In this document: positions 1 to 64,000 of the stretch, piece after piece
Position numbering within the stretch: the first letter of the stretch is position 1
Layout: every line of letters begins with the position of its first letter
DNA from: an archaeon
Lineage (GTDB): Archaea; Nanobdellota; Nanobdellia; Pacearchaeales; DTIR01
NCBI GenBank assembly: GCA_043799715.1
Contig: JAZDNM010000003.1
Span: 156,903-220,902 of the forward strand
Direction of reading: 5' to 3'
Length of the DNA: 64,000 nt
The notes under the pieces: model-generated
The model's input: only the letters and a program-made list of their open reading frames with translations
Database searches by the model: none
Told to the model about the DNA's origin: nothing
Made by a program: the position numbers and the translations under genes

Positions 1-101
1 TCATCAAAGATGTTCATTGCAAAATATCTCCTTGCAATGTCGCTTATATCCGCGAGTTTCCAGAACTCATTCATTTTTCTTAAAAATCTTTTTGTTCCCA
101 T
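1..101 (-). CDS. Partial CDS, N-terminal 33 codons only (continues past window start); possibly a VIT1/CCC1-like membrane protein
   Basis: ATG at 101 on the minus strand, 9 nt after the GGDEF gene stop. Reads MGTKRFLRKMNEFWKLADISDIARRYFAMNIFD and stays open to position 1. Not in the ORF track because it is truncated. Family guess is from the RRYF-x-N-x-FD N-terminus only. Confidence 0.3.
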   Translation of the reverse strand, partial: MGTKRFLRKMNEFWKLADISDIARRYFAMNIFD

Positions 102-110
102 TTTACCCCT

Positions 111-728
111 TTAAACATCCTTGTAGCTCATTGAAATGTTCTTTCCCTGCTTTTTTGCGCACAACAAGGCAAAATCTGCCTTGTTGAACAGCTTGTTTTT
201 TGTATCACCTTTCTCAAAATCAGCCACTCCGCTGCTTGCAGTAATACCCCATTCTGAGAAAGTTGTATCTGACATAATCTCCGCTCTCAGCCTGCGGCTT
301 ATCCTCATTGCAGTTTTCAGGCTGGCGTATGGCAGCAGTATCACAAATTCATCCCCGCCAAATCTTGATGCGATGTCTGATTTTCTTATATTCTCGCCGA
401 CATATTTAGCCACTTTTTTTATCACAATATCCCCGTTGCTGTGCCCTAACTTATCATTCACGCTCTTCAGGTTGTCAATGTCTATTATTATAACAGACAG
501 TTTCTGCCCCCTCTTTGCCTTTTCTATCTCAATTTCAAACACTGCATCAAAAAATCTGCTGTTGTAAAGCCCTGTTTTTGTGTCCTTTATCGCGATTTTA
601 TACAGCGCCATTAAATTCTTGTTTATGTTCTGGAGTATAACCTTTATTTTGCTGTGGCATTTCGGGCCTATTGTTTTCTTTACAATGCTTATGTCCTGCT
701 TCAGCTTCCTGTAAATCTTGTGCTCCAT
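111..728 (-). CDS. Stand-alone GGDEF-domain protein (putative diguanylate cyclase), 205 aa
   Basis: Intact signature SRFGGDEFVILLP. RxxD I-site (RKSD) lies exactly 5 residues upstream. IIIDIDNLKSVND metal/substrate region is present. Only a ~40 aa N-terminal helix, no sensor domain. Confidence 0.85.
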   Translation of the reverse strand: MEHKIYRKLKQDISIVKKTIGPKCHSKIKVILQNINKNLMALYKIAIKDTKTGLYNSRFFDAVFEIEIEKAKRGQKLSVIIIDIDNLKSVNDKLGHSNGDIVIKKVAKYVGENIRKSDIASRFGGDEFVILLPYASLKTAMRISRRLRAEIMSDTTFSEWGITASSGVADFEKGDTKNKLFNKADFALLCAKKQGKNISMSYKDV

Positions 729-767
729 TTTTTAATCCTTAAGGACAAGGAAAAGGGTTTCTTATTT

Positions 768-1481
768 TTAATATGTTTCGTTTCTTATCCCTGCGATTGT
801 GAAATACTGTTTTATTGCATTGAGCAGTTCAGTTATTTGCTCTCCTGAATATTGATGCTTTTTTTCAAATTTTTCTTCAAGGCATTTGTCTTTCCTGAAG
901 CCCTGGATGAAAAATTTCCTGTTTGCCCTGTGTTCCTTGAGATATTCTGCAATCCAGATTAAATCATCCTTGCCTGTAAGCTCAGGCACTGCTGTAATCC
1001 TGAATTCGTAGTCAGGAAAATCCCTTATTGTTTCAATGGATTTTTCAATGTTTTTCAAATCAACTTTTGAGTTTGTTGCCTGACTGTATTTGCTGAAAGG
1101 CGCCTTGAAATCCATTGCAATGTAATCAGCAAGTTTTTTTCTCAGGATAAGTTCAAGCATTTCGGGATTTGTGCCGTTTGTGTCAAGCTTGATTTTGTAT
1201 CCTAGTTTTTTTATCTCTTCAAGAAATTCAGGCAAGTCCTTGTTTAAAGTCGGCTCTCCGCCGGTTATGCATACCCCTTCAAGAAAACCCTTTCTTTCTT
1301 CAAGAAAATCCAGAATTTCCTTTTTGCTGTATGTTCTGATTTCAGCTGCTTTCTCTGCATCAATAAGCTCGGGATTGTGGCAGTAAGGGCAGCGAAAATT
1401 GCATCCAAATAGGAATATAGTGCACGCAACCTTTCCGGGAAAGTCAATAAGCGTCTGTTTCTGCAGCCCTTTTATCAGCAT
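768..1481 (-). CDS. nrdG: Anaerobic ribonucleotide reductase activating protein (radical SAM)
   Basis: CNFRCPYCHN CxxxCxxC motif near the N-terminus and GGEPTL motif. Lies immediately downstream of nrdD on the same strand. Confidence 0.85.
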   Translation of the reverse strand: MLIKGLQKQTLIDFPGKVACTIFLFGCNFRCPYCHNPELIDAEKAAEIRTYSKKEILDFLEERKGFLEGVCITGGEPTLNKDLPEFLEEIKKLGYKIKLDTNGTNPEMLELILRKKLADYIAMDFKAPFSKYSQATNSKVDLKNIEKSIETIRDFPDYEFRITAVPELTGKDDLIWIAEYLKEHRANRKFFIQGFRKDKCLEEKFEKKHQYSGEQITELLNAIKQYFTIAGIRNETY

Positions 1482-1558
1482 GTTTTATCTAAAATAAGAT
1501 TATTTAAAATCCTTTGCAAGGATTAAACCAGTCATTTCCTGCTGTTGTCCGCTTAGAT

Positions 1559-3643
1559 TTATTTTGCCTTGAGAACATTCTCAAACTGGAACATCTTCCT
1601 GTCTTTCCATTCTTCTTTTTTTCCTGCATTCCAGCCCTTGACAGGGCGCAAGTAGCCGACTACCCTGCTGTATATTTCAGTTTCAGCGCCGCATCTTGGG
1701 CATTTTTCAGTCCTGTCATCAAGATAGCCGTGCTCAGGGCATATTGAGAATGTTGGGGTAAGTGTCAAATATGGCAGCCTGAAATTCTCGGTTGCTTTCT
1801 TGACAAGCATCTTTGCCTGCTCGCCTTTTATCCTCTCTCCGAGAAATACATGGAAAACAGTGCCTCCTGTGTAAAGGTTCTGCAGCTCCTCCTGGTGCTT
1901 TAATGCGAAATACAAGTCGTCAGTATAATCTACAGGAAGCATTGTTGAGTTTGTATAATACGGCTCTGCAGTTCCTTGCGTGAGAATATTAGGATAAATC
2001 TCCCTGTCCTTTTTTGCCAGCCTGTATGATGTTCCTTCTGCAGGTGTTGCCTCAAGATTGTAGAGATGCCCTGTTTCCTGCTGGAACTCAGAGAGCTTTC
2101 CCCTCATGAATTCAAGAACCTTAATTGAGAATTTCTTTCCTTCTTCTGAAGCAATGTCTTTTTTCAGGAAATTCATGCATGCCTCATTCATTCCTACAAT
2201 TCCTATTGTTGAGAAATGGTTGTTTACTGTGCCCAAGTATCTTCTTGAATAAGTGAGAAGCCACTGGTTTATGTTCCTCTGCACAAATTTCCTTTTTATC
2301 TCAAGCGAGCGCATTGCAAGATACATATATCTGTCCAATCTTTCAAAGAACTCGTCTTCTGTTTTGCTCAGATACCCTATTCTTGGAAGATTGATTGTCA
2401 CTACACCCACACTGCCTGTTGATTCCCCTGAGCCGAACAATCCGCCTGTTGTGTTCTTTCTTAATTCAGCCAAATCCAGTCTGAGATGGCAGCACATAGC
2501 CCTTACATCGCTTGGGTTGAGCCCTGAATTCACAAAATTCTGGAAATATGGCAAGCCGTATTTTGCAGTCATCTCAAAAAGCAAGTCAGAAATCTCAGAA
2601 TTCCATTTGAAATCCTTTGTTATGTTGTAAGTAGGGATAGGGAAAGTGAAAACTCTGGATTTTGCGTCGCCTTCAGTCATCACTTCAATGAATGCCTTGT
2701 TTATTATGTCTATTTCATCCTGATAATCCCCATATGTTGAATTCTGCAGCTTGCCGCCTAATGTGACTGCCTGCGTCCTTAAGTCCTCTGGCGGAACCAA
2801 ATCAAGAGTTATGTTTGTAAAAGGTGTTTGTCCGCCCCACCTGCTTGCGACATTCATATTGAAAACAAATTCCTGTATTGCCTGCTTTACTTCCTTGTAG
2901 CTTAGCTTGTCTGCTTTTATGTAAGGCGCGAGATATGTGTCAAAACTTGAGAATGCCTGCGCGCCAGCCCATTCATTCTGCAGTGTGCCTATGAAGTTTA
3001 TCATCTGCCCTATTGCGCTCCTGAGATGCTTGGGAGCTGAACATTCAACTTTCCCGGGAACTCCGTTAAACCCCTCATGAAGCAGCTGCCTTAATGACCA
3101 TCCTGCGCAGTATCCTGCAAGGCTCATGCTTAAGTTGTGAAGATGGATATCCCCGTTAATATGCGCATTGGCAATTTCAGTCGGATACATATGGTTTAAT
3201 CCATAATATGCCATTATCGTGCCTGCAGAATGCCACAAAAGCCCTGAAAAATTGTATGAAACATTCGCATTTTCATAAACTCTCCAGTCCTCTTTTGCAA
3301 TGTAATCCCTTACAATTTCCTGAGAGTCCAGAAGCAGTTTCTTTACATCCCTTATCTCTTTGTGTTTTTCCCTGTAGAGTATGTATGCCTTTGCAGTTTT
3401 TGCATGCCCTTCCTCAATCAGTATCTTCTCAACTGTGTCCTGAATATCCTCAACACTGGGAGTTCTTCCTGCGAATTTTTTTTCAAGAAAATCAATAACC
3501 TTGTTGCTAAGCTGCTCTGCAGTCTCCCTGTCCTTTCCCCCGACTGCCTGCGCTGATTTCCAGATTGCTTCTGTAATTTTCTCCTGATTGAAATTATCGA
3601 GCCTTCCGTCCCTTTTCCTTACTTTGATTATAGAATTCCCCAT
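1559..3643 (-). CDS. nrdD: Class III (anaerobic) ribonucleoside-triphosphate reductase
   Basis: N-terminal ATP-cone (VRKRDGRLDNFNQEKI). C-terminal Zn ribbon CPEHG...CPRCG followed by glycyl-radical motif SRVVGYLRP. 694 aa. Confidence 0.9.
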   Translation of the reverse strand: MGNSIIKVRKRDGRLDNFNQEKITEAIWKSAQAVGGKDRETAEQLSNKVIDFLEKKFAGRTPSVEDIQDTVEKILIEEGHAKTAKAYILYREKHKEIRDVKKLLLDSQEIVRDYIAKEDWRVYENANVSYNFSGLLWHSAGTIMAYYGLNHMYPTEIANAHINGDIHLHNLSMSLAGYCAGWSLRQLLHEGFNGVPGKVECSAPKHLRSAIGQMINFIGTLQNEWAGAQAFSSFDTYLAPYIKADKLSYKEVKQAIQEFVFNMNVASRWGGQTPFTNITLDLVPPEDLRTQAVTLGGKLQNSTYGDYQDEIDIINKAFIEVMTEGDAKSRVFTFPIPTYNITKDFKWNSEISDLLFEMTAKYGLPYFQNFVNSGLNPSDVRAMCCHLRLDLAELRKNTTGGLFGSGESTGSVGVVTINLPRIGYLSKTEDEFFERLDRYMYLAMRSLEIKRKFVQRNINQWLLTYSRRYLGTVNNHFSTIGIVGMNEACMNFLKKDIASEEGKKFSIKVLEFMRGKLSEFQQETGHLYNLEATPAEGTSYRLAKKDREIYPNILTQGTAEPYYTNSTMLPVDYTDDLYFALKHQEELQNLYTGGTVFHVFLGERIKGEQAKMLVKKATENFRLPYLTLTPTFSICPEHGYLDDRTEKCPRCGAETEIYSRVVGYLRPVKGWNAGKKEEWKDRKMFQFENVLKAK

Positions 3644-3758
3644 TTTCCCTCTTTTTTACGGATGAATTTTTTTGTTGCAATTACTTTTTAAACATTCCTG
3701 TTGTGCAAATGCATAATCTCATTCCCTTGCCATCACTCTGCAGTTTCTAATTGCCTTG

Positions 3759-6407
3759 TCACTTTTTGATGCTTGCAAGGGTTTTATATGCTTCTCCTAT
3801 GACAAGTATTGAAATTGACGCAGCAGCAATAACAAGAAGCTCTTTTATCGGGATTGCTGTTGTGCTGAATGCCTTTTGCATAGGCGCAAAGAAAATCAAT
3901 GCCAGCTGCAGGGCAAATGTCAGCAATACAGCTCCAACAAGAAGATAGTTCTTGCTTCTTTTATGTGCAGGATGCGTGAATGATGAGAAGTTGAATGCAT
4001 TAAATCCCTCAAGCAAGACAAGCATAGTGAATGCTATTGTCTGCGCTTTTATTGGAGTTCCTATATTTGCCGCGAAGAATGCAAGAGTAAGAATAGTTAT
4101 GTACAGCGCAATGCCGATAAGGACAAGGAAAATCTTAAGATTGAGAATCCCGCCTTTCTCTGGTTTTCTGTGCATTATATTCTTTTCATTCCTGCTTCTG
4201 CTTAGGGTAATCGCGATGATTCCGTCAGACACAAGGTTAACCCATAAAATCTGAAGAGGTAAAAGAGGCAAAACATTTTTCCACTGCATTCTCATGCCTA
4301 TTATCATTGCAAAGAATATTATTAATATCTCGGCGATATTTGTGCTAACCATATAATACGTGAATTTCTTTATGTTGTCATAGATATGCCTGCCTTCCTC
4401 AACAGCCCTGACAATGCTTGCAAAATGGTCGTCAAGAAGGATAATATCAGCAACATCCCTTGTTACATCACTGCCTCTTATGCCCATTGCAATCCCTATA
4501 TCCGCTTTCTTCAGTGCAGGGGCATCATTAACCCCGTCGCCTGTGACAGCAACAATCTCTTTTTTCAGCTTGAGTATTGAGATTATCCTTACTTTGTCAG
4601 CAGGGTCTACTCTCGCGAAGACTGATATCTCATCAATTCTCCTGATGAGCTCGGCATCACTCATCTTTCTCAGTTCCCTGCCTTCAATAGCCTCTCCCCT
4701 CAGCCCAATCTGCCTTGCAACAGCTTTTGCAGTCACAAGCCCGTCGCCTGTTATCATTTTTACTGCGATGCCTGCCTTCTCGCATTTTTCAATAGCTTCC
4801 TTCACCTCTGCTTTTGGCGCATCAAATATTGCTTGGAAACCAACAAAAATCATCCCGTATTCCGCCTCCTGCTCTGTGACATTGCCCTTGTATGGGGGAA
4901 GAAATTTGTATGCAAATGCAATCACTCTAAGAGCTTCTGAAGCAAGAGTTGAATATTCCCTGAGCAAATGCCGCTTTTTTTCCTCGTCAAGGGGAATTAC
5001 TTTTCCGTTGATAATTTCCCTGTTGCATCTCTGAAGGATAATCTCAGGAGAGCCCTTTGAATAATTAATAATTCTCATGTCCTTCCCCTGCCTTGTTATT
5101 GACATCATTTTCCTTTCTGAACTGAAAGCAAATTCTTTCAGCCTGGGCTCTGCCCTTGTAAGATATTCCTTGCTGAAGCCAAATTCTTTTGCTGTCCTGA
5201 GAAGAGCTTTTTCTGTCGCATCGCCTATCAAATATTCTTTTTCAATGCCGCTTTCATGTTTTGAAACTTCCAGTCTGGCATTGCTTGCCATGCATCCTAT
5301 CTTAACCAATAACCTTGCCTCTGCTGTATTTTGCACATACTGGAGAAAATTGCTGTCAACACGCATTGCTTTGTTGTTGCAGAACACCTTGACAACTTTA
5401 AGCTCTTCCTGCGTTATTGTTCCTGTCTTGTCAGAGCAGATTACTGTTACTCTCCCAAGGGTTTCTGCAGCAGGGAGCTTTCTTATCAGCGCTTTCACTT
5501 TAAGCATTCTCTTTACAGCAAACGCAAGGCATAATGTTATCACTGCAGGAAGCCCTTCTGGGATTGCAGCAACAGCGAGGCTTACTGAAGTCAGGAACAT
5601 TTCCATCTTGCCTACTCCTGCAAGAATTCCCAAGCCCATAATAACAAACAGCAGCACTATTGCTGTTATGCCAAGCTGGCTGCTGAATGAATTGAGCTTT
5701 TTCTGCAGGGGAGTAATTTCTGATTTTGGCTGCTGGAGCATCAGTGCTATCCTGCCAAATTCAGATGACATTCCTGTTGAAGTGATAATCGCCTTTGCAT
5801 GCCCTCTTTCGATAGTTGTCCCGAGAAATACAGTGTTAAGCCTGTCCCCTAAAGATATGCTATCTTTTATTGCTCCTGTTGATTTTTCAACAGCCATGCT
5901 CTCCCCAGTAAGTATCGCTTCATTGCTCTGGACATTTTCTGCATAAAATAATCTTGCATCAGCCATTACCTTGTCCCCTTCATTAAGAATGAGTATATCC
6001 CCCGGAACAAGCAGTTCTGAGCTGATTTGCCTTATCCTGCCTTCTCTCATTACTGTTGCTGTAGGGATAAGCATTTTCTTCAGGCTTTGTATTGCCTTTT
6101 CTGCCCTGTACTGCTGCACAAATCCCAAGAATGAATTCAGGACTACAACTACCATGATAAGCGAGAAATCAACCCAATGCCCTATAACTCCTGATACAAT
6201 AGATGCAATAATAAGAAGATAAATAAGAATTGAATTGAACTGGCTGAAAAATATTCTCCATGGATTTATCGCAGCTGTCTCCTTAATCTTGTTAAATCCA
6301 TATTGCCTGAGCCTTAATTCTGCTTCTTCTTCGCTCAGTCCGTTTTCAGCTGTCCTGAGCTTTGCGAAAACATTTTCTGCGCTTAATGTATGCCACAGTT
6401 CTGCCAT
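3759..6407 (-). CDS. P2-type cation (Ca2+-like) transporting P-type ATPase
   Basis: LTGES actuator motif, DKTGTIT phosphorylation site, PEGLP in M4, TGDGVNDAPAL hinge. 882 aa with multiple TM helices. Confidence 0.9.
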   Translation of the reverse strand: MAELWHTLSAENVFAKLRTAENGLSEEEAELRLRQYGFNKIKETAAINPWRIFFSQFNSILIYLLIIASIVSGVIGHWVDFSLIMVVVVLNSFLGFVQQYRAEKAIQSLKKMLIPTATVMREGRIRQISSELLVPGDILILNEGDKVMADARLFYAENVQSNEAILTGESMAVEKSTGAIKDSISLGDRLNTVFLGTTIERGHAKAIITSTGMSSEFGRIALMLQQPKSEITPLQKKLNSFSSQLGITAIVLLFVIMGLGILAGVGKMEMFLTSVSLAVAAIPEGLPAVITLCLAFAVKRMLKVKALIRKLPAAETLGRVTVICSDKTGTITQEELKVVKVFCNNKAMRVDSNFLQYVQNTAEARLLVKIGCMASNARLEVSKHESGIEKEYLIGDATEKALLRTAKEFGFSKEYLTRAEPRLKEFAFSSERKMMSITRQGKDMRIINYSKGSPEIILQRCNREIINGKVIPLDEEKKRHLLREYSTLASEALRVIAFAYKFLPPYKGNVTEQEAEYGMIFVGFQAIFDAPKAEVKEAIEKCEKAGIAVKMITGDGLVTAKAVARQIGLRGEAIEGRELRKMSDAELIRRIDEISVFARVDPADKVRIISILKLKKEIVAVTGDGVNDAPALKKADIGIAMGIRGSDVTRDVADIILLDDHFASIVRAVEEGRHIYDNIKKFTYYMVSTNIAEILIIFFAMIIGMRMQWKNVLPLLPLQILWVNLVSDGIIAITLSRSRNEKNIMHRKPEKGGILNLKIFLVLIGIALYITILTLAFFAANIGTPIKAQTIAFTMLVLLEGFNAFNFSSFTHPAHKRSKNYLLVGAVLLTFALQLALIFFAPMQKAFSTTAIPIKELLVIAAASISILVIGEAYKTLASIKK

Positions 6408-6465
6408 TTTGCTTCTTTTTTCTACGTTAAGGAAAGAAGAAGAGGTATAAAAATATTGCTGAAAT

Positions 6466-6753
6466 TTATTCTTCTTGGGAGATTTCTTCTTTAAAATCTT
6501 CTGTCTTTTTAAGATAACTTACAATTTCCCTGCCTTCTTGTGTTAAGGAATAAATCTTGCCAACTCTTTGCTTGGGAGTCAGGCATTTTACCAAATCTCT
6601 TTTTTCCAAATCTTTCAGCACCTTGCTTATATGGGAAGTGTTGATGTATGTTTTTCTTGCTATTTGGGTTGGTGTTCTTACCAAATCCAAGCTTAACATA
6701 ACTTTTCTCCTGTGCTTGCTTCCTACGACATAGCCGTAATCTTTCCAGTTCAT
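6466..6753 (-). CDS. Small winged-helix transcription regulator
   Basis: 95 aa. HTH-like TPTQIARKTYINTSHISKVLKDLEKRDLV followed by wing GKIYSLTQEG. Confidence 0.6.
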   Translation of the reverse strand: MNWKDYGYVVGSKHRRKVMLSLDLVRTPTQIARKTYINTSHISKVLKDLEKRDLVKCLTPKQRVGKIYSLTQEGREIVSYLKKTEDFKEEISQEE

Positions 6754-6835
6754 GGAAAAAAATCAAACGAAATATTTATATAGAGTTTATTACATTTCTA
6801 TTACATATCATATACAAATCGGTTATACAGAGAAA

Positions 6836-7198
6836 ATGAGGGCAAAGAGGCAAGGAAGAAGCAAAAGAAGGTTCTTTTATGGAATAATCTTAATTGTTCT
6901 TTTAGGGCTTGTCTTGATATTTTCTGCTAAATCACCCCCGCCCTTAAAAAATATGAAGGGAATAAGGGCCAAAAAACCAGATATAGACTGCATCAATCTT
7001 TGGAAGGAGGAGTTTAAAAGATATATTTTAGAAGAAATAAAAAAAGGCAATAAGTATCCATCTGGCGAAGAAATAGCAAAGCATTTTGGAATTTCACATA
7101 TTTGGAATATAGTTAAGGTTTCTGAACTTTATAAAGAATTGAATCTGAAACCCTATTTGGAAAGAGAAAGAAGGATCACATCTGTTCAAGAACCATAA
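6836..7198 (+). CDS. Hypothetical N-terminally membrane-anchored protein
   Basis: ORF track starts at 6752. I prefer the internal Met at 6836 (MRAKRQGRSKRRFFYGIILIVLLGLVLIF), which gives a basic N-terminus plus TM. C-terminal part has an HTH-like stretch (GEEIAKHFGISHIWNIV). The 3' end overlaps htpX convergently by 23 nt. Confidence 0.4.
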   Translation: MRAKRQGRSKRRFFYGIILIVLLGLVLIFSAKSPPPLKNMKGIRAKKPDIDCINLWKEEFKRYILEEIKKGNKYPSGEEIAKHFGISHIWNIVKVSELYKELNLKPYLERERRITSVQEP

Positions 7199-8075
7199 TA
7201 CGCTTGTTTATATCAGGGTGCGTCTGGAACAAGTTTGACAGGCTTTCTTTCATCGGGCTTGAGAAAAATAACGGGGCAACTGCTGCATTGACTTTTATTG
7301 GCTTGTCATCTGAGATTTTTTTCAATGCAGAGATTAATCCTTTTGGATATCTTGTGATTTCAACGCTGCCTGCATCAGCCATGAACTCCCTTTTTCTGCT
7401 TATGGCAAGCTGAACAAGCTTTACTACAATTGGCGCAAGAATTGCAAGAGCAATTCCTATGAGCATAAAGACAGCATTCCCGCCTTTTTTGTCATCCCTG
7501 CTGCTTGCTCCCCCATACCACAAGCTTCTCAGGAAAACTTCTGATATTATTGAAATCATGCCAACCATCACTGCAACAAGAGTTGCAAACCTTACATCAT
7601 AATTCTTTATATGGGTAAGTTCATGAGCCAAAACTCCTTCAAGTTCATGCTTGTCAAGCTTTGCAAGCATTCCTGAAGTCACGCACACAGCGCAGTGTTT
7701 CTCATCTCTTCCTGTCGCGAATGCGTTAATCTGCTGGCTTTCCATTATATACACTTTTGGCATTGGTAAGCCCGAAGCAATTGTCAGTCCTTCAACTGAA
7801 TTGTAAAGCTGCCTGTATTGCCTCTCATCAGCTTTTCTTGCTCCTACAGACATCAATGCAATTTTGTCTGAGTTGTAATATGAGACTGCGAGATATAAAA
7901 CTGAAACTGCTGTCCAGATTATTGCAAAAGAGAAAAAATCAATGCTTGCAAACTGGAATATTATATATCCCAGCATGATAAGAACTGCAAGAACAGCAAA
8001 GACAAGGATGAAGGACTTCAATTTGTTCCTTGAAATCTCGTCTCGAAAATCTATATGCCTTATTTCCTTAGCCAT
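7176..8075 (-). CDS. htpX: HtpX-like M48 zinc metalloprotease (membrane)
   Basis: HELTHIKNYD (HExxH) motif, several TM segments, downstream E in REFMADAGS. 299 aa. Confidence 0.85.
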   Translation of the reverse strand: MAKEIRHIDFRDEISRNKLKSFILVFAVLAVLIMLGYIIFQFASIDFFSFAIIWTAVSVLYLAVSYYNSDKIALMSVGARKADERQYRQLYNSVEGLTIASGLPMPKVYIMESQQINAFATGRDEKHCAVCVTSGMLAKLDKHELEGVLAHELTHIKNYDVRFATLVAVMVGMISIISEVFLRSLWYGGASSRDDKKGGNAVFMLIGIALAILAPIVVKLVQLAISRKREFMADAGSVEITRYPKGLISALKKISDDKPIKVNAAVAPLFFSSPMKESLSNLFQTHPDINKRIMVLEQM

Positions 8076-8079
8076 TTTG

Positions 8080-8427
8080 TTATTTTAAATCCAAGCTTAT
8101 TTTAATTGCCATCTCCACCTTGCTCATTATTTCTGCGCTTAACAAGCTGATTTTCCTTGTAATTCTGCGCTTGTCAATTGTCCTTATCTGATTTAGCAAA
8201 ATAGTGGAATTTTTGTTTAATCCAGAATCTTCCTTTAAAACAACAACATTAGTTGGGAACTCTTTTGTGAATTCTTTTGAAGTCAGCGGGGCAATTATTG
8301 TCAGGGGGCTGTATTTATTCCCCTGGTTATTCTGGATAATCAGGCAGGGCCTGATGCCCCCTTGCTCACTTCCCTTTATAGGCTCTAAGTTAACAAGGAC
8401 TATATCCCCCCTTTTTATCTCTACCAT
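8080..8427 (-). CDS. mazF: MazF/PemK-family toxin (type II TA endoribonuclease)
   Basis: N-terminus RGDIVLVNLEPIKGSEQGGIRPCLIIQN is typical of PemK/MazF. 115 aa. Overlaps the upstream small ORF by 7 nt. Confidence 0.8.
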   Translation of the reverse strand: MVEIKRGDIVLVNLEPIKGSEQGGIRPCLIIQNNQGNKYSPLTIIAPLTSKEFTKEFPTNVVVLKEDSGLNKNSTILLNQIRTIDKRRITRKISLLSAEIMSKVEMAIKISLDLK

Positions 8428-8651
8428 TTCCAGTCAAAATCTTCTTCAACAGCTTCAAACTCTTTATTTATCTTTGAACTCTCTTCAGCCATTTCCTTGT
8501 ATCCCTCAATAAGCAGCTGTTCCTGCCCTCTTTTGCATTTCTCTGCAATTTTCATAAGTCCAAGAATAACCTCCTCATAGCTCTCTTTGTCAATTTTTAG
8601 CCTGTCAAGCTCATCCTTTACATTTTCCCTTATTTGAATTGTTGTTATCAT
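8421..8651 (-). CDS. Cognate antitoxin candidate (76 aa)
   Basis: Small ORF directly upstream of and overlapping mazF. N-terminal TIQIRENVKDELDRLK..ESYEEVI resembles archaeal VapB/RHH-like antitoxins. Acidic C-terminal tail EEDFDWKW. Confidence 0.6.
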   Translation of the reverse strand: MITTIQIRENVKDELDRLKIDKESYEEVILGLMKIAEKCKRGQEQLLIEGYKEMAEESSKINKEFEAVEEDFDWKW

Positions 8652-8715
8652 AATTCTATAGACAAACTATAGTTTATAAATCTTTTGGCTAATAAGAGGC
8701 AGCAAAGAAGCCTGT

Positions 8716-9288
8716 TTATTCAAACTTAACCTTAACAGGCAGCTTCTCTGCTTCAGGAATCTTCAGGTAAGCCAGCTCTTTCCTGTTGAATATTGATGCG
8801 AATATGCTGCCTGGGAAAGTGCTTCTCAAATTATCATATTCAAGAATGGAGTCATTGTAGAACTGCCTTGCATATGCAATCTTGTCCTCTATTGATGAAA
8901 GCTCCTGCTGAAGCTGGATGAAATTCTCATTTGCCTTCAGGTTTGGATAGTTCTCAGCAATTGCAAATACAGACTTTAATGCAGAGGCAAGCCTGTCCCC
9001 TGCTCTGACTTTGCTGCTCAAGTCCTTTGCAGAAACAAGAAGTTTCCTTGCCTCTGTAACAGAATTAATCACTGATTTTTCATGATTCATGTAGCCCTTG
9101 ACTGCCTCGACAAGATTCGGGACAAGGTCTGCCCTTTTCTTCAGCTGGACATCAATCTGCGCAGCGGAATTTTCAGTCCTGTTTTGCAATATTGCGAACC
9201 TATTAAAAAATGATATTACAATAAGCACAAGTGCTGCAAGAACAATAACTAAAATCCAAATCACGCTCATTTTATATAAAGGACGCAA
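8716..9288 (-). CDS. lemA: LemA family protein
   Basis: N-terminal TM followed by NRFAILQNRTENSAAQIDVQLKRRADLVPNLV..ENYPNLKANENF, characteristic of LemA. Confidence 0.85.
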   Translation of the reverse strand: MRPLYKMSVIWILVIVLAALVLIVISFFNRFAILQNRTENSAAQIDVQLKKRADLVPNLVEAVKGYMNHEKSVINSVTEARKLLVSAKDLSSKVRAGDRLASALKSVFAIAENYPNLKANENFIQLQQELSSIEDKIAYARQFYNDSILEYDNLRSTFPGSIFASIFNRKELAYLKIPEAEKLPVKVKFE

Positions 9289-9360
9289 AGGGGTTTTTAA
9301 ATATTGCTGACCTGGGATTTATCTAAACCGCGGGCTTAAAAAAATAAAAAAAGAAAAAGA

Positions 9361-9513
9361 TTATATCTCGAAATCTTCAAGGTCTTCGTCTTCAGTGTCC
9401 TCTTCATCAGAGCTGCTTGAGAACAGCCCTTCCTCATCGCTCTTCTCGCCAATGCGGATTTCCTGGGCTTTTTCTGAAGCCTTGACACCTTCGTTGATAG
9501 GTTTTTTTGGCAT
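9361..9513 (-). CDS. Small acidic protein, 50 aa (below the ORF-track cutoff)
   Basis: ATG at 9513 preceded by GGAGGTAAG (strong SD, 3-nt spacer). Reads MPKKPINEGVKASEKAQEIRIGEKSDEEGLFSSSSDEEDTEDEDLEDFEI, stop at 9361. Replaces the 73-aa track ORF in another frame. Confidence 0.5.
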   Translation of the reverse strand: MPKKPINEGVKASEKAQEIRIGEKSDEEGLFSSSSDEEDTEDEDLEDFEI

Positions 9514-9799
9514 CTTACCTCCTGGGTAATTTTGTTAAATTGACTGCCGATTTGCATTTTATAAATTTTGCGGTAGCGCCTGAAACACCCCGAAATGTTT
9601 AAAAACCCCCCTTGTTTTCACATTTATAAATCAATTAGAGTAAGAAAAGTGATGATTGATATCATTGGATTATCATCATTTATTGCTTAACGGCATTCAC
9701 AATTCATTTCACGAATTCATACTTATTTTGAGTATGCGACTGGGATTTGTGCTGCATCGGCAGTAATTCAGTTGTCTTTTCTTATTCTTAGAGGAAAAA

Positions 9800-11020
9800 A
9801 TGGGAAAAATAAGCCCGGTTTCAATCAAGTATATTATACACGCAAAATTCATAGCCACAGGCACAGTTGAAAAGCCTGACGTAGTCGGGGCTGTTTTCGG
9901 GCAGACAGAGGGGCTTCTTGGGGATGAGTTGGAGTTGAGGGAACTGCAGAAAGAGGGCAAAATAGGCAGGATAGATGTTGAAACTGAGTCTGAAGGGGGA
10001 AAGACAACCGGCAGGATTGAGATTCCTACTGCATTGGACAAGACCGAAACAACACTTATCGCAGCAGCATTAGAGACAATAGAAAGGGTCGGTCCAAGCG
10101 ATGCGAAAATCCAGATAGATGAGATTGAGGATGTAAGGGGCAGCAAAAGGGATTATATAATGGAAAGGGCAAAAGCGCTGCTTGAAACTGTAAAAGGCTC
10201 GCAGACTGAAACAAAAGAGCTGACAGAGTCAGTAAAGGAATCTTCAAGAATTTCAAGGCTTCAGGAATACGGCACAGAGAGGCTTCCGGCAGGGGACTTG
10301 TCTTCAGACGAGATAATTGTTGTTGAAGGCAGGGCTGATGTTGTGAATATGCTCAGGCACGGAATTGATAATGTTATAGGCATGAATGGCACAGTAATGC
10401 CCTCTGCAATAAAAATTCTCGGAAAAGAAAAATCCATCACACTTTTTGTTGACGGGGATAGGGGGGGGCTTCTCATAGCAAGAAACTTAATTGGAAATGC
10501 AAAGATAGATTTTGTTGTGGCTGCGCCTGAAGGCAAGGAAGTTGAAGAGCTTGCAGGCAAGGAGATATTGGCTGCATTGAGAAAGAAAATTTCAGTTGAG
10601 GAATTCATGCAGCAGGTTGAAAGCCATGAAAGAGATTCAAAAGGCAGGGGAAGAAAGCCTCTCAGGAGAGCATCAAGGGGCATAAATATGGAAGAATCTG
10701 ATTCCCCGAAAGAGAAACCTGAAATAAAAAATGCCGCTCCAAGCAATGCGGAAAAAGAAACTTTCAAGGAGAGGCTTGAGGATTTGATAGGAACAAGAGG
10801 AGCCTATATACTTGATTCAAAACTTGCAATATTGAGAAAAATCCCTGTAGGCGAGCTGGGATATTCACTCGGGATACTTGCTGATAAGGCTTATGCCATA
10901 GTTCTTGACGGGACAGCAACCCCCGATATAGTAAAGGCAGCAGAGAGAACAGCATGCAGGCACATAATCGCGAAAAATTTCACTTCTTTCGCAACAAGGC
11001 TTAATCTAATCAGCCTGTGA
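9800..11020 (+). CDS. dnaG: Archaeal DnaG-type primase / exosome-associated TOPRIM protein
   Basis: N-terminus IKYIIHAKFIATGTVEKPDVVGAVFGQTEGLLG is typical of archaeal DnaG. TOPRIM motifs IIVVEGRADV and LFVDGDRGG. Confidence 0.9.
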   Translation: MGKISPVSIKYIIHAKFIATGTVEKPDVVGAVFGQTEGLLGDELELRELQKEGKIGRIDVETESEGGKTTGRIEIPTALDKTETTLIAAALETIERVGPSDAKIQIDEIEDVRGSKRDYIMERAKALLETVKGSQTETKELTESVKESSRISRLQEYGTERLPAGDLSSDEIIVVEGRADVVNMLRHGIDNVIGMNGTVMPSAIKILGKEKSITLFVDGDRGGLLIARNLIGNAKIDFVVAAPEGKEVEELAGKEILAALRKKISVEEFMQQVESHERDSKGRGRKPLRRASRGINMEESDSPKEKPEIKNAAPSNAEKETFKERLEDLIGTRGAYILDSKLAILRKIPVGELGYSLGILADKAYAIVLDGTATPDIVKAAERTACRHIIAKNFTSFATRLNLISL

Positions 11021-11075
11021 TTTTATTGGGATTGATTTTTTAGATTTCTAACAGCCAGGAGGAGACATAACAAAA

Positions 11076-11083
11076 TTTAAATA
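11076..11083 (+). promoter_or_regulatory. TATA-like box within a 19-nt promoter block repeated at 11589-11607
   Basis: ataacaaaatttaaataga at 11067-11085 is identical to 11589-11607. Each copy precedes a gene start (11121, 11627). Confidence 0.5.
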
Positions 11084-11120
11084 GATTTGAGCTCTGTATC
11101 TTCATTCTAAAAGAGGCAAA

Positions 11121-11585
11121 ATGAGTAAAATATCAGACTATTCTAAAAGAAACAAGAATGCTGTGATTCTCGCAGCAATACTGATTTTCCTGCTGATTGC
11201 AGTTTACCTTAACTTTTTTTATTCGAGAAAATGCGCTGATGAATCATGCTTTAATTCAGCGTTATCCCAATGCAAAAAAGCAAGGTTTCTCAACATCCAG
11301 GCAGATTCTTCATGGCTTTATTCAATAAAAGGGCAAAAAGCAGGGAACTGCATTGTTGATGTGAAGAATATTGATGTAAAGATTGCTGAAGCCGAGCTGC
11401 TCAAGGGAAAATCAATGATATGCTCTCTTCCCAAGGGGGTTGTTGTTTCCCCTGAATCTGAGTTAGGAAACTGCCATGGCTTGCTTAAAGAATCTTTGCA
11501 GGACATAATCCTAGAACGGCTGCATACTTACATAGTCCAGAACATAGGGCAGATAGCATCCGAGCTTGAAAAGCCGATTGTTTAA
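11121..11585 (+). CDS. Hypothetical membrane-anchored, Cys-containing extracytoplasmic protein
   Basis: N-terminal TM (AVILAAILIFLLIAVYL). TATA-like box at 11076-11083. No recognisable family. Confidence 0.5.
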   Translation: MSKISDYSKRNKNAVILAAILIFLLIAVYLNFFYSRKCADESCFNSALSQCKKARFLNIQADSSWLYSIKGQKAGNCIVDVKNIDVKIAEAELLKGKSMICSLPKGVVVSPESELGNCHGLLKESLQDIILERLHTYIVQNIGQIASELEKPIV

Positions 11586-11597
11586 TTAATAACAAAA

Positions 11598-11605
11598 TTT
11601 AAATA
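11598..11605 (+). promoter_or_regulatory. TATA-like box (second copy of the 19-nt promoter block)
   Basis: tttaaata 22 nt upstream of ATG 11627, which suggests a leaderless or near-leaderless transcript. Confidence 0.5.
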
Positions 11606-11626
11606 GAAATTTGTTCTTGTTGTCTT

Positions 11627-13681
11627 ATGAGAATGCTTGCTTTAATTTTTGCTCTTGTTTTGGCTTTTCCTTTTGTGAGCGCAGAGATAATTCTCCCGCA
11701 GCTGAATACTACTTATAATCTGAATGACGCCCTGTCTGTTGATGTATCTATAAATGAAAATAACCCTATTTCAGGGGGATTGCTGATTGTCAGCCTTGTG
11801 TGCCCTTCAGGGACAATTCCTTTTTATGCAAACGGCAATATAAATCTGGCAAAAGAGCAGGTTGGCAGGTTTGATGCTGTATGGAACAAAATATCAGGAG
11901 TTTCAGGAAGATGCTATGTCAAAGCAGAATTGGAATCTGAAACCGCAAGAACAGAAGAGTTTGTGATAACAGACAGGATTGATGTTTCTCTTGAATTAAG
12001 CAGCTTGGATGTTAATCCAAGTTCAAGCATGATTGTGAAAGGCGCTGCTGTGAAGGCAAATTCGCTTCCTGCAGAAGGAACTCTTGAGATAAGCGTTAAG
12101 GGGCTTGTGCAAAGCCAGTATGTTGCTGTTGAAAATGGCAGGTTTGCTGTGGAGATAAGCCTGCCGTCAGACACTCCTGCAGGGGATTATGAAATAAGCG
12201 CGGTTGTTTTTGAGAAAAATGAAGATAATGAGATAACAAACAGGGGAACTGCCCAGAAAAAGTTTACTGTTGTCTCTGTGCCTTCAGGGCTCAGCATAAG
12301 CCTTGATTCAGAGAAAATCATTCCAAATAAAACTATTGCAATAAAATCAACACTTTACGACCAGTCCTCTGAAGTTATCTACGAGCCTGTCAGCATAACA
12401 ATAAAAAACAGCGCAGGGGAAACTGTCCTTGCAAAGGATGTCCTGTCAGGCAGCATTGTTGAGTACAAAGTGGGAATGGTTCCTCCTGGAGAATGGAATA
12501 TAAAGGCATCTGCAAAAGAATTCGATTCAGCAAGGGCTTTTGTCATTCTTCCTTATGAAGATGCTGAGATAAGCATTTCCGGAAGCACAATTACAGTGAA
12601 AAATACAGGCAATGTGGACTACAAAAAAGAAATCTCAGCGACGATTACAAGTGAGAATGGAACAATGATGAATGTGACAAGAAATGTTAATATTGATGTT
12701 GGAAAAGAGGCAAAACTGCAGCTGCTCGCGCCCGAGGGTGTTTATAATGTTGAAATTTCAGGCGTAAAATTCAGCAGGATTCCACTGACAGGCGCTGTTT
12801 CAGCTTCCTTGAAACTGGAAAGCCAGCCAGGCATTCTGGCAAAATCCCCTGTTATCTCAGCCATGGTATTTTCCTTGATTGTCGCTATACTGCTTGTCTT
12901 TCAGTTCTTTGCAAGAGGTTCAAGAACTTACAAATCAGACAAAGGAACTGCTCCAGTTGTTCAAGTGCAGAAAATAAGCTCTGCTGTGAAAAATTCTCAG
13001 GAGATGCATAATGCAGAAAGTTTTGAGTCAGCAATAATTCCCCAGATGGCTTCAAATGCAAGAATAGCAGAGCCTTCACTTGTTATCCAAGGGCAGAAAC
13101 AAAATGCATCTATCCTCTATCTTAAGTTAAAGAACCTGCCTGAAATCAGGGAAAAAATTTCAGTCTTGGCAGCAGAATCCCTTGAAAAATTAGCTGAGAG
13201 GGCTTTTGTAAATTCCGCAGGAAGTTTTGGGGGAGCTGTTCACAGAATAAGCAGTTCAGAAATGCTTGCTGTGTTTTCCCCTATGACAAGGCAGTTCAGG
13301 CATGAGAGTTCTGCGGTCAGGGCGGCATTGAAAATAGATTCTGAATTAAAAACAAACAACAAGAAGTACAGAGACAAGGCGGATTATGGCATAGGCATAG
13401 GTTCAGGAGAAATTGCATTAAGCATAAACCGCAAAAAAATTCTCCAGTACACTTCAATAGGAAACACTATCACGCTTGCAAGAAAACTTGCTGAGAGGTC
13501 TTCAAGGGAGATAGTCATGAGCAAGGAAGTTTACAACAGAATTATAAATGAAGTTAGGGCAAGAGCCGCAGGAACGCTGATTCTTGGAAGTGAAGAAATT
13601 GAATGCTACGTCCTTGAAAGTTCAACAGGCAGGGAAGCTTACAGCTCTTATTTGCAAGATGCGCTTAGAAGGATTAAATAG
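11627..13681 (+). CDS. Receptor-like membrane protein: signal peptide, Ig-like extracellular repeats, one TM, cytoplasmic degenerate class III nucleotide-cyclase homology domain
   Basis: Signal MLALIFALVLAFPFVSA. TM SPVISAMVFSLIVAILLVFQFF. C-terminal region aligns by eye to the cyclase homology domain (GIGIGSGEIAL, YTSIGNTITLARKLAE), but both metal-binding Asp positions are replaced (LYLKLKN, ISSSEMLAVF). Confidence 0.65.
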   Translation: MRMLALIFALVLAFPFVSAEIILPQLNTTYNLNDALSVDVSINENNPISGGLLIVSLVCPSGTIPFYANGNINLAKEQVGRFDAVWNKISGVSGRCYVKAELESETARTEEFVITDRIDVSLELSSLDVNPSSSMIVKGAAVKANSLPAEGTLEISVKGLVQSQYVAVENGRFAVEISLPSDTPAGDYEISAVVFEKNEDNEITNRGTAQKKFTVVSVPSGLSISLDSEKIIPNKTIAIKSTLYDQSSEVIYEPVSITIKNSAGETVLAKDVLSGSIVEYKVGMVPPGEWNIKASAKEFDSARAFVILPYEDAEISISGSTITVKNTGNVDYKKEISATITSENGTMMNVTRNVNIDVGKEAKLQLLAPEGVYNVEISGVKFSRIPLTGAVSASLKLESQPGILAKSPVISAMVFSLIVAILLVFQFFARGSRTYKSDKGTAPVVQVQKISSAVKNSQEMHNAESFESAIIPQMASNARIAEPSLVIQGQKQNASILYLKLKNLPEIREKISVLAAESLEKLAERAFVNSAGSFGGAVHRISSSEMLAVFSPMTRQFRHESSAVRAALKIDSELKTNNKKYRDKADYGIGIGSGEIALSINRKKILQYTSIGNTITLARKLAERSSREIVMSKEVYNRIINEVRARAAGTLILGSEEIECYVLESSTGREAYSSYLQDALRRIK

Positions 13682-14602
13682 CTATTTCTTTATGCTCTTC
13701 AGCATTTCAAGAACCATGCATCTTTTGCAGAGTTCAGCTGAACTAGCCTCTTTGCATTTTTTGCATGACATTAACTCAATATCCTTATGCTTTTCTTTTA
13801 GGAGGGGCAGAATTTGCAGGAGCGAATTTACAATGGCATTTTTTATTTCAGGATGATTTTTTTCCATGTTTTCAAGGAAATTTCTTATGCTTGCCCGAAA
13901 AGTGTCTGTTCTTAGTGTGCATGTCTTAAGGGATAGGGGCAGCTTCTGGAATTTTGCATAAAGAATAACCTCCTTGCTGGAGCGGAAGTAGAGCGGCTTA
14001 ATTCTCTGCACTAATTTTTTTCTCTGTTTTATCCCTGAAACAGGCCCGAGCTTTGCAAGCAGGGCAGGATTGCCTTTCATCATGTTAATGATTACTGTCT
14101 CTGCCTCGTCATCAAGGCTGTGCCCTGTTGCTATCTTTGTGATGCCCATCTCCCTTGCCTTTTTGTTGAGCAGCCATCTTTTCAATATGCTGCAGACATA
14201 GCAGTTTGTCAGTTTCAGCGATTTAATTTTTGGCAGGATTGCCTGCAATTCAAACCCATATTCTTTTTTAAAACTAATAATCTTCAACTGGATTTTGCTG
14301 TCTTTGCAGTATTTCTCAAGTTTTTTTAGCAGCTTTTTCCTCTGCCCTGTGCCCTCTTCAACAGCCAATGCAGTTATCTTCTTTCTGGCTTTCTTTGCAA
14401 TCTTGTGCAGTATGTGCAATACAACCATTGAATCCTTGCCGCCTGAACAGGCAACAGCCACTTTATCCCTTGCAGAAAACATCTTGTATCTCCTTATCGT
14501 GCTGAAAACTTTCTTTTCAAAAAATCTGCAAAAGCATTTTTCGCAGAACTTTCTTCTGTTTGTAAGTTCATATACCGGATGAATTTCACATTGTCTGCAC
14601 AT
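13682..14602 (-). CDS. PP-loop tRNA 2-thiolation enzyme, TtuA/NcsA-like
   Basis: N-terminal Zn finger CRQC..CEKC, PP-loop ACSGGKDS, GHSLDDE motif, C-terminal CKKC..CKRC. Confidence 0.75.
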   Translation of the reverse strand: MCRQCEIHPVYELTNRRKFCEKCFCRFFEKKVFSTIRRYKMFSARDKVAVACSGGKDSMVVLHILHKIAKKARKKITALAVEEGTGQRKKLLKKLEKYCKDSKIQLKIISFKKEYGFELQAILPKIKSLKLTNCYVCSILKRWLLNKKAREMGITKIATGHSLDDEAETVIINMMKGNPALLAKLGPVSGIKQRKKLVQRIKPLYFRSSKEVILYAKFQKLPLSLKTCTLRTDTFRASIRNFLENMEKNHPEIKNAIVNSLLQILPLLKEKHKDIELMSCKKCKEASSAELCKRCMVLEMLKSIKK

Positions 14603-14611
14603 TTTGCTTAA

Positions 14612-15631
14612 TCAGGAGTTGTTTGCCCTGAACTGGATTCTAAGGGCTTCTGCCTCCTCTCTCCTCGCTTTTCCTGATTTTATAATTTTCTTTTTTGGCA
14701 TAATGCAGATTGGAACAGTATCCTCATTTGCGTCGCTGTGCATTGCGGTGATTTCCGCGGCTTTCCTGACTGTTTTGCTATCTTGACTGCCGATTAAAAT
14801 GGAGGTTGGCGAGGGGATATCAACTGCTTCAAAAAGCAAATCATTCTTGCCTGCAATCTCCCTGATTTCTTTGTTTTCAATTTCATTCCTTCCGACAACC
14901 AGCTTTGCATTTGATATTCTGTAATGCCTGCCAATCTTGAGCAGTTCAATATCCTTCGAGCTTATTTTATTTTCATTTCTGAATAAGTCTTTTAATCTTG
15001 CCGCAAATTCCTTTTCGCAGAGCATGCAGCCCCCTCCTGGCTGTGGGAATGAAATCCTATATTTTTTTGCAAGTTCCATCTGCTGCTGCCTGTTTCTGCC
15101 CTGAATTGCAAGGAACTTGTCTCTGTTTATTAGTCCAGCTTTCTCAGCGCTTGTTTCAGACAGCAGATTTGCTGAAAGAGGTCTCAGCAGCTTTCCCCCC
15201 AGCCCTGATTCAATCTCAACATAGTCAAGGGCTTTTTTGTGCTGGGACATCGGTCTTTCATTCAGCACTTCGCCTGTTACAATTAGGTCTGCCTTGATTT
15301 TCTTGGCAAGTTTCTTTGCTTCCTTAAGCAAGAATATATGGCAGTCAATGCAAGGATTTATTCCTGAACCATATCCATGTTTTGGATGCCTTATTATTTC
15401 AAGATATTTCCTGAACAATTCCCCTTTTGTGCAGTCGATTACATGCAATTTAATTGTGTTCTCTTCTGAAAAATTAGTAGCATCCTCTGCGCTTCCGTCT
15501 GAACCAAAAGGCAGAATGAAGAAAACAGCTTCAACATCGCATTGCTCCTGCATAATCTTGCACGCCAGTCTTGAGTCCAATCCGCCTGACAGCAGGCAGA
15601 GTGCCTTGATTTTGCTTTTCTGCTTTTTCAT
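14612..15631 (-). CDS. PP-loop ATP pyrophosphatase, ThiI/MnmA-like tRNA sulfurtransferase (specificity unassigned)
   Basis: LLSGGLDSRLA PP-loop, NPCIDCH, GEVLNERPMSQ, GGGCMLC. Track ORF runs to 15691. I prefer the Met at 15631 (MKKQKSKIKALCLLSGG) because the upstream extension overlaps a small ORF. Confidence 0.7.
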   Translation of the reverse strand: MKKQKSKIKALCLLSGGLDSRLACKIMQEQCDVEAVFFILPFGSDGSAEDATNFSEENTIKLHVIDCTKGELFRKYLEIIRHPKHGYGSGINPCIDCHIFLLKEAKKLAKKIKADLIVTGEVLNERPMSQHKKALDYVEIESGLGGKLLRPLSANLLSETSAEKAGLINRDKFLAIQGRNRQQQMELAKKYRISFPQPGGGCMLCEKEFAARLKDLFRNENKISSKDIELLKIGRHYRISNAKLVVGRNEIENKEIREIAGKNDLLFEAVDIPSPTSILIGSQDSKTVRKAAEITAMHSDANEDTVPICIMPKKKIIKSGKARREEAEALRIQFRANNS

Positions 15632-15665
15632 AAGAAAAGACAAGAAAAACACGTTTAAAATCTTT

Positions 15666-15833
15666 TTATTTGCCCTGTATTCTTTTTTCAAGATTTCCCT
15701 GCTTCAGAATTATTTCATATTTATCTCTGTATTTTCTATCCAGAATATACACAAATCTTTTCTGCACATCCTGATAGCTGTCATCATCAGGAAAGGGGCT
15801 GTCTGCTTCCCCTTTTTTGTCATTCCAGCCCAT
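15666..15833 (-). CDS. Possible small ORF, 55 aa
   Basis: ATG at 15833 overlaps the end of the upstream ORF by 14 nt. Reads MGWNDKKGEADSPFPDDDSYQDVQKRFVYILDRKYRDKYEIILKQGNLEKRIQGK. Below the track cutoff and supported only by operon packing. Confidence 0.3.
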   Translation of the reverse strand: MGWNDKKGEADSPFPDDDSYQDVQKRFVYILDRKYRDKYEIILKQGNLEKRIQGK

Positions 15834-16236
15834 TTTCAACTCCGATTATATGCCTTTCAAGATTGCTGTATCTGCCAAGCTGCGGCTCAACTTTCTCCTT
15901 CCAGCATTTTTCATACTCAATAAAAAAAAGATTTTTCAGTTCTCCCTTATAATTCGCAAGCCGAAGGGCAACATCCTGCTCCTTGCTATCCTCCATCCCT
16001 TCAATCATCCTCAGAAGGTAGATAGCTGAATTTGATTTTAGTGTATCCATGACCTCCTTGATTGAATCTTCAAGTTTGCCTCCATTATGCCGAGAGCAGA
16101 ATGTTCCGAATGTAAAATTGCCAATGCCTCCGCCTATCCAGAATGAATTATATCCCATTATCCTGATTGGAATTTTTCCATTTCTTTCCCTGAATGTTTC
16201 ATTGCCAAGCATGGCTTTTGTCATGCCCATTTTCAA
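15820..16236 (-). CDS. Hypothetical protein, 138 aa
   Basis: Start overlaps the stop of the upstream Zn-finger ORF (4-nt overlap). No recognisable motif. Confidence 0.5.
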   Translation of the reverse strand: MKMGMTKAMLGNETFRERNGKIPIRIMGYNSFWIGGGIGNFTFGTFCSRHNGGKLEDSIKEVMDTLKSNSAIYLLRMIEGMEDSKEQDVALRLANYKGELKNLFFIEYEKCWKEKVEPQLGRYSNLERHIIGVENGLE

Positions 16237-16628
16237 TTACCGAAATCCTCCTCAAATTCTTTTGAATATCCTGCATGCTCTGAATCATAGTTGAATGATG
16301 TGAGAAAGCTCTCCACTGCATCTTTCTGAAGATTCAGCTTCATCAGGAAATTGTACATTTCCTCTGTGAAGCAGTAAGGGCATACTGCTGTCTGGTTTTC
16401 CCTGCAGATTGTGCATTCTGTCCCCGAATCTATGAACTTGTTCTTTATTCTGCTAGCATAGGAAACAATTTTCTTTTTGGCCTCGCTGCTGAGATTATTT
16501 GTTTCAATCCACTCTTTTATCTCTCCGGCTAAGCAGACGGGGCATATCGGATTGTGTATACCCTCATTGCATACAATACATAAGTTGTTTGAGTTAGATT
16601 TTATCATTTTAGCGTCAGAAAAAAGCAT
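16233..16628 (-). CDS. Hypothetical double zinc-finger protein
   Basis: Two CxxC...CPxC pairs (CIVC..CPVC and CTIC..CPYC). 131 aa. First gene of a co-directional string ending in the two PP-loop enzymes. Confidence 0.55.
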   Translation of the reverse strand: MLFSDAKMIKSNSNNLCIVCNEGIHNPICPVCLAGEIKEWIETNNLSSEAKKKIVSYASRIKNKFIDSGTECTICRENQTAVCPYCFTEEMYNFLMKLNLQKDAVESFLTSFNYDSEHAGYSKEFEEDFGN

Positions 16629-16879
16629 TCAAGAGCCGGATATTATATGGCTCTTATAATGCTGTGGTTTTAACGCCGCAGAGAATATAGCCGTGTCTAG
16701 ATACAAACATACCTGCAAATGCAGAATTCATCCACACGCTCTTTTTTATATCTGCGGACATCTTGAATAAATTAGGAGCCCGCGGTTTAAATAATTTTCG
16801 TTTGGAGTTTGGATTGGCATATTTAATTTGCTTTGCCTGCTTATGAAAAGTTTAAAAATATTCCCTGCCTGAAGATGGA

Positions 16880-17806
16880 ATGGAGAAAAATTATGATGTC
16901 GTTATTCTCGGTGCAGGTCCTGCGGGGCTCTCTTCAGGGATTTATGCTGCAAGATTTGGACTGAAAACACTTGTGATAAGCAGGGATATAGGAGGCATGA
17001 TGAACATGGCTTCGCTTGTGGAGAATTATCCGGGTTTCAGAGGCAGCGGAATAGAGCTTGCAATGAAGATGTCTGAACAGGCTAAAAATGCAGGCGCAGA
17101 GATGCTTCAAAGGAATATAAGCAACATAACAAAACAGAAAAACTCATTTAAAATCCAGACAGACAAGAACGAAATATTTGATGCAAGAGCCCTTATCATC
17201 ACTCTCGGGACAGAAAAAAGAAAACTGAATATAGACGGAGAAGATAAATTTCTCGGCAGGGGCGTTAGCTATTGCGCTACATGCGATGCTCCGCTTTTCA
17301 AGGGAAAAGTTACAGTTGTTGTCGGAGGGAGAAATTCAGCAGCACATGCTGCATTGCTTCTGGCAAGATACGCAAAGAAAGTATATATTGTTTACAGGCA
17401 GGGCAGGCTTAACTGTGATACATTCCTTTTGGATGAGCTAAACAAGAATAAATCCATTGAAATAGTTTACAATTCACTTCCTGCCAGAATCAAGGGACAA
17501 GACTCTGTAACAGAATTGATTGTCAGCAGCGAAGGCAGCGAAAAATCAATAAGAACAGATGGAATTTTTGTTGAAATAGGCTCTGTGCCTTTGACAAGCC
17601 TGGCAAAGAACCTTGGCTTGAGCCTTGATGAGGCAGGCTATATCCTTGCTGATGATAAGATGAATACCAATGTTACAGGGATTTACGTTGCAGGGGATAT
17701 TGTTGCAGGAAGCCTCAAGCAGATGATAGTTGCTTCAGGGCAGGGAGCAATAGCAGCAAGCTCGGCATATAATTTTTTAAAGGATAATAACAAAAGTGAT
17801 AAATAG
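16880..17806 (+). CDS. trxB: Thioredoxin-reductase-like flavoprotein (low-Mr TrxR fold) with degenerate NADPH-binding motifs
   Basis: FAD motif GAGPAGLSSG and redox CATC. Second dinucleotide motif is GGRNSA instead of GGGNxA. HRRxxxR is replaced by YRQGRLN. Confidence 0.8.
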   Translation: MEKNYDVVILGAGPAGLSSGIYAARFGLKTLVISRDIGGMMNMASLVENYPGFRGSGIELAMKMSEQAKNAGAEMLQRNISNITKQKNSFKIQTDKNEIFDARALIITLGTEKRKLNIDGEDKFLGRGVSYCATCDAPLFKGKVTVVVGGRNSAAHAALLLARYAKKVYIVYRQGRLNCDTFLLDELNKNKSIEIVYNSLPARIKGQDSVTELIVSSEGSEKSIRTDGIFVEIGSVPLTSLAKNLGLSLDEAGYILADDKMNTNVTGIYVAGDIVAGSLKQMIVASGQGAIAASSAYNFLKDNNKSDK

Positions 17807-17809
17807 AAA

Positions 17810-18004
17810 ATGGCTGAAAAATACAAGATTTTAGTTGACAAGAACAAATGCATAGGGTGCGGAAGCTGCGTTGCAGTCTGCGAGGGCAATTTTGAAATGA
17901 AGGACGGAAAGGCAGCTGCAATAAACTCTGCAAGTGATATGCCCTGCAACAAGGAAGCTGCTGAAATATGCCCTGTAAGCGCAATTACTATTAAGAAAGG
18001 GTGA
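17810..18004 (+). CDS. Small ferredoxin (single Fe-S cluster type)
   Basis: CIGCGSCVAVCEG ... CP motif. 64 aa. Starts 4 nt after the trxB-like stop. Confidence 0.75.
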   Translation: MAEKYKILVDKNKCIGCGSCVAVCEGNFEMKDGKAAAINSASDMPCNKEAAEICPVSAITIKKG

Positions 18005-18018
18005 GTATTCTAATTTTC

Positions 18019-18795
18019 TCAGCTTTTGAACGCATTAAAAAAATTATTGAAGAAATTGCTGTTTGGCATTCTTTTGCCGAATATGTGGGCAGAGAGTTTT
18101 TTGTATGACATACTTGCTTCTGATTTTGGTTTGTATATTACCGCAGGCATTCTTGCCGCAGCCGCCTCGGAAATCGCAGAATCTTCAGGAATAACTGAAA
18201 CAATAGGAAGCCCGAGAACCCTTTCTATCTCTCTTTTTGTCACCTCATATTTCTTATGCCTTACCTTGTTGACTATAATCCCTTCAACAGGCACATTCAT
18301 CTTTTTTGCCAGTTCGATTGTTTTTATTGCAGTGCCGATTGTGGGAAAATCAGGAGTCACGATGAGGAACAGGGCATCAGCAGCCTTAAGGCTTATTTTT
18401 GCGTCTTCTCCTACGCCCGGAGCTGAGTCAAGCAGTATCATATCATAATTGTTCAGGGATTTAAGCTTCTTCTTAAGGGAAATAGGATTGACTTTTCTTG
18501 GGTCATCAACAAGAGAAGAAGGAATGACATGCAATCCAGTCTTGTGCTTGTGCACTGAATGGAGAATAGACAAAGGGTCCTTTATAATATTGTAAAGGCT
18601 TATTGGATGGTATGTAAGCCCAAGATTAAGCCCCAAGTTCCCTGAATTGAGGTTTGTATCCAGAATCAAAACACTTTTCTTGAACATGCTTGCAGCAGCA
18701 GCGCCGATATTGATTACAGCAGTTGTTTTGCCAACGCCGCCTTTTGCAGAAACAATTCCCACTACTTTCCTGCCATTGCTTATGAGCCCTTCCAT
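18019..18795 (-). CDS. minD: MinD/ParA-family P-loop ATPase
   Basis: Deviant Walker A SAKGGVGKTT and Walker B ILLDSAPG. 258 aa. Confidence 0.8.
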   Translation of the reverse strand: MEGLISNGRKVVGIVSAKGGVGKTTAVINIGAAAASMFKKSVLILDTNLNSGNLGLNLGLTYHPISLYNIIKDPLSILHSVHKHKTGLHVIPSSLVDDPRKVNPISLKKKLKSLNNYDMILLDSAPGVGEDAKISLKAADALFLIVTPDFPTIGTAIKTIELAKKMNVPVEGIIVNKVRHKKYEVTKREIERVLGLPIVSVIPEDSAISEAAAARMPAVIYKPKSEASMSYKKLSAHIFGKRMPNSNFFNNFFNAFKS

Positions 18796-18898
18796 ATTTT
18801 TACCGCCTTTTTTTCGGATAGATGAGATGTTCGAGGCGGTTTATAAATATTTCCAAAATATTCGAAAGATTTATAAATCAATATGAACAAGATTTCAT

Positions 18899-19201
18899 AT
18901 GAAAAGTTCTGCATATTACCCCTTTTTCAGGAAATTGGCTAATCCGCTAAGGATATCAATAATCACATCTCTCGCTAAAAAAGAAGAAACAGTGAGCCAG
19001 CTGAGCAGGGAGATTGGGGTTGAGCAAAGCAAGTTATCCCATGCTTTGCATGAATTGTCTGGATGCTCTATAGTCAAAGCAAGAAAAGAGGGAAAGAAAA
19101 GAATCTATTCAGTTAGCAGGACAATATTGCCCATTTTGAATTTGATTAATGTGCACAGCCAAAAATGCTGCAAGTACTGCGCTTATGGGGGGAAAAAATG
19201 A
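18899..19201 (+). CDS. ArsR/SmtB-family HTH regulator with C-terminal Cys cluster
   Basis: PLRISIITSLAKKEETVSQLSREIGVEQSKLSHALHEL HTH. C-terminal CCKYC. Stop overlaps the iscS start (ATGA). Confidence 0.7.
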   Translation: MKSSAYYPFFRKLANPLRISIITSLAKKEETVSQLSREIGVEQSKLSHALHELSGCSIVKARKEGKKRIYSVSRTILPILNLINVHSQKCCKYCAYGGKK

Positions 19202-20361
19202 ATCAAACAAATAGGATTTATATGGATAATGCAGCAACAACGCCTGTTGCAAAGGAAGTTGCAGATGCAATGCTGCCATTTTTCTCAGAGCATTTCGGGA
19301 ATGCGTCAAGCATCCACAAGGAAGGGCAGGATGCAAGAAGGGCAATCGAGGATAACAGGAGAAAAATCGCAAAGTTTCTCAATGCAAATGAGGAGGAGAT
19401 AATATTCACAGGCTCTGGCAGCGAGAGCAACAATACAGCAATCAAAGGGCTTGCCTTGTCACAGCTTGGCAGGCAGAAAAAGCATATCATAACAAGCAAA
19501 ATCGAGCATCACGCAGTTCTTGAGCCATGCGAATTTCTCAAGAAGCAGGGCTTTAAGGTTACTTATCTTGATGTTGACAGTTCTGGACTGATTAACTTGA
19601 AAGATTTAGAAAAGGCAATAACACCTTCAACTTTGCTTGTTTCAATAATGCATGCTAATAATGAAATTGGAACAGTACAGGACATTGCTGCAATAGGAAA
19701 AATATGCAAAAACAAGGGGACCTTATTTCATACTGATGCTGTCCAGACATTAGGAAAGATTCCAATTGATGTAAAAAAGATGAATATTGACTTCCTGTCT
19801 GCTTCAGCGCACAAGATTTATGGTCCAAAGGGAGTGGGATTGCTTTATATCAGGAAGGGCATTAAAATTGAACCATTGCTGCACGGTGGAGGGCAGGAGT
19901 TTGGATTAAGAAGCTCAACAGAAAATGTTTCAGGCATAGCTGGCTTTGGGAAAGCAGTTGAATTATGCAGGAAAAACATGAAATCTGATGCAGGCAGGAT
20001 TGGAAAATTAAGGGATATGCTGATGAAAGAAATTCTAAAAATTCCCAATACAAGATTGAATGGGCATGCGAAACAAAGACTCTATAACAACACAAACTTT
20101 TCATTCCACGGAATAGAAGGCGAGTCACTTGTTATGCATCTTGATATGCAGGGCATAGCAGCATCAACTGGCAGCGCATGCTCGACAAAATCATTAAAGC
20201 CAAGCCATGTCCTTACTGCTATTGGCTTGGACCATGTCACTGCTCATGGCTCATTGAGATTAAGCATAGGAAGAAATGCAGCAGAAAAAGATATAATCTA
20301 CACAGTCCAATCTGTCAGGGAGATTGTTGAAAATTTAAGAAAGATAAGTCCTATAAATTGA
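19198..20361 (+). CDS. iscS: Cysteine desulfurase (NifS/IscS class)
   Basis: IYMDNAATTP N-terminus, PLP-Lys motif SASAHKIYGPKG, active-site loop STGSACS. Start moved from 19165 to ATG 19198, which overlaps the arsR stop. Confidence 0.9.
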   Translation: MNQTNRIYMDNAATTPVAKEVADAMLPFFSEHFGNASSIHKEGQDARRAIEDNRRKIAKFLNANEEEIIFTGSGSESNNTAIKGLALSQLGRQKKHIITSKIEHHAVLEPCEFLKKQGFKVTYLDVDSSGLINLKDLEKAITPSTLLVSIMHANNEIGTVQDIAAIGKICKNKGTLFHTDAVQTLGKIPIDVKKMNIDFLSASAHKIYGPKGVGLLYIRKGIKIEPLLHGGGQEFGLRSSTENVSGIAGFGKAVELCRKNMKSDAGRIGKLRDMLMKEILKIPNTRLNGHAKQRLYNNTNFSFHGIEGESLVMHLDMQGIAASTGSACSTKSLKPSHVLTAIGLDHVTAHGSLRLSIGRNAAEKDIIYTVQSVREIVENLRKISPIN

Positions 20362-20377
20362 TTGTCAAGGAGATAAA

Positions 20378-20614
20378 ATGAAAGCAAAATTAGGAACAAA
20401 AAAAGAAAGCGGAAAGATAACAGGCAATATGAGCTTTGCAGAAGTCATGCAAAAATATCCCGAAACAGCAGGGGTATTTATGAAACAGGGGATGTCCTGC
20501 TTTGGCTGCCCGATGGCTATGCAGGAGAGAATAGAGGAGGGTATTGCAGCCCATGGCAAGGATTCCAAAAAGATAATAGAAGAACTCAACAAAGCTGTAC
20601 AAAATAAAAAATGA
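20378..20614 (+). CDS. DUF1858 / hybrid-cluster-protein-associated redox disulfide protein
   Basis: MSFAEVMQKYPETAGVFMKQGMSCFGCPMAMQERIEEG matches the family signature (YPET..F...GM.C.GCP) as I recall it. Confidence 0.75.
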   Translation: MKAKLGTKKESGKITGNMSFAEVMQKYPETAGVFMKQGMSCFGCPMAMQERIEEGIAAHGKDSKKIIEELNKAVQNKK

Positions 20615-21213
20615 AAAATACCAAGAACATGGAAGAGAAGCTTATACAGATAGCAATAAAGCTCGCGAGAAGGGGAGAAGGCGGCTTGTTCATAGTTATT
20701 ACCGGAAAGAAGCCTGAATTCAGGAAGCTTGTAAAGCAGAATATCAAGCCTTTCAATATTCTTGAAGGCAAGAATGACAAATTGATTGAAAGCCTGGCAA
20801 CAATTGACGGGGCAGTTGTTGTAAACAAAGAGGGGAAAATGATTGCGTATGGAACCATGGTAAAGAGCAATATCCCTTTCAGGGGCTTCGGGACAAGGCA
20901 CGCCGCTGCATTAAGCGCTTCAAGGAATGGAAATATTTCAATTCTCAGTTCTGAAGAGGAGAGAAAAGTCAAGGTTTTCAGGAATGGAAGATACATAATG
21001 CAGCTTGATGCGCTTGAAAAAGGAATTGAAAAGAATGTTCCAAGGATAAGCACATTTTTTGAGAGTGTCGGAGCTGGTTTTCTTGGGACTCTGGGAGCAG
21101 CCACCTTGCTGCCTGGATTGGGCATAACAGTGATTCCGGGAGTTATAATATTTGGGAGTTCTTATTATGCAATCAAGTCCCTGATTGACAAATTAGGAGG
21201 CAAGAAAAAATAA
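20611..21213 (+). CDS. DisA_N/DAC-domain protein (putative diadenylate cyclase) with C-terminal membrane segment
   Basis: Aligns by eye to CdaA-type DAC: GGLFIVI, IDGAVVV (DGA motif), GFGTRHAAALSAS (RHR motif present as RHA), LSSEEERKVKVFRNG. C-terminal hydrophobic GAGFLGTLGAATLLPGLGITVIPGVIIFGSSYY. Start overlaps the upstream stop (ATGA). Confidence 0.7.
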   Translation: MKNTKNMEEKLIQIAIKLARRGEGGLFIVITGKKPEFRKLVKQNIKPFNILEGKNDKLIESLATIDGAVVVNKEGKMIAYGTMVKSNIPFRGFGTRHAAALSASRNGNISILSSEEERKVKVFRNGRYIMQLDALEKGIEKNVPRISTFFESVGAGFLGTLGAATLLPGLGITVIPGVIIFGSSYYAIKSLIDKLGGKKK

Positions 21214-21214
21214 G

Positions 21215-22804
21215 ATGACAAAAGAGAACATAAATTACAGCAAGAAGGTAATGCAGATGTTCATGAACCCGAAGAATGTAGGGGAAATAAAAAACGCTGA
21301 TGGCATTGGAAAGGTTGGAAATCCTGTATGCCTATTGCCGCAAGAGAAAATTCATTCCAATCCTGAATTGAAGAGCATTAATACTTTAAACAAAAAAGAT
21401 TTAGTTATGAGTCATCTAGGACACGATAAAATTATAGACATTTTTATTAGGAAATATAATGGGCGTGTAATAGAACTTAAAAATAAACTTGGGAGTATCA
21501 ATTTAACACCAGAGCATCTTGTCTTGGCTATTAAAATCCCCAGAGGTGATAGATTTAAGAGAAATAAAGGAAAAAAAACTCTAACTCCATCTTGGTATCA
21601 TGCTACAGATTTGAAAAAAAATGATATAGTGCTCTATCCTATTTTAAAAGAGGTCAAGGATATTGAATCTATCAAAATAGATATTTCAAGGGCGAAATAT
21701 GATTTTAGGAGTAAAAAAATTCCAAATAAAATTCCTATTAATGCTGATTTTCTGAGATTGGCAGGATATTATTTATCAGAAGGCGGTATATCCCTAAAAC
21801 CATGTAAAACATTTATTAACTTTACATTTAATATTAATGAAAAAGAATTCGTAGAGGATATCAGAAATATTAGCAGAAAAATATTTGATTTGGATATAAA
21901 AGTTAAGGAAATTCCTGAAAGGAAAACAATTCAGGTATTTATTTACAATGCTATTTTAGCAAGATTTTTTTATGATTTGTTTGGAAAAGGAGCAAAAAAT
22001 AAAAAGATTCCTAATTTTATGATATTTTTACCTGTTGAAAAGCAAAAAGAATTGCTTATTGGACTTTGGAGAGGGGATGGATATATCAATGTTAATAGGC
22101 CTGGTGCTAGAGCAGGTTTTGCTACTATTTCTTTTCAGTTGGCTCATCAAGTTAAACTAATATTATTAAGACAAAAAATAATTCCTTCAATATATACTGA
22201 TAAAGAACGGATAAGGGAAGGAGTTAAGCATGAAGAGAGTTACAGAATACATGTTGGACAGAGAGAATCTTTGAGAAAATTATGTTTTTTGTTTGGTTTA
22301 ACCTATATCCCAAAATCATACCCTTCTGTTGATAATTGGTTTGATAACAATTATTTGTATACCCCAATCACACAAATCAAAAATCGAAAGTTTTCTGGTG
22401 AGGTTTATAATTTAGAAATAGAAAAAGCACATTCCTTTACAACTGAAGGATTTTGCCTTCATAATTGCGGGGATTTGATGTTTATATATATAAAAGTTGG
22501 CAAGAAGAAAGGCAAAGAAGTTATTGACGATGTTAAGTTTAAGACATTCGGCTGCGCTGCAGCAATCGCAACTTCATCAATGATAACTGAACTTGCAAAA
22601 GGCAAAACTCTTGAAGAAGCAATGAAAATAACAAGAGGCAATGTTGCGGATTCGCTTGAAGGCCTGCCTCCAATAAAAATGCACTGCTCAAACCTTGCTG
22701 CAGATGCGCTGCATGAGGCAATAATTGATTATTACAAAAAGCAGGGAAGAAAAGATATGCTTGCCAGATATGCTTCACTTAAACCGCATGAGCACGAACA
22801 TTAA
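21215..22804 (+). CDS. iscU: IscU/NifU-type Fe-S scaffold interrupted by an intein (529-aa precursor, predicted 150-aa mature protein)
   Basis: N-extein YSKKVMQMFMNPKNVGEI..GKVGNPV. C-extein CGDLMFIYIKV..FKTFGCAAAIATSS..PIKMHCSNLAADALHEAI. The three cluster Cys and the invariant PxCGD are restored after removing residues 39-417. Confidence 0.9.
   Translation: MTKENINYSKKVMQMFMNPKNVGEIKNADGIGKVGNPVCLLPQEKIHSNPELKSINTLNKKDLVMSHLGHDKIIDIFIRKYNGRVIELKNKLGSINLTPEHLVLAIKIPRGDRFKRNKGKKTLTPSWYHATDLKKNDIVLYPILKEVKDIESIKIDISRAKYDFRSKKIPNKIPINADFLRLAGYYLSEGGISLKPCKTFINFTFNINEKEFVEDIRNISRKIFDLDIKVKEIPERKTIQVFIYNAILARFFYDLFGKGAKNKKIPNFMIFLPVEKQKELLIGLWRGDGYINVNRPGARAGFATISFQLAHQVKLILLRQKIIPSIYTDKERIREGVKHEESYRIHVGQRESLRKLCFLFGLTYIPKSYPSVDNWFDNNYLYTPITQIKNRKFSGEVYNLEIEKAHSFTTEGFCLHNCGDLMFIYIKVGKKKGKEVIDDVKFKTFGCAAAIATSSMITELAKGKTLEEAMKITRGNVADSLEGLPPIKMHCSNLAADALHEAIIDYYKKQGRKDMLARYASLKPHEHEH
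21329..22465 (+). mobile_element. Intein with LAGLIDADG homing-endonuclease domain (379 codons) inside iscU
   Basis: Cys1 (CLLPQEK), block B LTPEH, LAGLIDADG motifs LAGYYLSEGG and LLIGLWRGDGY, block F/G VYNLEIEKAHSF..GFCLHN, followed by +1 Cys of CGD. Confidence 0.85.
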
Positions 22805-22806
22805 AA

Positions 22807-23007
22807 ATGGACAGCCATAGGAGAACTTTGATGAAGAGCATAACATGGAGAGTTATCGCCCTGTTTGTCGCTTACTTTGTGGCTTATGCTTTTACAAGCA
22901 AGCCGCTTGAATCAGGGAGCATTGCAATAACCGTGAATCTGATAAACATGGTGGGCTATTATTTTCATGAAAGAGTCTGGAACAAAATAAATTATGGGAG
23001 GAAATAA
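22807..23007 (+). CDS. DUF2061-like small membrane protein
   Basis: KSITWRVIALFVAYFVAYAFT ... NMVGYYFHERVWNKI. 66 aa. Confidence 0.6.
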   Translation: MDSHRRTLMKSITWRVIALFVAYFVAYAFTSKPLESGSIAITVNLINMVGYYFHERVWNKINYGRK

Positions 23008-23008
23008 A

Positions 23009-23167
23009 ATGGAACTGGAATTGTGCAGCAGCGGATGCTGCCCCAAGGTGAGAACTGCAAAAGACAGCGTTGAGATAGGCGAGACTGGAAATCTCGTGAA
23101 GCTGAAAAAAGCAGAATGGAACACGCTTGTTGATGCTGTGCTCAAGGGTAATTTGGGGAAGATTTAA
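23009..23167 (+). CDS. Small Cys-containing protein, 52 aa (below the ORF-track cutoff)
   Basis: ATG at 23009 preceded by GGGAGG. Reads MELELCSSGCCPKVRTAKDSVEIGETGNLVKLKKAEWNTLVDAVLKGNLGKI. Starts 2 nt after the upstream stop. Confidence 0.45.
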   Translation: MELELCSSGCCPKVRTAKDSVEIGETGNLVKLKKAEWNTLVDAVLKGNLGKI

Positions 23168-23180
23168 ATCAAACTGAAAG

Positions 23181-23675
23181 ATGGAAAACAGGAAAGTTGG
23201 CTACTTGATAATCGGAATGGCTTTTGTAATAGGGGTAGTGGTATTCTTGTTCAATAATGCCCTAAAAACAATTGTGATGGCAACGTGCATTCACGGCACA
23301 ACATGCCCTATGTATGGGGACATCAAGACACAAACAATTATCAGCCTTGTGCTTATAGGGGCAATACTAATCATAGGGCTTGTGCTCATATTCAACAAAG
23401 AAAAGGAGAGGATAATAGTCAAAATCAAAAAGATAAAGAATGAATTCGCAGAAAAATTAAAGGAAGATAAAGAAAAAAATCTCAAATTTCTGAACAGGGA
23501 AGAAAAGGCTGTTTATGGTATCTTGATGAAAGAAGGCAGTATGTTCCAAGCGGATATTGTTGACAAGTCGGGATTCAGCAAGGTTAAGGTAACAAGAATC
23601 CTTGACAGGCTCGAAGGCAAGCAGCTTATCGAGAGAAAAAGAAGGGGAATGAGTAATATTGTGATTTTGAAATAG
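23181..23675 (+). CDS. Membrane-tethered winged-helix regulator (2 TM plus C-terminal wHTH)
   Basis: TM helices at the N-terminus, K/E linker, then EEKAVYGILMKEGSMFQADIVDKSGFSKVKVTRILDRLEGKQLIERKRRG. Confidence 0.65.
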   Translation: MENRKVGYLIIGMAFVIGVVVFLFNNALKTIVMATCIHGTTCPMYGDIKTQTIISLVLIGAILIIGLVLIFNKEKERIIVKIKKIKNEFAEKLKEDKEKNLKFLNREEKAVYGILMKEGSMFQADIVDKSGFSKVKVTRILDRLEGKQLIERKRRGMSNIVILK

Positions 23676-23766
23676 GCATTTTTCTTTACTGAAACCAGTT
23701 CCATACAATCGCTTAATAGCTCTTTTTTTATTAGTTTGCTATGAAAAATATGATAGGAGGTGTAAA

Positions 23767-23964
23767 ATGAATGCATGGATAATTGCGGCGGTTCTTATTG
23801 GGCTGCTTGTTATTGCGGGAGTATCCTTTGCTGGAATCAGTGCAGCACAGGAATCAAAGCAGATAAGCTGCAAGAGCTGCGGAGGCAAGTGCACAGCAGA
23901 AAGAAACTGCGGTTTGGAAAGCTGTGCGGCAACTGCAGGCAAGGGCTGTAATTGCGGAAGATAA
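23767..23964 (+). CDS. Small exported/anchored Cys-rich peptide (65 aa, 7 Cys in the last 31 residues)
   Basis: GGAGGTGTAAAATG SD-start. N-terminal hydrophobic WIIAAVLIGLLVIAGVSFAGISAA. Tail CKSCGGKCTAERNCGLESCAATAGKGCNCGR. Followed by long T-runs. Confidence 0.6.
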   Translation: MNAWIIAAVLIGLLVIAGVSFAGISAAQESKQISCKSCGGKCTAERNCGLESCAATAGKGCNCGR

Positions 23965-23978
23965 TAGTATGCTAACTT

Positions 23979-24000
23979 GTTTTTCTTTTTTTCTTTTTTT
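23979..24000 (+). terminator. T-rich tract (archaeal oligo-T terminator candidate)
   Basis: tgtttttctttttttcttttttt, about 15 nt after the Cys-rich peptide stop. Confidence 0.5.
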
Positions 24001-24044
24001 CTAAAAACAAAGTTTTTTTAAAGCAGCATGCCCCCATTGAATAG

Positions 24045-24977
24045 ATGAGGCTGAAATATATTTTTTTATTCATTGTTCTGGCATTTTTTCTGCTTTTACT
24101 TGCATTCTTTATCAATGGCATTATTCCCCGCACTCAGCCCCCGGGGCTGAAGTTGAACATATCTGAAAATATTTCCCCTGATGTGAACGTATTTGTTCTT
24201 GACCAGTTCAGAAAAGGGATAACTTCCATTGAAACAAATGATGAGTTCTTTCCACAGCAAAAAGGATTAGCTGAAGGAACAGTTTATGGCTTTAGAGTAA
24301 TTGATGAGAAAGGAGAAGTAAGCATGCCGGTGTATGAAACATTCATTGCAAATTCGCCTGATTGGGAAGGATGGGAAACAGGAAAAAGGTATTATCATGG
24401 GCTTAGACCAAGCAATTATATAATTGAACTTTTAGTAATAAAAAATGGCATTGGGACTGTAACCGCAAGGACAAATCTGTCCTCATTCAGCTTATATGCG
24501 CAGCGCGCAGAGCTTGAAAAACTGATTCTTGATAATTGCAGCAGCTTAATGACTGAGCCTCTTGTTGACAGGGATGGCTGGTCCCGTGAAAGCAAAATTG
24601 CTACATGCGTTACAAAGATTGCAGTTGAACAGGGAAACATTGATGTTTGTAATCTATTGTTCAAGCTGTTTAATGCGACTAATACAGATGATTGTATCAG
24701 GGACTATGCAATTACCATGGGAGATACGTCTATATGCGACCTTACTGGCATGCCGAAGTCCAGGGGATTCTGCAAGGCAAAAATAACTCATGACTGGACA
24801 GAATGCAGAAAAATCTCGTGTGATATCTCGTGCGCCATGGAAGCGCTTGAGATACAGCAGGACTTATGCATCCAGTGGTATGCAATTGAGAATAGGAATG
24901 CCAGTCTTTGCAATGAGATAAAAAGCGAGGCGTATAACATGAAAGAAATCTGCCTGAAGATAACAGCAGAAAGTTGA
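24045..24977 (+). CDS. Hypothetical secreted protein with Cys-rich C-terminal repeats
   Basis: Signal/anchor IFLFIVLAFFLLLLAFFI. C-terminal half has repeated spaced Cys (IDVCNLL..DDCIRDYA..TSICDL..GFCKAKI..). Confidence 0.55.
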   Translation: MRLKYIFLFIVLAFFLLLLAFFINGIIPRTQPPGLKLNISENISPDVNVFVLDQFRKGITSIETNDEFFPQQKGLAEGTVYGFRVIDEKGEVSMPVYETFIANSPDWEGWETGKRYYHGLRPSNYIIELLVIKNGIGTVTARTNLSSFSLYAQRAELEKLILDNCSSLMTEPLVDRDGWSRESKIATCVTKIAVEQGNIDVCNLLFKLFNATNTDDCIRDYAITMGDTSICDLTGMPKSRGFCKAKITHDWTECRKISCDISCAMEALEIQQDLCIQWYAIENRNASLCNEIKSEAYNMKEICLKITAES

Positions 24978-25011
24978 AAAAGGAATTTAAAGAAATGGGG
25001 ATTCTTGGGGA

Positions 25012-26037
25012 TTATTTCCAAAAATTAAAGCCTTGCGGCGGGAACCTGTTCTCAACATCTACAGTAATGATATAAATGGGGCTTGATGTGGGGATGATAA
25101 TTTTTGCAGTTGTATGTGAAGGGACAATAATCTTGCTGTCATTTATTTCTGCGCCTTCCAAGGCAAGGCTGTTTAAATCAAGATCCTCCTTGTTCCCGAA
25201 TATTCTCAAGATGTTCATTGGCTTGTCATCGGAATTTGTTTCTTTTAATGTGTAAGTGAAATTATTGCCTGACATTTCAAGTAAAACCTCCTGCTTTGTC
25301 ATACTAGAATCATAAACAAAATAATTTCCGGGCCTTGCATCAATATTTTTCATGAATACGAAAGCAGAAAAGACAAGAACTATCGCAAAGAGGATTGAGA
25401 AGTTTGCCAATGCAGGATGATTCCTGAAAAATGGCGGCTTTGCCCTTGATGCTATGCCCTGCAAAAGCAGATAAGATGTTGAAATCAGCAAAAACATCAA
25501 AGATGGTCCGAATAGAAAAAATCCAATCAGACTCTGGTTTAAAGGCGGGGCGTAAAACAAAATCCCTTTAAATTCCCTAAAAAGACCCCAGCCAAACCCT
25601 GCAGCAAGAACAATAGCCAATATAAAACTAACAATCTCAAAGGATAGATGATGACTTTTTGATGCGATAAGATAAATTGAGACAACAACTGCCAGAATAA
25701 TTATCGGGAGAGTAATCAGATTTAACAGCAGGGGAATAGCGCTCAGGAAAAGTAATACTGCAATAAAAGAGCGGATGATTATATCTGAAATGGCTCTTGG
25801 CTCTATTTTTTTATCATTTGCATTAATAGCCCCGCCTACAAATTCTATGATGGTTTTTATTAATCCTATGATGAAAGTGAGGACACTGGCAAAAAAAATA
25901 ATGGAAGCAGCCGGCTGAACCTGTATCTTATTCATAAGAGCCTTGTTGCCCAGTGTGAAAAAGTCCAGCACGATTATGGAAACAGCTAAGAGCATCAGAT
26001 GATAACCCCTTTTGAATCTCATCCCTGTTAAAAACAA
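25012..26037 (-). CDS. Hypothetical polytopic membrane protein with C-terminal soluble domain
   Basis: About 7 hydrophobic helices across the first ~230 aa. No family motif recognised. Confidence 0.55.
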   Translation of the reverse strand: MFLTGMRFKRGYHLMLLAVSIIVLDFFTLGNKALMNKIQVQPAASIIFFASVLTFIIGLIKTIIEFVGGAINANDKKIEPRAISDIIIRSFIAVLLFLSAIPLLLNLITLPIIILAVVVSIYLIASKSHHLSFEIVSFILAIVLAAGFGWGLFREFKGILFYAPPLNQSLIGFFLFGPSLMFLLISTSYLLLQGIASRAKPPFFRNHPALANFSILFAIVLVFSAFVFMKNIDARPGNYFVYDSSMTKQEVLLEMSGNNFTYTLKETNSDDKPMNILRIFGNKEDLDLNSLALEGAEINDSKIIVPSHTTAKIIIPTSSPIYIITVDVENRFPPQGFNFWK

Positions 26038-26157
26038 GGGGGATATTTAAAAGTTGGGGGCGAGTGCCATCAGGCACGAGCTCTCTTTCATAATTGTCTA
26101 ACGCTGATAAGATTTAAAAATTATGATAATTATGTTAATATCTAAAGAGAGTGAAAA

Positions 26158-27696
26158 ATGGATAAAAATATGATTTCTGAACGGCTTGCGCAGAAGCCAT
26201 GCGCAATTGGCTTGCTTGGCAAGTGCTGCAAGAACTGCCTTATGGGCCCCTGCATACTTCTCAAGCCCAATGACCAGGGAGTTTGCGGGGCAAACATTGA
26301 TGTTGTTGCATCCAGGAATATATTGAGGTTTGTTGCAGGCGGAGCTGCTGCCCATACAGGGCACGCTTATCATATGCTTGAATATCTTGGCAAGGATTAT
26401 CCTGCGAGATATATAGAGAAAAAAGCTCCAAGGTATTTGTATAAATTATGGGAAAAGCTTGGGATTGTGCCTCATGTGCACTTTGAGCATTTCAAGGATA
26501 TTTCTGAAGCGCTTCATGCAAGCACAATGGGTGTTGATGCTGACTACAAACATATAATGGCTATGGCAATGAAACTCGGAATAATTGACGGCTATCTTGG
26601 GATGTATCTTGCCACTGAACTTGAGGACAATGAGTTCGGCTTGCCTTCTGTCAGAAAAGGCACTGTTGATTTGGGAGTTATAAAACAGGACAAGATTAAT
26701 ATTGCTGTTCACGGGCATTTTCCTGCGCTGGCAGAGGCTCTTGCCTCTGAAGTGAAAAAGAAAGAAAATTCTGATGTGAATTTGATTGGAGTTTGCTGCA
26801 CAGGCTCTTCTTTGCTGGCAAGGCACGGAATTCCACTTGCAGGGCATTTCATACTGCAGGAGCAGGTTATTTCTTCTGGATGCATTGAAGTCATGGCTGT
26901 TGATATGCAGTGCATAATGCCGAGCATTGCTGATTTGGCTGAATGCTATCATACAAAAATTGTCACAACAAATGAGATATGCAGGATTCCAAAAGCGCTG
27001 CATCTGCCTGTTTCTGACAAAAAATCAGCAGCTGATGCTGCAAAGAGGATTATCGCTCTGGCAAGAATAAACAGGCACAACAGGAGCAAAAATATCTCAA
27101 TAAGCAGCAGAAAAATAGAAGCTGTTGTCGGATTCTCTGAGAATAATCTGCCTTTGAATGAGTGGGCAAAAATGCTTGCTAATGGAAAGATTAAAGGAAT
27201 TATTGCTGCTATTGGCTGCGAGAACCCAAGAGTAAAAGAAAACTGGGTTGATTTTTACAAGGAGTTAAGCAAGGATTATATTATCCTGACAACAGGATGC
27301 ATATCATTCAGGCTGGCATCAGCTGGATTGCTTGACGGCAAGAGATTTTTCTCTCTTGGAAGCTGTGTTAATAATTCAAGAGTTGCAGAGGTTTTCAGGA
27401 GAGTTGCAGATATTTCTGGAAAGCAGATAACAGAACTGCCTTTCTTGATTTCCTGCCCTATGCCAACAACAGAAAAAGCAATAGCAATCGGCTTTTTCTT
27501 TGCTGCCTTTGGAGTGGATGTTCATTTTGGCTATCCTTTTATGCTGACATTAGATACAAAAATCTCTGATTTTTTAAAAAATCTGCTGAAGAAAGATTTC
27601 AGAAGCAAAATTTTTGTTGAAATGAAGCCTGATTTGCTTCTTGTGAGGATAAAGAAAGAGGGATTGAGCGATAAAATCAAGGCAAGAAAAGGATAA
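26158..27696 (+). CDS. cooS: Compact CooS-like Ni-CO dehydrogenase / prismane-family protein (512 aa)
   Basis: N-terminal D/B-cluster cysteines PCAIGLLGKCCKNCLMGPC...GVCGA. C-cluster ligand contexts are all present: AVHGHFP, GVCCTGSS, DMQCIMPS, IGCENP, TTGCIS, LGSCVNNSR. Confidence 0.75.
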   Translation: MDKNMISERLAQKPCAIGLLGKCCKNCLMGPCILLKPNDQGVCGANIDVVASRNILRFVAGGAAAHTGHAYHMLEYLGKDYPARYIEKKAPRYLYKLWEKLGIVPHVHFEHFKDISEALHASTMGVDADYKHIMAMAMKLGIIDGYLGMYLATELEDNEFGLPSVRKGTVDLGVIKQDKINIAVHGHFPALAEALASEVKKKENSDVNLIGVCCTGSSLLARHGIPLAGHFILQEQVISSGCIEVMAVDMQCIMPSIADLAECYHTKIVTTNEICRIPKALHLPVSDKKSAADAAKRIIALARINRHNRSKNISISSRKIEAVVGFSENNLPLNEWAKMLANGKIKGIIAAIGCENPRVKENWVDFYKELSKDYIILTTGCISFRLASAGLLDGKRFFSLGSCVNNSRVAEVFRRVADISGKQITELPFLISCPMPTTEKAIAIGFFFAAFGVDVHFGYPFMLTLDTKISDFLKNLLKKDFRSKIFVEMKPDLLLVRIKKEGLSDKIKARKG

Positions 27697-27759
27697 GATT
27701 TATAAATAAAATTTTTATAAGGATGGGATAGAGGTTAATTTGGGTAGATACAGATAAAG

Positions 27760-28125
27760 ATGGTGTTTTTTTGCATTCCGTGCCTTGCGCTGATACTTTA
27801 TTTTCTTATACTAGGAATTTTCGTTCCAAGATACAGAACTTATATAAAAGAGGCGTGGAGATGTTTTCTTGACAAGCTAAGAGGCAAGAAATGTTCTGTA
27901 AGCTTTGACAATAGGATGCACAAGGCGTTTATATTGTGGCTTGCAAAACACAACAGAGTGAAACTCGCGAGATTTTTCAGCAAAAAAAGGAATTTTGACA
28001 TTTTTGTTGCTGTAATGCTGGTTGTTGCTACTATTATAACAACATGGCTTGGATGGCTGCTGTACCAATACCTGTTCATAAAATCCCCATGCGAAGGCAG
28101 CACGCAGCCAATCTGCGTTGGTTAG
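27760..28125 (+). CDS. Hypothetical membrane protein with terminal Cys pairs
   Basis: Two TM helices. CIPC near the N-terminus and SPCEGSTQPIC near the C-terminus. Confidence 0.45.
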   Translation: MVFFCIPCLALILYFLILGIFVPRYRTYIKEAWRCFLDKLRGKKCSVSFDNRMHKAFILWLAKHNRVKLARFFSKKRNFDIFVAVMLVVATIITTWLGWLLYQYLFIKSPCEGSTQPICVG

Positions 28126-28172
28126 ATTTAAATATAAGCGAGCTTTAATGAAGAAGGATAAAAGAGGATAAA

Positions 28173-28523
28173 ATGGTGAAAGGCAAAAAAGAGTCATTAA
28201 GTGAAGAGATTAAGGAGATAAGCAGCGCGGATTTTGATCCGTTTATCAAAGAAAACAAGGTTGCTTTTGTTGATTTTTTCGCTGAATGGTGCATGCCTTG
28301 CGTCATGATGGTTCCGGTAGTTGAGGAACTTGCAAGAAGTTTCTCAGGCAAGGTTGCATTCGCAAAAATGAACATTGATGAGAATCATGACACTGCTTCA
28401 GGCCTGAAGGTTATGTCAATTCCCACATTCATGATTTTTAAAAAAGGAGAGCCTGTGCAGAGGTTCACAGGGGCAATGTCAGTTGACATGCTCAAGGAAA
28501 AAATAGAATCCTGTTTAAAATAA
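28173..28523 (+). CDS. trxA: Thioredoxin
   Basis: FFAEWCMPCVMM (WCxPC), cis-Pro context SIPTFMIF. 116 aa. Confidence 0.85.
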   Translation: MVKGKKESLSEEIKEISSADFDPFIKENKVAFVDFFAEWCMPCVMMVPVVEELARSFSGKVAFAKMNIDENHDTASGLKVMSIPTFMIFKKGEPVQRFTGAMSVDMLKEKIESCLK

Positions 28524-28524
28524 A

Positions 28525-29877
28525 ATGGCAGAAATCACAGACAAGGACATAGGGCAGATTATAAGCAATTTAGATGTTAACGAGCTTAAAGAGCAGAGCA
28601 ATGAGCCTGAGGTTGAACCTCTTGCATTTGCACTTGACAGGATTTCCGGCATTGCAAGGCGGCTTGGCGCTTCAAAAAAGCTTGTTGATAAAATCGCAGG
28701 ATATGACAGGACAATTGATTTTGATATTCCTGTAGTGCTTGAGCGAAGGGCTGGGGGAAAAGAGCTTATGAAGATATTCAGCGGATTTTGGATTGAGCAT
28801 AACAGCATTCTCGGGAAATACAAGGGGGACATAAGCTTCATGCCTGGATTAAGCATTGAAAAGGCAAAATTAAGCGCATTGCATTCAACACTGCAGAACG
28901 CAATGCTGGAACTGCCTTTTGGGGGAGCAGCAGGCGGAATAAGCATAAACAAGCGCATCCTCACTTTAAAAGAAATGGAAGGGCTTGCAAAGAACTATAT
29001 AAACAGCCTGTTAAAAATAGATGGTTCAGGCAAAGATATTTTTTCCGCAGGAGCAGGGTGCGAGGAGAGGATGATGTCTTTGATGTATGAGACATACAAA
29101 TCAAAAGTCAAAGGCACTTTGAAATCAGATTTTCTTGGAAAGCAGATGCAGGATGGGGGCATAAGAGCAAGAAGCAATGCAGTGGCGTTAGGCATATTCT
29201 TTATGATTAACGAAGCGCTCAAGGGAATTGAAGTAAGCGGCATTCCCGGATTGCAGAAGCACGACGATATCATAAAAAAATCACAGAAGGAGATGAAAGT
29301 GGCATTAATGGGATTTGGCGATGTTGAGAAAGAGCTTTCAATAATGCTTTCTTCTGCAGGATACAAGATTATAGCAATTTCAGATTCACTTGGAGGAGCT
29401 GCTTCTGCCTCAGGGATGTATGCAGAGGATGCTGCAAGATGGCAAAGAAATCATTCAAGCGTTGCAGGCATGCCAAAAACAGTGAAATTAAGCAGGGAAC
29501 AGATGCTTGAAGTAAGGGCTGATGTGCTTGTTGTTTCTTCCCCTGTGGAAATAAACACAAAAAATATGCATAAAATAAAGGCTTCAGTTGTTGTTGAACT
29601 TCTGCCTGTAATCAGCGCTTCTGCTCTTGCTGAAATTTCAAAATCAAGGGCTGTTGTTCCATACATTCTTTCAAGCTCTGTAAGGGCGTATGCAGACTAT
29701 CTTGAATTCCTGCAGAACAAGGAAGATAAATATTTTGACAGGAAAGAGATAGACAAGAAGCTTGAGGAAAAAACAAGGGAGATTTTCAGGATTGTTGATG
29801 GGATTTCAAGGCAGCATGCAGTTAATCTGCAGGATGCCTGCTATATTCTTGCGCTGCAGAATCTCGCAAAGATTTAA
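28525..29877 (+). CDS. Glu/Leu/Phe/Val-dehydrogenase-fold protein with substituted catalytic residues (probable pseudoenzyme)
   Basis: Aligns by eye to GDH (GFWIEHNSILGKYKGDISF; LPFGGAAGGISI; VALMGFGDVEKE..GYKIIAISDSLGG). Has GGAAGG where GDH has GGGKGG, KGDIS for KGGIR, and GFGDVE for GFGNVG. Confidence 0.65.
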   Translation: MAEITDKDIGQIISNLDVNELKEQSNEPEVEPLAFALDRISGIARRLGASKKLVDKIAGYDRTIDFDIPVVLERRAGGKELMKIFSGFWIEHNSILGKYKGDISFMPGLSIEKAKLSALHSTLQNAMLELPFGGAAGGISINKRILTLKEMEGLAKNYINSLLKIDGSGKDIFSAGAGCEERMMSLMYETYKSKVKGTLKSDFLGKQMQDGGIRARSNAVALGIFFMINEALKGIEVSGIPGLQKHDDIIKKSQKEMKVALMGFGDVEKELSIMLSSAGYKIIAISDSLGGAASASGMYAEDAARWQRNHSSVAGMPKTVKLSREQMLEVRADVLVVSSPVEINTKNMHKIKASVVVELLPVISASALAEISKSRAVVPYILSSSVRAYADYLEFLQNKEDKYFDRKEIDKKLEEKTREIFRIVDGISRQHAVNLQDACYILALQNLAKI

Positions 29878-29885
29878 CGATAGCT

Positions 29886-29893
29886 TTTTATAT
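29886..29893 (+). promoter_or_regulatory. TATA-like box for tRNA-Lys
   Basis: ttttatat centred about 26 nt upstream of the tRNA 5' end. Confidence 0.5.
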
Positions 29894-29915
29894 TCTCAGA
29901 ATTTTACGGGATTAC

Positions 29916-30044
29916 GGACTCGTAGCTCAGCTTGGTAGAGCACCTGACTCTTAGAGCTTTCTCTTTCAAAAGAGAAACTTCGGAAAGAGAAATTAAATTG
30001 CTCGGGATATCAGGGTGTCGCGCGTTCAAATCGCGTCGAGTCCA
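29916..30044 (+). tRNA. tRNA-Lys(CUU) with ~55-nt intron at the canonical 37/38 position
   Basis: Acceptor GGACUCG/CGAGUCC, D arm GCUC..GAGC. Anticodon stem CCUGA/UCAGG with loop CU-CUU-A interrupted 29954-30008. T arm GCGCG-UUCAAAU-CGCGU, discriminator A. No encoded CCA. Splice borders approximate. Confidence 0.85.
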
Positions 30045-30045
30045 C

Positions 30046-30056
30046 TTTTCTTTTTT
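30046..30056 (+). terminator. Oligo-T terminator candidate after tRNA-Lys
   Basis: ttttctttttt immediately after the discriminator base. Confidence 0.5.
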
Positions 30057-30068
30057 ATGCCTGCAGAT

Positions 30069-30515
30069 TTATTTTAATGCGATTATTATCGCGCCGAGAG
30101 TCATCAATGAAACGCCAAGTGTTGTTTTTAATGTGAATTTTTCGCCAAGGAACAGTGTTGCGAGGATAAGCACAAAAACAATGCTCAGCCTGTCTATTGA
30201 AACTACCCTGGAGGCATCGCCGTATGACAGGGCAAAAAAATAGAAAAGCCATGACAATGCGCCTGCAATTCCGCTTAATATGATAAAAGTAAGGGCGCTT
30301 TGATTAGAGAAAATAGAGCTGACTTCTTTCAGTTTTCCCTGTATCAATATAACTGCAACAAGAAATACAGCCATTACAACAGCCCTTATCGCAGTTGCGG
30401 TATTTGTGTCCACTCCCTTTAACCCTATCTTGCCGAAGATAGCAACAAGAGCTGCTGTTGCTGCAGAGAGCAGGGCAAATATCAGCCACGCGTAATTCAT
30501 GCCTGAAGGAGCCAT
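30069..30515 (-). CDS. EamA-domain (DMT superfamily) small transporter
   Basis: 148 aa, 5 hydrophobic helices. GIAGALSWLFYFFALSYGDASRVVSIDRLSIVFVLILATLFLGEKFT is typical of an EamA repeat. Confidence 0.7.
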   Translation of the reverse strand: MAPSGMNYAWLIFALLSAATAALVAIFGKIGLKGVDTNTATAIRAVVMAVFLVAVILIQGKLKEVSSIFSNQSALTFIILSGIAGALSWLFYFFALSYGDASRVVSIDRLSIVFVLILATLFLGEKFTLKTTLGVSLMTLGAIIIALK

Positions 30516-30702
30516 TTTTGATTTATAAATTTTTCATGCGCAATTATAGGGATTTTTGCCTGTTTTTTACTTACTAACCAGTGAAAAAAAGCAAAAAACC
30601 ATGATAAAATGCAGAAAAAACGAAACCTTTATAAATGCAGATTTTTTTGCAATATTTGAAAATTTTAGCTTAATTTTTAATGTTATTCAGGAGTATTCAA
30701 AA

Positions 30703-30912
30703 ATGCACGCCCTCCAGCCAAAACACACGAAATTAAAAGAAAAAGAGGGGGAGGATATCCTTAAGGAATTAAATGTTTCTCGTCAGCAATTGCCAAAAAT
30801 CAAGATTAATGATGCGGCACTGCCTCAGAATTCCCAGATAGGCGACATAATCACAGTGGAAAGGCATCTCGGAAAAGAAAAAAAGGGGTATTACAGGGTT
30901 GTTGTTGAATAA
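30703..30912 (+). CDS. rpoH: RNA polymerase subunit Rpo5 (RpoH)
   Basis: Track ORF starts at 30556. I prefer the Met at 30703, preceded by AGGAG. 69 aa: HALQPKHTKLKEKEGEDILKELNVSRQQLPKIKINDAA..GDIITVER. Position directly upstream of rpoB is the conserved archaeal order. Confidence 0.8.
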   Translation: MHALQPKHTKLKEKEGEDILKELNVSRQQLPKIKINDAALPQNSQIGDIITVERHLGKEKKGYYRVVVE

Positions 30913-30920
30913 TTTCAAAA

Positions 30921-33900
30921 ATGGCAGAACTTCAAAATCAGGGGCATAATGAAATTGACAGGGAGCATTTGCTCGTCAAAAAATATCTTTCGCAGCATTC
31001 TCTTGTTGAGTCAAACATAACTTCTTTCAATAATTTTGTTGAAATACGCATGCAGGAGATTGTTAATGAGATAAGGGAATCCCTGCCTCAGGAGGATATA
31101 GAGATAAAATTAGGGAGGATAAAGCTGAAAGAGCCTTCAATAATAGAAGCTGACGGCTCTGTCAGGAGAATCTCGCCAACAGAGGCAAGGCTCAGAAGCC
31201 TGACATATTCAGCTCCTGTCATGCTTGAGATAACAATCAAGCAGGGTAATCAGACAGAGCAGCAGGATGTTGAGATAGGAAAAATTCCGGTTATAGTAAA
31301 GAGCAAATACTGCAATCTTTCAATAAAAAACAAGGTAGCAAAAAATAAGGACGAGACAGAGGATTACAATGACCCTTTAGACACCGGCGGATATTTCATA
31401 GTCAACGGCAATGAAAGAGTCATGGTAATGATTGAGGACTTGGCCCCGAACCAGTTCTTTATAGAGAAAAACGCAGCAGAAAAAATGATGCTCAGGATTT
31501 TCTCGCAGAGAGGCGCATACAGAATCCCAATCCAGCTAGACGAGGGCTCTGACGGAATAATAAATGTCTCATTCTCCAGGTTCAAGAATATCCCTATTGT
31601 CGTTATGCTCAAGGCTCTTGGGATGCTGAGAGATTCAGATATCTCCAAGTACATAGGAAAAGAGTCTGATGCATTGATTGTCAACCTTTACGAGTTCGCG
31701 AATATACAGAGCTCACAGGATGCAATGATGTTCATAGCTGAAAAAACAGCAATGCAGGGCACAAAAAAAGAAGTTATGGACAGGATAAAAGACAGAATAG
31801 ACCAGTATTTCCTGCCTCATGTAGGCACAAAGCAGGAGAATAGGGCAGGCAAAGCAATTACTCTATGCAAGCTCGCAAGGCAGTTCCTGACTGCAAAGGC
31901 AAATCCTGATTTTATCACAGACAAGGACCATTATGCAAACAAGCGTGTAAGGCTCTCGGGAGATTTATTGGCAGACCTTTTCAGGGTTAATCTATCAGCA
32001 TTGATAAGGGATATACAGCACAACTTGCAAAGAACACTGAGAAGAAAAAAAGCATACTCAATAAAAACACTCGCAAAATCAACATTATTCTCCCACAGGA
32101 TTGAATCTGCAATCGCAACAGGCAGCTGGATAGGCGAAAGAACAGGAGTAACGCAGAACATGGACAAGACAAATTATCTCGCTGTACTTTCACAGCTGCA
32201 GAGAGTCTCAAGCCTGCTCCCAGGAGAACAGGAGAATTTCCTTGCAAGAACACTTCATCCGACGCATTACGGAAGGTTCTGCCCTGTTGAAACACCTGAA
32301 GGAACTGAAATAGGGCTCAGAAAGAACCTTGCACTGCTTGCAAGAATAAGCACCGCAGTCGAACTTGACGAGAAGGAATTCTTAAAATTCATAGAGGGCA
32401 AAGGGCTTCAGAATTATGAAAAGGAGATTCAGGGGGAAAATGTATTTGATGTTTTTTACAACGGGCAGTTTATAGGATTTGTTAAAGAGCCTGAAAAATT
32501 TGTTTCTGCAATGAGAGAATCAAGAAGAACAGGGAAACTGCCTATTGAATTAAGCATACGCCTTGACAATACAAATGCTCTCGTTGTAATATCAACTGAA
32601 ACAGGCAGGGTTCTCAGGCCTCTGATTATCGCAAAGAACAGCGCAAGCATGCTTGCAGAGGAGCACATGGAAATGCTAAGAAACAACACACTCTCATGGA
32701 ACGACCTATTGAGCAATGGTGTTATTGAGTATCTCGACGCATCTGAAGAGGAGAATGCCCTTGTTGCACTGAATGAATCAGAGATTACAGCAGAGCACAC
32801 TCACCTTGAAGCTGACAAGATTGATTTGTTAGGACTGGTTACAAGCCTTGTTCCATTCGGCAATTACAATCAGGCATCAAGGCTTAATCGTGGAAGCAAG
32901 ACGCAAAAACAGGCGCTTGGATTGTACTCAGCAAATTTCTTATGCAAGATTGACACAGATGTTAATCTATTGCACTATCCGCAAAAGCCGATTGTAAGGA
33001 GCTTTATCTATGATACATTAAATATCTATCCGGCAGGACAGAATGTGGTTGTTGCTATCCTCACATATGAGGGATATAACCTTGAAGATGCTATTGTCAT
33101 AAACAAGGGCTCAATTGAAAGAGGCTTGGGAAGAAGCACTTACTTCAGGCCTTACAAAACAACCGAGCTTCATTATACAGGCGGGCTTTCAGATGAAATA
33201 TGCGTGCCAAGCAAAGATACAAGTGGATACAGGACAGAAACAAGCTACAGATTCCTTGAAGACGACGGCATTGCATACCCTGAAGCCAACCTCGACGAGA
33301 ATGAGGTAGTTATAGGCAAGACATCACCTCCAAAATTTCTGAGCGAAGCAGGGGAAATCGCAATAAAAGCAAGAAAAGAATCAAGCATGGCAATCAGGTC
33401 GGAAGAAAAAGGGACAGTTGATGCTGTTTTTGTAACTGCAGATGCAGAAGGCAACAGGATTGTACAAGTCAGGACAAGAAATGAAAGAATTCCTGAAATA
33501 GGCGACAAATTCTCAACTGCGCACGGGCAGAAAGGAGTAATAGGGGCGATAATCCCTGAAGAAGACATGCCCTTCACATCAAAAGGCGTAAGGCCTGACA
33601 TAATATTCAATCCTCACGGCATCCCAAGCAGAATGACCGTTGGTTATCTTCTCGAAATGATGTCAGGCAAGGCAGGAAGCCTGGCAGGCAAGAGCATTGA
33701 CGGAACAATGTTCTCTGGAACAAGCATATCTGAACTTGAGAAAGAGCTACAGAGTTCCGGGTTCAGATATGACGGAAAAGAAACAATGTTCAACGGCATA
33801 ACAGGAGAGATGTACGGAGTCAAAATTTACATAGGCGACATGTACTACTTAAGATTGAAATATATGGTTTCAAACAAGATGCATGCAAGAGCCCTTGGAA

Positions 33901-34232
33901 AAGTTACATTGCTGACAAGGCAGCCGATAGAAGGCAGAAGCAAGGGCGGGGCATTAAGGCTGGGAGAAATGGAGCAGCAGGCGCTTGTTGCGCACGGAGC
34001 ATCATTGCTGCTGAAAGAAAGATATGATTCAGACAAGGTTACTGTCCATGTATGCATAAAATGCGGGATTATGGCAATAAAAGACAACATTCACAATAAG
34101 ATTTACTGCCCTATATGCCAAAATTCTCCTGTTGAGCCTGTGCAGATTTCATACGCATTCAAACTGCTTGTTGATGAGTTGATTTCACTGCACATCCTTC
34201 CAAGATTTGAATTAAAAAACAAGTACGAATAA
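30921..34232 (+). CDS. rpoB: RNA polymerase subunit Rpo2 (RpoB), unsplit
   Basis: 1103 aa. GDKFSTAHGQKGV, LRLGEMEQQAL, C-terminal Zn ribbon CIKCG..CPIC. Confidence 0.95.
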   Translation: MAELQNQGHNEIDREHLLVKKYLSQHSLVESNITSFNNFVEIRMQEIVNEIRESLPQEDIEIKLGRIKLKEPSIIEADGSVRRISPTEARLRSLTYSAPVMLEITIKQGNQTEQQDVEIGKIPVIVKSKYCNLSIKNKVAKNKDETEDYNDPLDTGGYFIVNGNERVMVMIEDLAPNQFFIEKNAAEKMMLRIFSQRGAYRIPIQLDEGSDGIINVSFSRFKNIPIVVMLKALGMLRDSDISKYIGKESDALIVNLYEFANIQSSQDAMMFIAEKTAMQGTKKEVMDRIKDRIDQYFLPHVGTKQENRAGKAITLCKLARQFLTAKANPDFITDKDHYANKRVRLSGDLLADLFRVNLSALIRDIQHNLQRTLRRKKAYSIKTLAKSTLFSHRIESAIATGSWIGERTGVTQNMDKTNYLAVLSQLQRVSSLLPGEQENFLARTLHPTHYGRFCPVETPEGTEIGLRKNLALLARISTAVELDEKEFLKFIEGKGLQNYEKEIQGENVFDVFYNGQFIGFVKEPEKFVSAMRESRRTGKLPIELSIRLDNTNALVVISTETGRVLRPLIIAKNSASMLAEEHMEMLRNNTLSWNDLLSNGVIEYLDASEEENALVALNESEITAEHTHLEADKIDLLGLVTSLVPFGNYNQASRLNRGSKTQKQALGLYSANFLCKIDTDVNLLHYPQKPIVRSFIYDTLNIYPAGQNVVVAILTYEGYNLEDAIVINKGSIERGLGRSTYFRPYKTTELHYTGGLSDEICVPSKDTSGYRTETSYRFLEDDGIAYPEANLDENEVVIGKTSPPKFLSEAGEIAIKARKESSMAIRSEEKGTVDAVFVTADAEGNRIVQVRTRNERIPEIGDKFSTAHGQKGVIGAIIPEEDMPFTSKGVRPDIIFNPHGIPSRMTVGYLLEMMSGKAGSLAGKSIDGTMFSGTSISELEKELQSSGFRYDGKETMFNGITGEMYGVKIYIGDMYYLRLKYMVSNKMHARALGKVTLLTRQPIEGRSKGGALRLGEMEQQALVAHGASLLLKERYDSDKVTVHVCIKCGIMAIKDNIHNKIYCPICQNSPVEPVQISYAFKLLVDELISLHILPRFELKNKYE

Positions 34233-34238
34233 AAACAA

Positions 34239-37200
34239 ATGACAGAAGTAATAAGAAAACAAATTAAGAGCATAGGATTTGGTTTGATAAGTCCTGAAGA
34301 AATAAAGAAAATAGGCGTTGCAAAAATTGTCACGCCTGAACTTTATGACATGGATGGCTATCCTGTAGATGGCGGCTTGATGGATCTGAAGCTCGGTGCA
34401 ATCGACCCGGGAGTCAGATGCAGGACTTGCGGAGGCAGGCTGAAAGAATGCCTCGGGCACTTTGGTTTTATTGAACTGGCAAGGCCTCTTATGCATATAA
34501 AATATATCAGCATAATCGAAAGAGTCTTGAGAAGCACATGCCACTCATGCAGCAGGATTCTCCTTGCCCAAAAAGATATTGAGAAATACTCCGCTTTAAT
34601 AAGGATAAAAAAAGCAAAGGATGTAAAGAAATGCCCATATTGTAATGCAGTGCAGGAAAAAGTAAAACTTGAGAAGCCTACATCCTTCGTTGTCGGCAAG
34701 AAAAGAATATTCCCAACAGAAGTAAGGGCAAAGCTGAACAAGGTTTCTGAGGAAGATTTGAAGCTTCTTGGAATAAACCCAAAAACAGCAAAACCTGAAT
34801 GGGCTGTTTTGACTTTGCTTCTTGTGCCGCCTGTAACATCAAGGCCTTCAATAACCCTTGAAACAGGAGAAAGAAGCGAAGATGACTTGACTCATAAATT
34901 AAGTGATATAGTAAGGGCAAACCAGAGATTATGGGAGAACCTGAATGCAGGAGCGCCTGAAGTTATAATAGAAGACTTATGGGATTTGCTTCAGTATCAC
35001 GCAACAACATTTTTTGACAACTCTGTCCCGCAAATACCCCCTGCAAGGCACAGGAGCGGACAGCCGCTGAAAACAATAACTGAAAGAATAAAAGGAAAAC
35101 AGGGAAGAATAAGGCACAATCTCGCTGGCAAGAGAGTTAATTTCTCTGCAAGAAGTGTTATTTCCCCAGACCCTTCCATCCGATTAAATGAAGTAGGAAT
35201 TCCGCTTGAAACTGCAAAGATAATCACAGTTAATGAAACTGTCAACACAGTAAATATCAACTTATTAAAGAAACTTGTTCTTTCAAAAGAATATCCCGCT
35301 GCAAACTATATTGTAAGGCCTGATGGCAAGAGAAAAAGAATAACTCCTGACTTGCAGGAAGACTTGGCAGACGAGCTTGCTATAGGATATACAGTTGAAA
35401 GGCATTTAAGAGACGGAGATGTTCTCCTGTTCAACAGGCATCCTTCTCTTCATAAAATGAGCCTGATGGCACATTTTGCAAAAATACTTCCAGGCAAAAC
35501 TTTCAGGCTGCATCCTGCTGTAACATTCCCATACAACGCTGATTTTGATGGGGATGAGATGAATATACATTCGCCGCAGACAGAAGAGGCAAGGGCTGAA
35601 GCAAAAATCCTGCTTGAAGTTAACCAGCAGATGATATCCCCAAAGAACAATACAAATGTCCTTGGATGCATTGCAGACGCAATAACAGGTAATTACCTTC
35701 TGACAAACAGAAAGTTTACAAGAGAAGAAGCATGCCAACTCCTCATTGAGGCAGGCGCGGACATTAGTGAATTGAAGCATGCAACAGACGGCAAGGATGT
35801 TTTTTCAGCATTGATTCCGAAGATAGATTTTGCAAGGAGAACGAGAGCTTGCATGGGGCAGGACTGCAAGTACTATGACTCAAAATCCTCAGGAGAAGAA
35901 TGCTACAGGAACTGCAAGAAAGAGAACTGCCCTGATAATTCTTATTTGAAGATAGACAACGGCAAGCTTGTGTCAGGGATAATTGACAGCCACGCTTTTG
36001 GCGTTGAGGACAGCGTAATGCTCAAGATGCTTGATGTTAATGTTGGGAGAAACAAAACAATAGATGTTTTAAGGAAAATTTTCAGCCTTGGAAGTTTGTA
36101 TCTTTCAAGAAACGGATTCACAATATCCCTCGAAGATATCAAAGTAACTGATTCCATAAAAGAAATCACACAAAACACAATAAGGGAAGCTGAACGCAAG
36201 GTCAAGGAGATTATTGATTCTTATTCAAACAAGAGCCTTGAGCCTGTGCCTGGAAAAACACGCGAAGAAACAAGGGAAATCAAGATATTGCAAGTCTTAA
36301 ATGAAGTAAGAAGCAAAGTTGGAAATATTGTAAAGAGGGAAATGCCAAAAAACAACCCAACAAATACAATGATCCTGTCAGGAGCAGGGGGAAACACGGT
36401 TTATGTAACCCAGATGGCATGCTTGGTAGGGCAGCAGGCATTATGGGGCAAGAGAATAAATTTGGGATACAGCAACAGGACACTTTCATTTTTCAAGAAC
36501 AATGACTTGTCCCCTGTGGCAGGCGGATTTATCTATTCATCATTCCTCGAGGGATTAAAGCCCTATGAATTTTTCTTTGGGGCGATGACAGGAAGGGACT
36601 CGCTTATGGACACTGCATTAAGAACACCGCGTTCAGGATATTTATACAGAAGACTTGCCAATGCGCTTCAGGATTTGAAAATAGAATACGACGGGACAGT
36701 AAGGGACGCTTCAGGCAATGTTATACAGTTTGCATACGGCGATGACGGCAAGGACACAAGCAGGCTGCATCTTCCCAACAATAAGATTGCCCCTGCAGAA
36801 GCAATCGGCATAATTACAGCGCAGTCATTCGGAGAGCCATCAACACAGATGACCTTGAATGTTTTCCATTTTGCAGGAATTTCAGAAATGCAGGTTACAC
36901 TGGGTTTGCCGCGTTTAATTGAGATATTTGACGCAAGAAAGAAGCCATCCACTCCAGCCATGGAAATCCATTTGGACTCTGATTTCAACAATGAGGAATC
37001 TGCGAGGCTTACTGCCGAGAAGATAAAGGAAATAATGCTTAAGGACATTGCAGAATCAGTGACTGTAAATTTCACAAGCAAGAGAATAGATGTACTTCTT
37101 GACAAGAAGGCGCTTAAGCAAACACATGCATCAGCAGAAACAATCGTAAGGAGACTAAATGAGAAGAATTTCAAAGTCAAGATTGATGGGGACAGTATAG

Positions 37201-37784
37201 TAATGAAAGCAGAGGAACTTGATTTCAAGGGATTATACAAGCTAAAGGAAAAAATGAAGAACATAATTGTTTCAGGGATTGAAGGAATTAAGCAAGTCCT
37301 GCCTGTAAAGAGAGATGAGAGTTATGCAATCCTGACAGCAGGCTCAAATTTAAGGGAGATATTAGAAGTAAAAGGCGTTAATGCAGGCAAAACCACAACA
37401 AATGACCTTTTTGAAGTTGCTGAAGTCCTTGGCATAGAGGCTGCGAGGCAGTCAATAATAAACGAAACATTGAAAGTTATAGAATTTCAGGGGCTTGATA
37501 TAGATGAGAGGCATGTCAGGCTTGTCGCTGATGCAATGACTTCTTCAGGAGAGATAAAAGGCACAACAAGAATAGGCATAATAAACCAGAAGACCTCAAT
37601 TCTTGCAAGAGCATCTTTTGAAACACCAATAAAGCATTTCGTGAATGCAACATTAAAAAATCAGAGAGATGAGTTAGCCAGTGTTATTGAAAATGTAATT
37701 CTAAACCAGCCTGTGCCTGTAGGCACTGGCTTGCCGGGCTTGCTTGTTAAGATAACAGGCAAGTTAAATAAGGCGCAAGAGTAG
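34239..37784 (+). CDS. rpoA: RNA polymerase subunit Rpo1 encoded as one ORF (A' and A'' portions fused), 1181 aa
   Basis: N-terminal Zn motif CRTCGG..C.GHFG. Catalytic NADFDGDEMN (35535-35564). Bridge helix GAMTGRDSLMDTALRTPRSGYLYRRL. Then, in the same frame, the A''-type trigger loop AQSFGEPSTQMTLNVFHFAG (from about 36831) and the A'' C-terminal region. Confidence 0.9.
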   Translation: MTEVIRKQIKSIGFGLISPEEIKKIGVAKIVTPELYDMDGYPVDGGLMDLKLGAIDPGVRCRTCGGRLKECLGHFGFIELARPLMHIKYISIIERVLRSTCHSCSRILLAQKDIEKYSALIRIKKAKDVKKCPYCNAVQEKVKLEKPTSFVVGKKRIFPTEVRAKLNKVSEEDLKLLGINPKTAKPEWAVLTLLLVPPVTSRPSITLETGERSEDDLTHKLSDIVRANQRLWENLNAGAPEVIIEDLWDLLQYHATTFFDNSVPQIPPARHRSGQPLKTITERIKGKQGRIRHNLAGKRVNFSARSVISPDPSIRLNEVGIPLETAKIITVNETVNTVNINLLKKLVLSKEYPAANYIVRPDGKRKRITPDLQEDLADELAIGYTVERHLRDGDVLLFNRHPSLHKMSLMAHFAKILPGKTFRLHPAVTFPYNADFDGDEMNIHSPQTEEARAEAKILLEVNQQMISPKNNTNVLGCIADAITGNYLLTNRKFTREEACQLLIEAGADISELKHATDGKDVFSALIPKIDFARRTRACMGQDCKYYDSKSSGEECYRNCKKENCPDNSYLKIDNGKLVSGIIDSHAFGVEDSVMLKMLDVNVGRNKTIDVLRKIFSLGSLYLSRNGFTISLEDIKVTDSIKEITQNTIREAERKVKEIIDSYSNKSLEPVPGKTREETREIKILQVLNEVRSKVGNIVKREMPKNNPTNTMILSGAGGNTVYVTQMACLVGQQALWGKRINLGYSNRTLSFFKNNDLSPVAGGFIYSSFLEGLKPYEFFFGAMTGRDSLMDTALRTPRSGYLYRRLANALQDLKIEYDGTVRDASGNVIQFAYGDDGKDTSRLHLPNNKIAPAEAIGIITAQSFGEPSTQMTLNVFHFAGISEMQVTLGLPRLIEIFDARKKPSTPAMEIHLDSDFNNEESARLTAEKIKEIMLKDIAESVTVNFTSKRIDVLLDKKALKQTHASAETIVRRLNEKNFKVKIDGDSIVMKAEELDFKGLYKLKEKMKNIIVSGIEGIKQVLPVKRDESYAILTAGSNLREILEVKGVNAGKTTTNDLFEVAEVLGIEAARQSIINETLKVIEFQGLDIDERHVRLVADAMTSSGEIKGTTRIGIINQKTSILARASFETPIKHFVNATLKNQRDELASVIENVILNQPVPVGTGLPGLLVKITGKLNKAQE

Positions 37785-37792
37785 ACAAGAAG

Positions 37793-38212
37793 ATGACAAG
37801 GACATTAGAGATGCAGTTTATCCAGTATATGAATTTCTTTGAAAGGGCAATAGGACTCAGGGCAAAACACTGCTTTTCTTATAACAGCACGATCTTTTTT
37901 GTGGTTAGTCCTGCTCTTGTTCCAAGAGCGCTTGGAAATGGCGCTGAAAATCTAAAGAGGCTGTCAATTATGCTAAGAAGAAAAATAAGGATTATTGCTG
38001 CCCCGTCATCTGCCAATGATGCAAAGGAGTTCATATCCCGGCTTGTTTACCCCCTTGAAATAAACGGATTTACAATTGAAGGCAAAGAAGGCTGTATTCT
38101 TGCGCCTCGGCAGTCTAGGGCGATGATTATCGGCAGAAATAAAACAAAGCTTGTTGAGCTTGAAGGGGTATTAAAAGAATACTTTGGGATAAAAAAATTA
38201 AGAGTTATCTAA
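37793..38212 (+). CDS. nusA: Archaeal NusA-like KH-domain protein
   Basis: 139 aa. Position immediately after rpoA as in archaeal rpo operons. KH-like GxxG context IIGRNKTKL. Confidence 0.7.
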   Translation: MTRTLEMQFIQYMNFFERAIGLRAKHCFSYNSTIFFVVSPALVPRALGNGAENLKRLSIMLRRKIRIIAAPSSANDAKEFISRLVYPLEINGFTIEGKEGCILAPRQSRAMIIGRNKTKLVELEGVLKEYFGIKKLRVI

Positions 38213-38215
38213 GGT

Positions 38216-39199
38216 TTACTTCCAGCTGACATCAACATCATCTGTTCTTTCATTTGCGTTGATATTCGCCTGCTTTGCTGCTATTTTTATACCTTTCCCA
38301 AACATTTTTATTCCTAAATAGGAAATCATCCCTGCATTGTCAACAAGAAACTCATTTGCCGGACAGAAAAATTTTGCTTTTCTTTCATTGCACATTATTC
38401 TTGCCATTTCCTGAAGCCTTGAATTGCACGCCACTCCCCCTCCTAGAAGCAGCTCGTCTTTCTTCAAGTGCGCAAGAGCCCTTTCAGCAGCTTCTATAAT
38501 CATTGCGAATGCTGTCTCCTGTAATGAATAAGCCAAGTCCTCTAACCTTGTGCCTTTGTCATATTTCTGCTTCAGATTTGTGAGCAAGCCTGAAAATGAA
38601 ACATCCATGCCCTTGATTGAATAAGGCAGTTCAATATATCCCCCCCCTTTTGCAAACTCAGCAATTTTTGGCCCCCCTGGAAAACCAATGCCGCAATGCC
38701 TTGCAAATGTGTCAATAAAATTTCCTATGCCTATGTCGAGAGTTTCTCCAAATACCCTGTATTTGTTTCCTGCAAATGAGATAATCTGCGTATTTGCTCC
38801 TGACGCATAAAGCAGCACAGGATTTTTGCATCCGGTTGTTTCCCCTATTTCAAGATGTGCAATGCAGTGATTTACAGGGACAATGGGTTTGTTTAATTTT
38901 AATGCAAGCTCTTTTGCAAAGCCAAGCCCTTGCAGAAGGCAGGGAGCAAGCCCAGGACCTTTAGAGAATGCTATTGCATCAATGTCCTCAATTTTAATTT
39001 TTGATTTTTCTAATGCTTCATCAAGCAATTTTTCCTTCACAGAAGCATGGTGCTTTGCCGCATCCATAGGGATAATCCCTCCCTTTTCGGTGGTATATGA
39101 ATCCCTGCAGTTCGCAATAACCTTTATCTCTTTTCCTTTTTTTTCTGCAATCCCTATCCCGAATGTGTGAGCAGTGCTCTCTATCCCCAAAATTAGCAT
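38216..39199 (-). CDS. kae1: Kae1 (tRNA t6A threonylcarbamoyltransferase, OSGEP family), stand-alone
   Basis: LGIESTAHTFGIGI N-terminus, metal-binding NHCIAHLEIG, GGVACNSRLQEM. Confidence 0.9.
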   Translation of the reverse strand: MLILGIESTAHTFGIGIAEKKGKEIKVIANCRDSYTTEKGGIIPMDAAKHHASVKEKLLDEALEKSKIKIEDIDAIAFSKGPGLAPCLLQGLGFAKELALKLNKPIVPVNHCIAHLEIGETTGCKNPVLLYASGANTQIISFAGNKYRVFGETLDIGIGNFIDTFARHCGIGFPGGPKIAEFAKGGGYIELPYSIKGMDVSFSGLLTNLKQKYDKGTRLEDLAYSLQETAFAMIIEAAERALAHLKKDELLLGGGVACNSRLQEMARIMCNERKAKFFCPANEFLVDNAGMISYLGIKMFGKGIKIAAKQANINANERTDDVDVSWK

Positions 39200-39291
39200 A
39201 CATTCTACAAGAATAAAATATTTTTAAATATATTGAGTTTTCAATTTCTGGGGGAAAGAACTGCAATATTTATATACCAAATTTATCTTGG

Positions 39292-40242
39292 ATGAATATG
39301 CTCGCGCTGAATTTGATGCTGTTCCTGGCTTCTCTTTTTGTTCTTGTAAAAAGCGCCAAGCATGCTGTGGATTACTCCTCGAAAATTGCGAGAATATTTC
39401 ACATTTCAGAATTTATTGTCAGTTTTTTCATAGTCTCTGTTATCTGTGTTTCCCCTGAAGCAACAGTCTCAATTATTTCTGCAATAAAGGGCATACCTGA
39501 ATTTGGTTTGGGGACATTGCTTGGCTCTAATGTTGCTGACTTATCCTTAGTCTTTGGCATAGTTGCTTTATTTTCTATTAAAGGGATATCTGTGAAAAGC
39601 GGGATACTGAAGAATGACTTGTTTTATCTAGCATTGCTCCTTGTTCCCCTTGTTCTGGGATTCGACGGGCATTTATCAAGAATAGATGGCATTTTGCTTG
39701 TCTTGAGCGGCGCGGTGTTTTTTGTTACTTTATCTATAAAAAATAGAATTCGCAGAAAAAATTTCAAAAAGGCAAAAAGGCAGGGATGCATAAAGAATTT
39801 GTTTCTGCTTGCTGTCAGCTTGACATTTATAATTGCCAGTGCATATTACACAGTAAAATTCGGAGTTGATTTTGCCAATGATGCAAGGATACCCCCTGTT
39901 TTAGTTGCTCTTACAATAGTCGCAGTAGGAACCTGTCTTCCAGAACTTATTTTTTCACTAAAAGCTGTGAGAGCAAAGCACGATGAACTTGCATTAGGGG
40001 ATATTCTAGGAACGGTTATCACAGATGCAACAATCCTTGTGGGAGTAATCGTTTTGATAAGACCTTTTGATTTCAATCCAATGGTAATCTACGTCACAGG
40101 AACAATGATGTTCCTTGCTGGCGCACTTGCTGTGGTATTCATTAAATCAGGAAAAGTTTTAAGCAGAAAAGAGGGGATATATCTGCTGCTGTTCTATGCA
40201 TTCTCCCTGATAGCAGAGTTTGTTGCCAGCCGTATATTGTAA
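39292..40242 (+). CDS. Na+/Ca2+ exchanger family (CaCA) antiporter
   Basis: Two alpha-repeats, GTLLGSNVADLSLVFG and GDILGTVITDATILVG. About 10 TM. Confidence 0.8.
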   Translation: MNMLALNLMLFLASLFVLVKSAKHAVDYSSKIARIFHISEFIVSFFIVSVICVSPEATVSIISAIKGIPEFGLGTLLGSNVADLSLVFGIVALFSIKGISVKSGILKNDLFYLALLLVPLVLGFDGHLSRIDGILLVLSGAVFFVTLSIKNRIRRKNFKKAKRQGCIKNLFLLAVSLTFIIASAYYTVKFGVDFANDARIPPVLVALTIVAVGTCLPELIFSLKAVRAKHDELALGDILGTVITDATILVGVIVLIRPFDFNPMVIYVTGTMMFLAGALAVVFIKSGKVLSRKEGIYLLLFYAFSLIAEFVASRIL

Positions 40243-40245
40243 AAC

Positions 40246-40254
40246 TTTTTAAAT
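40246..40254 (+). promoter_or_regulatory. TATA-like box for SRP RNA
   Basis: tttttaaat centred about 24 nt upstream of the predicted 5' end. Confidence 0.45.
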
Positions 40255-40273
40255 TGGTATTTTGTTGTGTATA

Positions 40274-40534
40274 TGCAGACTAGGCCGGCACGCTAGCCCT
40301 GTGCTATTTGTCCGCGGGCTTTAAACAGGCTGCAAAGGGAGATGTCAGATCTTCTTCATTCAGTCCTGCTGTCAACTGCGACGCCTTGTCCTGCTCGATC
40401 TTGCCGTAACGAACAGTTGAGGTTCGGAAGAAAGCAGACTTAAGCTATGGTTTAGATGCTTGCAGCCAACAAAGCTGAGAAGATAGCAGGGTTAAACTGC
40501 TTGAGGAATTTCAAGCTGCTCCCCCAGTCTGCAC
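40274..40534 (+). ncRNA. ffs: Signal recognition particle RNA (7S RNA)
   Basis: Helix-8 signature GGUUC-GGAA-GAAAGCAGAC (compare bacterial GGUCCGGAAGGAAGCAGCC). Terminal helix UGCAGACU.GG / CCCCAGUCUGCA. GC-rich relative to flanks, with no ORF. Ends approximate. Confidence 0.75.
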
Positions 40535-40592
40535 TTAAATAAGCAAATTTTAAATAGTTCTGCTATTTCTTTCTGTAAGTTAAAAGAGGGAA

Positions 40593-41192
40593 ATGGAAAA
40601 AAGAGCGCAGTTTTATATTATTATAACAGCAATAATAACTGTCGTTGTCACAGGGCTGATAACGATAGTTAATTATGCACTTGTCAAGCCAGAGCCAATA
40701 CAGTTTTATGATTTGTCAAAACAGCTCGAAAGGGAAGTCACAAGAGTTATAGATTATGGAGTTTACACAGAGGGGGATACTGCATCATATATCGAGGATT
40801 TTATCTCCAATTTCCTTGAATACAGCCATGAGAAAGACCCGAATCTTGGATTGATTTATATTTATGGCAACGCAACAGCGCTTGTTGTTGCGAATTACGG
40901 CAAGGACGATGCAGGCATTGTAACTGAATTGAACAAGACAATGCTCTATGGTTCTGAGGCAGAATCAGTAAGCCAGATAAGAATGGATATAGGGGGGCAG
41001 CAGGTTGGGAAAAAAATTATAGAGGAAAGGGGCATTTTCGGGAACATAAAAACAATGCTCGGCCCAAGCAGAATTGTCAGGGTTAACATCTCAAATACTA
41101 TATATGATTTTGATTTGAGGGGGCAGCAGTATTTTTTTGCGATAGTAAAAAGCGAAAAGGAGGGCGAGACATATTACAGCCTGATTAAGTAA
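40593..41192 (+). CDS. Type IV pilin-like protein (class III signal peptide, Gln at +1)
   Basis: MEKRA/QFYIIITAIITVVVTGLITIV. First gene of the pilin cluster. TATA-like box at 40548-40556. Confidence 0.55.
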   Translation: MEKRAQFYIIITAIITVVVTGLITIVNYALVKPEPIQFYDLSKQLEREVTRVIDYGVYTEGDTASYIEDFISNFLEYSHEKDPNLGLIYIYGNATALVVANYGKDDAGIVTELNKTMLYGSEAESVSQIRMDIGGQQVGKKIIEERGIFGNIKTMLGPSRIVRVNISNTIYDFDLRGQQYFFAIVKSEKEGETYYSLIK

Positions 41193-41198
41193 TTAAAA

Positions 41199-41687
41199 AT
41201 GAGAAAGATAACTTCAAAAAAAGGAATAACAGAGTTGATTGCATATGTGCTTCTTATAAGCATGGCAATAGCCCTGAGCATTCTTGTTTATAATTGGCTG
41301 AGGTTTTATGTAGTGCCCAGCGAATCAAAGGCGTGCCCAGGAGGAGTAAGCCTGATATTGCAGGAGTATTCATGCAGTGGAGGTAATATAAATATAACAG
41401 TTCGGAACAAGGGGCTTTTCAATATTGATGGTTACTTAATAAAGATAAACAACAAGGTTGACTCCTCAGGCAAGCCAGAAGGGCTTCCTGTTAATCTCCT
41501 TGCATCCGTGTCATTGCAAAGTTCTTTGAACCCAAGCGATGCGCATTCAGGCAGCTATTCTTATGAGGAACTTTATGGAAGAGTAGCTGAAATAGAGATA
41601 GAGCCATTCAGGAAGCAGGACAACAAAATAATTTATTGTGATGAATCAATAACAAGGCAGGTTGTGCGCTCAGTCGATTGTTTATAG
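41199..41687 (+). CDS. Archaeal type IV pilin-like protein
   Basis: MRKITSKKG/ITELIAYVLLISMAIALSILV. Confidence 0.6.
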   Translation: MRKITSKKGITELIAYVLLISMAIALSILVYNWLRFYVVPSESKACPGGVSLILQEYSCSGGNINITVRNKGLFNIDGYLIKINNKVDSSGKPEGLPVNLLASVSLQSSLNPSDAHSGSYSYEELYGRVAEIEIEPFRKQDNKIIYCDESITRQVVRSVDCL

Positions 41688-41725
41688 CAAGATTTAAAAC
41701 AGAAAAAGATTTTTAACAACAGAAA

Positions 41726-42190
41726 ATGCGAGAGAAAAGAGGAGTTACGCCGATAATAGCAACTGTTCTTCTTATAGGCCTAACTGTTGCGCTGGCAATA
41801 ATTATCTTCGCATGGACAAGGGGTTTTATCACAGAGCAGATTGAAAAATTCGGAAAGTCAGTTGACCAGGCTTGCGAGGAATTAAGCTATGACGCTGAGA
41901 TTGTTCCAGCAGGAGCCAATGTATATGATTTATACCTTTCCAACAGGGGCAATATCCCTATTTATGCTGTGGATATAAAGAAGATAGGTCCTGGAAAATC
42001 TCAGATAGACAGAAGAACAATAACAATAGCCGAGGGGCAGTCAGTAAAGGAAGCTATAACTTTGGAAAGATCAGTTTATGATACTGTTCTTGTTATGCCT
42101 GTTATACTCGGAAATGCCAGGGGAGCAGCCAATAAAAAGGCTTATGCGTGCCCTCAGCAGTATAGCAAGCAGATTAAACTGCCATTATAA
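41726..42190 (+). CDS. Archaeal type IV pilin (DUF1628-type N-terminus)
   Basis: MREKRG/VTPIIATVLLIGLTVALAIIIF. Confidence 0.7.
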   Translation: MREKRGVTPIIATVLLIGLTVALAIIIFAWTRGFITEQIEKFGKSVDQACEELSYDAEIVPAGANVYDLYLSNRGNIPIYAVDIKKIGPGKSQIDRRTITIAEGQSVKEAITLERSVYDTVLVMPVILGNARGAANKKAYACPQQYSKQIKLPL

Positions 42191-42250
42191 AAAGAAAGGT
42201 TTTTAAGTAAGAATGCCAGTCCTATAATAAAGAAAAGGAGGTTACATTAG

Positions 42251-42766
42251 ATGTTCTACAAAAACGAGAGGGCAGTGTCTTCCCTTGTTGCGACAGTTTT
42301 GCTTATTCTGATTACAGTGGCTGCAGTCGGGATTATATGGGGGGCTATCATGCCAATGCTCAACAGTGCTATGGAAATAGGACAAGCATGCCTAAATGCA
42401 AGGCTGACAATAGACACAACATCGGGCTATACCTGCTACAAAACAACAACCAATGAAGTTATGATTATGGTAGGCAGGGGGGCAGAAGAATTTTATCTTG
42501 CAGGAATGAGCCTTATTATAAGCGGCGGCGGACAGTCAAAAACATTCCAATTCAAGCAGGGAGCAGCCATCGGTGGCGTGAAAATGATAGATGGCACAAC
42601 GACAATACAGCTGCCAAGTACAAATGAAGAAAGAACTTATCTGCTCTTCATTGGAACAAACTTAACATCAGTTGAAGAGGCAAAGGTTGCTCCAATAGCA
42701 AGAGTGGGCAAGACAGACAGAGCCTGCGATGTTTCATCAAAAGTGCCTTTAACTATCTGCAGTTAA
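42251..42766 (+). CDS. Archaeal type IV pilin (DUF1628-type N-terminus)
   Basis: MFYKNERA/VSSLVATVLLILITVAAVGII. Confidence 0.65.
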   Translation: MFYKNERAVSSLVATVLLILITVAAVGIIWGAIMPMLNSAMEIGQACLNARLTIDTTSGYTCYKTTTNEVMIMVGRGAEEFYLAGMSLIISGGGQSKTFQFKQGAAIGGVKMIDGTTTIQLPSTNEERTYLLFIGTNLTSVEEAKVAPIARVGKTDRACDVSSKVPLTICS

Positions 42767-42794
42767 TCTTTCATTTTTATTTTTCATTGCTTAA

Positions 42795-43331
42795 TTGAAA
42801 ATGCAAAAGAAAGCCCAAGTATGGATAGAATCAGTTTTGTATACTCTAATAGGGTTAGCTATAATCGGGCTTCTTCTTGCTGTGATGCGCCCAAAAATCA
42901 GCCAGACACAGGACCAGTTTGTTATCCAGCAGACTATCCGTGCACTGAATGAGGTTGACAACAAAATTCTTGAGATAAAACAGGCAACAGGCAACAGGCG
43001 TATAATTGATTTTCAATTATCCAAAGGGGTTCTGACAGTCCTATCTGCCGATGACAGAATAGAATGGAAGCTTGCAGGCAGCACTTACATGTACTCTGAA
43101 CCAGGCTCAACAGCATGGATAAGCAACATAAAAGTCCTGACAGAGAAAGTGGCTGACAAATATGATATAACACTCATTCTGGATTACAAAAATAAGAATG
43201 ACATTCTTGTAGACTCTCAGCAGGTATCGAGGACAATGCAGCCTGCAAAAACACCTTATGTTCTCACTTTGGAAAACATTGGGCAGAATACCCAGAGCAA
43301 GCTGATCAAGATTGACTTCTCAATCCAGTAA
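42795..43331 (+). CDS. Type IV pilin-like protein (Gln at +1, Glu at +5)
   Basis: MKMQKKA/QVWIESVLYTLIGLAIIGLLLAV. Confidence 0.55.
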   Translation: MKMQKKAQVWIESVLYTLIGLAIIGLLLAVMRPKISQTQDQFVIQQTIRALNEVDNKILEIKQATGNRRIIDFQLSKGVLTVLSADDRIEWKLAGSTYMYSEPGSTAWISNIKVLTEKVADKYDITLILDYKNKNDILVDSQQVSRTMQPAKTPYVLTLENIGQNTQSKLIKIDFSIQ

Positions 43332-43380
43332 AAAGACCTTGCCTAATTTCCCAATATCAGTTATTCCTATAAAAACAAGA

Positions 43381-43390
43381 TTTAAAAATT
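43381..43390 (+). promoter_or_regulatory. TATA-like box for tRNA-Ser
   Basis: tttaaaaatt centred about 27 nt upstream of the tRNA 5' end. Confidence 0.5.
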
Positions 43391-43411
43391 GAAAATTCAT
43401 CTGCTTCTTGT

Positions 43412-43592
43412 GCCCGGATGGCCCAATGGCAAGGCGCAAGGTTGCTAAAAGCCTTTCTTAACACAGAGGAAAGTAAAGCTTTCCTATGTCCCGAAAATCT
43501 GAAAAGATTTTCGCGAAGAAAGCTTTGGGAAAGAAACCACAAAAACCTTGTTTCTCGCAAGAGATTTGCAGGTTCGATTCCTGCTCCGGGCG
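43412..43592 (+). tRNA. tRNA-Ser(GCU), class II, with ~97-nt intron at 37/38
   Basis: Acceptor GCCCGGA/UCCGGGC. Anticodon stem CAAGG/CCUUG with loop UU-GCU-A interrupted about 43448-43544. Long variable arm UCUC-GCAA-GAGA. T arm GCAGG-UUCGAUU-CCUGC, discriminator G. Confidence 0.85.
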
Positions 43593-43633
43593 TGCTAGAA
43601 ATATTTATAAATTATGATTTCAGTTAATTTACT

Positions 43634-43915
43634 ATGGTATACAGAAAAGAGGACCAGACACAAAATCTTGCTGATTATGTAAAGAAAAATCTTGGCAAGA
43701 GCAGGGGATACACAATTGAATCTCTGAAATGGGCTCTTGTAAATCAGGGATACACAAGGACTGCAGTTGACAAGGCTATTGAACTTGCTAACAAGCAAAT
43801 TGCTGCTTCCTTGCCTAAATTCCAGCCTGCCAGGGAAAAGCAGATTGAGATTGTTGAGGAGCCTGCTGAAAAGCCTGGTTTCTGGAAGAAACTTCTTGGA
43901 ATTTTCAGAAGATAG
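43634..43915 (+). CDS. Hypothetical protein, 93 aa
   Basis: Clean ORF following a TATA-like box (atttataaatt, about 43604-43614). No family recognised. Confidence 0.45.
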   Translation: MVYRKEDQTQNLADYVKKNLGKSRGYTIESLKWALVNQGYTRTAVDKAIELANKQIAASLPKFQPAREKQIEIVEEPAEKPGFWKKLLGIFRR

Positions 43916-43918
43916 AAA

Positions 43919-44149
43919 TTAATTCTTGCTGAGAATTTTTTCAGCGCGCTTAATCATCTCTTTTTTTAATCCTATGAATACTCCGCCTTCTTTGCCCTGA
44001 ATATAAGTTGATTCTCCTTCCTTGATTATATCATTCAGGCTCTCAAGCTCAATATCAACATGAGTTATTCTTGCATTGCTCTTGCCTTTTTCATGCAGAT
44101 AAACATCTGCTTTTCCAAGCAATTTTTTGCCTTCTCCTGCTCCTGACAT
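43919..44149 (-). CDS. Hypothetical protein, 76 aa
   Basis: ORF with balanced composition, convergent with the previous gene. No family recognised. Confidence 0.4.
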   Translation of the reverse strand: MSGAGEGKKLLGKADVYLHEKGKSNARITHVDIELESLNDIIKEGESTYIQGKEGGVFIGLKKEMIKRAEKILSKN

Positions 44150-44170
44150 TATTGGTTAAAGAAGAATAAT

Positions 44171-44178
44171 TTTAAATA
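44171..44178 (+). promoter_or_regulatory. TATA-like box for tRNA-Pro
   Basis: tttaaata centred about 27 nt upstream of the tRNA 5' end. Confidence 0.5.
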
Positions 44179-44201
44179 AGTTTCTGCCTAATAAAATTCA
44201 T

Positions 44202-44274
44202 GGGGCTGTAGTATAGCCTGGTAGTATCTCGCCTTCGGGAGGCGGTGACCTGCGTTCGAATCGCAGCAGCCCCA
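44202..44274 (+). tRNA. tRNA-Pro(CGG)
   Basis: Acceptor GGGGCUG/CAGCCCC. Anticodon stem UCGCC/GGCGG, loop UU-CGG-GA (G37). T arm CUGCG-UUCGAAU-CGCAG, discriminator A. Confidence 0.9.
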
Positions 44275-44288
44275 TTTTCCTAGTTAAG

Positions 44289-44296
44289 TTTAAATA
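44289..44296 (+). promoter_or_regulatory. TATA-like box for initiator tRNA
   Basis: tttaaata centred about 27 nt upstream of the tRNA 5' end. Confidence 0.5.
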
Positions 44297-44319
44297 TCGT
44301 TCTGAGCTAAAAAAATAAT

Positions 44320-44395
44320 AGCGGGGTGGAGCAGCCTGGTTAGCTCGCGAGGCCCATAACCTCGAGGTCGCATGGTTCAAATCCTGCCCCCGCTA
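44320..44395 (+). tRNA. Initiator tRNA-Met(CAU), archaeal type (A1:U72)
   Basis: AGCGGGG/CCCCGCU acceptor with A1:U72. D arm GAGC..GCUC. Anticodon stem CGAGG/CCUCG, loop CC-CAU-AA. T arm needs a bulged U (GCA-U-GG UUCAAAU CCUGC). Confidence 0.75.
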
Positions 44396-44404
44396 CTTTT
44401 TCAA

Positions 44405-45082
44405 ATGAATAAATTGATTCTCGGAATAGATGATGCAGGACGCGGTCCTGTAATCGGTCCGATGGTTCTTGCAGGGGCAATTATTGACAAGAAGGATGAG
44501 AAGAAGCTCAAATTGCTTGGCGTCAAGGATTCAAAGCAAGTTTCTGCAAGCAAGAGGGAGATTCTTATTGAAGAGATAAAAAAAACTGCAATTGACTGGA
44601 AAGTGGAGATAATAACCCCTGCTGAAATTGACGGCAGGTCGGGAGCAGGACTAAACCTTAATCAGCTTGAGGCTGTGAAGGCTGCGGCTATCGTGAATAA
44701 TCTGAATAACGGCAAGGAGAGCATGGATGTTGTGGTGGACTGCCCTTCAAATAATATCCCAAAATGGCAGGAATACCTTCTGCAGCATATTAATAACAAA
44801 AAAAATCTTGTTTTCAAAATTGAGCACAAGGCAGATATAAATCATGTTGCATGTTCAGCGGCATCAATAATCGCAAAAGTTACTCGGGATTCTGAAATTG
44901 AGAAGATAAAAAAGAATTTAGGCGTGGACTTTGGCTCTGGTTATCCTTCTGACCCTGTAACAATTAAATTCCTGCATGAACATGGCAAGAAATACAGAAA
45001 AGAGGGCATATTCAGGGAGACATGGCAGACGTGGCAGGACGCAAAGGGCAAGAAAGCGCAGAAAAAGATAGACGAGTTCTAA
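44405..45082 (+). CDS. rnhB: Ribonuclease HII
   Basis: LGIDDAGRGPVIGPMVLAG and GVKDSKQV motifs. Start moved from 44372 (inside the tRNA) to the Met at 44405. Confidence 0.9.
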   Translation: MNKLILGIDDAGRGPVIGPMVLAGAIIDKKDEKKLKLLGVKDSKQVSASKREILIEEIKKTAIDWKVEIITPAEIDGRSGAGLNLNQLEAVKAAAIVNNLNNGKESMDVVVDCPSNNIPKWQEYLLQHINNKKNLVFKIEHKADINHVACSAASIIAKVTRDSEIEKIKKNLGVDFGSGYPSDPVTIKFLHEHGKKYRKEGIFRETWQTWQDAKGKKAQKKIDEF

Positions 45083-45310
45083 TTATAACAAGATTAAATT
45101 ATCATAAGGATAATAGGGCTATCTCCTTTTTTTTGCCTGATTTGGAGAGCCTGATTAATTTTTTGACTTTGGATGACTTGCTCTTGTTGCTGGGCTTCCT
45201 GCAGTGTTTCTTGCAGATTTTCTTCATGCTTTTTCTGGTTTTTCTCTTTGGCATGTTGGTATCAGCAATTCCTTTTTGGGAATTGTGGGGGATAATTGTT
45301 TTTGTGGATT

Positions 45311-45539
45311 ACAAGCCGACACACGGACTCGGTGAAAGAGTTCCTCAAACAGCGCTGAATCAATCTTAACCTATCAGCATGTTTTAAAGGTGATCTCCTT
45401 CGTGCCATAAAGAAGCTTAATAGGTGCAGGTTTCGTACAGTGAGTTATAGTCCGAACACTGTATTAATAGCTGAACACCCAGCAGAGGCTGTTATGGACA
45501 CATCCTTTTCAGGGCAACCGAAATGTCCTATCGGCTTGT
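45311..45539 (-). ncRNA. Unassigned structured RNA candidate (~230 nt); strand assignment tentative
   Basis: Sits in a 585-nt gene-free interval. 9-bp terminal helix ACAAGCCGA/UCGGCUUGU. On the minus strand: hairpin GGACAU..CCU-GAAA-AGG..AUGUGUCC with a GNRA loop, 7-bp stem UACAGUG/CACUGUA, 6-bp ACCUAU/AUAGGU, hairpin GGAACUC-UUUCACC-GAGUCC. TATAAATA on the minus strand at 45559-45566. Confidence 0.5.
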
Positions 45540-45558
45540 CTTAAAAATGTATTCAAAA

Positions 45559-45566
45559 TATTTATA
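45559..45566 (-). promoter_or_regulatory. TATA box (minus strand TATAAATA) upstream of the structured RNA candidate
   Basis: Centred about 23-26 nt from the 5' strand of the terminal helix, the same spacing as at the tRNA/SRP genes. The + strand ferredoxin gene has its own box at 45638-45646. Confidence 0.45.
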
Positions 45567-45667
45567 CTTATCCAATCACTCCCCAGTTAATATAATAGGC
45601 ATGACACCCCTTGGCAGTTAATATCTGTTGAGGAAAGCCTTATAAATCCAGGAAAAAACGAATAATT

Positions 45668-45877
45668 ATGGAAATCAAGATAGATTATAAAAAATGCTGC
45701 TGGAAAGACGGGAAATGTACAAGCTGTGGATGCGGAGGCGCCTGTGTAGGATGTGTTGAAGCATGCTCAGTCGGCGCATTATCAAGAAAGAAGGTTCTTG
45801 AAATTGACAGAAAAAAATGCATTCAATGCGGTTCATGCGTAAGTGCGTGCAAGCATGGTGCTTTATCCTTGTGCTGA
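45668..45877 (+). CDS. Small 2x[4Fe-4S]-type ferredoxin-like protein
   Basis: CGGACVGCVEAC and CIQCGSCVSAC motifs plus extra N-terminal Cys (CCWKDGKCTSCGC). 69 aa. Confidence 0.7.
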   Translation: MEIKIDYKKCCWKDGKCTSCGCGGACVGCVEACSVGALSRKKVLEIDRKKCIQCGSCVSACKHGALSLC

Positions 45878-45986
45878 GTTAGAATAAAAGTAAATCTTAG
45901 ACAATTAGTTTTTCTTTGACTTCTGGATTATATCCATGATTGCAAAGGCTATACCAACTCCCATCAGGCTGTAGCCAATCAGCCTG

Positions 45987-46151
45987 TTATCCCCCAAAAA
46001 GGATTCCTGCCAGGACAAGAGCAAAAGCAAGGCCAGCAAGGGCGGAAAGTTTTTTCTCTTTCTTGCTCTTCTTTTTAATAAAAACAAGAAGGGCTAATAT
46101 TATCGCCAATGCAACAACGGCTATTAAGATGTAGAATTGGGTTATGTTCAT
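45987..46151 (-). CDS. Small membrane protein, 54 aa as read; probably continues into ORF 45905-46087 after a frame change at a T5G5 run
   Basis: MNITQFYILIAVVALAIILALLVFIKKKSKKEKKLSALAGLAFALVLAGILFGG-stop. The +1 frame continues DNRLIGYSLMGVGIAFAIMDIIQKSKKN (a third TM). Confidence 0.4.
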   Translation of the reverse strand: MNITQFYILIAVVALAIILALLVFIKKKSKKEKKLSALAGLAFALVLAGILFGG

Positions 46152-46241
46152 ATAAGGAATCATTATTTTGGATTTTATAAAAGCTTAGCTCAGGATTTTC
46201 CCAGGAAAAATGTTTAAAAATCTCTTATGCTGGGATTTATC

Positions 46242-49100
46242 ATGCCATTTGTAAAAAAGCTGGTGATGTCTGGCTTCAAGTCTTTTGCAAAGCCCACAGA
46301 GATTCTGTTTGACAAGACAATGAACACTATTGTCGGCCCGAACGGCTCTGGCAAGAGCAATGTCTCTGATGCAATCTGCTTTGTTCTTGGAAGATTAAGC
46401 ATAAAGTCAATAAGAGCAGAAAAAGCTGCAAACCTGATTTATAATGGGGGAAAAGAGAACAGACCTTCTGATGAAGCCAGAGTTGAAATGATTTTTGACA
46501 ATTCTGACAAGGTTCTTTCAGGCAGCGAGGAAATGAAAATAGCAAGGATTGTAAAAAGGGATGGGCAGAGCATTTACAAAATTGATGGAAAGACAAAAAC
46601 AAGGCAGGAAGTTCTTGACTTGCTTGCGCAGGCAGGCATCGACCCATATGGATTTAATATAATCCTGCAGGGCGAGATATCAAGATTTGTTGAGATGAGA
46701 AACGATGAGAGAAGAGTAATTCTTGAAGACATAGCAGGAATAAGCATATATGAAACAAGAAAGGAAAAATCACTGAAAGAGCTTGAAAGAACAGATGAGA
46801 GACTCAAGGAAGTCAATACTATCCTGAGAGAAAGAACAGCATATTTGAAAAATCTTGAGGAGGACCGACAGCAGGCTCTGAAATTCAAGAAGCTTGAAGA
46901 GACCGTAAAAAGATGCAAGGCATCAATTCTGAGAAAGAAAATTGAGGAAAGAACAAAAGAAAGAAAGGAGGTTGATGAATCAATTTCTAAGGAAGCTGGA
47001 GGCATTGAAAAGACAAAAAGCTATATCTTGAAGCTTGAAGAGGAAATCAAAAAACTAAACAGCAGGATTGAGGAGATTAACGCAAAGATACAAAAATCTT
47101 CAGGAGTTGAGCAGACATCCCTAACTGAGAATATTACAGAACTTAAAGCTGAAATTGCAGGGCTAAGTGTCAGAAAAGAGAATTACCAGAACCAGCTGGA
47201 CTCAATCGCAAGAAGAGAAGAGGAGCTTGAAAAAAGCATCTCTGATTTGCAGAAAGAAACCGATGAGATGAGAAAAAGTAAGGGTAAGTCAGTCAAGCAG
47301 GAAGTTGAGAGTAAGAAAAGAACTCTTGAAGGGCTTGAGGAAAGAAAGGCGAAGTTCTATTCACTGAAATCATCTTTGAATGTAGCAAATGAAAGATATG
47401 AAGACAAGAAAAAAGAGCTGCAGAAAGCAGAGCATGAATATGAATTCACTTTCAGGAAGATAGAAGAAACTGAAGCCCTGCTTAAATTTAAGGATAATCT
47501 TGAAAAATGCAGGGAAAGGCTTTCAGCGCTTAGAAAGGAAATTGAGAATGCAAAGAAAAACCAGCAGGAAGCCGAACTGAAGATTCTGGAATCTGAAAAA
47601 GAAATCGCTGCATGCTCAAGGCAGATTTCTGACACAGAAAATGTCAAAAAACATGTTGCAGAGCTGGATATATGCCCCCTGTGCAAAACAAAAATAACCT
47701 CCGAGCATATTGAAAATATTGATAAAGAGGCAAATGAAAAAATTGCAAAGCTTAAACAGGAAATCGACAAATCAAAAAAGCAGAAAGAGGATTTCTGGGG
47801 CAGAAAAGAGGATTCAATAGCAATTATCAAGGAAACTGGCGCTGAAATTGAAGAAAGAGAGAAGGATATTTTGAGGCTTGAGACACTTGAAGATAAGAAA
47901 TCCATGCTCAGGGATTTTGATGAGGCGAGAAAAAGAATTTCAAATGAGATAAATGAACTGGAAAGCAAAAGAAAACAGACACAAAAGTCAATTGCTGAAT
48001 TAGAGGATATTGAGCAGAAATACGAGCTGCTCAAGCTCGATGTTGACGAGCTGAAAAGGCATGAAGAGGTGGATGTAGGAACTGAAATCTCCTACAAGTT
48101 AAGGGAGATGGAAAGAGTAAAGGTGATAATAAGGCAGATTTCAGCCCAGGCAGGCGAGCTTGAAAAAGAGGTTCTTGAAATTGGCAGGGAGCTTGACAGA
48201 AAGCAGAAAGAGGCAAGGGACAAAGAGAGGCAGGAGCAGGAAATACAGGTAAGATACAAGAGAATGTTTGAAGAGAAGAATAATCTGCAGGATAAAGTAA
48301 GGATGTTTGAAACTGATATGCTAAAGAAGCAGAATGATGCAAGATTTACAGAGGAGAGAACAAACAACTTTAGGATAAAAAAAGCAGAGGTGAATGCGCA
48401 GATTGAAACACTTGAAATGGAATTCAAGGAATTTGGCGATGTTGAAGTGATAAAAGCATCGGTTGAAGAGCTTCAGGCAAGGCTTGAGAGTTCGCAAAGG
48501 TCCCTTGATGTCATCGGCAGCGTCAATCTCAAGGCTCTTGAGGTTTATGACAGCATAAAAAAAGATTATGAGGAAATAGCTCTGAAAGTTGAGCTGCTTG
48601 ACAAGGAGAAGCAGGAGATACTCAAAATTATTGAGGAAATAGACAAGAAAAAGAAGAACAACTTCATGAAAACTCTCAATACAATAAACCAGCTCTTCTC
48701 TGATAATTTCTCAAGGCTGAGCACAAAGGGGCAGGCATGGCTTGAGCTTGAAAATCCATCAGATGTTTTTGCAGGCGGCTTGGATATTGTTGTCCGGATT
48801 GCAAAAGGCAAGTACATGGATATAAACTCGCTTTCAGGAGGGGAGCAGGTTCTCGTTGCGCTGTCGCTTATATTCGCAATACAAGAGCACAAGCCGTACT
48901 GCTTCTATATCTTTGATGAGATTGATGCAGCATTAGACAAGAGAAACTCAGAGAGACTGGCAGGATTGCTCATATCCTATACAAAGAAATCCCAGTGCAT
49001 AGTCATAACCCACAATGATTCAATCATCTCAAATTCAGCAACAATTTATGGTGTCAGCATGCAGGACGGAGTAAGCAAGATTATCAGCCTGAAATTGTGA
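46242..49100 (+). CDS. smc: SMC-type ATPase with a central CPxC zinc-hook-like motif in place of a hinge
   Basis: SMC head: GFKSF, GPNGSGKSNVSDAICFVLG, ILQGEISRFVEM..ERRVILEDIAGI, LSGGEQVLVALSLIFAI, FYIFDEIDAALD, VITHND. Uninterrupted K/E-rich heptad sequence in between, with LDICPLCKTKITSEHI at residue 483 of 957. ORF opens at 46227 and the Met at 46242 is the likely start. Confidence 0.85.
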   Translation: MPFVKKLVMSGFKSFAKPTEILFDKTMNTIVGPNGSGKSNVSDAICFVLGRLSIKSIRAEKAANLIYNGGKENRPSDEARVEMIFDNSDKVLSGSEEMKIARIVKRDGQSIYKIDGKTKTRQEVLDLLAQAGIDPYGFNIILQGEISRFVEMRNDERRVILEDIAGISIYETRKEKSLKELERTDERLKEVNTILRERTAYLKNLEEDRQQALKFKKLEETVKRCKASILRKKIEERTKERKEVDESISKEAGGIEKTKSYILKLEEEIKKLNSRIEEINAKIQKSSGVEQTSLTENITELKAEIAGLSVRKENYQNQLDSIARREEELEKSISDLQKETDEMRKSKGKSVKQEVESKKRTLEGLEERKAKFYSLKSSLNVANERYEDKKKELQKAEHEYEFTFRKIEETEALLKFKDNLEKCRERLSALRKEIENAKKNQQEAELKILESEKEIAACSRQISDTENVKKHVAELDICPLCKTKITSEHIENIDKEANEKIAKLKQEIDKSKKQKEDFWGRKEDSIAIIKETGAEIEEREKDILRLETLEDKKSMLRDFDEARKRISNEINELESKRKQTQKSIAELEDIEQKYELLKLDVDELKRHEEVDVGTEISYKLREMERVKVIIRQISAQAGELEKEVLEIGRELDRKQKEARDKERQEQEIQVRYKRMFEEKNNLQDKVRMFETDMLKKQNDARFTEERTNNFRIKKAEVNAQIETLEMEFKEFGDVEVIKASVEELQARLESSQRSLDVIGSVNLKALEVYDSIKKDYEEIALKVELLDKEKQEILKIIEEIDKKKKNNFMKTLNTINQLFSDNFSRLSTKGQAWLELENPSDVFAGGLDIVVRIAKGKYMDINSLSGGEQVLVALSLIFAIQEHKPYCFYIFDEIDAALDKRNSERLAGLLISYTKKSQCIVITHNDSIISNSATIYGVSMQDGVSKIISLKL

Positions 49101-49109
49101 TTTCAGGAG

Positions 49110-49883
49110 TTATAGAATTCTAAAATCAACACGGATTCTGAACTTGTAAGGAGCAATTTCCCCTGCTTTCTTGACTTGCAGGATTTTGATTTTCTTTTTT
49201 GCCCTGGCTGCTTCTTTTTTTACTGCGCTGATTTTGCTTTCTATTTCATCGTGCTTTGCAAAATCATAGTAATATACAATCGTGCCGCGCTTTGAAACTG
49301 CAAATGCCTCTTTCAGGAACATGTCTTTCAGCTGGGGGCGGGGCATCAGGATGATATCAAATTTGACTTTTAATTTCTTGATTGCTTTTTTTACATCTGC
49401 CTGCACAATCTTCAGATTTTTCAGCTTGTTCAGCTTCACATTTTCTTCTGCATATTTGCAAGCGTTTCTATTAAGTTCTATTGCAATGACTTCTGCCTTG
49501 GGGTTCTGTTTTGCAATCACGATTGCATAAGGGGCAACGCCTGAAAACATAACAAGAACTTTTTTCCTGCCTTTTATTGCAGAGGATATTATCTGCCTCT
49601 CATTGCTTAATCTTGGGGAGAAGTAGCATGTCTCAACATTCAGTTTCATCAAGCAGCCGCTTTCCCTGTGCAATGTTTCTTTTGTGTTGTTTCCGAGAAT
49701 AAAATCAAGCTTTCTTTTTCTCAGCCTGCCTTTTACCCTTCCTGACTTTAGCAGAACTGTAGTTAAGTGCTTGTTTGACGCAAGAATCTTTCTTGCCATG
49801 CCTAATGCCTGCTTTTTTCTCTCATCAGGCAACTGCAGTATAGCAATGCTGCCTATTGCTTCAAAAGGAATATGCCCTTTCAT
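49110..49883 (-). CDS. trm5: Trm5/TYW2 (Met-10+ like) class I tRNA methyltransferase
   Basis: VLVMFSGVAPYAIVIAK SAM motif, AIELNRNACKYAEENVKLNKL, FDIILMPRP. Confidence 0.75.
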   Translation of the reverse strand: MKGHIPFEAIGSIAILQLPDERKKQALGMARKILASNKHLTTVLLKSGRVKGRLRKRKLDFILGNNTKETLHRESGCLMKLNVETCYFSPRLSNERQIISSAIKGRKKVLVMFSGVAPYAIVIAKQNPKAEVIAIELNRNACKYAEENVKLNKLKNLKIVQADVKKAIKKLKVKFDIILMPRPQLKDMFLKEAFAVSKRGTIVYYYDFAKHDEIESKISAVKKEAARAKKKIKILQVKKAGEIAPYKFRIRVDFRIL

Positions 49884-49924
49884 TGCATCAGAAGATTTTT
49901 AAAGTTTAAAAAGCTTTAAGGAAT

Positions 49925-50485
49925 ATGAAAAGGAATCTGGGATTATTGATTCTTGCTTCTGTGATAGCTGTCATGCCCTTCGCAAGCGCATACTGGAATG
50001 GCTTGGGATTTGGTTATGGTTTTAGCCCTTCTGATTTGCTTGACAATGAATGGGCTGTTTTCCTGATTCTCTTTGCAATATTCTACTCAACAATATATGC
50101 ATCATTGGGCAAGGTTTTCAAGGACAACAAGGCTGCCCCTGCAATTATTGCATTGGCGCTTGCATTGCTTGTTACAGCAGGCATTCAGAAGCAATGGACA
50201 TTCCTTGAGCAGCCGATAATGCTCTGGGCGCTGATACTTGCTGTTGTGCTCGTGCTTGTCACATTTTTCAGGGCAATGAATGTAGGTCCTGTAATGTTTA
50301 TAGGGGTTTTCCTGCTTCTTGCTGGATTGTGGGGCAGCATAAAAGACTCAATAGGCTATATGCTTCCTTATGCAATGATAAGTTTCTTTGACTCACTGCA
50401 GGGATTTGCGTGGGCTATAATAATTGCAGGGCTTGTTTTCATAAGCTACGGCTTTGTAAAGACGCACTCTGCGAGGGAGAAATAA
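49925..50485 (+). CDS. Hypothetical polytopic membrane protein
   Basis: 186 aa, about 5 TM helices, signal-like N-terminus. Confidence 0.5.
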   Translation: MKRNLGLLILASVIAVMPFASAYWNGLGFGYGFSPSDLLDNEWAVFLILFAIFYSTIYASLGKVFKDNKAAPAIIALALALLVTAGIQKQWTFLEQPIMLWALILAVVLVLVTFFRAMNVGPVMFIGVFLLLAGLWGSIKDSIGYMLPYAMISFFDSLQGFAWAIIIAGLVFISYGFVKTHSAREK

Positions 50486-50486
50486 A

Positions 50487-50678
50487 ATGAAGATAATAGA
50501 TTCTGTGATAGGGCTTGTTGTATTGTTCATGGGCTTGCTTCCCCTGCTTGGAAAAATTGAGCAGTTTGCATACGTTTCAGGAGTTGTGGGGCAGCCTGGC
50601 TCAAATGTGTATCAGGCAGTGCTCATTGTTCTTGGGGCTCTTGTGCTAGTTTATTCAGCCCAAAAAGAAAAGAAATAA
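50487..50678 (+). CDS. Hypothetical small 2-TM membrane protein
   Basis: 63 aa. Starts 2 nt after the previous stop. Confidence 0.45.
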   Translation: MKIIDSVIGLVVLFMGLLPLLGKIEQFAYVSGVVGQPGSNVYQAVLIVLGALVLVYSAQKEKK

Positions 50679-50679
50679 A

Positions 50680-51714
50680 TTAAAACCACTTCTTCAGGTC
50701 TGACTGCTTTTTTGATTCATCCTGTTTTTTAAGTTTCTCAAGCGCTGAATCAAGCCTTTCCCTTGAGAAATCATGCTCCTCACAGAGAATTTTGTCAAGC
50801 TTATTTTCATCTGGCTTGCCTTCTTTCATACTGTAGCTTCTTGTTACATCAGGATTCTTGAACAGGGAAAAGATTTTCTGCCAGTCAAAGTCAAATGAAA
50901 TGCCCTGATTTTCAATATGCTTGAAAATAGGTTCTGGCTGCTGATATTGCCTGACAATCTGAAGCGCTTTTTTCGGCCCTATTCCTTTTATTCCCCCTGG
51001 ATTGTAATCAGTGCCTACAAGGATTCCAAGTGAAATCAACTGCTCATGGTTTAACTGCAGTGTGTTCAGCACATCATCTAATTCGATGAGTTCTGTCTGC
51101 ACAGGAACAGTTAACCCGCTTGCAAGCCTTCTTTTTCTTGCAAGTGTCAAGTTTTGTATTAATTTAGGGGAGCCGAAAAGCAATGCGTCATAATCCTGTG
51201 ATGCAGCAGCGTAAACTTCCTCGTTTGTCCTGCATATGTATGCCGCCTGGGCTTCGCCCTCTCCTGGCGCCTGAACAACAGGGATGCCCAATGCACTAAG
51301 CAGCATCTTTGATTCTTCAATGATATCTGATGTAAGGTGCGTTGTCTGCCTTGAATATCTAGCCATTGCCTCTGTGTCCATTGCAGTTCTTGCAGCCTCA
51401 TATTTTGCCCTTGCTTCCTCTTTTGCTGCGAGCCTTGCCTCGTTTGTCGCTCCTTTCATTTCAGGCGGCTTTCCATCAAAAACATAAACAAGCCTTAAGC
51501 CCTGTGTCAAAAGATTCACATTTCTGTAAAATAATCCTGACAAATGGGAGGTTATTCTCTTTCTGGAATCCATCAACGGAGTTCCGTCTGGCTGCCTTAT
51601 TGTGCTCAAGAACTGGTAAATTGTGTTGAATGCGTCAACAGCGATTATTTTACCCTTCAGGCTTTCAATAGAAATTTCCTTTCTTGGAATTATCTCGCTT
51701 ATCTGCAAGCCCAT
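50680..51714 (-). CDS. fen: Flap endonuclease 1
   Basis: MGLQISEIIPRKEI..AVDAFNTIYQFLSTIRQPDGTPLMDS N-terminus. GIGPKKA H3TH. C-terminal PIP box QSDLKKWF. Start moved from 51735 to the canonical MGLQI Met. Confidence 0.9.
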   Translation of the reverse strand: MGLQISEIIPRKEISIESLKGKIIAVDAFNTIYQFLSTIRQPDGTPLMDSRKRITSHLSGLFYRNVNLLTQGLRLVYVFDGKPPEMKGATNEARLAAKEEARAKYEAARTAMDTEAMARYSRQTTHLTSDIIEESKMLLSALGIPVVQAPGEGEAQAAYICRTNEEVYAAASQDYDALLFGSPKLIQNLTLARKRRLASGLTVPVQTELIELDDVLNTLQLNHEQLISLGILVGTDYNPGGIKGIGPKKALQIVRQYQQPEPIFKHIENQGISFDFDWQKIFSLFKNPDVTRSYSMKEGKPDENKLDKILCEEHDFSRERLDSALEKLKKQDESKKQSDLKKWF

Positions 51715-51751
51715 AATGTTTAATAGAGAAAACAATATAAAAAGTTAGTGT

Positions 51752-52090
51752 TTATCTGCAAGGACCCCCATCTAATGCCCCAAGATGAAGTTCTAATGGG
51801 GACTTAAACTTTGTAACAAGCCCTTTTTCCTTTGCTTTTAGGGCATCATTATAAAGTCTCTCAAAAACGTGATGTACAACCCTCTCGGGGCATTGAGAAA
51901 CCAGCTCAAATTTTTTACCATAATCCAATCTTGACACTCTTAATTTGTCATAAATAAGAGATATCAACTCTTTCTTCTTTCCCACATTATATCTGTTTGT
52001 CTGCGTAACAAAGTCTGGATTGAAGCAGGGTTTATAGATGGTTTCATTTAGGAGTATTGCATAAAAATCATTCTTTTTTATCTTCATCAT
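51752..52090 (-). CDS. Hypothetical protein (~112 aa) between fen and polB
   Basis: AGGAG SD 6 nt upstream of ATGATG at 52090. No family recognised. Confidence 0.45.
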   Translation of the reverse strand: MMKIKKNDFYAILLNETIYKPCFNPDFVTQTNRYNVGKKKELISLIYDKLRVSRLDYGKKFELVSQCPERVVHHVFERLYNDALKAKEKGLVTKFKSPLELHLGALDGGPCR

Positions 52091-52192
52091 TTTTTCTCCT
52101 ATTTTGTTATTATCACATAGTAACAACTATATTTAAACCTTTCTATTTTTTGCTTGGGATAAATTTTAATATTGCCTGTTCATCCTCCTTGA

Positions 52193-54637
52193 ATGGAATT
52201 CAGGTTTATCGCCCTTGATTATGACTATTTTGATTTTGGAAATGAGAGCTTTGTCAGGATATGGGGCAGGGATGGCAAGGGAAAAAGGGTTTGCGTGATT
52301 GATGACTGCAAGGCATATCTCTGGGCTGTAGTGAAGGAAGATGCAGGAAAGAAGGATATTGCAGATTTGATTGAGAAAATAAAAGGCATAAAATCAGAGG
52401 CAGCTGGAAGAAAAGTTTATGTTAAGGATGTTTCTCTGCATGAAAAGAATTTCCTTGGAAAACCTGTAAAGGCATTGAAAATAACAATAAGCAATCATAA
52501 GGACATGCAGGTTGTTTCTGAAATTGTCCGAGATTTCAAAGAAGTTGAAATGCGGAGGGAGACAGACATAAATGCTGTGACAAGGTACATAATTGACAGG
52601 AAAATCCTTCCTTTGCAATGGCATTCTGTTTCAGGCAGGATTCTTGATGATACTGATTTTGGAGGAATCAGCAATGTTCTTGATGTTGATTTGGCTGTAA
52701 GGGCTGAAAAGATTTCATTGTCTCATGATGCCCAGTTCAAGCCGAAAATAATGTCTTTTGACATTGAGACAGACAGTTTTGAGATTGGCAATGGAAGCAT
52801 ACTGATGATTTCCCTTGTCTCAGGAAATTTAAAGAAAGTGCTGACATGGAAAAAATTTCCTGCAGACAGCTATGTTGAGTTCTGCAGGGATGAGGCAGAA
52901 ATGATTGAGAAATTCTGCGAATACATAAAAAAGGAGAAGCCTGATGTTCTTGCAGGATATTTTTCTGACGGGTTTGACATGCCTTATTTAAGAGCAAGGG
53001 CTGAAAAGCACAAAGTAAAAATGGATATCGGCTTGGATGGCTCGCAGCCTGTTTTTGCAAGAGGTAGGATAACAAGTTCAAGAATAGCTGGCATTGTGCA
53101 CATTGACTTGTTTCGCTTTATTGAAACAGCTTATTCCCAGTATCTGCAGTCAGAAACCCTTGGCTTGAATGAAGTGGCAACAGAACTTCTTGGGGAAGGC
53201 AAAAAGAATTTTGAGCACAAGCATTCATCCCATCTTGACAGCGGGGAATGGAAGCAGTATTTTGAATATAATCTTCAGGACTCACTGATTACATATAATC
53301 TGGCAGAAAAAATATGGCAGGATATTGAGGCATTCAGCAGGATAATACAGGAGCCGTTGTTTGTTGTCACAAGGGACAGAATGTCGCAGCTGGTTGAAAA
53401 TTATATCCTCCATAATCTCGATAAGTTTAATGAAATCGCAGAGAAAAGGCCTTTGCATGATGAGATAGGCGAAAGAAGATTAAGAGAGAAGTATGAAGGC
53501 GCATTTGTTTTCCAGCCTGTTCCTGCGCTTTATGAAAATCTTGCTATCTTTGACTTTACAAGCATGTATGGAAGCATTATTGTCTCGCACAACCTGTCAA
53601 AATCAACTCTTCTTGAAAAGAAAGAGAAAGACTCATTTGAAGCTGACATCGGAAAAAAAGTCTATTTCGGCAAAAAGCAGGGGTTCTTTTCCTTGATGCT
53701 GTCGGATATAATAGCCAAGAGAAAAAAATACAAGCAGGAATACAGGAAAGATTCAAGCGCAATGAATTTTGCGAGGAGCAATGCATACAAGCTTCTTGCA
53801 AATGCAAGCTATGGTTATCAGGGATTTTTTGGGGCGAGATATTACTGTATTGAGGCAGCTGCAGCAACTGCGGCATTGGCAAGAAAATTTCTTAAGGAGG
53901 TTATTGACAAGATTGATAATTCAGGATGCAAAGTTGTTTATGCTGATACCGATGGTATAGCATTCCTGTTGCAGAATAAAAGCAGGAATGAGACACTCAA
54001 TCTGCTTAAAAAACTGAATTCTGAACTGCCGGGCATAATGGAGCTTGAGCTTGAGGATTTTTACAAAAGGGGATTATGGGTTACAAAAAGAACAGGGGAA
54101 TTTGGGGCAAAAAAGAAATATGCCCTGCTTAATGACAAGAACAAGCTTAAAATTAGGGGGTTTGAGACCGTAAGAAGGGACTGGTGCACTCTTGCAAGGG
54201 AAGTGCAGAATGATGTTCTTGAAAGAATTTTGAAAGAAGGAAATGCTGAATCAAGCATCAAGCTTGTAAAAGAGGTTATCGCAAAAATCAGGAAAAGGGC
54301 TGCAGAAAAAGAAAAACTGATGATAAGAACCCAGTTAAAAAAGGAAATTTCCGAGTATGTTTCTGAAGGTCCGCATGTTGCAATAGCAAAAAAAATGGTT
54401 GCACTTGGGATGCCTGTTGACGCTGGAATGCTCATTGAGTATTATATCTCAGAAGGCAATGGAAAAAAACAGCTAATAAGGGAAAGGGCAAGGCTTCCTG
54501 ATGAGAAAGGGGAGTATGACATTGATTATTATCTAGAGCATCAGATTATCCCTGCTGTTGAGAACATATTTGAAGTGTTTGGCACAAAGAAAGAGGATTT
54601 GCTCGGCAAATCCCAGAAAAAGCTGCAAGAGTTTTAG
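52193..54637 (+). CDS. polB: Family B DNA polymerase
   Basis: Exo I FDIET, Exo II YFSDGFDMPYL, motif A DFTSMYGSII, motif B KLLANASYGY, motif C YADTDG. 814 aa. Confidence 0.95.
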   Translation: MEFRFIALDYDYFDFGNESFVRIWGRDGKGKRVCVIDDCKAYLWAVVKEDAGKKDIADLIEKIKGIKSEAAGRKVYVKDVSLHEKNFLGKPVKALKITISNHKDMQVVSEIVRDFKEVEMRRETDINAVTRYIIDRKILPLQWHSVSGRILDDTDFGGISNVLDVDLAVRAEKISLSHDAQFKPKIMSFDIETDSFEIGNGSILMISLVSGNLKKVLTWKKFPADSYVEFCRDEAEMIEKFCEYIKKEKPDVLAGYFSDGFDMPYLRARAEKHKVKMDIGLDGSQPVFARGRITSSRIAGIVHIDLFRFIETAYSQYLQSETLGLNEVATELLGEGKKNFEHKHSSHLDSGEWKQYFEYNLQDSLITYNLAEKIWQDIEAFSRIIQEPLFVVTRDRMSQLVENYILHNLDKFNEIAEKRPLHDEIGERRLREKYEGAFVFQPVPALYENLAIFDFTSMYGSIIVSHNLSKSTLLEKKEKDSFEADIGKKVYFGKKQGFFSLMLSDIIAKRKKYKQEYRKDSSAMNFARSNAYKLLANASYGYQGFFGARYYCIEAAAATAALARKFLKEVIDKIDNSGCKVVYADTDGIAFLLQNKSRNETLNLLKKLNSELPGIMELELEDFYKRGLWVTKRTGEFGAKKKYALLNDKNKLKIRGFETVRRDWCTLAREVQNDVLERILKEGNAESSIKLVKEVIAKIRKRAAEKEKLMIRTQLKKEISEYVSEGPHVAIAKKMVALGMPVDAGMLIEYYISEGNGKKQLIRERARLPDEKGEYDIDYYLEHQIIPAVENIFEVFGTKKEDLLGKSQKKLQEF

Positions 54638-56004
54638 ATTCTCGGCTTTTTGACGCTCTTTATTCTTTTTCTTGCTGTTCTGAAGATGAATCCTACAAGA
54701 AGAATGTCAGCGGTTATGAACATTGACATTGCAAATATGTCAAAGAAGTTGCGTTTTGCATATGAATAAATGCACTCCTTGCAGCTGCCGCCGCAGTCCT
54801 CTCCTGTCTCGTCATAATCTTTTTTGCCATCATAGCAGTACCAGCAGTAACTCGCCTCGCTGAGCCTGTTCAGGCTCAGGTCAATATCCATTCTCGGAGT
54901 CTCGCCAACCATATATTCGCTTATCCTGCTTATGAACTGTCCTGTATCTTCATTGAAAATTTCCACATATTTCGCGTTGCACCAGTCAACGCGCCTGGTT
55001 ATGATAGGCACTGTGCCATTGCATTCCCTTGATTCTAGGCCTACCCCTCCTGTGCAGTACTGCTCATCATAGCAAAGGCGTTCTTGCTTCATCCTGACAG
55101 CATCTATTATCATTCCAGAAATTATAACGCCTGAATCATAATTCATCCTGCAGCCCTGCCAGTCCATGCATGTCCAGTTTGGCTTGCACTTCACATCCTT
55201 TGCTATACATACAGGGTCTACCCAGTCTGTAGGCGGCCTGTATGTATCATATTCACATTCTGGATTGATTTTAGTGCATTCCCTGTGCCTTTTTCCTGAT
55301 AAGCAGTCAGTCCAGTTCCCGCACTGCCACAAGTCAATGCAGCTTTGGTTTACTATGTTAAAATGCCATTCAAGAATTTTTGAATTCCTTGAATCATTGA
55401 TGACTACCTTAATAACATATTTCTCAATTGCCTCTGTGTATTTCTGGTTTTTGAGAAGCTCCCCTCTTATAATCGCGGAGGTTTTGTTATACACAAAGCT
55501 GCTTGTTATCTTGCCGTCTGCACGCTCCTGCTTTGCAACCTTGCCATTTACAAGCCACTCAACCTGAAGCATGTCATTGTCAGGGTCAAATGCAATAACG
55601 CTGAATTCAATCTGCCCTGGCGAGACTACAAACGCCTTTAAGGCAGGGAAACTCATCTCAACAACTGGCTCAAGGTTTGTTATTTTCAAGTTATCCGGCT
55701 CTTTTTCCTCTTTCAGGGACTTGTTCGAATAGAAAGTGATTATCTCATCCCCTATCCATCCCTGAATTGGAGTAACTGTCGCAACTCCCTGAGATATCTT
55801 CACAGTTACGTTTTTGACCTCGCTGTAATAATACTCCTTCATAAGAGGCATATATTTTGTCAAATCAACAGAGAAATTGCTTCCATCCCCTCTTGAATGG
55901 AACTTTATTGTGAGAGTGTCATCTTCAGCAGAGATAAGATTAAGCAATAGCACAACAGCAAGGACAGTGAGAAATACTGCCTGAAGAATACCCCTTTTTT
56001 CCAT
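54634..56004 (-). CDS. Hypothetical Cys-rich surface protein (signal peptide, C-terminal TM anchor)
   Basis: Signal ILQAVFLTVLAVVLLLNLISA. Repeated C..W.C..W..C modules (CIDLWQCGNWTDC, CKPNWTCMDWQGC). CGGSCKEC. C-terminal TM plus basic tail. Confidence 0.6.
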   Translation of the reverse strand: MEKRGILQAVFLTVLAVVLLLNLISAEDDTLTIKFHSRGDGSNFSVDLTKYMPLMKEYYYSEVKNVTVKISQGVATVTPIQGWIGDEIITFYSNKSLKEEKEPDNLKITNLEPVVEMSFPALKAFVVSPGQIEFSVIAFDPDNDMLQVEWLVNGKVAKQERADGKITSSFVYNKTSAIIRGELLKNQKYTEAIEKYVIKVVINDSRNSKILEWHFNIVNQSCIDLWQCGNWTDCLSGKRHRECTKINPECEYDTYRPPTDWVDPVCIAKDVKCKPNWTCMDWQGCRMNYDSGVIISGMIIDAVRMKQERLCYDEQYCTGGVGLESRECNGTVPIITRRVDWCNAKYVEIFNEDTGQFISRISEYMVGETPRMDIDLSLNRLSEASYCWYCYDGKKDYDETGEDCGGSCKECIYSYAKRNFFDIFAMSMFITADILLVGFIFRTARKRIKSVKKPRI

Positions 56005-56087
56005 ATTTAAGCTATATGTTCAGCATTTTTTAATCTTTTGCCTGCTTTCTGCAAAAACTTTTTATACTAACTTCTAGTAGTATAAAT

Positions 56088-57533
56088 ATGAAGGGAAAAT
56101 TAAGATTGAGCATCTTTTTTGCTGCTATGATTTTATTCCAAAGAGGCGGGCTTGCTGCAGGGGAGATTACAATAGGCAGCAAAAGCTATCCTTCAATTAT
56201 CCTTATTCCAATAATCTCAATTATCATATGCTCTGCTATTCTTATAGTCCTGCTTGTTAATATCGCGAGAAGGAAAATTGACACTTCCGGCTTGCGGGGA
56301 ATAGGCAGAAGCTTATTCACGAAAAAGCAGAAGAAAGTGACAAGGCAGGAGAATATCTACTTGAGGGACATCAAAAAATTCAGGAAAGAGCTTGCTGGAA
56401 AATCTGTTGACGAGGCATTCAATCTTCTTTCTGGCATAACCAACAGATTTTTCAAGGAAATCCTAAATTTGAATTATGAGTTTACATATGACGAGCTTGA
56501 AAAGGAATTACTGAAAAGAAACAAGAAAAAAGAGCTTGTTGAGATATGCAGGCAGATGTCTGAGATGAGATACAGCGGAAAGAAAGTGACAAGGCAGGAG
56601 CTTGATGATTTCTCATTAAGAATAGAGCAGATTGTACGCAAAGAGGATTTGAAAAAAGAGGAAACAGAACTGAAAGTCAGCAGGGCTCTTGAAAAAGGCA
56701 AGCCTGATTTTTTCAGCAGGATTATGCAGATGCAGACTGAGAAAAGCAAGAAAAAACATCTCATTGAGCTTATGGGGCAGGAGGAAGAGGCGCTAAAAAA
56801 GGATATGGAGATAGCAAAGAAAATATACCATAACATACTCTCCTCTTATTACAAACTGCCGTCAAAAGACAGGAAAGAAATATACGAGAAACTGACAAAT
56901 TTTTACAAACAAGTCAATAGCATGCTGTTTTCTTCTTTCTACGGGCAGCAGAGCAGGAAACAGGTTGAATCTTTCAAGAGAGAGCTTGAAGAGCTTCATA
57001 AAAAAGCAGAGAAGGTTATTGCAAAAGAAAAGACAGGGATGATAAAAGTTCCTGAGATTAAAAAGCCTCATGCTGAAAGCGTGAAAGAAAGAGCTGCAAG
57101 CAGGGAAGAATTAAAGAAACTTGAGAAGATTGAGAAAGAGGCAAGAGAGAGAATTAAGAGCATATCAGAAAGTGTTGTGGAACAGCATCTTGTTCATCAG
57201 GAAATAAAACCAGAGCCAAAGACAACAATCAGGGAGATAAAATACACTGTTCCTCAGGAGCACATCAGGATTCACGAGCCAATTCGCAGAGAAAGCGAGA
57301 ATGCACCTATCATAAGAAAAGCGCCTGAAATAAAGGTTCATGCCGAGAAAGAGAAGATTGTTGCTGAGAAAAAAGAAGTGAGGCATGAGATTAAGCAGGA
57401 ACACAAGCCCCTTGCTGAACACAAGATTATTGAGAAAAAACAAGTTCAGGAAACAGACGCAAAGAGCAGGAAATTCATGCATATCGCAAAAGAAGAGCAG
57501 GAGATAAGGGATAAATTAGCAAGATTAAGCTAG
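56088..57533 (+). CDS. Hypothetical membrane-anchored K/E-rich coiled-coil protein
   Basis: Signal-like N-terminus, TM IILIPIISIIICSAILIVLLV, then about 400 aa of charged heptad-like sequence. Confidence 0.5.
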   Translation: MKGKLRLSIFFAAMILFQRGGLAAGEITIGSKSYPSIILIPIISIIICSAILIVLLVNIARRKIDTSGLRGIGRSLFTKKQKKVTRQENIYLRDIKKFRKELAGKSVDEAFNLLSGITNRFFKEILNLNYEFTYDELEKELLKRNKKKELVEICRQMSEMRYSGKKVTRQELDDFSLRIEQIVRKEDLKKEETELKVSRALEKGKPDFFSRIMQMQTEKSKKKHLIELMGQEEEALKKDMEIAKKIYHNILSSYYKLPSKDRKEIYEKLTNFYKQVNSMLFSSFYGQQSRKQVESFKRELEELHKKAEKVIAKEKTGMIKVPEIKKPHAESVKERAASREELKKLEKIEKEARERIKSISESVVEQHLVHQEIKPEPKTTIREIKYTVPQEHIRIHEPIRRESENAPIIRKAPEIKVHAEKEKIVAEKKEVRHEIKQEHKPLAEHKIIEKKQVQETDAKSRKFMHIAKEEQEIRDKLARLS

Positions 57534-57560
57534 GAATTTTTGCATTCTGCATTTCAGGAA

Positions 57561-58496
57561 TTAAGGCAGTGTCCTGTATCTTGTGTTAACCAAAAACCAT
57601 TCAGTAAGCAGAAGCGCAAGCGCAATGAAGATAAGAGTTATAGAAGCATTGAAAGATAATCTCACACTTGTATTAGTCATAATCTCCCTGTATGCCTGCA
57701 CAAGCTCATTCTTGTTTTTTGTCTCATGATAAGTCCCGCCTGTGTTGTATGCAAGCGATTTCAATGAATCAGTGTCAAGCTTTGAATAAAGCTTATAATC
57801 GCCCATCTGGAGCTGCCCGCCTTCCTCTGTGCCTAAGCCTATTGTGTGTATTGTGACTGAATTCTTCTTTGCATATTCTATTGTGTCGTCAATTGTCCCT
57901 ATATTCAGCTGCCCGTCTGTCAGCAGTATGATTGTCTTGAGGTTCTTGCCTGAGAGCAGCGCATCAACAGAAGTCACAACAGCGTCAAGTATGTCTGTCC
58001 CACCGATATACTTTATGTTTATCGCGCTTATTGCGCTTTTGATTTTAATCATGTCTGATGTCAGCTCCTGCTCGACAAATGACGAGCCTGAAAATGAAAT
58101 TACCGCAATCTCTGCCCTGCCCTGCAATGAATCAATAAAAATTATTGCGGCATCTTTTGCAACCTCAAGCCTGTTTGGATACACATCCTCAGAAAGCATG
58201 CTGCTTGAAGCGTCTATTGCAAGGGAATAATCAAAAGTGCTTGACTTTCCTGTGTAAAAAATTGTAGTGCCTGCTGCAGCGAGGATAATGCAAGTCACAA
58301 TAACAAGCCTAAGATAAAGCAGAAGAATGTTCTTTGAAAAAATCTCTGTGCCTGAAACTCGCTCAATGGCCTCAAAGTTTGCAAATTTCAACGCCCTTCT
58401 TTTTACATGCTTCAATGTGACAAAATGCAGCAGGATTATAACCAGCAGTGCCCAGAGAAACCAGAGATATGCAGGATTTTTGAACACTATCTCCAT
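57561..58496 (-). CDS. VWA-domain membrane protein (BatA-like)
   Basis: N-terminal TMs, MIDAS context AIDASSSM, ILLTDGQ, C-terminal TM. Confidence 0.8.
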   Translation of the reverse strand: MEIVFKNPAYLWFLWALLVIILLHFVTLKHVKRRALKFANFEAIERVSGTEIFSKNILLLYLRLVIVTCIILAAAGTTIFYTGKSSTFDYSLAIDASSSMLSEDVYPNRLEVAKDAAIIFIDSLQGRAEIAVISFSGSSFVEQELTSDMIKIKSAISAINIKYIGGTDILDAVVTSVDALLSGKNLKTIILLTDGQLNIGTIDDTIEYAKKNSVTIHTIGLGTEEGGQLQMGDYKLYSKLDTDSLKSLAYNTGGTYHETKNKNELVQAYREIMTNTSVRLSFNASITLIFIALALLLTEWFLVNTRYRTLP

Positions 58497-59377
58497 TTTT
58501 TTGCCCTCTTCTTGAAAAACTCAATCAACGGCCCTACAAAAGATTTTTCTGTCGGGATAAGCACAAAATCCGCCTGTGCGCTCATGAACATGTCCTCTGT
58601 CTGCTGAATCTGCGCCTTGGCATATTTTTCATATGAATCCTTGATTAATGCTGGGTCAACAAGCATTGTCTTGCCTGAATAAGGGTCCTCAAGAATTATC
58701 TGCTGCGATAATGAAGGCAGAGTCCTGTCTCTGGGATCGGAAACCATAACGCAGATTGTCTCAAACTTCTGGCTCAGCACTCTCAGGCTTTTTGCCCAGT
58801 TTCTCGGCCCTATAAAATCAGAAAAAATCATTACAAGCGCGACTGAGTCAGGAATTCTTCCAATAAGGGATTTTAATGCTGCATCCAGGTCAAAATTTCC
58901 TGAATAAATTTCAGGATTTGAAAGGGAATTCACAAGAACATGCAGCTGCTTGCTTCCTGCAACAGGATTTTTTTCAGTTATCACCCTGTCATTAAATAGC
59001 GCAAACCCAACCCTGTCCCCTTCTTTTAATATATAATTTGCAAGAGATGCAGCCATTTCAAGAGTGTATTCATTTTTCAATTTTGAAGTTGAGCCAAAAA
59101 CCATGCTGCTGCTCACGTCAATCAGAAAGAATATCTGCAAGTCCCTTTCCTCGACATACTCGCGCATGATTATATCATTTGCCCTCGCGCTTGCTTTCCA
59201 GTCAATCCTGCTTGCGTCATCCATTGGAGTGTAGGAAGTGTACCTGTCAAACTCAAGCCCCTTGCCCCTGAATATGCTCTGGTAATGCCCTATTATCCTT
59301 GTCAGAACCATTTTTTTTATCGCAAGCTCAAACTGGGTTACTGCCTGCGTGACATCAACATTCAAGTATCTTCTCAT
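58487..59377 (-). CDS. DUF58-domain protein
   Basis: RIDWKASARANDIIMREYVEERDLQIFFLIDVSSSM is typical of DUF58. Overlaps the downstream VWA gene by 10 nt. Confidence 0.8.
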   Translation of the reverse strand: MRRYLNVDVTQAVTQFELAIKKMVLTRIIGHYQSIFRGKGLEFDRYTSYTPMDDASRIDWKASARANDIIMREYVEERDLQIFFLIDVSSSMVFGSTSKLKNEYTLEMAASLANYILKEGDRVGFALFNDRVITEKNPVAGSKQLHVLVNSLSNPEIYSGNFDLDAALKSLIGRIPDSVALVMIFSDFIGPRNWAKSLRVLSQKFETICVMVSDPRDRTLPSLSQQIILEDPYSGKTMLVDPALIKDSYEKYAKAQIQQTEDMFMSAQADFVLIPTEKSFVGPLIEFFKKRAKKWR

Positions 59378-59414
59378 TTTTTCTTTTATGCTCCCAAAAA
59401 TTTTTGAACTCGGG

Positions 59415-60395
59415 CTATGGGACAGGCACTTTCGAGAGAATTTCTGTTATTATGTCCTCTGTCTTTATGTTTTCCGCCTGCCCCTCATAATTAAGCAGTA
59501 TCCTGTGCCTGAGGACATCATATGCAACATTCTTCACATGCTGCGGCACGACAAAGCTGTTGTTGTGCATAAGCGCTTCTGCCTTGGCGGCAATAAATAA
59601 TCCGATAGAAGCCCTGGGGGATGCGCCCCATTCAATATACTTGCCGAGATTAAGCCCCTTGGGATTTCTTGTCATATTGACAATCTTCACTATATACTGC
59701 TCTATAGCCTTGCTCATAAAAACTTTTTTTGTAACCCTCTGCATTTCAACAATCTCCTTGGGAGAGGTTTTTGCCTTCAGCTCGAACTCCTCAAATTTTT
59801 TCAAGGTCATGTTGTTCCGGACTATTTTTTCCTCATCCTGAATGCTTGGATAACCCATAAGAAGCTTGAAAAGAAACCTGTCAACCTGCGCTTCAGGAAG
59901 CGTATAAACACCTGCTGTTTCTATGGGATTCTGCGTTGCCATTACAAAGAATGGAAGCGGCAGCGGAAATGTTTCTTTCCCTATTGTAACCTGCTTTTCC
60001 TGCATCGCCTCAAGCAGAGCTGACTGCGTTTTTGGCGGGCTTCTGTTTATTTCATCAGCGAGGATATAATTGGCAAAAATAGGACCCTTTACTATTGTAA
60101 AGCCCTGCTCTCTTGTATATGTTGTTATTCCAAGTATATCTGTAGGCAGCAAATCAACTGTGAACTGGATTCTCTTGAACTCGCAACCGGTAACTTCCCC
60201 CAATGCCCTGACAAGAAGCGTCTTGGCTATGCCTGGAACTCCCTCAATAAGCACATGCCCGTCAGCGAGCAGCGCCCTTAACAGCCCTTCAACAATTTTG
60301 TCCTGCCCGACAACTGCCTGGCTTATCTCCTTTCTTATTCTTGAGAGTATCTCAGAACAGTGCTTTATCTTGTCTTTCAGGCTATCTTGTTGCAT
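59415..60395 (-). CDS. moxR: MoxR-family AAA+ ATPase
   Basis: Walker A GVPGIAKT, Walker B LADEINRSPPKTQSALLEAMQE, ATQNPIE. Confidence 0.9.
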   Translation of the reverse strand: MQQDSLKDKIKHCSEILSRIRKEISQAVVGQDKIVEGLLRALLADGHVLIEGVPGIAKTLLVRALGEVTGCEFKRIQFTVDLLPTDILGITTYTREQGFTIVKGPIFANYILADEINRSPPKTQSALLEAMQEKQVTIGKETFPLPLPFFVMATQNPIETAGVYTLPEAQVDRFLFKLLMGYPSIQDEEKIVRNNMTLKKFEEFELKAKTSPKEIVEMQRVTKKVFMSKAIEQYIVKIVNMTRNPKGLNLGKYIEWGASPRASIGLFIAAKAEALMHNNSFVVPQHVKNVAYDVLRHRILLNYEGQAENIKTEDIITEILSKVPVP

Positions 60396-60478
60396 TTTTC
60401 CCCTTTTGTTTTTATATGCTGCTTGATGAGTTTTGGCTCTTCTTGTTTATAAAAGTTTTTATCTATATCGCAGGGCAG

Positions 60479-63400
60479 TTATCTCCTTTTCATTATCATT
60501 TTTCTCTGTGTGTAATGGTAAATTAAGTAGAGCAGAAGGAAAACAAAAAGCCCTTCAAAAGCAGGCAGGACAAAATCCTGCACTCTGAACTTCTTTTTTA
60601 TCTCAACAGTTTTTCCTTTTGACGCTATGGCATATTTGCACGCCTGCACTGCTGCCTCTGACAGCTGCAATGCCTTGGCATAATTTCCGCTGTCAAGCTC
60701 CTTTTTTGCCTGCTTCAGGACTTCCTGCAGTTCAAGGCATTCAGGGTTGCCAAGCAGAAGCTCCTGCAGGAAAACAATTTTCTCCTGCGCTTTTATCTTT
60801 TCCTTGTATCCCAGCTCAACAAGATTTACAAAGAAACTTGCCGAGTCAGTGTAAGAAGGAGTCCTGGATGTTCCAGTGAGTATAACTTCATAGGTGCCTG
60901 TTGTGTTTGTGTTTGTAACAAGCGTCATTTCAAAAGTTTCCTTCTGCTTGCTTGCAAGCTTGTCAAACTTGCTCCTGCTCAGGGAGGCATTCATTCCGTC
61001 AGGCAGCGAGGATACAGTCAGTGTTATTCCATACAAATCTATTGTGCCGTTGTTGAGCACAGAGATAGGAACTATAATCCTGTCCTTTGCGTACATTGTC
61101 ATTGGCTCAGGCATGACTATCTTGAGAGCAATAGGGGTTTTTCTTGTGTCTCCGCCTCCGCCCCCTCCTCCAGAAGTTGGAACAGGCACTGACGCAGGGG
61201 AATTCACAGTAAGATTGACAATAAACTTGTTTGAGGTAACATTGTATGTTGCATTCTGGAAATCAACTGCGGTGATATTGAAGCATTCAGCTATTGTCGC
61301 TGTTGTGTAGAATATAGCAGAAACAGTATTGCTGTTTAATGTTGTTGTTATTGCTGGGCTGTTCTTCTTTGTTATGCAATCGGACTGCATCACTCCAATT
61401 GAAAGATTTATTGAATGGTTGTATCTTGCATCAGTATGATCCTCATCTGAAAAATACCCCCCTGCAGATACTGCTGTGCCACCTGTGGTGCACATTCCTG
61501 AATCACTGCTTAAATCGCATGTCACAGTAACAGAGCTTGTGTCGCTCATTGTTATGTTGCTTATAGTCCCTGTGAATTTTGGAGGGGAATTTGTATGGTT
61601 TACTGAGACATTCCAGGATACAATGCTGAAATTGTTCGCGGAGTCATAAGCCCATAAAGTGATATTATGGGCTGTTGTGTTTGTGGTTTCTGATAAGAAG
61701 GTTGTATTATATCTCCACCACGGAGAACTGTTGTTGCTTGCGGTTTCTGTCTTGTTTATAGCGCCATCAACTCTCCATGTAACATTCAGGATATCATTGT
61801 TTGGAAGATGCGCATTCTCATCAGAGACAATCGCCTGGAACAGGGCTGTTGAATTTTCCTCCATGTTGTACTGCAGTTCTATTGTTGGCGCAAACCTGTC
61901 TATTGCTGGCGGGACATTGTATTCATAAACAACAATCCTGAAAAGCGTTGAGTTGCTGACATTATTTGCGCTGTTTATTCCTGTGTCATATACAGTAAGA
62001 TTAACCCACCATCCATTTGCCCTAATCTTGTTTCTGCCGACTGTGAAATTAACCTTGCCTGTCCCGTTCTGAACCTTGAACCATGTTTCGTTAGAGACAA
62101 ATGTCAGGTTAAGATTAAAGGTATTGTCATTTCCATCCTCCACATCGGTCACATTTATGTCAATGCACTCAAGGCATGTGTAATTATTTGATGAGTTAAG
62201 CGTCACATTAATAGGCGAGCCGATATATGTGAAATAAGGCGCGTGATTTACCCCACCCACAGTGATAGTAAACTCCTGCGAGTCCATCCTGCCTGTGGAA
62301 TCATTTAGAGTTATGTTGACTGTATGAACCCCAACATCTGTCTTGTTTGGAGTGAATGATATTGCTGCTGTCTTGTTGTCTGTGACTGCAAAATGCAACT
62401 TGCCTGAAGTAAACCAGGGAGTGGTGGAGTTTATGCTCCAGTTGATATTCTCAGAATAAAATCCTGATGCCGAGACATTCATGCTCAAGTCCTCATCATT
62501 TGCATACATTGTCATTGACAGCGCTGAATCTTCTGAAACACTCTGGTTTGCTATAAGATATAATCTCGGAGTTTCATTTGAATTTTTGATGTTAAATGTG
62601 AACATTTTGCTTGAGTTTACTGCCCCTCTTGCATCTGTAAGCGTAATAATCGCGGAATATGTGCCTAATCCGGAATCATTTGCCTTGTCAGATGTTATTG
62701 TAAATGCCCCTGAGCTGGAAATAGCAAAAAGCCCTGTGTTGTCGCTGAAAGTTATTGCGTCTGAGTCATCATCAGTTGCATTTGCATTAAGGTTTAATGT
62801 GAATGTCTGTGCAGGAGTGAATTCATTCATCGTGAACTCTGTTTCAAGAGGAGAATTCCAGTAAGGCACAGTATTCGCAAATATTGATATGTTGAAAACC
62901 CTTGAACTTATTGAATAATTGTTCCTGTCCCAGACAGTTATGTTTACTGTGTAATTTCCAGCATCTGACTGGGAAGGTGTAAACTTGAGATATGCTGAGG
63001 TGGTATTTCCAGAGGTTGCATTCTTTATTATTCTGAAAAGCGTTGTGTTTGTTCCGGGATTGTTTCCGCCTGCAGTCAGTCCTGTTATCTCCCTTGAAAA
63101 GTTCAGGCTCTCGTTATAGCATCCATAGTCACAAACCCTTCCCTGAATGGGAATTCTCAAGTCATCATCGCTTGCATTCATCTCAAGATAGAATTCCGCC
63201 TGCATATAGGACTCAAAAGTGCTGTTTGCCGCAGCAAGAACAACAGAATCATCCACATTGGAAATATTAAAATGTATAACTGTGGAATTCATGCCGCCAT
63301 AAGTGTCATTAATGGTTATGTTTATGTGCCACACGCCGACTACTGAATCATTGGCTGTGAAGTTTATCTGGCTGCTTGAATTGCCGCTTATATTTTCAGT

Positions 63401-64000
63401 AAATCTTTGCAGCGAGTTGTTGAATGTAAACCACGAGAGATTTGTGAAAAAGGTGAGGTTTGACGGCTCGTCAGTGTCATTTGCTGTCACCCAGCATCCG
63501 AAGTTTATGTCCTCTGTTGCATTGCCTGAATATGGGGGAGCAGTCCTGCCGCATATAGAAGTGAACATTGGAATATCATTTGTGTTTGCAACAGAAAAAA
63601 TTACAATCTTTATCCTTGAGGAGTTCGGAGTGCCTGCATCTGTCACATTGAACTCAATTGTGTAATTACCAACATCGTCGTTTGTGGGGGTGAAGTTTAT
63701 TATTCTCGCTGTTTGGTTGTTTCCAAACTGGGTAAGATTAAACAGGTTGCATTTCGCGGAGTTTCTTGTGCTCCAGTTGAGCGTCGTGCAGTTGATGAAA
63801 GTCGCATTAAAATAAAAAGGCGTATTGGTTTCCTCATCACTTGCCTGAAGAGTGAAATTGAAGAATGTGTTTTCTGTTGCACTCATTGTGCTGTTAAGAT
63901 TTAGGAATATAGGAGCATCGTTTACTGCAGTGACTGTGAAGTTCATTTCTGCTTTATCTTCTATTCCCCCGCCATCACTGCATGTAAAAGCTATCTTCTT
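60479..64000 (-). CDS. Giant surface protein, partial (open to window end): cadherin-like/Ig-like repeats, very dense N-x-S/T sequons, poly-Gly linker, C-terminal sorting-signal-like anchor
   Basis: Frame stays open upstream of the Met at 63946 (..KKIAFTCSDGGGIEDKAEMNFTV). Recurrent repeat borders VNDAPIF, NETPRL, VNHAPYF, NSPPKF, NVPPAI. SGGGGGGGD linker. End is LPAFEGLFVFLLLYLIYHYTQRKMIMKRR. Confidence 0.8.
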   Translation of the reverse strand, partial: KKIAFTCSDGGGIEDKAEMNFTVTAVNDAPIFLNLNSTMSATENTFFNFTLQASDEETNTPFYFNATFINCTTLNWSTRNSAKCNLFNLTQFGNNQTARIINFTPTNDDVGNYTIEFNVTDAGTPNSSRIKIVIFSVANTNDIPMFTSICGRTAPPYSGNATEDINFGCWVTANDTDEPSNLTFFTNLSWFTFNNSLQRFTENISGNSSSQINFTANDSVVGVWHINITINDTYGGMNSTVIHFNISNVDDSVVLAAANSTFESYMQAEFYLEMNASDDDLRIPIQGRVCDYGCYNESLNFSREITGLTAGGNNPGTNTTLFRIIKNATSGNTTSAYLKFTPSQSDAGNYTVNITVWDRNNYSISSRVFNISIFANTVPYWNSPLETEFTMNEFTPAQTFTLNLNANATDDDSDAITFSDNTGLFAISSSGAFTITSDKANDSGLGTYSAIITLTDARGAVNSSKMFTFNIKNSNETPRLYLIANQSVSEDSALSMTMYANDEDLSMNVSASGFYSENINWSINSTTPWFTSGKLHFAVTDNKTAAISFTPNKTDVGVHTVNITLNDSTGRMDSQEFTITVGGVNHAPYFTYIGSPINVTLNSSNNYTCLECIDINVTDVEDGNDNTFNLNLTFVSNETWFKVQNGTGKVNFTVGRNKIRANGWWVNLTVYDTGINSANNVSNSTLFRIVVYEYNVPPAIDRFAPTIELQYNMEENSTALFQAIVSDENAHLPNNDILNVTWRVDGAINKTETASNNSSPWWRYNTTFLSETTNTTAHNITLWAYDSANNFSIVSWNVSVNHTNSPPKFTGTISNITMSDTSSVTVTCDLSSDSGMCTTGGTAVSAGGYFSDEDHTDARYNHSINLSIGVMQSDCITKKNSPAITTTLNSNTVSAIFYTTATIAECFNITAVDFQNATYNVTSNKFIVNLTVNSPASVPVPTSGGGGGGGDTRKTPIALKIVMPEPMTMYAKDRIIVPISVLNNGTIDLYGITLTVSSLPDGMNASLSRSKFDKLASKQKETFEMTLVTNTNTTGTYEVILTGTSRTPSYTDSASFFVNLVELGYKEKIKAQEKIVFLQELLLGNPECLELQEVLKQAKKELDSGNYAKALQLSEAAVQACKYAIASKGKTVEIKKKFRVQDFVLPAFEGLFVFLLLYLIYHYTQRKMIMKRR

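Follow-up and report, generated by a model that had tools for sequence, protein, structure and literature searches.

Archaeal c-di-AMP biology rests mainly on DacZ of Haloferax, and the diadenylate cyclase (DAC) proteins as a whole reportedly fall into 22 families, as set out in the 2023 J Bacteriol article 'All DACs in a row' by Galperin. Among the described systems, the one nearest in sequence to the protein analyzed here, and its best NCBIfam match, is DacZ/CdaZ, which a passage of PMC6741144 describes for Haloferax volcanii (DacZ) and Methanocaldococcus jannaschii (CdaZ). CdaA (DacA) of Firmicutes is a membrane-tethered DAC that has CdaR and GlmM as its operon partners, and a passage of the same source (PMC6741144) gives its anchor as three N-terminal helices. 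PanS of the PanDA defence system is, in the portion of a preprint that describes it (PMC13640721), a short soluble protein of ~150 aa from Pseudomonadota with little beyond the DAC domain, paired with a 2TM-beta effector; the same portion suggests a membrane-bound ancestry for minimal DACs. The minimal archaeal ISC system consists of an IscS-IscU pair. No paper linking c-di-AMP to Fe-S assembly was found in the literature, and according to a passage of a 2025 paper (PMC12699388), DPANN lack dacZ. A cyclase gene within the sole Fe-S assembly operon of a genome suggests an undescribed input to c-di-AMP signalling.

Such a gene is present in the window, the 64,000-nucleotide stretch of DNA from a tiny DPANN archaeon analyzed here. 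It encodes a small DAC-domain protein and lies inside an isc operon. We give a probability of roughly 0.55 to the reading that its product actively makes c-di-AMP while tethered to the membrane, with expression tied to an ArsR-controlled Fe-S operon, and that it is not an Fe-S assembly factor. The enzyme would represent an archaeal class distinct from those covered by the CdaA, DacZ, DisA, and CdaS models.

The genes for an ArsR-type regulator, IscS/NifS, a DUF1858 protein, the DAC protein, an intein-containing IscU, a DUF2061 protein, and a 52-aa Cys peptide are tightly packed on one strand (18899-23675 with the MarR-type gene included; Table 1). This gene string is as first described, the open reading frames being located as stated and the Pfam and NCBIfam families in agreement. 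The gaps of -4 to +16 nt given in the initial annotation were confirmed by reading the junctions, which consist of ATGA overlaps at 19198 and 20611 and remaining gaps of +16, +1, +2, and +1 nt. Shine-Dalgarno-like runs stand upstream of the IscS, DUF1858, IscU, and 23009 starts, the last of these, the ATG of the Cys peptide, being preceded by GGGAGG. All seven genes counted in the initial annotation are present in the string; the count itself is probably one short, because the first intergenic T-runs are found only at 23679-23683 and 23723-23729, which would make the MarR/DUF7343 gene the eighth and last of the unit. Homologues of this gene lie 3' of DAC/IscU in six related loci. Two TATA-like boxes precede the operon and may be archaeal promoters, as judged from the sequence. 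An Rfam scan of positions 15000-26000 at E up to 0.1 gave no match, including none to a c-di-AMP riboswitch. Among sequencing runs, a look-up returned no RNA run containing the stretch and a single DNA run, at a 0.06 share of words.

Table 1. Features of the isc operon carrying the DAC gene, in window coordinates
Feature	Position	Strand	Basis
Divergent promoter region, two TATA-like boxes	18841..18878	.	Read from sequence
TATA-like box TTTATAAATA	18841-18850		Read from sequence
TATA-like box TTTATAAA, ~21 nt upstream of ArsR ATG	18871-18878		Read from sequence
ArsR/SmtB-family regulator, 100 aa, C56 and C-terminal CxxC (CCKYC)	18899..19201	+	Pfam HTH_5 E 1.5e-8; NCBIfam NF033788 62.6 bits (cut-off 55)
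Cysteine desulfurase, NifS/IscS type, 387 aa; ATG overlaps ArsR stop	19198..20361	+	TIGR03402 551.4 bits (cut-off 530.75); Aminotran_5 E 3.8e-95
DUF1858/redox-disulfide domain protein, 78 aa, CxGC motif	20378..20614	+	PF08984 55.3 bits (cut-off 32.2); TIGR03980 75 (cut-off 44.95)
Diadenylate-cyclase-domain protein, 200 aa; ATG overlaps DUF1858 stop	20611..21213	+	PF02457 44.9 bits (cut-off 27), E 1e-11
DAC catalytic domain, residues 19-127	20665..20991	+	Pfam envelope
Gly-rich hydrophobic C-terminal segment, residues 146-188, putative membrane hairpin, then Lys-rich tail	21046..21174	+	Hydropathy, conservation
IscU/NifU_N scaffold, 529 aa, intein-interrupted	21215..22804	+	NifU_N E 2.2e-39, 134.9 bits (cut-off 22)
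LAGLIDADG intein, IscU residues C39 to N417	21329..22465	+	LAGLIDADG_3, Intein_splicing, and TIGR01443 matches; boundaries from translation
DUF2061 small membrane protein, 66 aa	22807..23007	+	PF09834 61.8 bits (cut-off 23.1)
Cys peptide, 52 aa, CSSGCC	23009..23167	+	ORF; alternative start 22994 gives 57 aa
MarR/DUF7343 winged-helix protein, membrane-anchored, 164 aa	23181..23675	+	PF24034 43.8 bits (cut-off 27.6); gap 13 nt

The operon is of the ISC type, a cysteine desulfurase and a U-type scaffold both being present above their cut-offs (TIGR03402, NifU_N). The SUF core was not found in the source genome, and the isc operon is the only Fe-S assembly operon found there. It shares the IscS/NifS and IscU genes with the minimal archaeal ISC system and differs from it in the additional DUF1858, DAC, and ArsR-type genes and in the interruption of IscU by an intein. 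The intein is inserted immediately 5' of the cysteine of the IscU CGD motif and interrupts the TIGR03419 match, which at 177.8 bits falls slightly below the cut-off of 187.9; inteins occupy the same IscU site in the loci of two relatives. In the regulator, C56 and C91 are invariant in all four homologues that stand beside isc genes and C94 is present in three, and in the DUF1858 protein C41, G43, C44, and H59 are invariant among 12 homologues.

The DAC domain passes the curated Pfam cut-off, and its soluble part is small and easily assayed. Its motifs D66-G67-A68, G94-T95-R96-H97, and S114-E115-E116, together with A98, are unchanged across all 20 homologues compared (51-75% identity), and the motifs align to DGA, GTRH, and SEE of CdaA, a likeness that had earlier been noticed by eye. 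The residues S114-E115-E116 we take to be the S-x-E metal/phosphate site. In an AF2 model with a mean pLDDT of 79.2, the core exceeds 90 and the C-terminal segment falls below 50. A Foldseek search with this model returned CdaM (8ofj) and CdaA (8c4j, 6hvm) at a probability of 1.00, CdaA being the best structural match (TM 0.66-0.68 on the target), so that the protein is predicted to fold like CdaA/CdaM.

The architecture outside the domain is different. The Kyte-Doolittle profile peaks at 2.18 over residues 166-180; hydrophobicity is no more than moderate in the first half of the C-terminal segment, and the N-terminus is hydrophilic. Twelve residues of the putative hairpin are invariant (E151, G154, G156, G159, G162, G171, P176, G177, F181, G182, Y185, and A187). 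The initial annotation had proposed a C-terminal hydrophobic segment and an architecture unlike CdaA and DacZ; this is borne out by the CdaA, DacZ, DisA, and CdaS models, all of which score far below cut-off. The DacZ model NF041371 gives 32.6 bits (cut-off 430) and covers residues 59-134 only. The PK_C-like N-terminal domain of DacZ is absent, since the DAC domain, beginning at residue 19, leaves no room for it; what the protein has instead is the hydrophobic hairpin at its C-terminus. Beyond the family, the all-protein search next reaches a DacZ-type tier of proteins of 260-300 aa in which the DAC domain is C-terminal. The CdaA model TIGR00159 gives 18.1 bits against 188.8, the putative anchor is C-terminal and not N-terminal, and the gene shares its operon with IscS, IscU, and DUF1858. 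Against DisA (NF010009), the score is 23.7 bits with a cut-off of 201. PanS is likewise a minimal DAC protein, whereas the protein described here has a hydrophobic tail and no effector-like neighbour.

In the preferred reading, a stand-alone DAC domain is followed by a long helix and the Gly-rich hydrophobic C-terminal hairpin, and the hairpin would hold the enzyme on the inner side of the membrane. Two DAC domains paired head to head would form c-di-AMP from two ATP. The protein would be a second cyclase beside the DisA of the source genome. Because its gene is part of the sole Fe-S assembly operon found there, DAC is probably transcribed, and in part translationally coupled, with ArsR, IscS, DUF1858, and IscU. 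Its level would then depend on the signal sensed by the Cys-bearing ArsR-type regulator, which may be redox state, a metal, or Fe-S status.

A total of 193 homologues of the DAC protein were found. The protein belongs to a compact archaeal family of ~200 aa, with a DAC domain, a helix, and a conserved Gly-rich hydrophobic C-terminal hairpin, that ranges over DPANN, Micrarchaeota, Methanocellales, and Methanoperedens. The tail-anchored DAC is usually a second cyclase alongside DisA or DacZ. In Methanocella, it co-occurs with DacZ, and in the source genome DisA is a separate gene (NF010009, 322 bits; cut-off 201) that is followed 4 nt on by a DHH/DHHA1 gene. The family DAC and DisA are adjacent and divergent in two relatives, as judged from open reading frames and Pfam in one (G104) and from match coordinates in the other (G156). 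Inteins favour functionally critical sites, and in one family member an intein is found immediately after GTRH. Among 201 sampled genomes of the one DPANN order, 160 contain a DAC domain, most of them with DisA, and 70 carry the tail-anchored class, beside or instead of DisA.

In this census, a DAC gene sharing its strand with IscU and no more than 2.5 kb away counted as linked. Linkage was found in 15 of the 70 DAC-bearing genomes, although related genomes are not independent counts, and 16 of 80 fetched loci are isc-linked in at least four gene orders. Conservation of the gene order is accordingly partial: the linkage recurs in relatives, the order varies, and most copies lie elsewhere. The genes are apart in 34 of the 49 genomes with both positions readable, and the linkage may therefore not mean much. 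An incidental placement is unlikely and is the alternative that survives best. Under it, the gene would encode a housekeeping c-di-AMP synthase whose isc position reflects gene shuffling in compact genomes and has no regulatory meaning, the recurrence stemming from one ancestor followed by decay. It fits the 51 of 67 archaeal loci that have no isc gene nearby, the varied other contexts (DUF4870, PCNA/primase, glycosyltransferase, GtrA, AhpC), the concentration of 10 of the 15 linked cases in families f1 and f4, and a quick tree compatible with one origin. Conservation of the cluster also does not extend to the DUF2061 and Cys-peptide genes, and no DUF2061 gene stands beside DAC among 80 related loci. 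The Cys peptide has no Pfam or NCBIfam family and matched only unnamed small-protein clusters in an Atlas search. However, the linkage persists through at least four internal gene orders and through DAC divergence to ~50% identity, and in a careful DAC tree the linkage label needs 7-8 changes, at least three of them on well-supported branches. IscS and IscU are also the most recurrent of the clustered DAC neighbours. They are adjacent to each other in most relatives, where hemerythrin, cupin, FTR1 permease, and NUDIX genes are found added to the isc clusters. In one relative for which no family copy was shown (G161), DisA-DHH lies right behind IscS-IscU, which would speak against shuffling but is at about chance level: as a general pattern, DisA beside IscU was rejected, this genome being alone among the positions listed for ~150 DisA-bearing genomes.

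A direct role of DAC in Fe-S assembly is disfavoured. An IscU match is missing in 10 of the 70 DAC-bearing genomes, and IscU is no commoner with DAC (60/70) than without it (105/131). The protein contains no cysteine and is therefore not an Fe-S protein, a possibility that was considered and ruled out. The initial annotation had also suggested that a second messenger is coupled to Fe-S or redox status, and this may hold through shared transcription only. Family members are also present where IscU has no match, and most lie outside isc clusters. It is doubtful that c-di-AMP in these DPANN archaea would be wired to Fe-S, iron, or redox and not to potassium or osmotic balance, with the tethered cyclase co-expressed with, and possibly gated by, IscS-DUF1858-IscU under the Cys-bearing ArsR sensor. 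What leaves room for such wiring is that a search of the source genome (87.5% complete) gave neither an RCK_C nor a DarA receptor domain for c-di-AMP, a negative that also counts against the preferred reading, that DisA-DHH lies behind IscU in the one relative, and that the hairpin could couple to a membrane partner, e.g., an iron permease.

Quite improbable is a direct protein coupling, modelled on partner-regulated cyclases, in which DUF1858, IscU, or IscS would bind the DAC domain and switch the cyclase, with c-di-AMP as a direct readout of Fe-S or redox status. Translational coupling links DAC to the upstream DUF1858, the IscU start lies 1 nt past the DAC stop, and in linked arrangements DAC directly adjoins DUF1858 in 10 and IscU in 9 (one further locus stops at DAC). 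GlmM is encoded in the operon of CdaA, and the RadA-DisA pair is a further precedent for a partner-regulated DAC. A passage of PMC8573169 describes CdaA as bound and inhibited by GlmM. However, any such partner is not obligatory, because some genomes with the family give no IscU match and the isc genes are usually distant from it, and the DAC protein offers neither a cysteine nor another obvious sensor feature. A complex prediction for DAC residues 1-148 with DUF1858 scored 0.20 against a mark of 0.32, which reads neither for nor against binding.

Degenerate relatives keep the hairpin without an intact catalytic core, with GGN instead of DGA in two (P0213, P0219) and the core deleted in a third (P0179), so the C-terminal module may do more than anchoring. 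A non-cyclase role of the fold, the second reading of the initial annotation, in which ATP or c-di-AMP binding or another nucleotidyl transfer would serve sulfur or Fe-S metabolism or the membrane module would be the functional part, could draw on these relatives, which lose DGA and GTRH, on a number of invariant hairpin residues beyond the needs of a plain anchor, and on the receptor domains not found in the genome, but it is very unlikely in view of the invariant catalytic motifs, the alignment of the metal- and ATP-binding motifs to CdaA, the DacZ-type cyclases as nearest relatives outside the family, and the invariance here of all residues that a passage of PMC13640721 reports as fully conserved across bacterial DACs.

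The RHx position, where the third residue is A98 (RHA), also bears on the preferred reading of an active synthase. RHA had been regarded as an unusual sign, a view that finds no support, as ARHM stands in two haloarchaeal DacZ equivalogs (scores of 495 and 481 bits, with a cut-off of 430) and RHK in the DisA of the source genome itself. A Methanocella DacZ-like protein has RHL, and DacZ-like representatives have L, Q, or I as the third residue; a non-Arg residue at this position is thus shared with DacZ, which is likewise archaeal. RHA as the mark of a dead enzyme was rejected in view of the DacZ equivalogs and DacZ-like representatives, and because the equivalogs read RHM the last Arg of RHR is not defining for archaeal DACs. 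The mutagenesis of RHR described in a passage of PMC3328451 altered all three residues together. Only D68, G69, G103, and R105 of EcPanS are given as fully conserved across bacterial DACs in a passage of the preprint (PMC13640721), and all four align to conserved positions in the DAC protein. With the RHA and RHM variants, it could become clearer how much of the textbook 'RHR' is truly required.

The weight of evidence indicates that a diadenylate cyclase (DAC) was recruited into an Fe-S assembly operon in the lineage of the window. The seven-gene string mapped in the initial annotation is borne out by a six-frame ORF list and the junction sequences, its domain names are all recovered with Pfam and NCBIfam, and a membrane MarR/DUF7343 protein gene is added here as a probable eighth gene. 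Homologues of the latter lie downstream of DAC/IscU in six related loci, and the first intergenic T-runs of the string, at 23679 and 23723, are both past this gene. A TATA-like TTTATAAA located ~21 nt upstream of the ArsR start is a putative promoter of the ArsR-led string, and the packing of the genes suggests that the whole string is one transcript. The junction sequence also offers an upstream ATG at 22994 for the Cys peptide, which would give 57 aa. Just upstream (16880-18795), the plus strand encodes a 308-aa flavoprotein similar to thioredoxin reductase and a 4Fe-4S ferredoxin of 64 aa, and the minus strand a MinD/ParA-type ATPase divergent from the ArsR gene. Downstream, no Pfam family is found for two plus-strand ORFs: 23767-23964 encodes a membrane peptide (65 aa) whose tail is Cys-rich, and 24045-24977 a Cys-rich protein (310 aa) that has a hydrophobic segment at its N-terminus.

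Genes of the window string and gene arrangements in fetched loci (L numbers) around DAC-family or DisA genes
Feature	Location	Strand	Remarks
ArsR-like gene	18899-19201	+	first of string; product ends CCKYC
Cysteine desulfurase (IscS)	19198-20361	+	ATGA overlap with ArsR-like gene
DUF1858	20378-20614	+	16-nt gap after cysteine desulfurase; AAGGAGAT precedes ATG
DAC protein	20611-21213	+	ATGA overlap with DUF1858
IscU with intein	21215-22804	+	1-nt gap after DAC; AGGAGG within last DAC codons
DUF2061	22807-23007	+	2-nt gap after IscU
Cys peptide	23009-23167	+	1-nt gap after DUF2061; GGGAGG ahead of 23009 ATG
Membrane MarR/DUF7343 protein	23181-23675	+	13-nt gap after Cys peptide
IscS-DUF1858-DAC-IscU	window, L003, L004, L010, L016, L019, L025		
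IscS ... DUF1858-NUDIX-DAC-IscU	L028, L032, L031		L031: NUDIX-DAC-IscU end only
IscS-DAC-DUF1858-HAD-IscU	L005, L006, L007		L007 stops at DUF1858
IscU-x-DAC(-MarR)	L014, L030		
Intact IscS-DUF1858-IscU	L029		DAC 2.9 kb away
Divergent-clade DAC upstream of ArsR-IscS-IscU	L051		~750 nt; opposite-strand gene between
Hemerythrin, FTR1-type iron permease, cupin, NUDIX examples	L003 6259-6777, L004 7154-7846, L019 6991-7293, L014, L032 5439-5894		
DisA-DHH/DHHA1 pair	L084 1486-3181; L093 3360-5433		L084: own genome (G000), contig C2; L093: G161

The source genome comprises 719 kb in 15 contigs and is 87.5% complete. No match to the SUF core (PF01458) was found in it, so that the window operon is the only Fe-S assembly system detected at this completeness. 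The same genome gave no match to RCK_C (PF02080) or DarA (PF06153) and contains two CBS-pair proteins of generic type, and no c-di-AMP or other Rfam riboswitch was found in window positions 15000-26000.

The gene order, which the initial annotation proposed to follow in related genomes, is retained in part: IscS and/or IscU lie beside DAC in 16 of 80 loci by tblastn, but the order varies. Hemerythrin, cupin, FTR1 iron permease, NUDIX, and HAD genes also occur in the relatives' isc islands, where DUF1858 together with hemerythrin is reminiscent of a split repair-of-iron-centres protein. For a census of order, DAC and IscU coordinates were compared by hand in the 70 sampled genomes of the same order that bear the tail-anchored DAC family, of which 10 lack an IscU match, 11 have one with its position not given, and 49 are comparable. 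The two genes are on the same strand and ≤2.5 kb apart in 15 of these 49. By genome family, such linkage is seen in 2/3 of f1, 8/11 of f4, and 5/55 of f9; random placement of two genes in a 700-kb genome would bring them this close in well under 1% of cases, kin not being independent. The label "isc-linked" (17 of 68 rows) changes 8 times on a careful DAC tree and 7-8 times across bootstrap trees, with at least three changes forced by well-supported branches, which shows that the linkage persists despite repeated rearrangement, loss, or gain. IscU is no commoner with the tail-anchored DAC than without it (60/70 vs 105/131 genomes), which counts against an obligatory functional tie, as do DAC neighbourhoods unrelated to isc: DUF4870, PCNA/primase, and, in Methanocella, a glycosyltransferase, GtrA, AhpC, and a PAPS-reductase-like gene.

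Read most economically, the DAC placement would mean that the gene is transcribed together with the isc genes, controlled by the ArsR-type regulator. Residue C56 and the C-terminal CxxC of this regulator are conserved beside isc genes, and it may be analogous to Fe-S-sensing or thiol-sensing regulators. A direct protein-level switch of DAC by an Isc partner, which would parallel GlmM-CdaA, a precedent for such cyclase control according to passages of PMC8573169, is possible but unsupported.

As to the protein itself, the weight of evidence favours a c-di-AMP synthase that is active, is tethered to the membrane, and belongs to a distinct archaeal class, with the DacZ cyclases as nearest relatives. 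The domain assignment, originally made by eye, holds in an HMM search, in which PF02457 matches residues 19-127 (44.9 bits vs cut-off 27); the class-specific NCBIfam models all score below cut-off (DacZ 32.6 vs 430, DisA 23.7 vs 201, CdaA 18.1 vs 188.8, and CdaS 16.3 vs 225). An AlphaFold2 model from 20 homologues (mean pLDDT 79.2, core >90) retrieves CdaM and CdaA chains in Foldseek with probability 1.00, 8c4j_B having a TM-score of 0.68 on the target and an rmsd of 3.8 Å. D66-G67-A68, G94-T95-R96-H97, and S114-E115-E116-E117 are invariant in 20 homologues (51-75% identity), whose profile aligns them to DGA, GTRHR, and SEE of Bacillus CdaA. A non-cyclase role for the fold, the alternative raised in the initial annotation, is unlikely because these catalytic residues are invariant.

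The RHA found where bacteria have RHR stands as a family trait, since A98 is nearly invariant across the same 20 homologues, and not as a sign of decay. Among archaeal DacZ, two haloarchaeal proteins that pass the NCBI equivalog cut-off (495 and 481 bits vs 430) read G-A-R-H-M; a DacZ-like Methanocella protein has RHL, DacZ-like cluster representatives RH(L/Q/I) or KHL, and the DisA of the window's own genome RHK. According to sections of a 2026 preprint (PMC13640721), just four residues are fully conserved across bacterial DACs, EcPanS D68, G69, G103, and R105, and the homologous positions are invariant in the tail-anchored family. Classic mutagenesis, as described in part of PMC3328451, changed RHR to AAA as one block and is thus uninformative on the last Arg alone.

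Residues 146-188 are hydrophobic and glycine-rich (Kyte-Doolittle peak 2.18 at 166-180), with a Pro-Gly break mid-way, a Lys-rich tail after, and 12 invariant positions (E151, G154, G156, G159, G162, G171, P176, G177, F181, G182, Y185, and A187). This C-terminal segment is poorly modelled (pLDDT <50) and probably forms a membrane hairpin with both ends cytoplasmic. The module may exceed a mere anchor, as rare relatives retain it although their catalytic region is lost: in P0213 and P0219, GGN replaces DGA and GTRH is missing, and in P0179 the core is deleted. Seven degenerate or short relatives in all (these three, P0198, P0203, P0210, and P0212) retain the helix and glycine-rich hairpin and either lack DGA and GTRH or start at the conserved Met130, and some of them possibly represent pieces of incomplete genes.

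A word-indexed search with the DAC protein yielded 193 proteins at E ≤1e-3, the best 120 of which all contain PF02457 and are nearly all 193-224 aa long (one is 245 aa). An exhaustive profile search of 1.84 billion representatives gave 859 matches at E ≤1e-3, 129 at ≤1e-10, and 51 at ≤1e-30, ranking full-length 190-230-aa proteins first; next come 260-300-aa DacZ-like proteins and ~440-aa proteins aligned over the DAC domain alone. No widespread fused form was seen in these searches, the exceptions being a few N- or C-terminally extended proteins and P0136, a 527-aa metagenome protein with an intein of ~340 aa right after the catalytic GTRH and Ser at the +1 residue; we know of no earlier description of DAC inteins. 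The closest homologues carry the labels Pacearchaeota, Woesearchaeota, or Nanoarchaeota, and among species-representative genomes (67 archaeal loci) the family occurs in these three groups, Micrarchaeota, Methanocellales, Methanoperedenaceae, Syntrophoarchaeum, and one Thermoplasmatota bin. A maximum-likelihood tree separates a DPANN-plus-Micrarchaeota clade from one of mostly Methanocellales and Methanoperedens.

The order sample of 201 genomes includes 160 with a DAC domain and 70 with the tail-anchored family, which is the only DAC match in eight (G017, G037, G092, G109, G116, G142, G169, and G191). The other DAC gene of the window's own genome is a true DisA (NF010009 322 bits vs cut-off 201, DisA-linker domain present), followed 4 nt later by a DHH/DHHA1 gene (~345 aa); the pair, within 4-10 nt in this genome and G161, looks like a candidate c-di-AMP synthase-phosphodiesterase pair in DPANN. 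G161, which is without the tail-anchored DAC, carries (121-aa ORF)-IscS-(80-aa ORF)-IscU-DisA-DHH/DHHA1 on one strand (L093 583-5433), where IscU and DisA are 24 nt apart, a single case compatible with chance. In G104 (L091 1830-3589), ORFs and Pfam place the tail-anchored DAC and DisA adjacent and divergent across ~95 nt; G156 of the same genus (contig C4 43292-44459) has this arrangement by match coordinates alone. A complete Methanocella genome encodes both a DacZ-like protein and a tail-anchored member, and a DAC ORF of 215-228 aa occurs in 10 of 41 sampled Halobacteriota genomes, a size-based count with family membership checked for Methanocella alone.

Automatic annotation already names the family proteins "diadenylate cyclase", and a 2023 census of 22 DAC families, which according to PMC10249747 extends to candidate archaeal phyla, may already list the DAC-plus-C-terminal-hairpin architecture. 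The literature found, judged partly by titles and abstract openings, contains nothing that ties IscS/IscU or Fe-S assembly to DAC or c-di-AMP; one paper that names diadenylate cyclase and cysteine desulfurase does so just in a row of a table of transposon hits.

The IscU of the window is interrupted by a LAGLIDADG intein (21329-22465) immediately ahead of the CGD cysteine. Inteins at the same site, 60-62% identical, occur in L003 and L006, and IscU ORFs of 508-562 aa are present in six more genomes of the order (G006, G022, G039, G071, G089, and G148).

Follow-up and report, generated by a model that had tools for sequence, protein, structure and literature searches.

The window, a 64-kb stretch of archaeal DNA, contains an iscU locus set among redox and Fe-S genes; all features described here lie on its forward strand. 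A class V aminotransferase of the IscS/NifS cysteine desulfurase type, the partner of IscU, is encoded at 19165–20361 (Pfam Aminotran_5, E = 4e-95), two genes upstream of iscU, an order kept in the syntenic loci L006, L008 and L009. Between iscS and iscU lie a DUF1858 gene (20378–20614; Pfam DUF1858, E = 7e-15) and a gene for a DAC-domain protein (20611–21213; Pfam DAC, E = 1e-11), both kept at the equivalent position in L006, L007, L008 and L009. The genomic pairing with a cysteine desulfurase that marks IscU is present at this locus.

The interrupted iscU gene

The iscU precursor ORF (21215–22804) runs from an ATG start to a TAA stop and encodes 529 aa in a frame that is open throughout. Its first 38 residues (21215–21328), ending in GKVGNPV, form the IscU N-extein and cover positions 2–31 of the Pfam NifU_N profile once the insert is removed, while residues 418–529 (22466–22801; to 22804 with the stop) form the C-extein and cover positions 32–125. 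The 379 codons between them (aa 39–417; 21329–22465) are assigned by Pfam, NCBIfam, fold and composition to a class-1 intein with a LAGLIDADG homing endonuclease. An earlier note on this DNA had proposed a LAGLIDADG intein of this extent, and recomputing the insert from the ORF gave exactly the same coordinates. Family profiles and fold agree with that identification, and every motif quoted in support of it was found (CLLPQEK at residues 39–45, LTPEH at 97–101, LAGYYLSEGG at 182–191, LLIGLWRGDGY at 280–290, GFCLHN ending at 417 and CGD at 418–420). The point of insertion is exact, as the note had also claimed: in the G-N-P-x-C-G-D motif, Val38 lies directly before it and the first cluster-ligand cysteine directly after it.

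Removal of the insert leaves collinear exteins and the normal 150-aa IscU that had been anticipated. The precursor matches Pfam NifU_N in two separate stretches (E = 2e-39), and the spliced extein matches it in one continuous stretch (153 bits). Against TIGR03419, the spliced extein scores 195.6 (cut-off 187.9) and the unspliced precursor only 177.8; the cut-off is reached only after in-silico splicing, and the precursor thus misses the NCBI NifU model. Aligned with intein-less archaeal IscU, as the note had suggested, the spliced extein matches the solved structure 7C8M from end to end (E = 1e-55) with no gap across the junction. The junction GKVGNPV/CGDLM is the same, residue for residue, in solved archaeal IscU (junction sequence GKVGNPVCGDLM, identical), and Foldseek matched the IscU structures 4EB5_C and 7C8M at 60–70% identity.

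The residue after the insert, the +1 Cys, falls on the VCGD cysteine when aligned to solved IscU (7C8M, 4EB5 and 2Z7E), and the C-extein holds the full ligand set as aligned to solved IscU: C418, D420, C447 (in F-G-C), and H490 and C491 (in H-C-S). The closest solved IscU structures (7C8M/7C8N/7C8O) come from depositors who also prepared the ligand variants D40A and H106A. Since D40 is a ligand, the C-G-D Cys two residues before it is placed as a cluster ligand too, so that homology upholds the earlier assignment of this role to the +1 Cys. For the iscU gene of the window, we reasonably infer that a functional scaffold exists only after splicing.

Splicing domain and homing endonuclease

The insert carries the residues of a class-1 intein and is removable in frame. 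The block A nucleophile, Cys1 (C39; codon at 21329–21331), is Cys in 121/121 family members. In block B, L-T-P-E-H (21503–21517), the T-x-x-H residues T98 and H101 are invariant both in a 60-sequence alignment of the family and in a 57-sequence alignment of inteins from multiple hosts. Blocks F and G (22403–22465; VYNLEIEKAHSF ... EGFCLHN) match TIGR01443 and end in the invariant His416-Asn417. The +1 residue (C418; codon at 22466–22468), which doubles as second nucleophile of splicing and first Fe-S ligand of IscU, is Cys in all 121 members and is always followed by G-D. Thus Cys1, T98/H101, H416-N417 and C418 are invariant within the family, and they are also kept across inteins of other hosts. 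A further cysteine four residues before the +1 Cys, Cys414, is 81% conserved in the family.

Profile searches with intein HMMs, a check that the earlier note had called for, matched Pfam LAGLIDADG_3 (E = 2.6e-13) and NCBIfam intein_Cterm (TIGR01443; 28.5 against a cut-off of 15.6). Pfam Intein_splicing reached 33.9 bits, slightly below its gathering score of 35.8, a shortfall that is offset because the fold and block evidence compensates for it. An AF2 model (pLDDT 90, pTM 0.80) was used for Foldseek, which returned endonuclease-bearing inteins first and then IscU; model and matches both place the insert in the HINT fold of class-1 inteins. The top match was the TliVMA intein (7QSU, E = 5e-23), with PI-SceI, PhoVMA, PI-PkoII and PI-PfuI also found. 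Taken at the level of sequence and fold, these data support a class-1 intein that is predicted, from its residues, to be splicing-competent.

The solved class-1 inteins TliVMA/PhoVMA (7QSU, 7QSS, 7QST), PI-SceI (1VDE, 1LWS), PI-PkoII (2CW7) and PI-PfuI (1DQ3) show the same architecture, with a two-motif LAGLIDADG endonuclease inserted into the HINT domain, and share Cys1, TxxH and the terminal HN with the IscU intein. Foldseek E-values against the solved endonuclease-bearing inteins ranged from 5e-23 to 1e-13. In contrast, sequence identity to the solved inteins is 12–17%, and sequence search alone finds only PI-PkoII (E = 3e-4). The hosts differ as well: the solved inteins reside in V/A-ATPase, DNA polymerase or ribonucleotide reductase, whereas the window intein resides in a small metabolic scaffold. 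In the intein-free Methanothrix IscU (7C8M) and A. fulgidus IscS-IscU (4EB5), the genes are uninterrupted and the ligand residues are those of the spliced extein.

Both LAGLIDADG motifs of the endonuclease are present, each with its catalytic acid. Motif 1 (LAGYYLSEGG; 21758–21787), with catalytic E189, lies at the end of helix 177–189; G184 and E189 never vary, and conservation of G190 is at least 90%. Motif 2 (LLIGLWRGDGY; 22052–22084), with catalytic D288, lies at the end of helix 274–288; there is no variation at G287 or G289, and D288 is conserved to at least 90%. The secondary structure of the model at residues 177–256 and 274–359 fits two alpha-beta-beta-alpha-beta-beta-alpha half-domains, and Foldseek matches include PI-SceI, I-DmoI and I-Tsp061I. 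Of the 121 family members, 112 have an intein of 380 aa, and divergence is lower in the endonuclease part than in the HINT part (p-distance 0.371 vs. 0.446). Conserved acids, uniform length, lower divergence and a window copy near the family consensus suggest that the endonuclease is being maintained.

If the insert no longer spliced, iscU would be disabled, or the precursor would serve some other role. Three observations could be read in this way: the deposited source annotation holds only a 149-aa fragment at this locus, the Intein_splicing score is marginally below threshold, and block F has an Asn (in VYNLE) at a position where Asp is commonly conserved. VYNLE, however, is the family consensus and no lesion of the window copy, and the 149-aa call in the source record can be traced to a TTG start inside the frame, at codon 381. 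The 529-codon frame is also uninterrupted, every catalytic residue is present and invariant across the family, and the window copy, which differs at 5 of 154 highly conserved columns, stands as near the consensus as the median member. We therefore regard a dead relic as very improbable.

Given the observed architecture, residues and fold, we infer that the window intein splices, in steps taken from the established intein pathway. Translation would yield the 529-aa precursor, in which the thiol of Cys39 would attack the Val38 carbonyl (N-S acyl shift). The N-extein would then be transferred to the Cys418 thiol, and cyclisation of Asn417, assisted by His416, would free the intein. Finally, an S-N shift would give a native Val-Cys bond and the normal 150-aa IscU. 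With a 379-aa domain inside the ligand loop, the precursor itself should not build clusters.

Distribution and apparent movement of the intein

The same intein occupies the same iscU site in more than 120 protein clusters at 90% identity (at least 18 at 50%), mostly from DPANN archaea, and every IscU-hosted family member uses the single G-N-P-x-C-G-D site. A contig search with the window protein returned at least two intein-bearing loci among the matches listed. The clusters derive from NCBI, JGI, ENA and Logan assemblies and show one in-frame arrangement with identical junctions. This recurrence bears on whether an assembly or binning error fused an intein-containing gene to iscU. The window does come from a metagenome-assembled genome and the GC of the intein is deviant, but over 120 independent clusters from those four sources show this architecture with its exact junctions, and the arrangement recurs in syntenic loci of other assemblies, which leaves such an artefact a negligible chance.

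In the databases, the precursors are labelled "NifU-like", "scaffold protein" or "hypothetical protein", and some are truncated; an intein-aware IscU model would correct hundreds of gene calls. The literature searched, including that on inteins in DPANN archaea, Woesearchaeota and Fe-S scaffolds, contains no description of an IscU or NifU intein. IscU and NifU go unmentioned in the main text of the 2015/2016 intein census (PMC4760082), and NCBIfam has no curated model for an IscU/NifU intein. The earlier note had known of no catalogued IscU insertion site. Its novelty stands insofar as no paper and no curated NCBIfam model was found, but the allele itself is abundant, though unlabelled, in public sequence. 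The IscU intein is an unrecognised family and not a singular case, an element of a familiar type in a host new for it. Intein hosts now include the IscU/NifU scaffold, entered at its first ligand Cys, and IscS-IscU Fe-S biogenesis in many DPANN archaea is predicted to pass through a protein-splicing step. Within the 64-kb window itself, two custom HMMs detected no further intein of the same family.

Intein-free alleles in relatives, which the earlier note had proposed to look for, do exist: the iscU site is empty at the syntenic loci L006 and L007 and filled at L008 and L009. In L006 the empty site falls within positions 5001–5471. The iscU site also occurs with a mini-intein from which the endonuclease is deleted (P0370). 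Distances between inteins track those between exteins only weakly (Mantel r 0.26), and in one pair of loci (L090 and L091) the exteins and downstream genes are 83–89% identical, while identity drops to 58% precisely over the intein. Because of this weak correlation and the sharply discordant pairs, vertical co-inheritance of a fixed intein was rejected. On a neighbour-joining extein tree, intein presence required 30 Fitch changes, compared with about 80 when labels were shuffled, a count that is indicative only because the tree rests on about 131 columns.

Composition also sets the intein apart. Its GC is 0.292, compared with 0.403 ± 0.021 for the window, and is the lowest of all 1137-bp stretches in the 64 kb; the exteins have 0.396. 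GC3 differs likewise (0.21 in the intein, 0.38 in the exteins). Low GC could partly reflect a Lys/Asn/Ile-rich protein, but the GC3 gap argues against this as the sole cause. The intein matches its host in GC in low-GC Woesearchaeota and Pacearchaeota MAGs, and the hosts of inteins at the iscU site range from 26 to 48% GC. The closest database intein is about 61% identical to that of the window, so a recent donor has not yet been sampled. Judged by sequence comparison, the element appears mobile, as seen in the empty sites, the mini-intein, the discordant divergence and the lowest GC of the window. A single site with empty alleles, full-length inteins, a mini-intein and clear signs of repeated invasion lends itself well to the study of intein turnover.

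Two further candidates were considered and rejected. Viruses as carriers found no backing in the sampled data, where the best 80 of 242 viral relatives were at most 33% identical, matched mostly over the intein, and in no case lay in iscU. Target-site resistance in intein-free alleles was set aside at the protein level, the G-N-P-x-C-G-D residues being equal in free and filled alleles.

We consider it very likely that the iscU gene of this DPANN (Nanoarchaeia) archaeon holds an intact, currently mobile class-1 LAGLIDADG intein just before the first Fe-S ligand Cys. Its distribution and the signs of its horizontal movement are direct observations; DNA cleavage would follow from the endonuclease domain. 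The freed intein would act as a site-specific endonuclease, cutting intein-free iscU at the sequence coding for G-N-P-x-C-G-D, presumably at or near the boundary between GGAAATCCTGTA and TGCGGGGAT, and recombinational repair would then copy the intein into the cut gene. Homing of this kind, repeated in cycles, would sustain the element in DPANN and some other lineages, and not any need of the host.

Cysteine chemistry and other inteins

Host need would matter if the intein had been co-opted as a post-translational switch, in which splicing, and with it IscU supply, responds to redox or iron/sulfur state. Cys39 and Cys418, perhaps with Cys414, would then enter a disulfide, or be persulfidated or metal-bound. 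Both nucleophiles are Cys in 121/121 members, the third Cys at 414 is 81% conserved, the +1 Cys doubles as the first IscU cluster-ligand Cys, and the locus sits among redox and Fe-S genes. Cys at positions 1 and +1, however, is common among ordinary inteins. Close syntenic relatives lack the intein, which is thus dispensable, and a conserved endonuclease, a phylogeny at odds with that of the host and foreign GC are typical of selfish elements. Precedents are the M. tuberculosis SufB intein (Topilina 2015, as cited in PMC4760082) and the mycobacterial DnaB intein (PMC6195587), both with redox-sensitive splicing.

By analogy, splicing may plausibly be under redox or Fe-S control, although we think it unlikely that the element was co-opted as a switch. 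Equally doubtful is the more specific proposal that persulfidation by IscS, oxidation or metal binding at Cys39, Cys414 or Cys418 stalls splicing, giving feedback on scaffold supply and a host benefit that partly keeps the element. Were a switch to operate, post-translational feedback would link redox or Fe-S status directly to scaffold supply.

The SufB intein of M. tuberculosis, for which redox sensitivity of splicing has been reported (PMC8891592), likewise lies within an Fe-S assembly protein, making cluster biogenesis by SUF dependent on splicing, and it shares both Cys1 and a +1 Cys with the IscU intein. SufB, however, belongs to the SUF system of mycobacteria, whereas the window intein interrupts the IscU/NifU scaffold, paired with IscS, in DPANN archaea, and only in the IscU intein, set against SufB, is the +1 Cys itself a cluster ligand. 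The IscU intein thus offers a second case in which to ask whether redox or iron/sulfur supply tunes splicing.

The nearest inteins outside IscU are 25–40% identical over the whole 379 aa, carry the same blocks and come from uncultured lineages. Their hosts are thioredoxin-reductase-like Pyr_redox_2 proteins, glycosyltransferases, PFOR beta, radical SAM proteins, methyltransferases and DnaG, and the IscU-hosted group is distinct from them in both host and insertion site.

The IscU precursor and its predicted spliced product

Re-translation of the ORF at 21215..22804 (+), which runs from an ATG start to a TAA stop over 529 codons, recovered the borders drawn in the earlier note: IscU exteins at aa 1-38 and aa 418-529 (+), and an insert at aa 39-417 (21329-22465, +). 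The motifs quoted there were all located in the precursor (Cys1 at C39, block B at T98/H101, LAGLIDADG acids at E189 and D288, terminal HN at H416-N417 and the +1 Cys at C418). In Pfam, NifU_N was split into two stretches (E 2e-39). The intein HMM search that had been proposed found LAGLIDADG_3 (Pfam, E 2.6e-13) and the NCBIfam intein C-terminal region, which exceeded its cut-off, with Intein_splicing (Pfam) slightly short of its own (33.9 bits vs. 35.8). Partial NCBIfam matches extended to curated intein-containing Tes, PolII large subunit, RecA, RpoA'', DnaB and GyrA, among others. By sequence search, the intein is remote from solved structures, with PI-PkoII as the sole match (E 3e-4). In an AlphaFold2 model of the precursor (input alignment of 60 sequences; pLDDT 90, pTM 0.80), the best PDB matches were endonuclease-bearing inteins, namely TliVMA (7QSU, E 5e-23), PI-SceI, PhoVMA, PI-PkoII and PI-PfuI, followed by IscU structures over the C-extein. 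Sequence and modeled fold agree on every criterion in placing the element among the class-1 LAGLIDADG inteins.

When the insert was removed and the exteins joined in silico, the 150-aa product carried NifU_N in a single stretch (153 bits) and passed the TIGR03419 cut-off of 187.9 (195.6), which the precursor fails (177.8). The product aligned along its entire length with archaeal IscU of solved structure (the intein-free 7C8M, E 1e-55; also 4EB5), and in the 7C8M alignment the junction was ungapped and its sequence, GKVGNPVCGDLM, identical, in keeping with the proposal that excision yields a normal 150-aa IscU. According to the structure records, the depositors of the 7C8M protein made D40A and H106A ligand variants. 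Because these mark C-G-D and H-C-S as ligand motifs, the +1 residue C418 is the first ligand cysteine, and the claim that the +1 nucleophile is itself a cluster ligand stands.

We infer that splicing would follow the established class-1 pathway: Val38-Cys39 would undergo an N-S acyl shift, the N-extein would then pass to Cys418, Asn417 would cyclise with His416 assisting, and an S-N shift would finally produce a native Val-Cys bond. Since a 379-aa two-domain protein occupies the ligand loop next to D420 before splicing, the precursor should not assemble clusters. No SufB/SufC-type genes were found among the scanned ORFs, which cover part of the window.

A family of same-site IscU inteins

In the protein collection, the precursor had 1383 matches. 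The best 120 of these are clusters at 90% identity, 484-562 aa long and 55-66% identical to the precursor, and all share one make-up, NifU_N plus LAGLIDADG (plus Intein_splicing). Few of them carry a name; those that do come from Pacearchaeota, Nanoarchaeota or "archaeon" MAGs, and the protein has no label beyond scaffold, NifU-like or hypothetical protein. When 50%-identity representatives were searched exhaustively using only the intein, at least 18 clusters (fragments counted) had IscU as host, with an identical insertion site in all (G-N-P-x-C/...H-N/C-G-D).

Constraint on the element is family-wide. Cys1, the terminal HN and the +1 CGD are present in 121/121 sequences, and the intein is 380 aa long in 112/121. 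No variation occurs at T98, H101, G184, E189, G287, G289, H416, N417 or C418, and D288 is conserved in at least 90% of the family; column conservation is 0.71 for the intein vs. 0.67-0.72 for the extein. Pro37 (extein position -2) is replaced, mostly by Ile, in 34/121 intein-bearing vs. 7/119 intein-free alleles, which could be a junction adaptation to splicing or merely phylogenetic clustering. An uninterrupted frame, catalytic residues that never vary and recurrence across independent assemblies contradict both a dead relic and an assembly artefact.

The same-site intein is also borne by two GTDB species genomes (a Pacearchaeota and a Woesearchaeota MAG), by the single-cell genome "archaeon SCG-AAA382B04" (PTD94371.1, P0248) and by a MAG labelled Elusimicrobiota, a bacterial group (MBI5554546.1, P0400). 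Provided that the binning is correct, the allele occurs in both domains. The window host is a DPANN archaeon of Nanoarchaeia; its RpoB (30921-34232, one 1103-aa ORF, labelled B'' in the source) shares 67-76% identity with proteins named Pacearchaeota, Nanoarchaeia or Nanoarchaeota. The nearest non-IscU relatives of the intein (25-40% identity) reside in thioredoxin-reductase-like enzymes, glycosyltransferases, PFOR beta, radical SAM enzymes, methyltransferases and DnaG; thus, metabolic-host inteins are not unusual among these sequences.

In the source record, the sole call at this locus is MFH0831522.1 (P0138; 22355-22804), a 149-aa "iron-sulfur cluster assembly scaffold protein" that starts at an internal TTG within the intein (codon 381 of the precursor) and comprises the last 37 intein residues and the C-extein, leaving the N-extein and the bulk of the intein unannotated. 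The 529-aa precursor itself is absent from the protein collection, and in NCBIfam nothing matched as a curated model of IscU with an intein. The earlier note's suggestion of a novel site holds in part: in the literature covered, which left out most subscription journals and InBase, an intein in IscU or NifU is nowhere described, but same-site sequences are already public, yet unrecognised.

Signs of mobility of the intein

Intein-free alleles, which the earlier note had proposed seeking in relatives, do exist. Intein-free IscU proteins found with the spliced extein are 78-84% identical to it over their full length, and come closer than the best intein-bearing relative (81% extein identity); they share the unusual C-terminal tail ...LKPHEHEH. 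One of them, P0124, lies in L006/L007, database loci with the gene order of the window (IscS ... DUF1858 - DAC - IscU - ... - DUF2061 - DUF7343/TrmB), and loci L008 and L009 have the same synteny with the intein present. In a 292-aa protein from a Logan contig (P0370), a mini-intein occupies the same IscU junctions; a clean deletion has removed the entire LAGLIDADG domain, and both HINT halves and every splicing block remain.

Population-level signs of homing are also seen in intein vs. extein pairwise distances, which correlate weakly (Mantel r 0.26, Spearman 0.14). The exteins of database proteins P0013 and P0073 are 37% apart and their inteins 10% apart; conversely, P0029 and P0033 (contigs L090, 788-2329, and L091, 2650-4191; two related hosts of 47-48% GC) have near-identical iscU genes, their exteins differing by about 2% and their inteins by 45% (55% identical). 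At the DNA level, these contigs are 88-89% identical in the extein and 83% in the downstream ThiF-flavoprotein-aconitase genes, vs. 58% precisely within the intein borders. Intein presence required ~30 state changes on the extein tree vs. ~80 with shuffled labels, so that presence is patchy but clustered. With 131 columns, the tree is too short to fix this number firmly, and different queries were used to choose the two sequence sets.

The intein is the lowest-GC region within 64 kb (0.292; exteins 0.396, all 1137-bp stretches 0.403 ± 0.021), and its GC3 is 0.21 vs. 0.38 in the exteins. L008 and L009 show the same low-GC offset, whereas in low-GC Woesearchaeota and Pacearchaeota MAGs intein and host GC match (0.286 vs. 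0.287 and 0.261 vs. 0.274). Between the window and L008/L009, exteins are 79% identical and inteins 59-61%; the simplest reading is separate acquisitions from low-GC donors. Endonuclease divergence (0.371) is lower than that of the HINT part (0.446), and the window copy departs from consensus at 5/154 highly conserved columns, the family median, as expected of an endonuclease under constraint.

Empty sites, mini-intein, discordance, composition and endonuclease constraint together point to an intein that is probably mobile and is kept as a selfish element. We also infer DNA cleavage: the freed intein should cut intein-free iscU at the conserved sequence coding for G-N-P-x-C-G-D, and would then be copied in via repair. 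That the intein instead acts as a regulatory switch, conditionally gating IscU, has precedents in the SufB intein (Topilina 2015, cited in PMC4760082) and the mycobacterial DnaB intein (PMC6195587), but near relatives live without the intein and its features match a selfish element, making this role quite improbable. The mycobacterial SufB intein is the closest functional parallel, from which the IscU case differs in its host, in its pathway and in that its +1 Cys serves two roles.

Neighboring genes

Between iscS and iscU (20378-21213) lie genes for a C-x-x-C-containing DUF1858 protein and a DAC-domain protein, and the pair is conserved and syntenic in L006 (4042-4962), L008 (5168-5997) and L009 (5148-5997). 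The diadenylate-cyclase-like DAC protein of this isc cluster (~200 aa) keeps the DGA motif and has RHA in place of the canonical RHR; by eye, its C-terminal stretch appears hydrophobic. Five ORFs of 310-684 aa (11627-13681, 24045-24977, 25012-26037, 54634-56004 and 56088-57533) had no match in Pfam (thresholds E <= 1e-5 or 1e-6). Two Rfam tRNA matches uncalled by ARAGORN, at 29916-30044 (129 nt) and 43412-43592 (181 nt), are likely to be archaeal tRNAs with introns. The largest RNA polymerase subunit (34239-37784) is one 1181-aa ORF with Rpb1 domains 1-5, unsplit into A' and A''.

By two custom HMMs, the IscU intein is the sole one of this family in the 64 kb. NrdD (1559-3643), family B DNA polymerase (52193-54637), SMC (46227-49100) and a thioredoxin-reductase-like Pyr_redox_2 protein (16880-17806), types of protein in which inteins occur elsewhere, are all intein-free here; relatives of this Pyr_redox_2 protein bear the inteins closest to that of IscU.

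Follow-up and report, generated by a model that had tools for sequence, protein, structure and literature searches.

A single-polypeptide RNA polymerase subunit Rpo1 in Pacearchaeales lacking most of the A' tail and the A'' head

The largest RNA polymerase subunit, Rpo1, is encoded as one polypeptide in the window, the 64,000-nucleotide stretch of DNA analysed here, from a tiny DPANN archaeon of Pacearchaeota type (class Nanoarchaeia/Nanobdellia). Its gene, rpoA, is very probably a working housekeeping Rpo1/RpoA gene that was formed by an in-frame deletion in the ancestor of the order. A fusion of RpoA in Pacearchaeota is already known from two papers, of 2017 and 2021; because it has been published, it brings no new biology by itself. 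What can be added to the published text are the limits of the deletion and an order-wide survey: further detail, rather than a new kind of gene.

Gene and locus

A single frame running from ATG to TAA encodes a protein of 1181 amino acids with no internal stops. Rpb1 domains 1-5 follow one another in order within this one protein (Pfam PF04997, PF00623, PF04983, PF05000 and PF04998; E-values from 1e-22 to 1e-83). [quoted passage not shown] The gene starts 6 nt past the stop of an unsplit rpoB, and a nusA-like gene begins 8 nt beyond it. This position, within an rpoH-rpoB-rpoA-nusA operon, is that of an archaeal Rpo1 gene. The features of the locus are the following.

30556..30912, + strand: rpoH (Rpo5); Pfam PF01191, E 2e-13; NCBIfam NF007129, E 7e-15
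30921..34232, + strand: rpoB (Rpo2), unsplit, 1103 aa; Pfam Rpb2 domains 1-7 in one frame
34239..37784, + strand: fused rpoA (Rpo1), 1181 aa; A'-equivalent about residues 1-844, A''-equivalent about 845-1181
35535..35555, + strand: NADFDGD catalytic Mg site, residues 433-439; from the translation, invariant in 37 fused homologues
36570..36677, + strand: bridge helix, about residues 778-813; by alignment to Rpb1 815-879
36735..36818, + strand: junction linker, residues 833-860 (Y-G-D-D-G ... A-I-G-I-I-T)
36819..36938, + strand: trigger loop region, residues 861-900, starting A-Q-S-F-G-E-P; aligns with Rpb1 1057-1125 and Rpo1C 57-130
37793..38212, + strand: nusA-like gene, 139 aa, last of the operon here; TIGR01952, E 2.2e-13, positions 3-140/141, below the curated cut-off
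38216..39199, - strand: kae1/tsaD, convergent; Pfam PF00814, E 1e-79

In the 118-aa frame of rpoH, which opens with TTG, the Rpb5 C-terminal domain spans residues 50-116; the true start may lie later than this annotated TTG.

What is missing at the A'/A'' junction

We compared the protein with PDB chains by phmmer and with profiles from Pfam and NCBIfam. Residues 5-841 match Rpo1N (A') from 4 to 881 of 910 (8cro_A), and residues 845/850-1175 match Rpo1C (A'') from 57/60 to 389 of about 395 (36rp_C, 36ro_C). With the Sulfolobus chains, the match limits are 854 of 880 for A' and 62 for A''. Between Rpo1N 881/910, where the matches stop, and Rpo1C 57-60, where they resume, the protein therefore lacks the A' tail and the A'' head. 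The NCBIfam A' models are matched to 854/867 and at 4-862/883, and the A'' model at 38-361/367; in a split pair from a sister lineage (L015), the A' match extends to 867/867 and the A'' match begins at position 2 of 367.

The canonical split type is represented by P. furiosus 8CRO (chains A and C), T. kodakarensis 4QIW and S. shibatae 2WAQ. Their Rpo1N and Rpo1C share domains, motifs and operon position with the window protein, with E-values of 1e-264 for A' and 1e-80 for A''. However, they are encoded by two genes, with a stop and a new start between them, an A' tail of 26-29 residues and an A'' head of 56-61 residues, none of which is found in the window gene. The net loss amounts to about 61 residues when counted against the nearest split relatives, and to 77-80 against Pyrococcus or Sulfolobus. 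We also measured the distance from the Y of Y-G-x-D-G to the Q/E of A-Q/E-S-x-G-E-P: it is 28-30 residues in 39 fused genes (median 28) and 79-102 residues in 33 split pairs (median 89).

Eukaryotic Rpb1 and bacterial beta' are single polypeptides too, like the window Rpo1. In yeast Rpb1, residues of the window protein up to 844 align to 815-879, and those from 849 align to 1057 onward. With the flanks thus aligned to 815-879 and 1057-1125, the 177-residue Rpb1 segment 880-1056 has no counterpart in the window protein, where only four unaligned residues stand in its place. Unlike eukaryotic Rpb1, the window Rpo1 has no CTD.

The sequence-only reading had described a single polypeptide spanning A' and A'' without stop or frameshift at the junction, with the trigger loop placed straight after the bridge-helix module and roughly 80 residues lost from the A' tail and the A'' head. 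The uninterrupted 34239-37784 frame with its five domains, the four residues in place of Rpb1 880-1056 and the net loss against Pyrococcus or Sulfolobus bear out this description. Of the motif positions given there, NADFDGDEMN at 35535 is right; the trigger-loop motif AQSFGEP lies at 36819 and not at 36831.

A literature search for the position of the A'/A'' split in the RNAP structure yielded nothing usable. An AlphaFold2 model of the whole Rpo1, built from a 37-sequence alignment, has a mean pLDDT of 53.9 and a pTM of 0.33, with pLDDT below 50 across residues 717-889.

Linker and bridge helix

The linker is 28-30 residues long in the 39 fused genes, and 29 in the window. Its consensus is D-V-S-x-L-H-x-x-x-K-I-x-P-G-E-A-I-G, the window gene having D-T-S-R-L-H ... 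P-A-E-A-I-G. In split relatives the A' tail begins with D-V-S-K/R-S-E/H-G-G..., which the first part of the linker matches, and the A'' head ends in ...A-K-I-x-P-G-E-A-I-G, matched by its last part. H844 of the linker and the catalytic motifs are invariant across 37 aligned fused homologues. The window gene thus shows both features of the Pacearchaeota-type fused RpoA, a single frame of about 1130-1200 aa and a linker of 28-30 residues.

The bridge helix carries a proline of nanoarchaeal type, P797 in R-T-P-R-S-G-Y, which is invariant in the fused clade. In its passages on the bridge helix, the study of Nottebaum and Weinzierl (2021, PMC8204694) describes the proline substitution for N. equitans and the same types of substitution in Pacearchaeota and Woesearchaeota sequences; two pacearchaeal sequences given there share the proline of the window protein.

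Distribution in the order and the class

The fused and split forms were surveyed in two overlapping genome samples, one of 31 relatives from the same order and the other of 201 genomes of the class, the latter searched with a 301-residue query spanning the junction. Among the 31 relatives, 29 have one frame of 1133-1203 aa and the other two are without a match. In the class sample, the match is continuous and lies within one frame of 1137-1201 aa in all 28 genomes of the order. In other orders 171 genomes matched, each with at least two separate matches save for one with a single partial match; their typical split frames are of about 850-880 aa and 380-394 aa. At all 12 junctions that were read in other orders, including 10 flagged for long open frames, a stop codon is followed by a new ATG.

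These long frames, of 1188-1387 aa in ten genomes of other orders, were considered as fused genes that had kept the module, and were rejected: all are split at the stop. In four of them (G094, G117, G176 and G196) the A' gene is lengthened by an intein, about 500 aa in size and immediately ahead of NADFDGD, and the remaining six have split genes sharing one frame across the stop. A second intein is present in A'' of G117 and G196.

When the junction region was used in a protein search, over 100 clusters of 1130-1200 aa came up, which stem from independent assemblies; several carry the name Pacearchaeota or Nanoarchaeia. By the names of genome records, the fused form belongs to Candidatus Pacearchaeota, and some of the records bear the label Woesearchaeota or Nanoarchaeota. 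The clusters are mostly annotated as "subunit A'". Annotation pipelines tend to put this label on the whole fused protein, which calls for caution from those who use it.

The survey suggested in the sequence-only reading therefore finds the gene fused in all same-order matches and split at the other-order junctions read, and with it the proposed novelty of the fused Rpo1 is lost, since the form is present in every matching genome sampled from the order and had been published before. Within the genomes sampled, the fusion marks the order cleanly as a derived character, which helps in classifying genomes of Pacearchaeota type.

The fusion was reported by Da Cunha, Gaia, Gadelle, Nasir and Forterre (2017, PLoS Genet, PMC5484517), whose main text speaks of "a secondary fusion" "in Pacearchaeaota" and refers to S29 Fig for the region. 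Nottebaum and Weinzierl (Front Mol Biosci) reported it again, in a passage of PMC8204694. As far as these passages go, the published gene is the same as ours, A' and A'' in one polypeptide by secondary fusion, and nothing essential differs. The main text of the first paper and the passages of the second give it one sentence each, which do not describe the size of the deletion, its limits or its distribution across the order.

Origin of the fusion

We built a FastTree phylogeny of 49 Rpo1 sequences, from which columns filled in fewer than 60% of rows were dropped, a filter that removes most of the junction. The tree is of this same protein only, and its root was set by the outgroups chosen. The 20 fused Pacearchaeota sequences form one clade with a support of 100, and the window sequence (L001) lies inside it. 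The sister group consists of 22 split sequences of Woesearchaeota type (support 94), with two more split lineages outside. From the nesting of the fused clade among split sequences we infer that the fusion is derived and arose once.

We propose that a single in-frame deletion in the ancestor of the order fused A' and A''. It would have taken most of the A' tail, the stop codon, a spacer of a few bases, the A'' start and most of the A'' head, a total of perhaps 60-75 codons as estimated from the aligned flanks. The 28-30 residues left as a linker would then join the strand that follows the bridge helix (Y-G-D-D-G) to the P-x-E-A-I-G preceding the trigger loop.

The same gene could have come about in two steps: the A' tail and the A'' head trimmed while the genes were separate, and a later fusion by loss of the stop. 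Trimming and fusion are indeed separable events, since G048, a genome from another order, has trimmed genes that are still split. Its profile limits nearly coincide with those of the fused genes (A' to 854/867, A'' from 33/367). Both of its genes share a reading frame, and nothing but TGA and two codons stands between the first gene and the ATG of the second; L089, a locus from Micrarchaeota, is likewise split and trimmed. However, G048 belongs neither to the fused clade nor to the Woesearchaeota-type clade but branches outside the two, and among the genomes sampled no trimmed split form occurs inside or next to the fused order. The linker, in addition, still shows traces of both ends, the pattern expected from one deletion. 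We regard the two-step origin as unlikely, and we rejected G048 as a direct intermediate, because the Rpo1 tree does not make it the sister of the fused clade.

That the gene had never been split, and had only lost an internal segment, we hold to be very improbable. Unsplit RpoA of the A type does exist in other archaeal phyla: in Thaumarchaeota, Korarchaeota and relatives it is likewise one polypeptide (main text of PMC5484517; PMC3852633), and there it is taken as primarily unsplit, in contrast to the secondary form of Pacearchaeota. Short fused forms are also found in Altiarchaeota (L092), Aenigmatarchaeota (L074) and another DPANN lineage (L071). Yet split lineages of the same class surround the fused clade, the other short fused forms branch far away and have linkers unrelated to its own, and Da Cunha et al., in the main text of PMC5484517, also interpret the fusion as secondary. 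The comparison of sequences points to L092, L074 and L071 as probable products of events independent of the Pacearchaeota fusion. Together with G048 and the Micrarchaeota case, they suggest that trimming or fusion at this boundary recurs independently in archaea with small genomes.

Authenticity and selection

A genome of the same genus, assembled as one contig, has the same frame with 87% identity. Compared with it, the whole gene has a dN/dS of 0.045, a sign of purifying selection, with dS near saturation; the 50 codons on either side of the junction have a dN of 0.039 and a dS of 1.34. Logan contigs of one aquatic metagenome run (X1, 0.20 of words) come from a relative only, with no contig over 36708-36877.

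The chance that two genes were falsely joined here, or that the gene is decaying, is negligible: although the source assembly is of metagenome type, with 15 contigs and a completeness of 87.5%, the frame recurs in the one-contig congener and in dozens of independent assemblies, dN/dS is about 0.05 and the catalytic motifs are all invariant. On this comparison of assemblies, we conclude that the fused rpoA is genuine and not an assembly error.

Function and the lost module

[quoted passage not shown] The fused enzyme should thus be an ordinary archaeal RNAP with one fewer subunit to assemble. In Pol II, the Rpb1 segment 880-1056 (177 residues) is the foot domain, and the lost module would correspond, in archaea, to the base of this 'foot'. 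The covalent link would replace this small surface module, by which A' and A'' hold together. If so, the A'/A'' boundary module may be dispensable once the two halves are covalently joined, as far as can be judged from sequence.

The Pol II foot is said to bear on the assembly of Rpb6, and for this reason we examined whether Rpo6 had been lost. Neither PF01192 nor a clade-specific profile found its gene, rpoK, in the window's genome (G000). Relatives from the genus and from the family have it, as do 25 of the 27 sampled members of the order. A loss of Rpo6 together with the foot module is therefore ruled out; since the G000 assembly is 87.5% complete and the relatives have rpoK, its gap there is not a loss.

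In 12 sequences from the order, Rpo6 has an acidic C-terminal tail of 60-70 residues. Elsewhere in the class, Rpo6 frames are mostly of 55-100 aa, and the acidic tail is absent from most other orders. The loss of the module might be coupled to this change, with the tail occupying the vacated surface, compensating for it or aiding the assembly of the fused subunit; we consider this improbable. Were it true, this lineage would offer the re-engineering of RNAP assembly as a natural experiment.

Shortened operon

No rpl30e is present in the 8-nt gap between rpoA and nusA. Downstream of nusA, kae1/tsaD occupies the spot where rps12-rps7 follow in most relatives, as found by comparing contexts; the order rpoA-nusA-rps12-rps7 is kept at most Pacearchaeota loci, including one of the same family (L003). 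The operon had been described as pared down to rpoH-rpoB-rpoA-nusA, with none of rpl30e, rps12 and rps7 following, and as far as gene order goes this is accurate. Here rps12 and rps7 have simply been relocated: they lie together on the same contig at G000:C6:146519-147440, beyond the window and 44 kb upstream from rpoA. The shortened operon is a local rearrangement, in which the rps12-rps7 block moved by 44 kb, and has no relation to the fusion of rpoA.

Trimmed and short rpoA genes in other lineages

The fused genes of the Pacearchaeota share one feature of the bridge helix that is invariant across their clade, a proline of the Nanoarchaeum equitans (N. equitans) type.
Window 36627-36629: P797, bridge-helix proline
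In M. jannaschii RNA polymerase, PMC8204694 reports, activity is lowered by proline at the equivalent position.

A split A'/A'' pair in which tail and head are both already trimmed occurs at locus L014, on contig C28 of G048, a genome from another order of the class. Its A' ends 15 residues past Y-G-E-D-G and the A'' head comprises 31 residues; the two frames are in phase, and the spacer consists of TGA and two codons. The pair looks like an intermediate, yet its position in the Rpo1 tree is elsewhere.

Three short fused genes were found in other lineages:
L071: DPANN lineage, 1128 aa frame
L074: Aenigmatarchaeota, 1171 aa
L092: Altiarchaeota, 1154 aa
The linker of each is unrelated to that of the Pacearchaeota, which indicates independent fusions. 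In two Pacearchaeota records, L032 and L058, the fused gene is interrupted into two frames away from the A'/A'' junction, close to residues 490 and 225, probably through frameshift errors in those assemblies.

Operon surroundings and small subunits

In the window's genome (G000), the rps12-rps7 pair lies 44 kb away from the rpo operon, and a convergent kae1 follows nusA in its place.
G000:C6:146519-147440, outside the window: rps12-rps7 pair
Window 30556-30912: rpoH frame, 118 aa, TTG start
The Rpb5 domain covers only residues 50-116 of this 118-aa frame: either rpoH carries an N-terminal extension, or its true start is located later.

Searches of the whole-genome assembly of G000 with PF01192 and a clade-specific profile did not find rpoK, whereas the gene is present in a genome of the same genus. 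Most likely, rpoK of G000 resides in the unassembled 12% of the genome. Elsewhere in the fused-rpoA order (L103-L114, outside the window), Rpo6/RpoK bears a C-terminal tail of 60-70 residues rich in E, D and K.
L104:1313-1717, minus strand: Rpo6/RpoK with tail, example
Its open frames measure 130-166 aa in all 13 order members among those listed; for the window's family the range is 152-209 aa. Most frames from the rest of the class are 55-100 aa long, and the one in G048 has 57 aa.

Inteins in split rpoA genes

Woesearchaeota-type rpoA' genes contain an intein of about 500 aa directly upstream of the NADFDGD motif.
L005 (G117), L006 (G094), L008 (G196), L011 (G176), also L090, L091 and L095: rpoA' intein carriers
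In some rpoA'' genes, the trigger loop is the site of a second intein that includes a LAGLIDADG domain.
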